A DNA stretch of 46,013 bases, filler included, from Catajapyx aquilonaris (Eukaryota): NCBI GenBank assembly GCA_000934665.2. It is 2 parts of 2 records of this genome, joined end to end, with 100 filler letters (N's around TTAATTAATTAA, not from the genome) between each part and the next. Parts side by side here need not be neighbours in the genome. Positions count along the whole stretch, not along the records: positions 1 to 22,980 come from JYFJ02005790.1; 1 more part is not named here. One strand, 5' to 3'. The position numbers were made by a program, and so were the translations under genes. Below, piece after piece: positions 1-46,013 of this stretch. The notes under the pieces were generated by a model, which ran no database searches, was not told the DNA's origin, and was given only the letters and a program-made list of their open reading frames with translations. The first letter of the stretch is position 1; the number at the start of each line of letters is the position of its first letter.

Positions 1-258
1 AAGCTGCCTAGGAGAAAAAGCTGCCAATTAGCTGCTTTTATTTCATTATAGGAATCAGAATTAAGAATTATGCAAATAATATTAAAAGGGAATTAGGAAA
101 AGTATTTACGATATGTATTTAAATACTTCTGTATTTAAATACTCAGAAATGTATTGAAATACAGGAAAATCAATGTAGTTATAAATACATATCTAAATAC
201 CAAGAAGTATTTAAATACATATTTAAATACATTTGTATTTAAATACTGCCCATCCCTG
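1..258. mobile_element. Right end of a non-autonomous DNA transposon (hAT-like MITE) with arrayed GTATTTAAATAC subterminal palindromes
   Basis: Palindromic GTATTTAAATAC units or variants at 115, 131, 151, 207, 219 and 235, ending in ...GCCCATCCCTG (reverse complement CAGGGATGGGC, a hAT-like terminus). The left end is not in the window. Confidence 0.5.
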
Positions 259-619
259 CCTGTGACCAGATCTTTGTCTCAGCATAGCCGCTGCATGCAA
301 GCAACATATCCAATACAGCAGAAGTTGGCTCCTGCATTGTAAATTTTACTGAAGTAATTAATACAACATGTCACCTGCCCAAGTGATCCTAACTCCTATA
401 ATTTTCAGGTTTTTGATGGTAATTATTATCTGGAATCTTAGAAATGAGACACTCTGCAATATAGCCCGCATCAGTTTAGATTGACTCTGTTTTACTTACC
501 AGACAGTCTCGTAATTATGTATTGTCCTCATTCCTTGGTGGTACAGCAGCAACTTCCCTCAGTAAGACAGAGACAAGAGTGCCCAAGATTACAGAGATCA
601 CAAGTATGAACAAAATGTA

Positions 620-2756
620 AAGTGAATAAATACAGCACTTTATTACAATAATTGAGACTACACTAATGTTCAACAGAATGACCTAGTCACATAATAACAG
701 GAATTGTTTCACATTATTTTCATTTCATTGACATGGGTTCTTTGCAAACACACTCTTTCTTTCCAGCAAGCAATTTGCTGCCTCACTACTTAGCACCAAC
801 AAAGATTCATTATCCTTCCAAAAAAAAAAAGAAAAAAAGAGTAAACCAGGAGTAATAAAAGATGCTGAAAAAGTGCAAAAGGATGAGAGAAGACAGATAA
901 ATGCCTCGGCAGCAATAAATCTCATAAAAATAACAACAAGCACGAGAAAATGGCAAGATGAGAGCCTACAAAATTACTGCCGACAGTGTTCGGTCATGGC
1001 ACAGGCGAGGGGTACGCCACTTATTTGTATTATAATGTCATGTCCACCCATCAACTTCCCCACTTGGCTCAATGAAAGGAGGCCTTTCTTCAACTTTGTG
1101 GGAAGGGATTTGAGCTGACGGTGACCACAACAAGTCAAGTAATCCACCCATCGGGTTGTGTGAACACAGCATTAATGGCACTGTAATAGTAATATTAATA
1201 GTCATATAGTCATAACCAACCAAAACTTAACGACAAGATAAACAAACTCTTGCACACGTGGAGATGACTTTTGGGGATGTGTTTGTCCCTGGTCACATAA
1301 GCGTCAGTATAATTATGTTACATAAATTACAAAGCATAAAAATGATTTGTTTGCAAGATCTGGCCTTGTGCTAATGGCACTGACATAAATCAGCACGTAC
1401 CCACAAAGTCAACGGACTGCACCGTCACCACTGCAACCCTTTCTGTTGTCTCATTGCAACGTACTGTTGCAGAAACCCTGAGTGACCGGCGGAGGACATA
1501 CAGTATGGCAAGGAAACAAGCAAATCGGTCAATGTATCCTAGTCATAAGTATTAAATTTTTTTCTGTGCCAGGTCACTTCTACAAAAGGTGGTAGGAACG
1601 TGAGAGATTCACAATAAATGCGTGTGACTTTGGTGGATGTTGCTGCGATGACTGCAACTATGGTGGAGAATGGGGAGGGGAGGGGTCCAGGGAACTTGTG
1701 TGTGCAGGAGATTCATGTGTATGTGCTCCTACAGCACCAGAAGACTTGAGAAAGTTGAGTTTGCTGCAGGTTGGAAATATTTGCTTGACTAGATAATTTG
1801 TCGGTTCAATGGCACATGCAATGTATAAGTGTGATTGGTATGCTAGGTTTAAAAGGAAGACAGTGGTTTTCCTTGTATACATTGTCCCCATTGCCAATGA
1901 CAACTGTACTGCCTCGAGCTTGCTTCTAAACTGTAATGTGTGCAACAGAAGGAACAACTGAGGAGGTTGCTAACCAACAAGAACAGATGTTTAAAATGGC
2001 ACCAAACACACTCGTGGGCAGAAATTTTGCCCATCGCTTGCTTTGCTTACAGTAAGGTAATAAACATGTATTATAAAGAGGACAACTTGAATACCCAACA
2101 CAAAAGGAGAGTGAGAGATGCAGAGTTCAAACATTCCCAAAGTGTGCATACACCTTCATACGCCATGTCGACAAGTTGTTAGCACGCATGAAATGTGAGA
2201 GTGGCGTTGCTTAGCAGTACCCACGAGCCTCTTCTGCCTAATTCTTTCTTACACTCTCATGTTTGTTAGCTTATATAACTGCATCACAAAAGAGTGGTTC
2301 AGTTTGCTGTTGCTGCCACTATAGTCGAATTAGAAACACTAGGTGTTCAAGATGGTGATGATGGGCAAGTTGAGGAGAAAAATCACTGTCACATGATGTC
2401 CTGCAATAGCTACAGATATGCATGGCAAAAACATGGACACACAAGTAATATGACATTGCACTGCATGAACAGTGGTCAGAGTGCCCGGGAGAGATGACCT
2501 TCCACCCTTATTTATCCACAGCACATGCAAAAATTTCCAGAAAATGTGTTAGCTGTGTGCTGGGATTTCTGAACCAACCATGTACAAGTGACCTGAAACA
2601 AACCAACCAATGTATTCTGCTGCACAAAACACTTGGATGGATGTGATAGTGGGCTGCAGTTCATCATGACTATGGCCCGGCATGCAAGGTTCGAGCCTTA
2701 CTCCGTGAGTTGTGAGACTCTGCTACTTTTTTTTCTGGCACCAGCAAGGAGCATTG
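620..2756 (-). other. ush: Putative ~2.1 kb 3' UTR of ush
   Basis: Lies between the TAG stop (2757-2759) and the AATAAA at 644-639; no evident transposon; rich in miRNA seed matches. Confidence 0.5.
639..644 (-). terminator. Putative polyadenylation signal (AATAAA) of ush
   Basis: TTTATT on + is AATAAA on -, followed downstream on - by a U/GU-rich tract (gtatttattcactttacattttgttcat). Confidence 0.5.
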
Positions 2757-3429
2757 CTACTGCACTGAGGTTTCGGTCCGTCCATTGGACTCACCCACAT
2801 GGCTTGAGCAATAAAACTTCTTGTGGGCAAGGAAGGTGGAAAGATAGTTGAAAGATATGTCGCATGATTTGCAGTACTTGGGCCCACTCTTGTTTACTCC
2901 AGCACTACTGCTTTTTCCCAGGATTTGGGGATGATCATCACCCTCTCCGCCCTCGATCTTGCCTTCCTCTTGCCCTCCTTCACCTTCTCCAGTATCCCCT
3001 TTTGTCCCTCCTCCATGACTAGATGAGGATCTTTCTGGATCCTTTTCGTCATCCTCCTCATCCTTTTCTTCTAGCAATGGTGGTGGCGGTGGCGGTGGCG
3101 GCGGTGGTGGGGAAGTACCCTCTTCCAGTGTCTCTTCTGGTTCCTTCTTGATCTTGATGACCATAGAAGATGGTGATGAGGAAGAGGATGAAGAAGAGGA
3201 CGAGGAAGACAAGTTGGAAGAGTGATCATCCTTGTTGTTGCAAGTCTCTTCCCCACCGCCACCACCAGCTGAACTGCTGCTTGACCCATGCACCAATTTC
3301 ATGTGTCGTGCTACATTTCCCTTATATGAAGAACTGTAATTGCACCAGTCACAATAGTGGAGTTTGTCAGAGCGGCAAGGCAGAGGCGATGGGGAAGGTG
3401 AGGCAGATGACCAGGATGATGCTCCATCT
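2757..3429 (-). CDS. ush: U-shaped/FOG, last coding exon: C2H2 finger [23 protein letters not shown]-terminal CCHC finger [25 protein letters not shown] stop
   Basis: Acceptor ctcttttgcag| at 3430, phase 2, matches donor aa|gtaat at 3545. Finger sequences match Ush fingers 8 and 9. Confidence 0.93.
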
Positions 3430-3545
3430 CTGCAAAAGAGGTGGGCTTAGATGTTAATCTTGAGCCTATGAAAAAATATGTGTTTAGGACACAGTCAAGC
3501 ATTAATATTTCCAGTTTATTGTGATAATTATGGGGAAAAAATTAC

Positions 3546-4198
3546 TTGTGGTCCTTGCTGGAAAGCACATCGCCTGCTTCAATGGTATCAGATGATGCTG
3601 GGATTGTGGCAGGCTCAGGTTCTGCCTTGATGGCACGAGGTATTCCAGATTGTGCAGGTTTCCGAAGATGAGAATGGTGGTGGTGGTGGTGGTGATGGTG
3701 GTGGTGTTGGTGAGATGTGTGATGGTGGACACCATTGTGATTGGCAACAGGAGGTTCAGCATCTTGTGAAGGTGAAGGTGTAGCAGAGGAAGGTGTGTCT
3801 CCTCCTCCAAGAATGCAAGCAATGTAGTTTTCCTCATGCAACTCAGCTGACCTCTTGTCAAAGTGCATGCGAATGTGAGTGCGCATTCCCCTGATTGTGT
3901 TTCCCCGATAGCCACAGAGCGTGCAGCGGAAGGCCCTGATTCCCGAGTGGGTCTCTAGATGCTTCTGTGCAGCGCTGGCTGTCGGGCTGCACACATCACA
4001 GCAGGGGCATTTCCAGCCTGGTGTCCCTGCACTCACTGTGGCACATGTGTGCAATGACAATTGTCCTTCTGAAACCAGCAGTTTGCAGCGTGAGCACCTC
4101 CGAAAACCCTTAGCCTCACTTTCCTCCAAAGTGTGCTGTTGTTGCTGTGGCTGACCTTTCCCACCATCTCTCTTTGGGCAATAATACAGCTGGTGAGC
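3546..4198 (-). CDS. ush: ush exon: second half of a CCHC finger (AHQLYYC), two C2H2 fingers (CPCC..HLETH; CTLCGYRGNTIRGMRTHIRMH), poly-His
   Basis: Acceptor actttcccag| at 4199, phase 0; open frame to donor at 3545; GYRGNTxRGMRTHIR is diagnostic of Ush/FOG. Confidence 0.93.
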
Positions 4199-4274
4199 CT
4201 GGGAAAGTTGAAACCAATGTTGTAAAAGCTTGGCTCTATGTGTCTACCGTAAATGCCTTTTACTTGCATCATAC

Positions 4275-4502
4275 CTGCAGGTTGTCAGGTGAGGTGTACT
4301 TGATCCCACAAGCAATGCAGATGAACTGCACAAGGGTCTTGTTGTGAGATGAAGTGGGAATGTTTAAAGTTGCAGTAGATGTTGGAGTTGGGGTGGTGGG
4401 TGTTTGCGGTGTTGGGGTAGGGACCCCATCACTGGAGCCATCACTCACACCCACTGGAGAGGGGCTTGGAGTAGGAGTATGTTTCTGAAGTGCTTGTTCC
4501 AC
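4275..4502 (-). CDS. ush: ush exon: Pro/Thr-rich linker and first half of CCHC finger (CIACGIKYTSPDNLQ)
   Basis: Acceptor atctctccag| at 4503; donor cag|gtatga at 4274; splicing completes CIACGIKYTSPDNLQ-AHQLYYC. Confidence 0.92.
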
Positions 4503-4669
4503 CTGGAGAGATGAGTCAGCATTAGATAGAGTGACAAAAAATGGCAATGCCTGTTGGGTAGGAGACATTTTTACATAAACTCAATTTTTTTTCTTGCAGC
4601 ATGAAATGAAATGTGTCTGAAAATTGTCTGAAAAGTGTCTGTTACAAACTGAAAGGAGCCAATGACTAC

Positions 4670-5043
4670 CTCTGAGGTGGCAGGAGACACAACGACAACA
4701 GGTCCATCCTCTGGCACTGCAGCCTTCCTTGCTGCACAATAATGCTCTTTGTGCACCAGGTAGTTTTCATGCTTGCAGAAGACAATGTTGCAGTCACGAC
4801 ACTTGGACACACCTCTCTTTACCAACACAGGTGCAGGCAAAGGAGGTAGGTTGACAGCAGCTACAAAGGCTTCAGATGGACTCCCACTCAACAGGCGCAG
4901 GCTAAGCTCTGCAGGTAAAGTAGGAATAATTCCCAGGAGAGATGATGGCGGCGGTGGCGGCGGCGGGGGTGGAGGAGGTAGGGCAGGGGAATGATGACGT
5001 GACAGGTCCAACTTGCTGCTGCTCTCCGAATCTGGATGGTTGC
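4670..5043 (-). CDS. ush: ush exon: poly-Pro and CCHC finger KRGVSKCRDCNIVFCKHENYLVHKEHYC
   Basis: Acceptor ttgacag| at 5044 (phase 1); donor gag|gtagtc at 4669; KxGVSKCxxCNIVFCK is an Ush signature. Confidence 0.9.
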
Positions 5044-5134
5044 CTGTCAATGTTTCATATGCCAGTGTTACCTTTCTATAAGACTTTGATACTATATTCC
5101 AAGTAGAATCACCCCAAATGATTATTACAAGTAC

Positions 5135-5445
5135 CTGAATAAAGATGGGCTTCCTTCTCGTCACTGTTTGCGTCGACACCGCCTGTGGCTTCCCCCTCGC
5201 CGCTTTCCCTACGGATACGTAGGTCCAGCGGCACCTCAGAGGGGGCAGAGTTGTCGTTGGCCGACGATGGCCTCGATACACTGCTTGGCGCTGTCGGTGG
5301 GCCTTGAGATGGAGGAGGCAACGGAGGAGAAACACCGGCTCTACTGCTTGCAGAAGGAGCCATTACTGAGAATGGTGTTGGAGGCAGGCTATGCACAGTT
5401 CCATTTGGCAGCACAATGCAGGCGTTTTGAGTTGGAAGAAGTCCG
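5135..5445 (-). CDS. ush: ush exon containing the CtBP-binding motif PLDLR (5217-5231)
   Basis: Acceptor ttttcttccacag| at 5446 (phase 2); donor tcag|gtactt at 5134 (phase 1); frame consistent with both neighbours. Confidence 0.9.
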
Positions 5446-5516
5446 CTGTGGAAGAAAAGCAACTTCCTTAGTTTCTGACTACTACATGGGTTACTTGGAG
5501 TTAAGCCTAGACTAAC

Positions 5517-6026
5517 CTGGGAAGGAGGCTGGCACCTTGCACGAAGGAGTAGGGCACCACCAGCACCGGATTCGTAGGCAGGGCCAGATATGGCAGGTGA
5601 TCTGCAGTTGCAGGCATTTCTGCGGAAGAGCTTGTGGATGTGGGAGGAGGCGGAGGCGGAGGAGGGAGGGAGGGTGGTGGAGGAGGAGGTGGAGGAAGAG
5701 GAGGTGAGGGCGGCACCAGGTCCTTCGACGTCCCTGCCGCTGCTTCTTCAGAAGAACCGCTCGTCGAAGTGGCGGCAGTGGAAGCGGAGGCTGCCGCTGC
5801 CGCTGCTGCCGCCCTCAGCCCCGGTTTGAACAGATGGCGGGTGCTGCAATAGTACTGCTTGTGTACGCGGAAGTTCTTCAGAGACGAGAACTGAATGTCG
5901 CAGTCTTGACAGTAGCGCTCAACCGCCCCTGCTACCACCGCGGCTGTTGACAGGCTCAGCGCCGCCGCAGCCTCCAGTTGGGTCTGTTGCAGAGCAGTTG
6001 GAACCGCCAAACCACCAGGTTCCTCG
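5517..6026 (-). CDS. ush: ush exon: CCHC finger CQDCDIQFSSLKNFRVHKQYYC, poly-Ala, poly-Pro, conserved YLALPTNPVLVVPYS segment
   Basis: Acceptor gttttgtgcag| at 6027; donor ag|gttagt at 5516; phases 2-2. Confidence 0.92.
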
Positions 6027-6085
6027 CTGCACAAAACACACTTTGTAGTCACACCTGCTCCTTCAATCAAGAGTTATTAGCCTAC

Positions 6086-6362
6086 CTGCTGGAGATGGCC
6101 CCGGAATGGGCTGTCGGAGAGGTGGGCGTAAGAGCATGAATTCTCATGTGCCTCTGGAGGCTGACCTTCTTGTCGGCGCTGTAGGAGCAATGGGAGCAAC
6201 AGAACTGCTTGCCAGTCTTGTGCGCCTTGGCTGCGGGTTGGAGCTCGGAAGAAGAGGACGACGATGGTGCAACCGCCATTGTCTCTTCTCCTCCACACTC
6301 CTTCTCGCTGCTCTTGCTTTCCTCACTTTCCGAATGTTGATGTCGGTCGCAGTTATCCTTGC
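6086..6362 (-). CDS. ush: ush exon: C2H2 finger CSHCSYSADKKVSLQRHMRIH
   Basis: Acceptor ggcag| at 6363 (phase 1); donor ag|gtagg at 6085; SYSADKKVSLxRHMR matches Ush finger 2. Confidence 0.92.
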
Positions 6363-6983
6363 CTGCCATGGTCCAAAGGTATACTCACGTTACACTGTGA
6401 AACGGGTCCGCTATACACTACTAGTTTCGCTTACTTAATAACCCATCTGTTAAGATCCCATTTGTACATAAGTGGTACAGTTTTCCGTGATGATTACAGC
6501 AGCAGGAACAATGAAGTAATCAGTTCGAATAATTTTCATCGAGTGCGACTGTGTACCGGTATGTGGTAAATGCGCAAAACGAAATTGACAGAAACCACTA
6601 ATAACGTATGAAAAAAAATGCAACACAACTTGTTGAATTCTCAAATAATACTTTCCCCGAATTATGACCAGGTATAATTTTGAACTAAAACAGCCACGTT
6701 TAATAGCGCTCTCTGTCTGCACCGAATCTATCTATCATTCAGTAGGCGGTTATCTTGCATACAATATGCATTAAAAAAGCAGCGAGACCTCGATGCGCAC
6801 AAAATACATTTCGCCAACCACTAAAGTACCACAAGTCATGCCATGCCCCACCCTCGAAATCTCCAGCCACTTTTACGCGCCCAGCACAAAAAAAAAAAAA
6901 AAATCCAAAAAATTAATATGACACCGTAAAAGACGTAAAATAGTCAACTACTAGTTTGACCTTTCCATCTACATACATCCGTT

Positions 6984-7024
6984 CATCCATCCATCCACCC
7001 ATCCATCCATCCATCCATCCATCC
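6984..7024 (+). repeat. (CATC)n microsatellite
   Basis: About 10 near-perfect CATC units. Confidence 0.9.
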
Positions 7025-7690
7025 GATTAGGACCAGCGTGGAAACATAGAGCTGGATGCTTCCCCTCCCCCCTCTCCCCAACCCCTCCAACCCCCTAATC
7101 TGGCGGGCAGAGGCGATATCTTCATAGTAGGCTGAGCTCACAATACCAAATTAAACTATCGATTGGCGAACGGGAAGCGCTGTGTGCACTTCCCATTTAC
7201 AGCATTTGTCATTGAACACTATGGAGATTTGAAAGCTGTTAGGACGCGTCATTCACGCCGAGCGACAGCTCCATTCCACCCCCTCCATCCCCCTCCACCC
7301 ACCAGCCCCCCCACTCTTTGTATGCTTGGTTCGTGTTGTTCTCCGAGGCCTCATTAGCACCCGGCCGACAGACCAACCGACCACATGATTATTCCTCCTG
7401 AAGCCAACAATTGGCCCTCCGCGGCAACTCGCGCGTTCCTTCGCGCTTGCCCCGCGTTTTCTCGGCGGATTACCGCTATCCCTGGCACGCTGCCGTTCCA
7501 AATATTTCCGCCTTCTAAAGCGGTCGCCAAGTGATAACTGCTACAAATTTGGCTCGCCAATCGCTTCCTATTTGCCCCCATATACGTGGAGGCATATCGA
7601 GTACCCCGGTGCCAAATCAGTCGACTCAAAACCCCGCCCAATGATACGCATCCTGTTCTGACAATGCAGTTACCATTGTTGTGGACTTAC

Positions 7691-7804
7691 GTTTGACCGA
7701 AGGCTCTTCCTTGATCCTATGGGAGCAGTAGTACGTCTGATGGGCTTCCAGGGTGCTGGCCGAGCTGAATCGGATGCCGCAAGGCTCGCATACATACACC
7801 GGAC
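7691..7804 (-). CDS. ush: ush exon encoding CCHC finger 1 (PVYVCEPCGIRFSSASTLEAHQTYYCSHRIKEEPSVK)
   Basis: Not in the ORF track. Acceptor gattcttccttag| at 7805; donor c|gtaagt at 7690; 114 nt, phase 1-1. Translation matches Ush finger 1 (CxPCGIxFSSxSTLEAHQxYYC). Confidence 0.95.
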
Positions 7805-9088
7805 CTAAGGAAGAATCAGAAACAGTTCGGTACTATATGTTGTCCGATCTTATGTCTTGTGTACCCAGCCATTTTCTTTCTTCCCTAGCCCGAGTGGGGC
7901 AATTAAAGCAGGCGTGCTGAAGACTGTATCCAGTCACGTTCAGGATGACGGCCGTAATTGTTTCCCTGCCGCCATCACCTCATTAATTAGCTCTGTCTAA
8001 ACATGCAGTTACAGGCGGCGGTCTGGCCGTCCCCAGAGCGACTCAATGAGGACGCTATGGCCCGTTTCCGATCATTCGGCCACCAGGCCCAATATTTACA
8101 GGGTATGAGAAGACCACAGGTGTATAGGCTAACTTCAGTAGTCGGGGAGGGACATTCAAATTATGGCTGTGCATTTTGGGACATTTGGTTCGGAAATTTT
8201 ACGCAGGTTTATCAAATATGCTGGCATAGGATGTGGCCAATAGATATAATTGTAATTTGTGGCTCTATATACCTACTCAGAGAGGGGTTTCAGATGGCTA
8301 AGTTATGGCAAACTGGGTGAAGTTGATATGCGACAGATCGACCGCTATTGTGGTGTGTGAACACACCGCTGGCTCATTTCGTTGAATTTCTCCGTCGGAA
8401 ACTTTTGCGTTATGATCAGTGACAGAATGAAGCAGGCAGATTGTTGAAAATTCTTGGGTGGTAGATTAGTAGGATACTTTTTGTGCGCTTGGTGTACTCT
8501 ACAAAAAATCGGTTGAAATAAGTCTATAACCTCTAGAAAATCAGTAATGTGGGAACATTAGAGGCCTTTACCAAAGAGCGTTAAACGTCGCAAGTTATTC
8601 ACTCCAGCAAGTCAACTTTATCGTTTTATTGATTGCAACTGTCAGTAATTTCGACATCACAAACTGTGGGGCGGAAGGAAGTGTGGTGTGGAAACTCTCT
8701 GTCCAAATATACTAATGCAAGTTTGTTAATGTCAAGGAAACCAAACAATGACAATAGCACTCTTGCCAATAACTTCAGCCACTCACTAATTGAATAGGCC
8801 AATGCTGACAAAAGCCTCTTATACGCGAACAATTTCACGACAAATGAAACGCGCAATTTACATGCAAATCTTTAAAAATCTTGACCTAAGGGATATGTAT
8901 ATGCTCTACTCACCCAGCCTAATGTCCGCTATTCTGTGTAATGGCCGCATTTTGAATAGTGACTTCCTTGGCATAACCGGTACCCTCGACATATGCAATC
9001 AGAACTAGCCCGTGTCACTGCTGATGCGTAAATGGGCTCACTTTGAGAAGTAAAATTACAAGTTGCACGCATGAGATGAGACAGACTT

Positions 9089-9260
9089 AGATAAACCTGG
9101 ATAGCACATTTTAATATAAGCTCGAAGACAAAGTGTATGGTAACGCAAGTTTCGCGCCCTTGCAGCTTCGCAGAGCAGCTGATTATCTCTCAATGGGATA
9201 AGAAGTGACTCAAGTCGTCCCTAGTAGGGTTTCGATAATTTTGCTAACAATGCCAGATAA
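9089..9260. promoter_or_regulatory. Candidate intronic GATA-cluster enhancer
   Basis: Six GATA(A/G) cores (9089, 9099, 9183, 9196, 9233, 9255) plus an AP-1 site TGACTCA (9206-9212) in ~170 bp. Confidence 0.35.
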
Positions 9261-11702
9261 TGAGTCTTAAGACACCGCGGCAAGAGTTCACATAAAATAA
9301 TCGGAATCATGCTTCTGTGCATCTCCATCTTCCTAATGTTTCGAGAACTGGTTACGGCGAAGACAATAAAACTCGCCTAAAAACGAATCTACTACAGTGC
9401 CCACTACTGAATGAAGTACTATTATAGGCAAGAGGGACACCCCACCCATTGCTGCGACTAGAAGTTTACCTGCTGGCCGGAACTCATGCTTGTCTGACTT
9501 GCTGGGTTTGTTGGCGGAGGCTGCCACTGAAGGAACCACCAGGCCATCGTGAAGCACGGGCAGGTAAAACAACGGCGTTTCTGCAAGTGACACAACAATC
9601 ACTCCAGTGCAAGTATATGCGGCCAGTCTCCAAATGATCTAAAGAGGGTGTCTAGCACTGATCTATTTCAATCACATGAGTCGACTAATCTACCTACAAC
9701 CTTAATTTCACACCAGCGCGGCGCAGCGGCTACATATAGCCTGTGGAACTACAATGCAATGCACTATTGTCGGGATGAATCACCTCTCTACCGCAACTTG
9801 CATGGCAAGGTTACAGGGTAAAAATCACTGGTGTTGCAAGAACACTCTGATCGTAAAAGTTCCACTCGAATTATTCATAGTGATTAAGTACAGTACTGCA
9901 GAGTGGCGATCAAGTACTTATGAACAACAACAACTCGATAAGAGTACTTCAGATTTCGAGGACTAAGTCGAGCTGGTAGATAACTGTGTCATGCATTAGA
10001 AATCCGATGGTGCACTATCGCAGATGCATATGCAGGGCTTCCGACGACACCAAGGTCTTACTGCATCAGGTCATTTTTTCTACTTAATGGCACAAAATTT
10101 TTGCGTCAGGCTGGAAACGTACGATATGAAGGTATTCAAAATACTGTACCAAACTGTATCAAACATCGGGGATTGTGTACATGGGGGGCATACTTGTGGG
10201 TTGTGGCCAGTTATTTCCCCACATTGTATACTGCATCAGCATATACTACACAGCATGATGGTGTGATTGCGCAGCACCCATGTGTGTATAGGGAATGATA
10301 TTGTTTTCGCCTGCCAGGAAAATAATGGTCAATATTGTGGGCTGCTGATTGGAATAAATTGATGAAATAGGCACTGAACGACATGAATAATTTGGGAGTC
10401 CGTGAGGCAGACACAACCAAATGAAACATGAAAATGGAGATGGACGGTTACGCAACGTTTGGCTCGCCAGCCATTAACTCACCATACCTGACTTCGCCGC
10501 AGAACAAGCCAAAACCGAACCCAGGTCTCAATTAACTTAATTGGAACTCCATTGTTGACCAACCAACTCTCCAGGGACATCTAATTATTGACACTGCCCA
10601 ACTCCAGTGCACGCCACGAATGGCTTTCATTCTGCGCAAGGACTGAATGGTTGCGTACACTTTTGGGGGGCGGCCGTGTATCGTGAAATAGTAGGCCTAT
10701 ATACAGCCAATAGACAGCATAGATGGCTTAGATTGCGACATTTGAAGCGATATTTCCAAAGCATGACGAGACCCAATACTGTATTACACCAAGACCGCAC
10801 CCTAATTCATTGCATGTGAACGACGTTTTGTCACTGTGTCGCCCGGTTTTAATGTCATCAAACTAATCGAGCCAGTATATCCCCACACCTCTGTTCATCA
10901 ATAACAGGCACCACTAACCCGCATATAACGTGGCAAACTGCACTTCCTAATAAACTTCGGCTAGAATAATGCATATGCGGCCAGCAGCAAAATAATCTTC
11001 GACATCAGGTAGGGCCGGGTAATTACGGGGGCTACGACGGTGGGGCTCGTGTGCTGCGGCTCGACAAGCCCGCATTTTTGTCCGACTAGGTTGAAGTGTC
11101 GCATAGTTCTTATTTGGCCATAAAGCAAGTTGCGCCGGGCTTTTCCGCAAGCTCGGCAATAAAACAATTCAGAACCAACTCGAGCCAGCTCAACTTGACG
11201 AAGGGAGGAAAGGGCGGAGGAGTACATTGCGACAGCACAGACCAGTTAAAGGGAACGTCAATGTCACGGCACGGGAGCTATTGGCCGACCAATCAAACGA
11301 CACCTATATATACAGGGTCTTCATAAATTACATTTGCAAAGTGAAAAATATTCATTTCTCAATGATTTTGAAATAAATACTTTTTCCTAATGTGAATTGG
11401 TCGACTCGTAAGATGAAGAGAGTGAAACCAAAGGCAATGTTTGGGTGGCCAGCATAATGAGCAACAAGTTTTGAATTGGCTGTCCACTGAATCTGATGGA
11501 TTATACAGGGCAGGTAAATAAGATTGCATTTTATCTTGATGTAACCTGGGAGGCTTGGCAACCAGAGCTGCATAGGGGTATGAAAGGCGGCTAGAAAAGT
11601 AACAGCTTATCTACCCAGCGCGAGTATAATCCATCACACCATGAGCGACACGGCAATCAAACCTTGTTGCGGCTCTTCATGAACCTGTAGGCCCACATAC
11701 AT

Positions 11703-11926
11703 GTCCATATTCAGCCAATCCCTCCAAACTAATATAAGTTGTAGGAGTGACGTCAAGTTTTAACAGAATGTCATCACTTATCAGCTTAGAAAGTTTGAAA
11801 CAAAAATGTTACAGAAGGAAAATGGCATTTGCATCAACATAACAATTTCTATACAGTATTTTAATCTTGTTATGTTATAACTGTGACGCAGTTTATCAGT
11901 TTGGAGGGATTCACCTGCATAAGGAT
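11703..11926. mobile_element. Old MITE-like element in ush intron
   Basis: Imperfect ~30-bp inverted repeats sharing AATCCCTCCAAACT / AGTTTGGAGGGATT. Confidence 0.4.
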
Positions 11927-12259
11927 TCGTGTCGTTTACACACAGGAAAAGGCAACAAACAGTCTATACACTCATCCAGTTATTCACTGATGGGCAACAA
12001 TGACAACCGTAATAATTAATTATCAATTAAACTGGTACCGCTAATCATTTTTGAAGAATGCGACACTGATTCGGCTCAAATTATTACTGAATATGCAGAT
12101 CGCCTGCAGATTTTGCTTCAGAAAATTCCCCTCAAGATAAGAAATGATTGGAAAGAGAGCGCATTGCCATCCTTCATTTACATTTTGATTTTATGCAATC
12201 AATGCAACTAATGTGCCCGCCAGGTAAAGCAACGAGAACTGCAATAAGATTCCACTCAC

Positions 12260-12721
12260 CGCGCAGGGCATGTGGAAAAAGCTGCATGTAGTGTAAAAAG
12301 GTCAGGTCATGGGTGTTGGGGGTAGCCGTTGGGGTTGCGCTGGGAGTTGTGGTAGGAGTAGTGGTGGTAGGAGTAGTGGTAGGTGTGGGGGTGTGAATTG
12401 GTGTATGTATTGGAGTGTGGATAGGAGTGTGGACGGGAGTGTGGACCGGGGTGTGGGTGGGTGTATGGATGGGAGTGTGGGTGGGCGTATGAGTTGGGGT
12501 GTGCGTGGGAGTGTGGGTAGGCGTGTGAGTAGGAGTAGTCGGTGGTCGTGTGGGAGGGCGAGTCGGTGGTCGCACCCGCTCCTCCCCCTCTCCGTCTTCC
12601 TCTCCGTCCTCCTCTTCCTGATGCCTATGCTGCTCCTCCGTCTTCACGGCATCGCGGGATCCTTCTCCTCCTTCTCCTCCTCCCCCTCCTTCCACTTCTT
12701 CGTCGCCCCACAACTCTTCTC
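12260..12721 (-). CDS. ush: ush N-terminal coding exon (EELWGDEE..., acidic stretch, (TPxH)12 repeat); the upstream start exon is not securely identified
   Basis: Strong acceptor tttcattttgttgcag| at 12722; consensus donor g|gtgagt at 12259; phase 1-1, in frame with the finger-1 exon. Confidence 0.8.
12393..12536 (-). repeat. Coding tandem repeat, 12 x 12 nt, encoding TP[T/I/V]H
   Basis: Twelve units, each with a different DNA sequence; variation is concentrated at third codon positions. Confidence 0.9.
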
Positions 12722-14400
12722 CTGCAACAAAATGAAACGGAGAAAACAGTCACATTACACTCACTACACATTCCTCACTCCTGCTTCCTTCTTCCTACAC
12801 TCACTGTCATCAACCAGCCGCGGCATGTTCAAAGCAATAGTTAGCAACAACCCTCTGTGCCCACAACGTGGAAGAGGTGATTATGCGGCGGAATCTGTAT
12901 AACGGACCTGTAATGGCGGCCTCCGAAGATAGGCCGACCTAACAAGCTATTGGTGGCAACGACCCTGAGATTCATCCTGAGAGATAGGTCACCTATGCGC
13001 CTCTTTTGACTCACCTATTGCCGCCTTGCAAGGGGAAATCGACCAGTGCAATCAACTGCATCAGGTTTGACATGCAGTAGGGAAATGCAAAATAATTAAT
13101 GTACTGTACAGTACTGCACGGTATTTGCAAGGTATGTACAGGGTGATCAGTAACTCCCAGGTGTTGCTGCATGTAGGGCTTATTTGAAATTTCCACGACC
13201 AAAATAGGCTACTGAGGTCGGTAGTTAGTGCCACACCAATAAACTTAAACTGCAGTAGCTATTAACGGTCACGTCGAAGAAACCAGGCACATACCACTGT
13301 TAGCTGCGTGGCTTAATCATGGGGTGCACAGGCAATTAAGTTTTCATTCCGTTGTCTTTGGCGGTATAGGGAATATCCTGTCTGGCATCACTTCTTCACG
13401 GGGCGATAAGACAATTTCGATGTATACCAATTTCGAAGCAAGCACCTAACCCACAATGACACCTGAACTCCCCATAAGACGACGCGACGGGGACCTGACC
13501 AAACGAAGTCAATGAAAATAGAGCACGTGCTTTTGCCACCCCTGCTCATCGAGTTATTCCGGAAAGAAACACCCTACCACATCCGGAGATGCGGTTTTGA
13601 AACGTCGCACCATTCGCCCAGAACTTCAGTCGTTTCTGCCTATTGTCGACCGCGCCTCGGTGCTTCCGTGCTGCTCTAAGCGACCGCGCTATACTTCACC
13701 TGTTGCTGCATTGTGCTTCCGACCTCGCATCCTGCTGCTGGAGTCACACCGTATCGTATGCACAACTGACTACTGCAAGGTGATATGTATGAGGCAACAG
13801 TGCATATATGACACGTCCATGTCCAGCATTCGCATTGCTTACTGCTCCGAGAAAATGTGCAAGGTGGTGAAAGGCGTCTATTGGAATTTGCATCGTCATT
13901 ATTCGGCAATTCTCGGGAAAAAAACGGGTGCCTATCGCACAGTGTTACCAGCACACCAAGAATGAGATTTTCTTTCCAGAGTATGATTCCGGGGGGAGGG
14001 GGGGGGGGGCTTGAGCTATTTTACTGCTTACAGGCGATCACGATAGGGAATGAGTAATTGTACAAAACTGCCAATTGAATATTGCAGATATCTGCGTCCT
14101 GGTATTAACATTCGATACATATCTGTACTGAGGCACAGTCTGATCATGTTACTATAGAATTAACCAACCTCCGGCGAATTAAGTATTAAAAGGCTGGACA
14201 ATGACAAGGCTTCAAAATTCAAGATGCAACAATGCATATCGTGTACCAGCAAGTTGACTTAATCGGTACACCACTATAGTGCGCAATAGAGAAACGTCTC
14301 CCAAAGTTACCACTCTTTTTGTACACAAGTTGTACATTTATTATTTTGGGTAGTAGGGTGGGGGTGCGGAATGGAAGGTGGAGGTGGGGGTTTAGGTCCG

Positions 14401-14523
14401 TGTGGGAAGACAATTGGTCGTTAGTGCGGGCTGGCGAGATAAAGGCAGATAGTGCAATTCCGGAGACACGTAGGGAGATAAGGCCGGTTGGAAATAAGAA
14501 CAATACGTAGCGGCTTTGGATAA
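14401..14523. promoter_or_regulatory. Candidate enhancer: four co-oriented GATA sites plus a Su(H)-type site
   Basis: AGATAA 14437, AGATAG 14447, AGATAAG 14476, GGATAA 14518; TGTGGGAA 14401. Confidence 0.3.
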
Positions 14524-16197
14524 CGGCCGAAACACGAAGCCCGCAGCCCATCAGGCAAAAATAATTGTTTTGGCTAATTCCTATTGGGCGGGTCATGTTT
14601 TCCTTCACATCACGACCTTGGCCGGATCAACTCGGTCACAATGGACGCCTACGCAACCCTTTCCACCCACTTGTCCAGGTAAGGATTGCAATGGACACCA
14701 AGGAGCTAGACTAAACTATTTCAACAAAAAAAACACACACAGCCGGCATATCAATATTACACCGCAGTCCAAGATTAGACACAAAAGAGCGATTATTCGG
14801 AACCCCACAATATCCTTCACTTCCAATGAAATCTGCGAACAATGCCTGCCGTCGTAATTTCCCCATTCCCCCACGTCGCCCATGCCCCCCCCCCCCTCCC
14901 CCGCCTCCCCGCCTTCCCCACTTATACAACCTACATCTACAGTCTGGCTTCCATGCAGGCAGGGCAAAGCAACACACTTGTTGCACCTACTCCCTCCAAC
15001 AATTACGCTCCTCTCTCCGGATTCCAAAATACAAAGTCAGGTCCAGAGTGGAGGTTAGGTGCACAAAAGCAGATTCAATCGGAATATCAAGATCAATCAC
15101 CGGCGCCCAGATGCCGCGAAGTTCAAATACTTTACAATGGAATGTAACCTATAAATCTAGGGATGTCAAATTAGCAGCGGAAGTTGAAACGACCAGGAAT
15201 TTCTAATGGGATATTCAAATAACGTACCAGTGTAGGTATAGGCCGTTATGATCAACGAATTACCATTTTCTTATGAGAAGGGCTGCGATTTAGAGCAGGG
15301 TAAGTTTATTTTATATACCATAAATTTTAAATACCACAATATGGCCCGATTTTTTTTTTTAAATCGCTAAAAATATTTCACACACAGGTATGCCCAAAAC
15401 TACCCCCAACATTCGCCCTGATCCATACATTTCGAATGGCATTTCTTACTCCGAGCAGCAGAATGATGGTCACATATCAGACCAATATATCCCCAAGTCC
15501 CCTCTAAAATAGTTTTTCCCTCTTTCCCTACCCCCGAGTGTGAGAGCTTCGGAATCAGTGATGTAGTTGGCCCGGGTTGGTAAGGTAGTGAAGCGTGGGC
15601 AAGATAGTGCAACTAGGCAGAAAGATGGCGCTGGCAGCTAGCAAACCCCAGCTAGGTCACGAGCATGGAATAGCCCAAGGCCCCAGTTGTAATGGTGGGT
15701 TCCGCCAGCGCTAATCACTACCCTCTCACGTTATAGATTTTAATATTTGGGCAGATGGGACGGGTTGCAAGCCACGTTGAGCTCCGTCATTGATTTACTC
15801 CCCAGCCCTATCTCTCTCTTTTCTTTCTCCTTCTCTCTCTCTCTCTCCCTCTCTTTCTTCTCCCCCATCAGATTAGGTCCGGCTGCTTACCTCCCCTCAG
15901 ACCCCCTTCCTTCCACCCCCGTCTTAATTGTCCGCCCAAGATGAAAGCGATACAGGGTCCGCTCACGATCCTATCGGCGCGATTTGGGGAAATTAATGAA
16001 GGCTTTTCCGCCCCTCTTTTCCTCGCTCGTTCCTTCCTTCGCTCTCTCACTCCCAAAGTCCATCGATAACAAACCCCCCCCCCCCCCTCAAACCACTCTT
16101 CCTTCACTGCCCACCTTCATCGGCCACATCCAATACCGGCTTGCCTATATACCCTATTCACCCCCCAACCCGGTGGGAATCAGGTGTTGCGGCCACA

Positions 16198-16272
16198 AGG
16201 TCCCACCGAGAATCGAACTCGGACTGCTGGACCGGTTGAGGTCCAGAGTGCTACCCATTACACCATGAGACC
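16198..16272 (-). ncRNA. tRNA-Gln-derived element with an aberrant anticodon arm (probable SINE head or tRNA pseudogene)
   Basis: GGTCTCATGGTGTAATGGGTAGCACTCTGGACCTCAACCGGTCCAGCAGTCCGAGTTCGATTCTCGGTGGGACCT closely follows metazoan tRNA-Gln. Acceptor, D and T arms pair and the A/B boxes are intact; 10 nt lie between the anticodon stem halves; no nearby oligo-T terminator. Confidence 0.8.
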
Positions 16273-18110
16273 TATGGTGACGGTCGAGATTCCCACGAAA
16301 AAAAAAATATATATAGAGACCAGGCGTGGCACTCCCCCAATCTGCGAATTGAATCGGACACGACCGATGCACAAGAGGAGGGTGGGAGAAACAAAGGCGG
16401 AGTGATTTTGCAGCAGGGCACCACCTGAATCCCTGTCAGCCGGAGAAATATTATCAATTAGGCGGATGATTTAGCCGATAGGAAGCGGAATTAATGGCGG
16501 GCATTAGCAGCGCTCGGCCCAAACCAGTCGCCTGCAGCTGCTGCAGGCCCCTTCTTGGACCCGATGTTTGCTTGTGTATACACGACCCTCCGTGCAGATT
16601 TAATAAACGAAATATCCGGCAGACATACCACCTGGATTTCAACTGATGCAAATATTCCCGAGTAACCCTATAGGTATAACCGTCAATAGGACAGGACTTG
16701 CTGTTGGTCGAGTTTTGGTGGAGCCAACCCGCATCAAGGAGAGTTATCGTGGAAGGTGATGTAGAGAGGAGTGCACGATTCATCTTTGGCCTCCCCCATA
16801 CCCCCACCCAAGCATGTTCTGGGCTGGACCAACACGAAAGCCCAGATAACTGACTAACGGCCTTTACACCCAACCCCATTCTCTTTTCTTCACATGAGCT
16901 CTCTGCACCACTATACGCATCCATCTTGCTTGAGTATGAATCGCATGCAATCAAAGTGATGTTGGCTAGTTATTTTCTCAGGAGGAGCATGAATCATCCG
17001 TGGAGAGATGGTGAACCCCCCTATACACGACCGTCTTGCCATTACAAACAGTTTGGAGAGAAGGAGGTGGTGGTGGAGAAGGAGGAGGAGGAGAGAGGAG
17101 GGCAATTCGTTCCCAACCGAATGGGTTCCAAATGAGAGGAAATGGTGCCGTTGCCTTTAGCAGTATAGTGATCGATCGATGGATCGGACCTACTCTCCAC
17201 AATGGTCCAATTCCAGCACTATTTCACACTTGTTGCACTATTGTCTACATTCACAACAGAATTTTATTGTGCACTTTAGGTCATCAAGTCAACGGTTGTG
17301 CCTTCTAGATAGTCAAGAGCTCTTGATATATAGTCTAAGCTGTCGCTTTTTCGGAAATGCATTTTTATAAAGCCGTGTGCATATTTTCGTGACTTGGTGC
17401 AGGACGGTACTGTGCATTCAATGTCGGTACTTTGTGGCTAAGTAACTGATTTAAAAAGTTATTATAACCCAGGTGCAGGTAACCTCCGTTGGCAAAAATA
17501 TTATGTTCCTTATATACGCTTCTTGACTCTGTCTCTCTATTATAGTCTCCGAAACAGCCGTACTCTAATGTCAATATTCTCATTTCCATCGCCTCCAACC
17601 GTCGCCACCTTTATCATTTTGCGCTAACTTCGGGCAGAATGGAAACTGTTAACATTGTCACATTACTGGGATATTAAATGACTGCAAGAATTAATGCCTC
17701 ACTTGACATTTAAGTTAGCTACAGGAGTTATGGATTAGTGAAAAAGAAAACCACATGAACCGATGCGGGCGAATGCAAGGAAGCGTCAGTTTACCTCCGG
17801 TTTTCGATTTCAGGAGCCTGTCGGGGAAATTATGTTGTGCCCATACTGTGTACGGTTCCTAAGCCAAATATGGGTTCAAGACAACAGTACTGACCTCAGG
17901 TGCCAGTGGGTCAAAATGGCCACTCGCAGTCCTAAAAGCCGGAATGAATTCTTCTCCTCAACTTAATACTGTACTGTTTTAGAAGCTAATTTTTCGATAG
18001 CCCACAGGAAAGGAACTGCATAATTAATTAGCAGCTCAGTGTCAAAATTTTGCTAACTAGATCCTGCTGTATATCGCCCCGTGCTTTTCCCTCGTTTTAC
18101 TATGTAATAA

Positions 18111-18301
18111 GGATGTGCGGGGAAATGGCATAAGTCAAAAAAAAACTTTTTGACTTATGAGCTTCCCCCCCCCCCCCNCCCCCCCGAATCAGAGCATTCA
18201 CCTCTATTAATCCACCGCATGGATAATACTCGGATTAGGGGGAAAAAGAGCGTAAGTAAAAAAATTATTTTTTTGACTTATGCCCTTTTCCCCGCGCATC
18301 C
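18111..18301. mobile_element. MITE (~190 bp) with TIRs that are themselves hairpins
   Basis: GGATGTGCGGGGAAATGGCATAAGTCAAAAAA ... TTTTTTGACTTATGCCCTTTTCCCCGCGCATCC; internal CATAAGTCA..TGACTTATG palindromes. Confidence 0.7.
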
Positions 18302-21300
18302 GAGATATGTCCATGTCCCCTATGAGTATATGTCAAAATTTCACAATAACTTGTACTGCAAAAGTCTAATTGCGATGGACAATACGCGTAGTTCTATTTT
18401 GATAGGTCTACTTGTTTGGAACTGTACATGTTATAGATATTCTCAGCTATTCACGTAATGGAAGTCTACGAAACTTTTAAATACGATACTCCTTGAGCTA
18501 CATGTAGTGGCACTTGGTAAAGTAGTGCTGTTGAGTTACATCGGAACTGTCTATTTCTCCGTTGAAGGGAGGTAGGCACGTGATGGCCATCCATTAGCAC
18601 CACCCTCAACCATTCCAAAATCACTGTTGTGATCCCGTAAATGCGTGTATCTATTCCAACGCATCAAATATTGCGTAAGTGCAAACATCTCTATCAGCAG
18701 GTCTATCCAACTTAAACCAGAAAAAATGGACGAAGTCCTGTCCGTAAATGTCAACACGACGAGCGAATAATGTGTAATATTCAGCGACGGGAATATTTAC
18801 GCACCAGAAGTGCAATTAAATATGTAGTGAAAGCCATTCTACTATGGCATGCACTGCTACTTAAGTGCTGCAGCGCATGCAAACTACCGGTATCAAGCCT
18901 GGCCTACTATAAAGCTTCGGAAACTCTCTCTCTCTCTCTCTCTCCTCTCTTTTTGTAATGTTATTTTTATAAGCAGTTTCAAAACCCTGCAAAATGCCTA
19001 CGGCTATTTACAAATAAGCAGCTTAGTTCCACCGGTTTGGGTAATGCCGCTGACTAGGGTCAGGCAATTCCGATTTTGCTCCTACCTTGTAAACAAATCA
19101 TTCCCACATAATCTGTCCAATTCAACGTGGCAAATGTCTTCGATATTGCTAAAAACATTTAAAATTGCATAATTTTTGTCAAATTTATCCAGAATATTCC
19201 TAGTGTACGAGGTATCCTGATCATTATTGATCTTAATTATAGTGATACCTGTCCTTGAAAAAACTTACCCGTATATTGATACTACGAATCTAAGATCCGA
19301 TAAAGAACCTATAGGTGGGCCTTGGATCCTGTCAACTCCTGCTTTTACTCCCCCTAGGCAGTTTCTCATGACCAACATGCAATATTATAATGTCCTCACC
19401 ATTTGACATCAAATACCCGCTCAGAAATTATTATATATGCAAGACATGACAACTCCGCATCAGAGGGCCTTATCGAGTTATCGAGTTTGGGTTGAGGCGG
19501 TGGGTGGTATTAAGATATGGCGGTGGGTGAGTGCCTTTTAAGCTTGAACCAGTTATATCTTCATATAAGGCTTGGGAGCCCGGGTGCGAATCTTATTGAA
19601 ACTCTGAAGACTACATTATTTTGCCATAATCAAGATAACACCAATGTGTAATTTAAAAACAAGAATAATAGCAATTGATAACAACGCCCAAGTCCGCGCA
19701 ACACTTGGCGATACCTCGATAAGAAATCATCCTGCCAGATAATCGCGTGAATAAAAATGCGAATGTTCAAGACAATAATTAGCACACGACTAATTGTCGA
19801 AACTCGGTCTTTATATATGCATCCAAAAGACTGCTCACTTGCATTTTTTTTTGTTATGGTGAACATACTGGAAACTGACCAGTACAAGTATAATAAACAA
19901 AGGGGCTTTGACTTCTGCAGTTGGACTACCTTCCAAGTGAACCTCCATAACTTATAAACCTGATAAACTTGAGTGCCCTCGAGCAAGTTATATTGCGGGT
20001 AAAATTCAAGCAAATCTGCCAATCAGCTGCAGATTTTTTTTAAAAGCCTGAACTCTTCTCTAACGAATGTCAAAATAACCATTTTCCGATAAACTGTCCC
20101 ATATCTAAGCGATAAACCCTCTTGGATTGCAGTCATATGCAGCGTGTATTGTTTCTTCTTGGCGCATCTTCGCTTCCTTAAAAAAGCAACCGACATATTA
20201 AAAATAACTGATATTATTTTTAGTTATTTAACTTTCACAATATGCTCATTTTTAAATAGCCTACTTTTTGACTCGATCCCAAAGTTAAGGATGCCTACAA
20301 AAATCCAGGCAATAAAAGCTAACTTGAAAATAGTGACACACCCACAGATTTGCATACCGGTATATGTAGTCCACCAAAACATGAGTATGTGAGAATGAAA
20401 ACGCCCTAAGTTCTAAACTCAACTTAGTCATTCTCCTCAACATCATAATTTGAATATGAAAAATTGAATTTCTTTACTTTCCAAGTGCAAAACTTTCCCA
20501 AGAAAATTCATTATCGCAGTTTGAATCCTCGAAATTCAGACCAGAAAATATATGTGTCAGGCTAATAGCACACACCTCTAAGCCTGGAACAACAAGACCC
20601 TTTCAGCTGTTGTTTCCTTATTTGTCGCTCCCTTTATATGGCCAACTGTCTACTCTTTCTCATTTCTGGTACGTTACTTTGCGCCACAAAAACATAATGA
20701 ATTATGCAGGTTTTCAAGTGTATTTAAGTGTATGTCTTGGATATCAAATTCGCCGGTAAGTACAGAACAGACAGGCTACGCAATTTATGAGTTAGTTTCA
20801 TATGGTATAGAAAATTGAGTCCGGGCTGTATGGATTGTTCGCAACGGCGAAGGCAGCAATATTCTGTGATATGTTGACATAAGCAAAAAAAAAAAAAAAT
20901 TGGCGCCAACTAGTGATGCCAACAGAACTGTAATCTGTTGGCATCCCATGATTACAATCTGGCCTCAATAGGTATAGCCACCAAGTGTCGAATACCTGAC
21001 TTGGGCCGCGAAAATTAAATCGCGGATAAAAATGGCGGATGCAGCTGCTGAAGCTAGGCGCTCATCTGATACGCTTTATTTATTTTTTACTCATATTTAG
21101 AGTGCGATTTTCGGCAATGCATTGAATGTTCTGGGATTCGCAAGGAATGTGTATTAGGAAATGCAAAGAGAAGGGTCTGTGACAATCTTTGCTGCTGTAG
21201 AGAACTGGTAATTTTCTTGTCCTGCTGAGACAAAATGTCCATTTAAATGGACATCCGGAAAAAAAATCGCTGAATGGGCTGTAATTTTTCTTTAAGTGCA

Positions 21301-21952
21301 TGTATCTACCTATACACCCACAAGGAAGTGTACTTTGAACTACAGTTCAGTTTTAAACTCTAGAATAGCGAGGTACTATGCTAGGAGGTACTAAGAGAAA
21401 GAGCAATCCCCATAACTGAAGTTTTGACCTTGAAAAAAATTGCAATATATCTTGAATTGTATTCTGAGACGAATTGCTACCACGAATTCCACAAATGAAT
21501 GTAAAAAAACATTGTGTGGAGGAGAGAGCACTATGTTAGTGATCCATTAAGTGGCATTTACATTTTCAGCTTTCATCCGTTCTGCTTTTGTAGCAGCAAT
21601 TGTGGCCTGGTATTCTCATTGGTTGTTCATCATTATTTTAGAACTATAATTTTTTTCACGTTTCTCATTGGGTAAATGTTCAGAAAATGCAATAGGAACT
21701 GACATTGCGTTACTCAATTCTTCTCGGGTCTCAGGAAGATACAACTAGCCATAATGTTGCAATATGAGTACATAGTTACACTAGGCGCATAGAAAGCTAT
21801 TCGGACTCTATACCCTGGAGCCTGGACCTATCGGGTGAAAACCAGTCAATGGCCCCGTGTTGCTGACGGGATATGTTTGGTAATAGAAACTAACGTCACT
21901 CACCCTGTATGCAACGTCTGGCTTTAGAGGCTTCCATGGCCTTTGGATCATG

Positions 21953-22041
21953 CCTTACCTTGCCTAGACGCAATCTGCGTCTGGTTACTAGGTCACAGGA
22001 TACTTACCTGAAAAGAGAAAATAGCAACATTGCATTATTAG
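21953..22041 (-). other. Candidate recursive splice site (ratchet point) with a 49-nt cryptic RP-exon (22007-21959)
   Basis: Branch point CTAAT (22041-22037), tract TATTTTCTCTTTTCAG directly followed by GTAAGTAT (AG|GT at 22008/22007), then a second donor AAG|GTAAGG at 21958. Confidence 0.65.
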
Positions 22042-22159
22042 CGTCTTGCCACACTCACATAACTGTCACATGCCACTCGTTCCCTCTTGTAAATTACTCG
22101 TAAACACTACACGTGTGATCCCTTAGTGTAGAAAATAAAAAAGACAATAATGGCGGGTT

Positions 22160-22456
22160 TGTGGTTGTCTTACCAGCCTCGGAGTCAGTCAAAACTACTT
22201 TCGACATCGCTCTAGTGGAAAAAAGAGCAATAAAAACCGTCCATTAAGAAACCTGCACACAGCTAAAACTGCTGGTACGGAAAACAAATTTGTTGTTCTT
22301 CTTCTTCTTGTTTATTTTCTTCAACTTCACTTCACGATAAGTGATTTTGTCCTTCGATAACGTACAGATATGCCCGAAGCTTATCCCTTCACCTGAAATA
22401 TTTCCTGAGCCCATGGACAGATTGTGAACTATAATAAGGTACCCAACACGGATAAG
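22160..22456. promoter_or_regulatory. Candidate GATA/RUNX regulatory module
   Basis: TGTGGTT 22160; GATA cores at 22335, 22355, 22366, 22380 and 22450. Confidence 0.3.
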
Positions 22457-22980
22457 ACTTTGCGTACTCGTTTACAAACTCAAGTGATGTAACCGAAAAC
22501 AATATTTCAGCCTAAGACTTGACAAGCATCTGCTTACGGCCTCCATGCCTGATCCGGTGGAACCCGCTGGCCCCAAGCGATCATAAATTAGCACAAGTTG
22601 ACTTTTTGCGGCGATTAAACACGGAAAACTGATCTCAAGTCTACCCTAGCGGCGAGAAACTAATGTTTGCCAATCGGCCAGTTTACAAAGCCTGGTTTAA
22701 GTATTAAAGGTATGTTCACAAGCTCGTAAGAACAGACTTTTCCGCGCGAATTGGCTTCTCGCTCTCGTTCACGCTCCCGCTCCGACTGATTCTCGCGAGC
22801 TAAAGGCCGGTATCCACGTACAAGAATCTCGCATACGAGCCTTGCAGCAGAAAGAATTCCGAATTTCGGTTCTTAAGGCCGGTATCACGGTCTTAGAAGG
22901 ATAGGTCGGGAAACTCCCCGCCATCTTGCGATCCGTTACTCAATCCCGCCGTGGCGCTGACTGGAGGTCGCCATGATGTG

Positions 22981-23080
22981 NNNNNNNNNNNNNNNNNNNN
23001 NNNNNNNNNNNNNNNNNNNNNNNNTTAATTAATTAANNNNNNNNNNNNNNNNNNNNNNNNNNNNNNNNNNNNNNNNNNNN
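22981..23080. other. Assembly gap with artificial six-frame-stop linker
   Basis: 44 N + TTAATTAATTAA (23025-23036) + 44 N. Confidence 0.97.
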
Positions 23081-24263
23081 GATAATCTTAATGGAAACTT
23101 TTTATCACATCCTGTGTATAACCCCACCACTCCATTTTTTGGGGGTGTCCCAATATTTTCAGATCAGGGCAAGTATAAGTTGACATGAAAATTTTGTGCG
23201 CTTATTAAAGTAATATAGCAGGATAAAACCCAGTATGATAAACGGCTTCTCATGCTCACCTAAACCTAAAACGTGACTTACATTGAACAACCTAATCTGT
23301 AATGTCTGCATTTCAGTGGTTATCAAATGCACTGTTGACTTATGCTGACACCACCACTCGGTCGAATCTCGAATATTGTAATGAGCATAACAAGCACAGA
23401 CATTATGGTGGATGAGTTAAGAAATAATATTTTACAACACTGACACAAGTCAGTGTTTAGAATAAGCTGCTCATCAAATTGAAAAAAATTCATTGATCTT
23501 GTGTAAGCTATACCTTAGCAAAGGCTACGGCTTGGTTATTGCATGCCTGCTCTGTGGTCAAAAGCTTTTGAGCAAAAGGGCCATTTCAGGGTTCTCTTAA
23601 AAAGTTAGAAAAACCTGGATTAAATCACTGTTTTTATATATCAGGCAAGAACCAGTACAATCAATACATAAGGAATGAACATAGTCTGGGCGGAGAGATA
23701 TTAATAGCCGGAGAGGATGGCTAATGTGACAGGTAGTGCATTCAACCATAGAATAGTAGACTGCAGGTGTGACATGCGTTTCTTTGTTAGATTTCCATCG
23801 TTAATATTGTTAACACACATTGTTCCTCATTGTGTCGTCGGTACTGTATTCTTTCCCTGCATGCTCTGTAGTGGTACACACTACAGCTTCACTGCCTTGG
23901 GTCCTGGAGTGAACTCGGCCACCCCTTCCTCTGGGCAAACCCAACCGTCATTGTAGTCTGCTTGCATGACGGCTTCCATGATTAATTCGTGGCTTCATGC
24001 CTCCCTTGCTTACAATATTTATAGGCTGCAATAAAGGCTATACAGTATATCTGCCAACACCACGAATTGAGTTGGAAATCATAGGTAATATGCGGTGTGT
24101 GGTGTGTCGGAGAGGAGGCATTACCGGCTCGGCATTACGTGTACATTATAATCAAACAAACCACGGTTTGTCATAAGTTACCTCCAAGAGCTCGATACAA
24201 ATATGTTTGTTAAAATGTTAACCCTCTTTGTTTAAGATGAATAAGCTGACTAACCTACGTATA

Positions 24264-24594
24264 TAGGGTGTTTCAACTTTTTTGTCCGAACAGTTATCGG
24301 AAAATTGCACGTAGCTGCTACTTTGTAAGCAGTGACTTGCAACCGGTGATATGTCGGAGGAATGGGGAATGGGGAAAAAGAGGGTCACACATCCCATGGC
24401 ATGTGGTGACCCTCTTTTTTCCAGGCTTGACCCTTAATTTTTAGCGGGAAGCACGTATGCCACTTCAACCTACGATTCGCAGGGAATATTCCCCGTTCCT
24501 CCGAAAAATCACCGTTTGCAAGTCACTGCTTACAAAGCAGCAGCTACGTGCAATTTTCCGATAACTGTTCGGACAAAAAAGTTGAAACACCCTG
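24264..24594. mobile_element. Tc1/mariner-type MITE with ~105-bp TIRs
   Basis: TA|(T)AGGGTGTTTCAACTTTTTTGTCCG ... CGGACAAAAAAGTTGAAACACCCTG|TA; a central hairpin is also present. Confidence 0.85.
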
Positions 24595-24598
24595 TACA

Positions 24599-25267
24599 CA
24601 GGGTGGACCAACTTCAAGTGTCGTTTTATAACGGCTATTAATAGAAGCGCTTTACGCTTGACGTAGAAGCGACGTGTAAAATGTCCCACTTCGGCGCCAT
24701 CGAAAATATTAGCTGCCAATATTAGCGTACATATAATGAACCTGCTGCAACGAGTGCAACCACATGCGGCACCAATGCCAATCCGGCAGTCCGCAAAGAA
24801 GGCATTTCACCCAGGCGCGCATCGCAGGTCATGTGCGTGTGCGTGTGTACCTCCTAGCAGCAGGGTTGATTACATCGCATCCCGGCAATAACAGGGGCAC
24901 AAGTCCAACAATGACGATTTTGACTTACTACTAGAGCAGGGTCCATGACTGCGTGCACATTCAGAATGCATGTTATGATTTTTAAAAATTAATAATTAAT
25001 AATTCTGATTATTCGAATGCTGCATCGATACCTGATTTATGATAACACTATACCAACACTATACAACTTTCAAAGTGCTCTCCTGTGAAATTGACTTTTT
25101 GGACTTGTGCCCCTGTTATTGCCGGGGTGCGACATGTGTGCTGCTATTGGCAGGTAATATTTTCGATCGCGCCGAAGTGGGACATTTTACACGTCGCTGC
25201 TACGTCATCGCAAAATCACTGCTATTAATCGCCGTTATAAAACGACACTTGAAGTTGGTCCACCCTG
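24599..25267. mobile_element. Tc1/mariner-type MITE with long, interrupted TIRs
   Basis: CAGGGTGGACCAACTTCAAGTG ... CACTTGAAGTTGGTCCACCCTG|TA; ~120-bp outer IR plus an inner IR (24872-24922 vs 25085-25137). Confidence 0.85.
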
Positions 25268-25948
25268 TATAGCAAGATTGCAGAGCGTATTGTATGCGAT
25301 TTCTTATAAGTTATTTCAAAATTGTAATATCCAGTCACTTTTATTCCCATTCAGCCCATTTGTTATTAATTTTCTCTTATAAGTTAAGTCCACCCTAGCA
25401 GAGTACTAGACAGTAAACAAGCGAAGTTAATATGGTACCACATGCCTTTTAATTATTGTAAGATTTGGATAATTTTATATTACGTGCTGACCGCGAGAAT
25501 TAAAACTGCAGAAATAGCAGGAATCCCTAAGCGGCTACAAAGATATTGTGAAACTCCCAATCCGCTCGTGTCCAAATGATCCAGATTCAGGAGAAACTGT
25601 GCCAAGAAAACAGTTGTCGGTCCCCTTGTTTACACTCGTGAACGGAAGTAATACTGAAATTACACAGGATATATGCACACAGAAGCGATTCCAAGACAAC
25701 GAACAGTCCAACCATTTCACGCTTTTGTGGCTTGGGGTTGATACATTCCTACCGTTCCGACGAGAATCAAATTGAATGGGACACGACAGAGTGCGGTTGG
25801 GCGGGGACTGCGAGGTTGCGTCTCTCCGCCAATATTTCATCATTAGAATTGGACTCTGCAGCCAAATGAACAAATCCCCACGTGCTGCTTTCCAAATTGG
25901 CTGAGACAAATGCAGGGCGGATGACATGAGAGTGAGAGATAAATAGAA

Positions 25949-25954
<6 letters not shown>

Positions 25955-25998
<44 letters not shown>
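25955..25998 (+). repeat. (AG)22 microsatellite
   Basis: Perfect dinucleotide run. Confidence 0.95.
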
Positions 25999-26000
<2 letters not shown>

Positions 26001-26446
26001 CCGGTAGTACTTACATTAGTCGGTCCAAGTCTGGCCGATTTTGGCCAATAAATTACATTCGCAAGGGACACAGGGAGCCGGGGGTAGTGCCCGAGGAGGG
26101 GGATTTGGTGCTGCTGCATTTCAACATTTTCAGCTTCATTTGGAATGGTACGACTTTTTCTAATTAGCATGACCAATCATTATGTCCATTTCGGGGAATC
26201 ATTAGCGAAAAAGAGCTTAACGAAGGTCCTTCGGAATAATAATTACTCGTTGTATTACATGCTTGAAGTACGGCACTTGATGGTACTGGCTCGAAATGGG
26301 ACTATGAGTAGAGTGGTGAAATACATATTCACACTGAAGCTGCGAGGTGAATGTGCGGGTAATGGTTCAACGAGCCATAGACTGTTACAACAGAGGACAT
26401 GCCATTTCTCGGTAATTCAACGAGTGTAATAATTTATGGGCAAGAT

Positions 26447-26603
26447 GGCGCTGGCGTGGTGGTAGTTGCTAACGTCGCATACTCCTACCTGGGGGCCCCT
26501 CTTTGGTCGAGCAAAGGAATGGGAAATAAGTTTCGGTGCGTTCTCTGTATTCGCGTGGGTTTTCTCAGGGTTCTCCCACTTCTTTCCACATTGGATTCAA
26601 AAC
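26447..26603 (+). mobile_element. Degenerate tRNA-headed SINE with a V-domain-like core
   Basis: GCGTGGGTTTTCTCAGGGTTCTCCCACTTCTTTCCACA resembles the V-SINE core GCGTGGGTTTCCTCCGGGTGCTCCGGTTTCCTCCCACA; an A-box-like head lies upstream. Confidence 0.45.
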
Positions 26604-29600
26604 TATTGGGCGGGAGGACTGGCTGAGAAAATTTATATATTTTGTAGATAAATATATCAAATCTCAGAAGTATACATGTGCATATAAAATCGGGTTTATA
26701 ACAGGATCACTGGGAGACCAGCCAGGTACAAAAGAGGCCGTCCCTTCCATTTGCATTTTAGAAGGGGGAAATTTTACCAGTACTGTACGCTCTTTGGCAA
26801 CGCTGCCAAACTAGCTAAACAAGCGGCCAGATTGTATCAGGCAAAGTTGGTTACGTTTTGTCCTTGTGCAGCCAAGTTCCAACTTTGAGACGAAATGTCT
26901 GAGGATTTTGCCAGGTGCCTCTTTGCCATTTCATTTATTTTCTTTCTTTCTAGAAGGATGCAAAAGTCTGTGTTTGCACAGCCAGGGGAACTAAGCCTCG
27001 GCGTGTTTCTGTACAGAATTACTTAGTGTAGGCCTACTGCGGGCAGTGAATGCGAACATGCTCTTTTTGTAACCACGTAGCACGCTTTTGTTACCCGTCG
27101 ATAAGTCTAGAGGTTTGTATAGCTGTTGTTCCAGCGCAGCGGATCCTGTGAGGTGGAATGTAGGTCCGTCTAGAGCACTTATAACTTCAGTAATGAGTCC
27201 TACTCATAAGTTCTTGATTCTTGTATCACGCTTGCTAAAGCGCAAGGTTGTCAAGTGTAAGCCTCTATTGAGCCTTTTATGGAAGAAGTTTGGCTGGAGG
27301 CAAGCAATTTTTCGCCAGCACCGTAGAGTGGGGGTGTTATGTTATATCCGTGACAAAAATCGAGTCTTCCAAATTACGTACCGTATCGAAATATTGAATG
27401 CAACTTTTTCCCGGAAAATGCTATCCAACCGAGCCCTAACCCGAAACGTATGGCCCCATTTGGCCATAAGGCCCAATGGTGAACCAATAGATTCGGGTCG
27501 ATTTTCGATGATCTTTTTTTCGCCCCAAAGTTCAACAATGCGACTCTTTGATCCAAAATGGTGTACTGCGGTGCCGCAAGGAATGCCATGACTTTTAGAA
27601 ATACTCTATATGGAGGGTATTTCATAATGATTCTGCAAATGCTTGCTTACTCGAGGACTGTATCATTTGGTCTGTTACATGGCAGCATCCGAGCTTTAAT
27701 ATTCCCACTGCGCTGTATAATTCTGTGGAATAAATGCTACTAAATTGAAATCATGCTACGAAGCCTATTGGCCCTTAGGCCTATTTATGCCAATTTTGGC
27801 TAGGGAAGCGGGCGTGTGCCAGCAGCCAGGTAGACAATCCCCTAAGGGCTTTAGGTATAGGCAGCATATTGCGAAGCGGTAGAGGAAAGCCTTGGTGCGC
27901 ATCAAAGAAGCAGTACTGGACCCGTGAAAAATCGGCCTGGATTAACCTCCCCCACTCTCCTCTGCTTCTCTCGGCCTCTCGCCCTTTACCAACTCGGTAA
28001 CGTTCCCACATTCTGCTGCTAAACGATTTCTCTTTGTGATGGAAGCTTTCTTTTTGCCTCTTTTTTTTCTTCTTCTTCCTACGCCTCCTGCTGCAGCGCC
28101 GACGCCAAGTGTTTCCTCCTTCCCAGTTTCTCTACCTTGGGGACTTTTTTTTTCCATGCCAAGAAAAGAAACGCTTGATTGCTGAAATAAGGTCACGTGC
28201 GTCACGTTCCTGCCCGATCATATTCGAGAAGCATTGGGCTAAATCCAGCCGAAATGTGCCTCCAGGCGGAATGTGGGTCTACCACCCGACAAATGAACAC
28301 AGCAGTGTTGAATTCGAAGGCGGCCAGGATATTAATGTTGTTACCTTCCAATTTTTACCATTGGAGCCACAGGCGACTGACCGGAGATCTCGATAGTTCA
28401 AGTGCGATCCAATATGTTGTGTAGACAGTACCTTTCTCGCTCACATAAGTTATGACATATGATGTGCAACAGAAGTTTCTTTTAATCTGCCATTGAAGTT
28501 CTTATAGCATTAATGTTGCCTAGATGGCCTAGATGATGTCAGTTTTCAAGATTGTTCTGGAAGGAAATGGCCAAAAACTTATGTTTTACGCAAGTATATA
28601 AAAAGGGATGAAAAATGTCTAGAACTTGAGAGAATTGTTAGGATTCGACAAAGAATGCTGCTCCTCACGTCCGACGAATAGTATGTCCTTATCACCTTTG
28701 CACTCGGAGACATCGTGAATCCGGATGGAGCATCTTCTTTCTAAGCTGTTCCGAGCTGTAACAGTCCATTGTGATTGTGGAAAATCCATATATCCTGTCT
28801 CTCCCCCCCTCCCTCTGTTTTGCCATGATCATCAGTCAACTGCGCTAGGCCATTTCCTCTTGTCCCTAGTCGTTGGACATGTGGTGGTATTGATTTGTAA
28901 ACATCTTTCCAGATAGGCGCGAGATTTCTTGGCACAGAGCAAATGAAGCATCGACCTAGGGAATTCTTCTTGCCAGCCAGCTTGTCTTTCTAAACTGCTT
29001 CACCCGCAGGAATAGACATATCACTAAGCTGCAAGTTACATCTCAGATGTGCCAGTATTGTTTCAAGTACGTATATGGTCGCTGGTAGGTCGAAACGTTG
29101 GTACCTCTCTAGTGCAGTGCAACGACCTGCTTTTTATTGTTTTAGTTTTTTTATTATTTTCATTGCTCGCCAAAAAATTGGACCTGACCCGTTTCAAATA
29201 GGCCTATTGCAAGGGTCACCCAGTTTTTAAAAATGTTACCCCGTGATAGGGCCCTGGGGGCCCTCTTAGGGGGGGGGGGTGGAACACCACCATTCCTTCA
29301 ATTTTCTATGGATTTATCTTCATTCACCATACAGGGATATATAGGCCCCCGTATAGGCCCGGGCGCTTCTAACATGGTCTAAGTTTTTATCGGACTTCAA
29401 TCGATGGCGTATAGGAGCAATGGCTCTCCCCGAATATCCCGTAAGGGGTGGCAAATAGTATTACCAAAAAAATCAGTTATACAGAGTTTACAGACACCCA
29501 ATCAATGTAAATTATAGACATTTCTACCATCACATCAGTACCTGAAAAAAATGTGTGCAATTATAATAACTTAGAGTCCACCAGTATGTAATTTGCTACG

Positions 29601-31701
29601 GCGAACCCCCCTCGTAATGATAAGGTCATATCCCCAGTTAATTTTTATGTAAGTTATGTGATTTTTTCAAAGTACGGATAGGTAAATCTATCATTATACC
29701 GCATGATCGTGTAAGTCACATCCATGGCAAATCCGTGACACATTCAAAATTAAACTTAATGGAAAAGTTTGTTATATGCATGATGCTGCGAAAGAGGGTT
29801 GTTTATCTTGGATTATACCTGGTACATTAAAGGAGTCATTGAAGAATGCTAAGGCAATATACAGTAATTACCTTTATACAGTATACCGTATGTCCTGTAT
29901 TTATAAAAGACGACGACAGGTCCGCTGTTTATTTAATTACACGCTCTATGTAATTGATGAGACCCGCGTTATTAACAATTCCTTTTCTGGAGGAATAATT
30001 TATTAAAGTAAGCAAACAGGAAATTGTTTCGTCCTCTGGAGAGAATTTAGCTACATAATAGCCTATGATATACCCTGCGTTTTAGTGCATTACCCATGTG
30101 ACCTTCTATAGCTTCTTGATAATAATAATATTATAGGAATCCTGGTTTATTCAGTAACGAAAAAGGTAGTGTACACCATGCACTTTTATGTTACAGTTAG
30201 ACTGTTAATTAGGCTGAAACGTGCAGTATTCCAAAATGGTTTTCTCGTGCTTGTACAAAAAATAATTATAGTGTTCATATTGTAGTAATACAATGTTGTT
30301 TTGCATTGCGAGGCTCGCTATGTTGCAGAAACTTATTTACTTTGTCAACAGAGTTTGCAGCGTACAAAATGACCCACGATGCAGTAAATTTTGCTACTGC
30401 AGTGGCATAATGGCAGCTACAAAATATAGTACTTTCACGACAGAAAATTGTGCTGTCCTGCACTATCTGATGCCCTCTTGTGATGTAAAGCTTGGAGCTC
30501 CCAATAATTTCCCATTTTATAGTGTAGATACGAAATCCATCGCCCACTCAAATCCTTCTGATTGCCTCGTTGTAACTGATCCAGTTTCGCTACAGAAAAT
30601 TACGACGTAATTAGATTTCACATGACGCTACTATCGATAGTTCTCTAGGACTCCCTAATGATGATAATATCCGTTGTTAGAGTGCAAGCACGACACAACC
30701 CCGATATGAAGGCGAAAGCAGCTCCATTGATTCAGTTCAACACCACCTCGGATCACTCACGCCAAAAGACAGCAGGACCAATATTATTCTCCTAATCAAC
30801 TGAATCTAGCGTGATGCGTTCTCTAATTTTGTACAGTGAAGCCTCGATTTATCGTTCTCGGATGTATCGTTTTCCCTCATCTGTCGTTCCATTTCTAGAG
30901 TTCCGGAATAAATGATATTTAAATAATGCAAATGACACTCGCATACACCATTCAAGATTATTTAGTATCGAACAACTTGAATCCCGGATAGAGCGTCTTA
31001 AAGAAAGAACAAAACCACGCCCCCACACCCAGACACAAGGGTTAGAACGCATCGGTATAATATAGTAATACCAGCTGCTAATGTTTTTGGAACGTGATGT
31101 AGCACGTGTATTAGTAGTTGGGACTGTGTAAAGTTAGCTGTGCGACGTTTCACGCCACTTAAAAGGTCTGGTTTCAATCTTGCGAGAACTGGTGTTTTTG
31201 AGCGAATTTGAAGCATTTTAGCGTGGGTGAGAAGTCAAGGAAGAACGGGATGAGAAAATTGGCTTCTTGCTCTCACTAAGACCGATTCTCGCGAGACACA
31301 CCTACGTTACCCCCCTTTGCCTGCCAGTCAACAAGGTGTAGGGGCAAGGTGGTGTTTTTGATGACGATGATGTCGAGTTTTACCTAAGCATTTTGTACTT
31401 TCGAGTCCACCAGAGAATATTATCAATCTGTACTGTCGCGATATCACCAAAAGAGACCAATCAAACATAATGAATATTGAACGTTTATTGGTCAATTTAA
31501 GAGGAAAAATGTTGCTAAACAAATTAAGAGTCGTGACTTTTTAAAAACAAAGTAATGCAGACTGGACATAACAGTGGTAAAATAACAACCGAGTAGGCCC
31601 TACGTTTTTTGATGTCGAAAATGTACTAAGATGAGAATCACATTCTTTTGGCCACTTTATTCTGGTCTTGAAGTACCCCTTCACACACACCCACCCACAC
31701 A

Positions 31702-32084
31702 GCCTTAATTGTCTTCACTAAGGCGTGGGACGTGAAAATTCAACTTTTCGAAGCTAGTGTAACCTAACCTAACCTAACCTACCCTACCCTACCCTACCCT
31801 ACCCTACCCTACCCTACCCTACCCTACCCTACCTTACCTAACTAACCTAGGCTGAGAAAAATGGACTTTTGGGAAACCCTACAAATGAAAATAGTGGGGA
31901 CATGTCCCCACTAATTTAGACATGTCCCCACTGTAATAGTACACATCGCGTCTGTGAAACTGTGGGGACCCACAAATGTCCCCGCAATTCGAACTGTGGG
32001 GACAGACGTCCCCACAGCTACAGTGTCCCCACAGTTAAACTCAATACGTAGGTTTTCGTCCTCAGAGCTAATTGAAGACAGGAC
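31702..32084. mobile_element. Non-autonomous element flanked by (CA)n, carrying telomere-like (AACCT)4(ACCCT)10 and GTGGGGAC/GTCCCCAC repeats
   Basis: Imperfect TIRs TGTCTTCA.. (31710) / ..TGAAGACA (32073-32080); CA tracts on both sides; 22-bp palindrome at 31892-31913. Confidence 0.6.
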
Positions 32085-33198
32085 CACACATACACACGCT
32101 GGCGTTCCCTGGCAACTAACAAGGGAATGACCAAGGGTCGTCCCCTCCGATTTGGCTGAAACTCGCTTGGGGGGTAAATAATGTGTCATAGACACAGTAG
32201 TGAAAGTCCTAAACGGAAATATTCAGTCGTTTCCGAGGTATGATTGACAGAAACATCCGAATTTTGGCCGCGAGTATGTATACGGGTCGGGTGGGAAAGG
32301 GACAAGTGCAAGTCCCCTGTCTTTTTCCGATCCACTACAGGCCTACACCATCCCCCACCACATTTTTCGTTTTCCATTCTTTCGTTGCTCCAGTATTTTA
32401 AGGGCGATAGCCCTTAAGTAAGACCGTAGCATAGATTTCAACAATGTTTCAACAATGAATTTTTCCTACTTCTTCTTGTTGTTACGTTTTTTTTTATTCG
32501 CCCTAACTCAAGTTCTGCTGTAGGTAGAGCTTCCAAATTTTGAACACAGATGCCCACCGTCGTGACTTGATTTCCTACCATTTACACGTTTACTTAATTC
32601 CTCTTCAAAACGCCGCAAAAAATTTAAAGCCACCAAAAAATACGTTTTCATTTTTTGGCTCAATAACTATTCGGAATTTGGTTCCTTCTTCAACGGGTCG
32701 AAGGTGCAGCAGGACGGTGCGGATCTATGCTCAAAATCTCACAGTTCCCACGGCTACAGGATTGGAGCTGTGATTTTTTTACCTCGTATTTTTTCTGTCA
32801 TTACTTCATTTGTTCATGACCCCATCACCTAGAAACGTCAGTTGTTGTTTACCACCTCATATATTGTTGTGGGTCAAAGGAGGACAAGATGAGCGACGCC
32901 GAGTCGTACTGTCGCCGTTGGGTTTTCACCCAACTTTAATGTACCTTTGTGTTTTTTGTATCGTCTGGTACAGTTCTCAATGTTCCGTATATTTTAGCGT
33001 ATAGGCTATTTCATAATAATCAAATCAGACTAACCGTTGGCTGGTAGCACTCCTCTTTCGTTTTTTTACGACTGTCTCTGTGCAAATAATTTTAGGGACT
33101 TCTAAGCGACGAAAATTGTCTCCAATGCATTCATAGTGCAGACTGTATAGTGTAGACACTGTAGAGCATAAGTTATGTGTACTGTCAAAAAAGAACTG

Positions 33199-33917
33199 AA
33201 ATTAGATCAAAAACTTTCCCTTCAGTAAAAAAAAGATAAGTAAGACCTCCGCGGCAGAATAAAAGTACTGAAACAAGGCAGGCGCACGTAAGACCTTCAC
33301 CAATTGATTTAAGCTGTACCATAGGTCTTACTCAAGCAATTCTCAAGTACGGTACGGAACGGCTCGTAAAATGACTGCAGCAAACTACTCAGAGCAGTAG
33401 GTAGGATTTTATTATGAAAAGAAAAAAATGGGGGAAAAACTAAACTCATCCTAACAGACTTGGTCCAATCGAAAAAGACCCTCTAAAATTCACCAATTAA
33501 CGTTTATATGTGAAAAATTAAGCATTAGTTAAAATCAGCATCTAAAAGAGGTGACGATTCTGCATGAATGTTTCATGGCAATAATTCGCACTAATCGCAT
33601 AGAAATTCAATGTTCTTAATATTGAAGTTCCTAATTTCATAAAACACTAATATGGAGTGGCTCATGGAAAACTAATACTGCCAATAAGAGCTAAGTTAGA
33701 AGTAACTAGTAGTACAACAGAAATTCCAAAGATTTGTTTCAGAAAGGAGACTTCATGAGCATCAGTGAATTGGAAATTGCTTGAGTAAGACCTATGGTAC
33801 AGCTTAAATCAATTGGTGAAGGTCTTACGTGCGCCTGCCTTGTTTCAGTACTTTTATTCTGCCGCGGAGGTCTTACTTATCTTTTTTTTACTGAAGGGAA
33901 AGTTTTTGATCTAATTT
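33199..33917. mobile_element. Young MITE with perfect 143-bp inverted arms
   Basis: 33199-33341 is the exact reverse complement of 33775-33917; three GTAAGACCT motifs per arm. Confidence 0.9.
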
Positions 33918-34148
33918 ATTATGCGACCAACTAAAAGCTGATTTTTCGCCCTCCTGTCAACTGCGAATAAAGGTCATTTGCAACACAAATAATTGCGTAA
34001 TAGGAACTTCTTCAGACTTATCAGTATGTATGATATATCATAATCTCTCCTGCCAAACCGTTCCTATTACGCAATTTTTGGTACAATAATGATCTTTAGT
34101 CGCAGTTGACAGAAGCGAGAGAAAGCAGTTTTTAGATGGTCACATAAT
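33918..34148. mobile_element. Older foldback MITE
   Basis: ATTATGCGACCAACTAAAAGCTG ... CAGTTTTTAGATGGTCACATAAT with diverged inverted arms reaching TTGCGTAATAGGAAC / GTTCCTATTACGCAA. Confidence 0.7.
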
Positions 34149-35177
34149 AAATACCGGTGCAACGAAAAAATGGAAAACGACAAATGGGGTGGGGGATGGT
34201 GTATAGGCCTGTATGGGATCGGAAAAAAAACAGGGGACGGGGGGACACTACCACCTTTTGCCTAGCACTTGTCCCTTCCCCGCCCGACCCGTATACATAT
34301 ACGCGCGGCGAAAATTCGGATGTTTCTGTCGATCATACCTGGGAAACGATTGAACATTGCCGTTTAGGACTTTCACTACTGTGTTTATGACATATTATTT
34401 ACCCCTCAAGCGAGTTTCAGCCAAATCGGAGGGGACGACTCTTGGTCATTCCCTTGTAAGTAAACATTTAGGGACTGCTAATAATTGTTATGTCCACCAC
34501 TGTACTGTACTGCAGGCCTACTGTACTCACTCAGATATAGTCGAATATAGCAACTGCTTTATAATTGGGCTCCTCGATCGGGTCGCAAAAACGACAAAAA
34601 TACAACGACTTTGGGCGAATCTGACGATATAACTAAAAGGGCCCCACAATTTGGAACACACTGTTACAGGCAAAGGTGACTTTTTTCATTTTATACAGCC
34701 CCCCGCATTTATGTTTTTTTTTGTTTTTTCAGGTGTCCCGACTCCCGACAAAAACGATGAATAGAGGTTATACTGTATCTTAATCATGTTCAGTCCTGTT
34801 TTTGAAATATGTGAGTGTGGGCATTAGTTCCGAATGTAGTTGTCAGAGGTGATTAGCCGCAGCAGCTGACAAGAAGCAGGGCAGTCCCAACTTGTTGCTG
34901 TAATGCAGGATTTAATACACTAAAAGCCATTTGGTGGGGAAGACCAGGGACCTTTTAGTCGCTGTAGCTGCTGCACTGAGGTTTTATGAAGTGGAACGTG
35001 AAGAATCTCCACATGAACTTATTTTATTGCATGGCTCAGGATTCCTTGTATTTGGTATATATAAGTCAGCAAGTTCATTGGCGGTCAGAGATTTAAGTTA
35101 GTTGCATATATGAGTTTTCCTTTCATTTGGATTTTTTGTACAAGGGGTAAATAAATTACGTCACATAAATTATTATA

Positions 35178-35901
35178 CAGTGAAACCTGTCTATGGTGGA
35201 CATTAGTGGTTCCCAGGAAAATGTCCAACATAGGGAGGTGTCCAACATATTAGAATTTCAATCTCTCGGGTTTCATAATGCAGTGCAATAATGTCCGAGT
35301 AAGTATACTGTATCCCGCAATCAACTTCCAATGCAAGATTTCTTATTTTCGGTACAGTACAGCACAATGTACATGCAATTTCTGAAACCGGCCTACATTT
35401 TAGTTCATAAATCGGTAACAAGTGACTGGTTTAATCAAAGGAATTTCAATTTTCTTTTGGTCAGCAAAAATGTCGTCAATAAGAGTGGCATATGACAAAG
35501 CATAAAGTGCCTTCATCTTCTGATGATTTACTTTGTGTATCCTGCAACACCTGCTTCAGCATCTCATCTGCATTGCCACCATATTTATCCTCCGTTGTCA
35601 GGACATTGTCATACAGTTGACAATGTCCTTGAAGACATGAAGACATGCTTAACAAAGTATGTATGCAGAGCCCAGAATGGCTCAGGTTTTTAGGAAAAAG
35701 TCGAGAATACCTGTAGAGTATAGATTGTATCGTACTTGTTCAACTTAAGAGGGGAAAAAGTTTCCAACTTCCAAGAGTGACAGGTGTCCAACTTAACAAC
35801 ATTACAGGGGATAGGCTACTTTTTGACGGTTCCAAAAATTATATGTCCAACGTTGGGAGGTGGTCAACTTATTAAGGTGTCCAACTTGACAGATTTCACT
35901 G
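35178..35901. mobile_element. pogo/Tigger-like (Tc1/mariner superfamily) non-autonomous element
   Basis: TA|CAGTGAAACCTGTC ... GACAGATTTCACTG|TA; repeated TGTCCAAC subterminal motifs. Confidence 0.8.
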
Positions 35902-37650
35902 TAATGCCATCCTCGGGAGGTAAACAATTCTTTATAGTTAGGCACACCTGATAGAAAAACTCCAGATTGTCCACATTGCCAAACAAAATTAAAGTTTTGT
36001 AATGTTTGCACGAGTATGCATATACACACCAGACTTTGGATTATTGCATATACTCGCAACAATAGATTTCTGACTCAGTTCTTAATCAGTCGTAAGCATC
36101 TAAATATTTCAATTCTCCAAATACAGTGGAAATTTACGGCCACTCAGTATGTGACTTGGTGCCCTACAAAATGACTGTTTAAAGTTTCATACTGCTTCCT
36201 GTGAATTGTAGTCAGGAGTCAGGTAACCAAGTGAGATTAGCTCACAACTCTATGTTAGTGGATCCTGAATTAATAATATTGTTTAACCACTAGGTTGGCT
36301 CATGCAACGTCAGTATTCCAGGAGCTTTTGATAATATTGCCTTGCAGTTTTTTGAGGTCACGGCTTCCCAAACTATTGCTCATGGACCACATCCGCTCTC
36401 AGACAACTTTGCAACCCCGTCAACAGAGGCACACGATTTTAAATTATGCAAATCGTGCAATCTGCCGGAAGTACTTAGCGTTTGTGTGTGTCCCCTTGGT
36501 TAAATATAGTACCTTTTGCATGCAGAATAATTTTGTATTAACTATTTCAACTTATATCTATTTAGTTCAGGCTTTAATATTGCATTTTAGCATGCATAAA
36601 AAGGACTGTATAGGGATCAGTATGTATTTAATACTCGGGTGTGGTGCCAGTGGACAAAGAATGTGCGGCAAAGCGTGCATGGCCTATTAATAAAGTTAGT
36701 ACTGTACTCTATACCAGGTGGTCAAAAATTAACTCTTCACATTGTATGTTGAAGAATAGATTTCATTGAGTTGGTCAAAATGAAAAGGACTGAAATGGCG
36801 AGGAATAATTATTGTCCAAGCCAAACACATTCTGTATTGTTATGCAGTGACTATTGCTGCACTGCAAAGAGAAAAAGGTGCTCGCTATACTGCTAAAAGT
36901 ATTTGTCTCCTGCCCAGTTACATGCCGAATTGGACGGTGTTATGGAATAATGGGTCAACCCACAAAAATGTCAAAACATACACCCAAAGGATAGTACTTC
37001 ATTCAGTTAAAGTCAAGCTGGTGAAATCTACATACTTCTGCCATAAATGGCCGACAAGAACACTGAATTAATTTCCCAGATATGAACTTCAAAGCCTTTT
37101 ACTCAAAACTGTTCTCATGTGAGTTGACTCATTATTGCATAACACCGCCCAATTGAAAGTCACGGGAACATTATTTGGTTTATGGGCAATGAATGATGCC
37201 GGTCATTACTTACTAAATGTCACATTTTTCTGCATTTTGTCAACGGTTCTTAACCACGTTACCATTATTTAGGCAGCATCGAATCTCAGGTGGTCCTGCC
37301 TGAAATCCTGGAGGATATTTTATAATATTCTATTGTTAGAAATCCATTACTTTCATTATAGATGAGATTTTAATCAGTTTTTTTGTGTCTCCAGAAAAAG
37401 TAGTTGTGTTTGGACTTGGGCACTTTTCATAGCCTACTCAATTATTAGCAACGGAAACTTCAAGCCCAATCAAACTGTGCGGAGCTCGAGTTAAAAATGA
37501 AGTTCGTCCTTCTCGAGTCAAAATATATTACACGCGAAAAACATCTGGTGAGAATACCGATAATGTAAAGGCGGATATTTGCAATGCAAATTACATCAAT
37601 CTCCAATAGTGTTATACATGGCCTAAGGAAAAGGTTGTTCTCACACTCAC

Positions 37651-37773
37651 CTTGGAGACAATAAGGCACATCCCTGTGGCCATTCTCCATTTTGTTGAGA
37701 AGTGTTGGACAAATTGCATTCCGTTTGAACACATCCAAGAAAAGCATCTTCATTAATACTGTGAATATTATAT
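37651..37773 (-). other. Isolated candidate exon (123 nt) of unknown gene
   Basis: Acceptor ttttggaattttcacag| and strong donor caag|gtgagt; open in two frames; no recognisable domain. Confidence 0.25.
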
Positions 37774-38639
37774 CTGTGAAAATTCCAAAAAAATATTATA
37801 TTAAAATTACTTCTGGCCACATAGCTGAGATTCATATTCACAACAAATTAATGAGTATCGTATGGAAAAGCGCTACTTTGTACTTAACTACGTCAATCAT
37901 GTTGGTAGCGAGACAAATCAGACGATCACATCAGCCATTTTGGTCTAATGAAGGTAAAATTTCCAAATAAACTTCAAAACCCGATGTTCTACATACATTC
38001 GACCTGAGTTTTTGCGCCGTAGCGCGCATAGACACAACTAATCATTTCATCTCCATTTTTCCATCCCACCCTGAGCAGGGTTAATCGATTGTGCCATTGG
38101 AGCGCCATGATGATGAGGCCTCTGACGTGCTCAGACTTGAACGCAGGATATGATTGGGAGGCATTCACTCGCCTGACGTCCTTCTAGATGCTCGTTCAAT
38201 CTGGTTTTGGGATGGACCCAGAAGGCATTCGGAAAACAGAAGTAGTGAAGAGTGAACATGGCAGGGGTGGCTGTACGTACTTTCGATTGAAAATAATCGG
38301 ATTACAACATACAAATCGGTGTGCATATGTCACAAGCCACACATTTTTTAGTGGAACATGTGCAATATTATGAATTCTGGCAAAATATTATTATGCAGTG
38401 TTGCAGATGGTACCATATCGCATTATGAGAATGGAAATAGTCCCCTCTCGTTTCTCCTAGCACAGAATAGATTCCAAGCATGATTTGATTTTCTTTTTTG
38501 GCGGCTAAAATGACGTGTAAAATTGCTAGCGAAATATAATGTTATATGAGGATGTTCAACAAGTAGAGCATAATAGATGTCATTGTCTGAAATTTAGGAG
38601 GACAATGTGCTGCACCTAGACTATAGGCTATACGAGTAG

Positions 38640-38822
38640 TAGTCGGCCTGGTGCGCAGTGATAAAAGAAAACATGAAACTCCCGGTTGCATTGGCCATAT
38701 GGTGTAGGCGGAACTAGTTCCAATGGCGCTGTTCAGGCGCAGTTAATATGCATTTTTCCTTTGCTTTGTAGCCATTTAATATCCCTTTTTATCTGCACCC
38801 CAACGCAACCAGGACCGGCCTA
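38640..38822. mobile_element. Possible old MITE with TAG...CTA ends
   Basis: TAGTCGGCCTGGTGCG..GATAAAAG vs CTTTTTATC..CGCAACCAGGACCGGCCTA imperfect inverted repeat. Confidence 0.35.
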
Positions 38823-40003
38823 GTCTGACGGTGCATACTGAAATATTGAAGTGATAATGCTTAATGAGATTTTAAAAATATTAATAATTTCGTATGCCAC
38901 TTGACATTATCACGTTTTTAAATGTTTTAACGAGGTGAGAATTTAGAAGATGTACAGCATAAAATATTCAACATGTGCTAATTAATATGTAAAATATCAG
39001 TCACGACGAAGAGGTACTACAAAATTTTATTATCTGCTGACATCATTTTGAAGATGAATCACAGATAAGTGTACTAATGGACCCCTACTTCAGAGAAACC
39101 CGCTTTGTGGAAGTCGTCACCTTCGATATTTCTTGAAGCCGATAATGACCCTCATTCGACTAGAAAAATGGCGTTGTACTGTACCGAAAGAGCCCGCGGC
39201 GAATGAATTTACTGCAGAACTTGGAGAACTGAGCTGAGCAAAATTGTCTCCCGCCTCCTTCTTCTTCTCCTACATGATTTCATCTATAATTTTCAAAGCC
39301 TTGGCAAATTATTATTGGATTGTCATTAACCAGAGTAGACTGGCGGGTAAGTACATTTGGTCATTCAAACTCGGGGTATGTTGAAGAGCATGAGGTTCTG
39401 AATCAAATTATGTGGATAATAGTCACTTTCAATATGCCCCTGTGGAGCCCTAGGCCGTCAGAGTTTTGCACACTGTACTGGCTTGAAATTGCGAATACAC
39501 TAGTTTTTTCATAGAATATCCTACACGGAAAAATTAGTTAGTCGATGCTACAGCATACCCTGTGAGTTCTCTGATCTACGTGCCTACTGAGGCATGTGCC
39601 ACAGGTAGTGGAATTCACAGGATAATACGTACAATACTCAAGTACGAGGGTGTGTTATTGTAATGCTTGGCCCACACTCCCTCCCACATTTATTTTTAAA
39701 ACTATTTGTGTTTGCTTACTTTTAGTTTTTAATCCTCCATTGCAAGCATTGCATTAATTGATATAATAATAAACAAGATTGGCAAATCACGTGAGCGTGA
39801 TTAGAGTAGACATTTTATGTTTGCTGCTATATTGTCCCCAAAGTCCGTCACGGGACTGGGATTGAAACTGAAACCACCCATTTCTCATTTTCGGCCAAAA
39901 GTGGACTTCCCCTTTCCCCCCTCCCTCCTCCTATCCCCACCTCCTCCTACCCCCAGACCGCCCGCCCCTTTCCCCATTAAAAAATATATTCTATAGCAAA
40001 GCC

Positions 40004-40373
40004 ATATTTTAGACCTTTTCTCATCCATCGAAAAAAGTCTTATAGCACGGCGCTGTCCGTCCGTCTGTAAACAGGTATCAGGTATCAGGGGGTAGGAGGG
40101 GGGAAGGGTGATATGGGGGAGGGGGCGGTGGGGGGACTCGGAGGTCATGGGTAAAGGGACGGTTTGGGGGAAATTGGCGGTCAGGGGTAGGGAGTGATGG
40201 GGGAAAGGGGCGGTGGGAGGAGGGGGCAGCCAGGGGGAAGGAGCGGATAGAGTGAACCCGGAACCCGAAAATCGAAAAAAAAGTCTTATAGCACGGATGT
40301 CTGTCTGATACCTGTCCACGGACAGACAGAGCCGTTCTATAAGACTTTTTTTCTCGAAAAAGACCAAAAGTAT
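40004..40373. mobile_element. DINE-1/Helentron (HINE)-like head sequences in inverted arrangement around a G-rich core
   Basis: TTTT-AGACCTTTTC..GAAAAAAGTCT hairpin followed by TATAG and a GTCCGTCCGTCTGT (GTCY) tract; the same head is inverted at 40318-40373 and repeated at 40273. Confidence 0.55.
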
Positions 40374-41019
40374 GTCCTCTTAAACCTTACTATAATGGAT
40401 GCTTTATAGTTGCTTTTTATACACAATTGACTATGCATGCATTTCTTTCTTTAGAACGCTTACAACTAATTTGATTCTATACCGATTGACCTCTACCTTC
40501 TCTCATAAACCACGTTCGTCAAAGCGTAACATTCAAGAAAGAATTTATTGCTAACCCGTTAGTACTATATGTATGTAGACTATAATATGCAGTCAGATAC
40601 TACAACCTTTGCGTATAATAATTATGTAAAGTTAAGATCACAAAGCAAAAGCAAACCGTCTGTTTTGTATTATTATTTTGAGGAATGCTGCTGTTACAAA
40701 GGACTTCTGAAATGCTCATGGGAATGGCTCAAACGCTGCTTTATGCAGGAACTCGTGCAGTGGCCGTCATGTAGGCCTAAGTTTATAAATTAATGTACAA
40801 TCCAGCTACAATAATGCAGCTTGTTACATTCTCTACTGCAAAGCTCACATACTGTACGTACGTACAGTATGTGCTGTGCATGCTACAGTACATTGCGGCA
40901 TTACTAATGCATACTCAGAAAAGACGATGCAGGTATTTTCGGACTTGATGTTTCTTCGGTTGGGGCATAATAAGTATAAGCAAGAGCTCTTGGTATAAGG
41001 TGACATTTTACCGACATCA

Positions 41020-41270
41020 CGCCTTTCTTCTTACATCACCATCTGTACAATATGCATATTTGCATTTACAATACGGTATGTGATGATGACGAGATTCCTC
41101 AGTGGTACTAACAAAAGGTCGGTTAACCACATGGCGTGAGGGTATCCGCTTGTTATTGTTTCCCAAATGCCAGGAGCAGATCTTTATAGATCTCTCGTGG
41201 CTTTTTAATATATTAACACTAAATAAGCATGTGGGCAGCTGGATGTTCTTCAGTATCTGCTCATGCTCAT
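41020..41270 (-). pseudogene. Degenerate mariner-like transposase N-terminal (HTH) remnant
   Basis: Frameshifted pieces HEQILKNIQLPT / KKPREIYKDLLLAFG / PSRHVVNRPF...EES...TDGDV resemble the mariner N-terminal pattern (EIHxxLxxxFG..PSYxTVxRWF..GRES..TDENV). Confidence 0.4.
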
Positions 41271-43566
41271 AGTGTGTGCACTTTGCGTTAGGGTGGTGTG
41301 ACAAAATAATATTGTGGAGTTGACAGATGAAAGCTGAATATACTATAAGCCTTATAGTATAATGTAATATTCACTAGATGTAATGTCATACTTCTAGTAA
41401 TTAAGTAAAAATTGAATTATTACCAGAAAGAGAGGTTTATGGTGTGTGTGTAGAAACGGGAGAACCCCTAGATTCCTAGAAAATCCACGCTACCACGGAT
41501 ATATATTTTCTTTATTATAGTTGCCTTACTTTCCTAACACCCTACGTTGAGAAAAAGCATGTGTTTTCCGTGTGTGTAATGATCTGGACTGAATGTTGGA
41601 ATTTTCAATTTCCTTCTTTGGGGACATGACAGTGGTATGTGAAGGCAGTAGTATAGAGGCATAATAAATTATCCATAATGATGATAGAGGGTGTTACAGA
41701 CAATGCGAAGTCTCGTCGCTCTTGCACTTCCACGAAGATATACGTAAGTTGATCAGCTCATTCCTGACGACAGCCACATCATTAACAGGAAATTGTGTTA
41801 AGTGTGGAAATATGCATCATGGTGTTAAGCACATTTCTGGATACACCGATCTAGCTAGCGAATACTTAGGGCCAAATGGATACCACGAATTCTTTCGCCG
41901 GATCACAAAGATAAGAGAATTGAGACATTTGCAAGGATGGCCTGACCTTGGCACTCTTTGTACACCGCTACTAGCGTCACTCAGGCATACATTCCCAACA
42001 TCAAACATTGCTGACATATTATACTCTTATGTCACCATGAAAGTCCTTCACATTTCAGCGAATCACTCCGGGTTCGGTGTTACCTCCAATAACATAATTA
42101 TAACCTTTGTTATTATTATAATATAAGGAACCACCAAGGTTTCGACAATAAGAAATCTCTCCCGTATACAGTTTAGACTTGTATTGGACCAACTAGTACC
42201 GGTACTATGGCGGAAGATTGACCTGCATTTCATGCTTAAGTCATGCTAATGCTATAATATGAAGAACAAAAATATTGGAGGCATTACCTTCGAAGCGATG
42301 TAATTTTTTTGAGCTCCCTCTCTAACTTTCATACCGGCCTTGGGAAGTACGTACATATAGTATGTCCTTCAGCGCCACCTTGCCTTTTTCATTTACATTA
42401 GGTGTTCTCGTGCAATTTATGTTGCGATCTCATTGGGTGTATCAGGCACTGGCCGAGGCGATGGAAATGTAGTAGACTGTATCCGCGGCGTAAAGGATAG
42501 TATAATGCACTTTGTTTGATGTTAATTATCCCGATAAGGAGACTGTGAATAACAAACGACATATCTACATGAAATGATTCCCTAATGCCCAGGCGTTCGC
42601 CCTAGTAGTTTCTGTAATTAATTTAGAAACACCCTGTATAAGCCATATGACTCCTTTAGTGACTGCACGTAAGCACTGAGAGATCGTTTTGTGCATGGGG
42701 GAACACTCAGGCAATTAATATTTCTGATTAATCATATGCGCGTATCTGTACTATTAAGAGCCTAACAATGTGGATAATTAATGTCCTTTCAGCTTGAAAA
42801 TAAGCGGTAAAATGCAGCGCTAACCTAGTGTGGACATGCCTTCCGACGGTATCTGAAAAGACCTCAGAAGTTATGACTTCCATAATACTGTAACGCTGTT
42901 CATCAGTTAGTGAATTAGGAGCATATGAAAAATTATTCTTTCGGGTAAAGCAACTTACCGCATTAATTCTAACATGCAGCTTGTTTTGATATGTGTATAC
43001 TGGAGTTTCTTACTAGTGTGTCGTCCGGACGGCAGCGCACTCCATGGTCCAAAATTAGTCAAAAATATGTTGGGGGGAAATGTCGAGAGAGCACCTGTTA
43101 ACGACGTACAAGACTATGAAGATTTGCGTGCCCCTGGGACACGCGACCACCGGCGACCAAAATCACCCAACAACTTTGTTTATTTTGTGATTTTTGTGAT
43201 TTTTGATTTTGTAGGAAGAGAGGCAAACAGATCGACTCTCGCACGGGATAAATTCACGGGAATATGGCAAGGTCACCTCTTGCGCAGTGATTAATGTCGT
43301 TATCGTATCCTGTCCCGTAGGCGTAGGCAACCACTGCACGTGCGGAAGTTGATCTGTTTGCCTCTCTCCCCACTAAAAGAAACTGTTAGGTGGGTTGTCG
43401 CGTTTGTCTCATGGGCACGCAAATCTTCAATGTTTTGTGCGTCATCACAGATTGCTCCCTTGACATTTCTCATCCATACATATCTGACTTGTTTTGGGCC
43501 AAGGAATAGGCTGACTGCCGGTTGACTTACTAGTAAGAAACACCGTGAATTACTACGATCTAACTA

Positions 43567-43998
43567 TATGATGAAGAAATTTACCCTACCGTCGCTTTGG
43601 GAAATGAAAGAGGGCTTCTAGGCGATCATTTTAAGTACTCGCATCATGGGTCTCCTCCGCATAGTTACCGAGATAATGTGCTTCAAACACGAAGTATAAA
43701 ATATCCTGGCAATTATTATGCTTCCCTCCACGCGACCGATTTAAATTTAAGGTGTTACCATGTAATTTAAATTTACTATCGTATTGGGTATAGCAAGGAA
43801 TGGCCTATGGCCCTAGGCGATGGAAGTGTCGTAAGCAATTTCAAAAACCTGTAAGATGGTATAATGCACTTTTTATTTAATGGTAAATATCTCGGTGACT
43901 ATATGCGGCGGAGGCCCATGATGCGACTACTTAAAATGATCGTCTAGAACCCCTCTATCATTTCCCAAAGCGACAGTACGGTAAATGTCTTCACCCTG
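43567..43998. mobile_element. Tc1/mariner-type MITE with ~110-bp diverged TIRs
   Basis: TA|TATGATGAAGAAATTTACC ... GGTAAATGTCTTCACCCTG|TA; the internal part resembles the truncated copy at ~42450-42640. Confidence 0.75.
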
Positions 43999-44876
43999 TA
44001 TAACTAAAACTTCATATGAGGAAGAAGAAAAAAATACTAGTGTACCCGTCTAAAACAACCTCATTAAAATCCTGCCTTTGTATAGAATCAGTCTAAAAAT
44101 AATATATAAAACATGGAGCTAGCTGCAACCTCCGACAAGGTAAAAGGGACCAAATTGGCAATTAATAACACAGAATGTGACTGTATATTTGCGCAAGTAA
44201 TAAGGCACAATCGTTAAACATTTTTTCCAGTAAAATCAATTGCAAATGTGTTTGTCAAGCGTAGCCTAACCTAAATTGCATTAGTGTTATACATCACCTT
44301 TTTCAAAAACTGATTAGAATGTACGAGTGCGAGTATTGCAATTAGTGTAAAACGTCGAGAACAGAAAACCAAGGCATCAAACAATCAAAGCTAATGCTTA
44401 CTCCACGCTGCCTAATTAATCTTTGTATAATCCTCGCCCGTAATATCCTGACTATATGTTCATATTAATTTCACCGTTCGATGTACGCTTACGCTGTAGA
44501 AGGTTTTTCAGGTCTTCAGGGTGCTCAAAACGCTGCATATCAAGGAACACAATATTTTGTAATACCTTTCATGAGTGATGATGTGTTAAGTTACGCATTA
44601 TTTGTAATGTCCATTAGCACGGGCTGTTATGTTAATTCTAGAACCTGCATATGAGATAGCGAAGAATATGGAAACAGTTCATTGATTTCCAATATGAATA
44701 GAACAATATTGGGCTGTTCCATGGAATTTGAAACCATGGCTCATTTTTTAAAGTTTTAAATAAAAATTGCCTTACCATCATTAATTAATGTACAGATTGT
44801 GCTCTTTCCAATGGTATTATTTATATTTGTGTCAAAAAAATATATAGGACTATAATTGACTCCTTGAAGTGTAGTA

Positions 44877-45048
44877 GGAAGTGCACACCCGGGGTAAGTG
44901 CACATATTGTGCCGCCATATTGGAATGAAAATGGCTGACGACACCAAAACGCGTCAGCTATGTAGCTGCAAGTGCAGTTGGTGTCGTCAGCCATTTTCAT
45001 TCCAATATGGCGGCACAATATGTGCACTTACCCCGGGTGTGCACTTCC
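44877..45048. mobile_element. Foldback element: perfect 71-bp inverted arms with a 30-bp spacer
   Basis: 44877-44947 is the exact reverse complement of 44978-45048. Confidence 0.85.
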
Positions 45049-46013
45049 CCCACTTCACCTTATGTAAAGGAATGTTCATTTTCGTGTATTCAGCATTTGT
45101 CTTTTTGAGAATATATTTATGACACCCTTAATGAACAATTTCTAGCACAGCAACCCAATTTTAACACATACACCCATTCGTTGTTCGTGGAGGAGGAATT
45201 GTGGTGGGTGAAATTAATATTGCATAACACTTCAAAATTTATCATTAATTACGTATATCTCATTCCTGCATGCTATTCAGTTTCCATTGAATAAATAAAA
45301 TCTTAATGTCACATACGTGATATAAACTTGCAATTGTTGTTGTGGGCGGCTCATTAATGCAGCAAATGTTTTCTTATCACCAATGCAAAGTTAGTTTGGC
45401 TATAATTATCATCTGAAAAAAATTGACAGATATTTTACATAATTAGTTTGACAGTTATAAGTGATCACGTATGTGACAAACCCAATCACGTACGAGTATG
45501 TGACATCACGTATGTGACAGCGTCGCCAGGAATCCCGGTCATCAGTCTGGCAAGGCTCCCGCCCATAAGCTCTATAGGGAAGACAAAGTCAAACAGCCGT
45601 AACTTCGTTAATTATACTTAAATAGTAATAATTTTCATGTGATAGTACGTTCACACATTACTGATTACCCTGACTACCGAAAAAATAATCGATCCCAATT
45701 CCATGGAGACATATGTGGTGTCTATCACTCTTATGGCGTTTTGCATTACAATGCCTGTGGACAGTGAAAACCCAACTTTCCCTTGAAATATTTCAATTAT
45801 ACCAAAATGATAGCAAGTATATGATGTGTGTGACAACATGACACGTTCATTTATAAGATTGGTGCACAATTAATTGATAAAATGTGGTGTCTATACGATC
45901 CGAGTGAACATCATCTTGGGTGTTAGGCAAATATCGAATACGGTAGGTGCCGAGAAGAGAGAGGGCAAATTTGGCAATGCTACTCTCCAAGTGCTAGCGG
46001 CCATCGCCTTATC

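Follow-up and report, generated by a model that had tools for sequence, protein, structure and literature searches.

The ush locus of Catajapyx aquilonaris

The window analysed here, i.e. the whole stretch of 46,013 nucleotides of DNA from Catajapyx aquilonaris, carries on its minus strand a gene which tblastn and protein searches identify as ush/FOG. The parts of the gene that matter for the following are:

2757–7832, minus strand: downstream ush coding exons with FOG-type and C2H2 zinc fingers, located by tblastn and protein searches
12260–12721, minus strand: ush exon 2, with a length of 462 nt and phase 1 at both ends, acceptor AG at 12723–12722 and donor GT at 12259

The assignment of the host gene to ush/FOG on the minus strand, already made in the original prediction, is borne out by the FOG-type CCHC and C2H2 zinc fingers, which follow each other in ush order, and by 169 proteins that match at E ≤ 1e-10. 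The best matches are named ush, and nearly all of the named ones are annotated as 'zinc finger protein ush'. Hereby covered are both insects and crustaceans: best-block identity to the named proteins amounts to 55–61% and is equal for polyneopteran insects and malacostracan crustaceans, and with the zinc-finger queries no protein exceeded 61% identity at more than 80% query coverage. These equal identities thus point to an arthropod to which no annotated species in the database is closely related. One arthropod-type ush protein among the sequences (P0121) is filed under the moss Sphagnum compactum and probably derives from contaminating animal DNA.

Exon 2 opens with G/EELWGDEE, and its first in-frame ATG is found only near the exon end. 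Since there is no start codon before the conserved opening motif, an upstream exon must exist. An acidic-W motif, exemplified by GEEEEWGSE, REDEEWSDSE and GDDDWDSDGE, is present within the first 150 residues of 55 of the 131 ush-type proteins obtained in the searches, where it stands straight after variable short leaders, many of which are 2–25 residues long in other species; 24 of the 131 proteins start with M[SP]RRKQ. The opening of exon 2 matches this acidic-W junction and exon 2 is therefore the attachment point of alternative first exons, as in the ush proteins of insects and crustaceans. Consequently, what lies upstream of 12722 is the intron between the alternative first exons and the common exon. 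For fly ush, Lenz et al. 2021 (PMC7891773) describe, in the part of the article used here, at least five mRNAs to which alternative promoters give rise, with N-termini of which 7 and 14 residues are unique; variants of this kind would fit the G/EELWGDEE junction in Catajapyx. When exon 2 itself was used as protein query, 14 matches were obtained, all of them low-complexity. The exon contains a 12-nt tandem repeat array (12345–12615, minus strand) of (T-P-T-H)n-like low complexity, in which three frames are open.

A fused acceptor and donor site

Within the intron upstream of exon 2, on the sense strand of ush, the following elements adjoin each other:

22041–22037, minus strand: candidate branch point CTAAT, branch A at 22038 (position -31)
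22008–22030, minus strand: pyrimidine tract and acceptor CAG, 16 of 20 pyrimidines, TT at -5/-6
22000–22007, minus strand: candidate ratchet-point donor GTAAGTAT, abutting the acceptor AG and matching MAG/GTRAGT at 9 of 9 positions

On the minus strand the CAG ends at 22008 and GTAAGTAT starts at 22007, i.e. acceptor and donor are directly fused (site 22008/22007). Thirteen of the 16 pyrimidines at -23 to -4 are T, and the acceptor AG ending at 22008 is preceded by an AG-free zone of 35 nt, with no AG between CTAAT and the acceptor AG. The donor GTAAGTAT agrees with the U1-complement consensus in 11 of 11 positions. It had been claimed that a CTAAT at about -31 and an AG-free pyrimidine tract lead into CAG/GTAAGTAT with a full 11-nt U1 match, and each of these elements is indeed found on the minus strand at the coordinates listed above.

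The sequence CAGGTAAGT occurs once in the whole window, namely at site 22008/22007, which lies outside every internal repeat of the window. No Rfam family was matched at the site, and a metagenome scan with the 23-nt junction sequence returned no matches. Elsewhere in the ush intron, a tRNA-like element is located at 16197–16273 (minus strand; Rfam tRNA, 51.3 bits), for which ARAGORN reports an irregular anticodon loop (caac) and which may be a pseudo-tRNA or a SINE head. The putative intron also harbours a telomere-like pentamer array (31760–31849; CCTAC/TAACC units, 15 copies). Long inverted repeats of up to 168 nt and 88–100% complementarity are found at 24259–25271, 32115–34461 and 43002–45048; they may be foldback elements or assembly artefacts.

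Downstream of the fused site, a short interval is closed by a second donor and followed by a third one:

21959–22007, minus strand: candidate cryptic RS-exon of 49 nt, a length not divisible by 3, with stop codons in each frame
21953–21961, minus strand: RS-exon donor AAG/GTAAGG, G of GT at 21958, 8 of 9 consensus positions
21898–21906, minus strand: third strong donor AGG/GTGAGT, G of GT at 21903, 8 of 9 consensus positions
21966–21982, minus strand: 7-bp stem AGACGCA, loop GAT, TGCGTCT, inside the RS-exon

The third donor lies 55 nt beyond the second and would close an alternative RS-exon of 104 nt. If strong donors are defined as those with at least 8 of the 9 positions of MAG/GTRAGT, then 3 of the 15 strong minus-strand donors of the 46 kb (22007, 21958 and 21903) fall within 105 nt. 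A Poisson estimate from the donor counts of the window yields about 4e-4 for two extra donors within this distance. By consensus counts the ratchet-point donor (9/9) exceeds the RS-exon donor (8/9), with the reservation that after a first splicing step positions -3 to -1 come from the upstream exon.

The second donor 49 nt downstream, the stops in all three frames and the 7-bp stem all belong to the features originally described, and all are present. The all-frame stops are unremarkable, because GTAAGT itself supplies a TAA, and they add little. Inclusion of the 49 nt after a phase-1 first exon would lead to a stop within 7 codons. As to the stem, a 51-nt core folds with -16 kcal/mol and z = -2.10, a result that 5 of 200 shuffles equal, and in this MFE fold the second donor AAG/GTAAGG has 7 of its 9 nt paired. 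In a context of 111 nt the fold is not significant (z = -0.08), and the hairpin was for this reason dropped as an independent signal. The evidence for the hairpin is marginal.

Occurrence of the motif against chance

The sequence YYYYYYNCAGGTRAGT is seen once in the window, both strands taken together, against a shuffle expectation of 0.04, with at least one occurrence in 4 of 100 shuffles. The window contains 334 AGGT sites, 160 on the minus and 174 on the plus strand. A donor of at least 8/11 combined with at least 14/20 pyrimidines is reached by only two of them, site 22008/22007 and an antisense site at 14678; if TT at -5/-6 and a downstream donor are required as well, site 22008/22007 is left alone. 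Likewise, no other of the 334 unites a donor of 11/11 with 16/20 pyrimidines, a TT at -5/-6 and 35 nt free of AG. In 3000 simulated windows, generated as first-order Markov sequences and hence simpler than real intron DNA, the basic motif occurred with a mean of 0.086 per window, which dropped to 0.019 when TT at -5/-6 was required. The motif with TT and a strong donor 20–110 nt downstream was found in none of the 3000.

The best decoy is the antisense site at 14678 (CCAG/GTAAGG, 14654–14688, plus strand), with a 10/11 donor and 16/20 pyrimidines. It has neither TT at -5/-6 nor a strong donor within 100 nt, and it shows that good junction motifs arise by chance. The motif at 22008/22007 is real and non-random.

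Candidate upstream exon and extent of the intron

The distance from 22007 to the acceptor at 12722 is 9,286 nt, in line with the figure of about 9.3 kb given at the outset. Two features farther upstream are relevant for the extent of the intron:

22981–23080, no strand: filler or linker of 100 nt, lying about 1 kb upstream and made up of 44 N, TTAATTAATTAA and again 44 N
37651–37753, minus strand: candidate upstream first or 5' exon, ATG at 37753, reading MKMLFLDVFKRNAICPTLLNKMENGHRDVPYCLQ/G, donor AAG/GTGAGT with G of GT at 37650

The block at 22981–23080 looks like an artificial six-frame-stop linker that joins two contigs. The window is therefore not one contiguous DNA, and distances further upstream are uncertain. 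The certainly contiguous part (12722–22980) measures only about 10.3 kb, less than the smallest recursive intron of the fly (11,341 bp).

An MSRRKQ first exon was not found in the window; if the species has one, it would be located in a gap or at more than 33 kb from exon 2 in the upstream direction, and the intron would exceed 33 kb. An exon with the FOG repression motif was not found on the minus strand of the window either. The sequence NPKPQKR at 25739 was considered as a partial exon of this type and rejected, as it has neither a Met nor a donor. When the N-terminal 260 residues of 25 proteins were compared by tblastn with the part of the window upstream of 8000, only proline-rich or acidic low-complexity matches resulted.

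Apart from the candidate ratchet-point donor, the minus strand has a single 9/9 donor, AAG/GTGAGT at 37650. The candidate exon 37651–37753 that it closes is in phase 1 with exon 2, although phase agreement alone is a 1-in-3 event. It forms part of an exon-like unit (37651–37775, minus strand) with an acceptor-like TTTTCACAG/ and ATGs at 37753, 37747 and 37690. If this exon is real, the intron would measure about 24.9 kb, divided into about 15.6 and about 9.3 kb and excluding the true length of the linker; if it is used, the donor regenerated after a first step would be AAG/GTAAGT. A weak second sense-strand junction, TTTTTTTCAG/GTACTG (29518–29551, minus strand), is located 7.5 kb upstream of the main site and has TT at -5/-6 and a poor donor.

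Interpretation as a ratchet point

Ratchet points of the fly are tandem acceptor/donor motifs inside long introns and, according to the sections of Joseph et al. 2021 (PMC8605326) on which we draw, depend on a short cryptic RS-exon (about 50 nt) that is followed by a donor of its own. Intronic RS-exons are described there as little conserved and mostly out of frame, and as skipped in every case, their inclusion being harmful; skipping occurs because the regenerated ratchet-point donor outcompetes the RS-exon donor. In Bx and kuz, a weakened ratchet-point donor was shown there to bring about inclusion of the RS-exon. The preprint of Duff et al. (10.1101/006163) reports TT at -5/-6 in 196 of the 197 ratchet points of the fly, a length of 11,341–132,736 bp for recursive introns and of 2,596–63,580 bp for their segments. 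Recursive segments are typically about 9–15 kb long and first introns are enriched, as stated in the portion of Pai et al. 2018 (PMC6110457) used here.

Site 22008/22007 presents the same set of sequence features, i.e. CAG abutting GTAAGTAT, a pyrimidine tract with TT, and a 49-nt out-of-frame candidate exon with its donor. We consider it reasonably likely that the long 5' intron of ush has here a ratchet point of the Drosophila type, together with a cryptic RS-exon that is out of frame, and this intron of Catajapyx is probably removed in steps, as in fly ush. The ratchet-point reading would account for the acceptor signals, the abutting donor, the 49-nt interval, the extra decoy donor, the orientation, the 9,286-nt segment and the fly precedent. 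The segment is within the range of the fly segments quoted from the preprint and close to the chunks of about 9–15 kb. Counted against a ratchet point are the low frequency of recursive splicing, which the same preprint text puts at only 6% of fly introns above the minimum size, as well as the raised CpG o/e and the in-phase ATG at 22035, both of which fit a promoter or first exon.

For the ratchet point we infer every RNA-level step of the following course. A further-upstream first exon would be spliced to the AG at 22008, whereby the acceptor would be recognized by exon definition, with U1 bound at the downstream donor(s) 21958 and/or 21903. The last bases of the upstream exon would now precede GTAAGTAT and a 5' splice site would be regenerated. 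This regenerated site would outcompete the weaker, possibly hairpin-masked RS-exon donor and would be joined to the acceptor at 12722. Accordingly staged, the 49-nt RS-exon would never reach the mRNA and the last 9.3 kb would leave as a separate lariat.

The features of the site have to be weighed against a different use as the end of an alternative first exon. Transcription would then start within 22050–22980, the exon would end in ...TCAG at 22008 with its donor at 22007, the protein would begin MQCCYFLFS-GEELWGDEE and the acceptor features would be fortuitous. The original prediction had pointed to the ATG as a caveat, and from the ATG at 22035–22033 an open frame indeed leads in phase 1 into the exon that begins at 12721 (MQCCYFLFS-GEELW). 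Moreover, exon 2 needs an upstream ATG, a first exon would likewise end in MAG/GTRAGT, and ush genes use alternative promoters or first exons with short unique N-termini (PMC7891773, in the part cited above). A CpG o/e of 0.95–1.22 over 22001–23250, compared to a median of 0.76, provides a weak promoter hint. However, an open in-phase ATG is found upstream of 28% of the minus-strand positions (9254/33100) and the ATG at 22035 thus carries little weight, while a CpG o/e of at least 0.95 is reached in 34 of about 182 windows. For the leader MQCCYFLFS, no homology to any N-terminus was found by the tblastn search with the 25 proteins, and it resembles a translated pyrimidine tract. Leaders of similar appearance, e.g. 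MLLYFCFL-G, are seen in three unnamed predicted ush proteins (P0002, P0050 and P0066), in which the predicted ORFs probably extend into the common exon's acceptor tract. A first exon would furthermore leave unexplained the pyrimidine tract with TT at -5/-6, the CTAAT at -31 and the AG-free zone, as well as two further strong donors within 105 nt. All in all, we regard this use of the site as rather improbable.

An expressed cassette exon would rely on an acceptor and donors identical to those of a ratchet point, and the two differ in the fate of the 49-nt (or 104-nt) interval, which some ush mRNAs would retain, be it as a 5'UTR exon, as a regulatory exon or as a poison exon that breaks the frame; GTAAGT would allow optional re-splicing, cf. 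the Ubx microexons. The second donor is strong (8/9), a phase-1 inclusion would run into the early stop mentioned above, and expressed RS-exons do exist in flies, where the relevant section of PMC8605326 counts fewer than 50 of them versus more than 500 intronic ratchet points. On the other hand, the length of 49 nt, the stops in all frames and, by consensus count, the 9/9 ratchet-point donor versus the 8/9 RS-exon donor resemble the skipped cryptic exons of the fly, none of the proteins found by our searches contains a matching insertion, and regulated poison use is without precedent in the literature passages drawn on here. We consider a cassette exon improbable. The original prediction of recursive splicing with a poison option is accordingly retained in part: the gene, the ratchet-point features, the rarity and the fly ush precedent speak for recursive splicing, whereas the poison/NMD option is unsupported, given that fly intronic RS-exons are always skipped and harmful when included. 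It could finally be that a fortuitous AG/GT in AT-rich intronic DNA is ignored by the spliceosome. The antisense site of fair quality at 14678, the very many windows scanned, among which some chance matches are expected, and the mere 6% of long fly introns that are recursive could be quoted in its favor. The composite motif was absent from the 3000 simulated windows, however, three strong donors are clustered at the site, and the site has the sense orientation, occupies the intron where it would be expected and belongs to a gene whose fly counterpart has a known ratchet point; coincidence is in our view improbable as well.

Returning to the ratchet point, a more far-reaching proposal would be that recursive splicing of the ush 5' intron is ancestral and predates the split from Diptera, and that the hairpin, with 7 of the 9 nt of the RS-exon donor paired, may allow this donor first to serve exon definition and afterwards to be outcompeted by the regenerated donor. 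We regard this proposal as speculative and on the whole unlikely.

Comparison with known recursive splice sites

To our knowledge, genome-wide maps of recursive splicing exist almost exclusively for Drosophila and a small number of vertebrates. Fly ratchet points are further marked by a strongly conserved acceptor/donor motif between poorly conserved flanks and, in RNA, by exon-to-ratchet-point junction reads, sawtooth coverage and recursive lariats. Taken alone, site 22008/22007 would be a predicted instance of a known mechanism, and its interest stems mainly from the match to the published ratchet point of fly ush. If confirmed, it would mean that the fly-type mechanism, consisting of a ratchet point and a skipped RS-exon, works in a distant long-intron arthropod, and that the same developmental regulator (ush/FOG) is recursively spliced there and in flies. 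On this concrete pair of loci one could then study whether ratchet points are passed on by descent or arise anew when introns lengthen; were the ancestral reading true, ush would be among the deepest conserved hosts of recursive splicing. From a practical point of view, the site and its decoy donors can mislead gene predictors into false exons or false N-termini such as MQCCYFLFS.

The S1 table of Pai 2018 (PMC6110457), in the entries used here, lists for D. melanogaster ush (FBgn0003963) a recursive site at 2L:508865 within the intron 2L:491358-525390 (release-5 coordinates). The site carries the entries method 'both', in_duff 1 and high_confidence 1, with junction reads of 336, 249, 140 and 0, and the in_duff flag denotes that it is also contained in Duff et al. 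2015. The identity of FBgn0003963 as u-shaped is confirmed by two papers. According to the same table, the ratchet-point motif reads ...TTTCCAG/GTTGGT... and is located in a 34-kb 5' intron, which presumably corresponds to the intron in front of the common ush exon. Both sites thus belong to the same gene family and to the same 5' region of the gene, and a pyrimidine tract with TT at -5/-6 followed by CAG/GT interrupts a long intron in the fly and what is probably one in Catajapyx. The donor is GTTGGT in the fly and the consensus GTAAGT in Catajapyx, and sequence similarity ends at the motif. Moreover, the fly site has junction reads and a sawtooth, whereas the Catajapyx site is predicted from its sequence.

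Compared to the fly ratchet points of kuz, Bx and Ubx-RP, the site shares the juxtaposition of acceptor and donor and the context of a developmental regulator with a putative long intron. It also shares an out-of-frame candidate RS-exon of about 50 nt with its own donor and a ratchet-point donor that is, by consensus count, at least as strong. It differs in belonging to a non-dipteran arthropod, whose ush is 55–61% identical in the best block to named proteins, in having two downstream donors instead of one and a small hairpin over the RS-exon donor, and in being predicted from DNA sequence.

A predicted recursive splice site outside the Diptera is that of locust NPF1, located in the 230-kb intron 2 and supported by U2AF65 RIP, as reported in the part of Wang et al. 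2022 (PMC8892266) considered here. Like the site in Catajapyx, it comes from a non-dipteran arthropod, was predicted with the fly motif and combines a branch point, a poly-T/C tract and a nearby hairpin. Unlike the Catajapyx site it has the RIP support, and gene and intron size differ. With the alternative first exons of fly ush, as far as the cited part of PMC7891773 describes them, the region in front of 22008 has in common a short ATG-containing leader that could be joined to the common exon in phase. In contrast to these, the leader is devoid of the FOG repression motif and is accompanied by the full acceptor signals which a first exon does not need.
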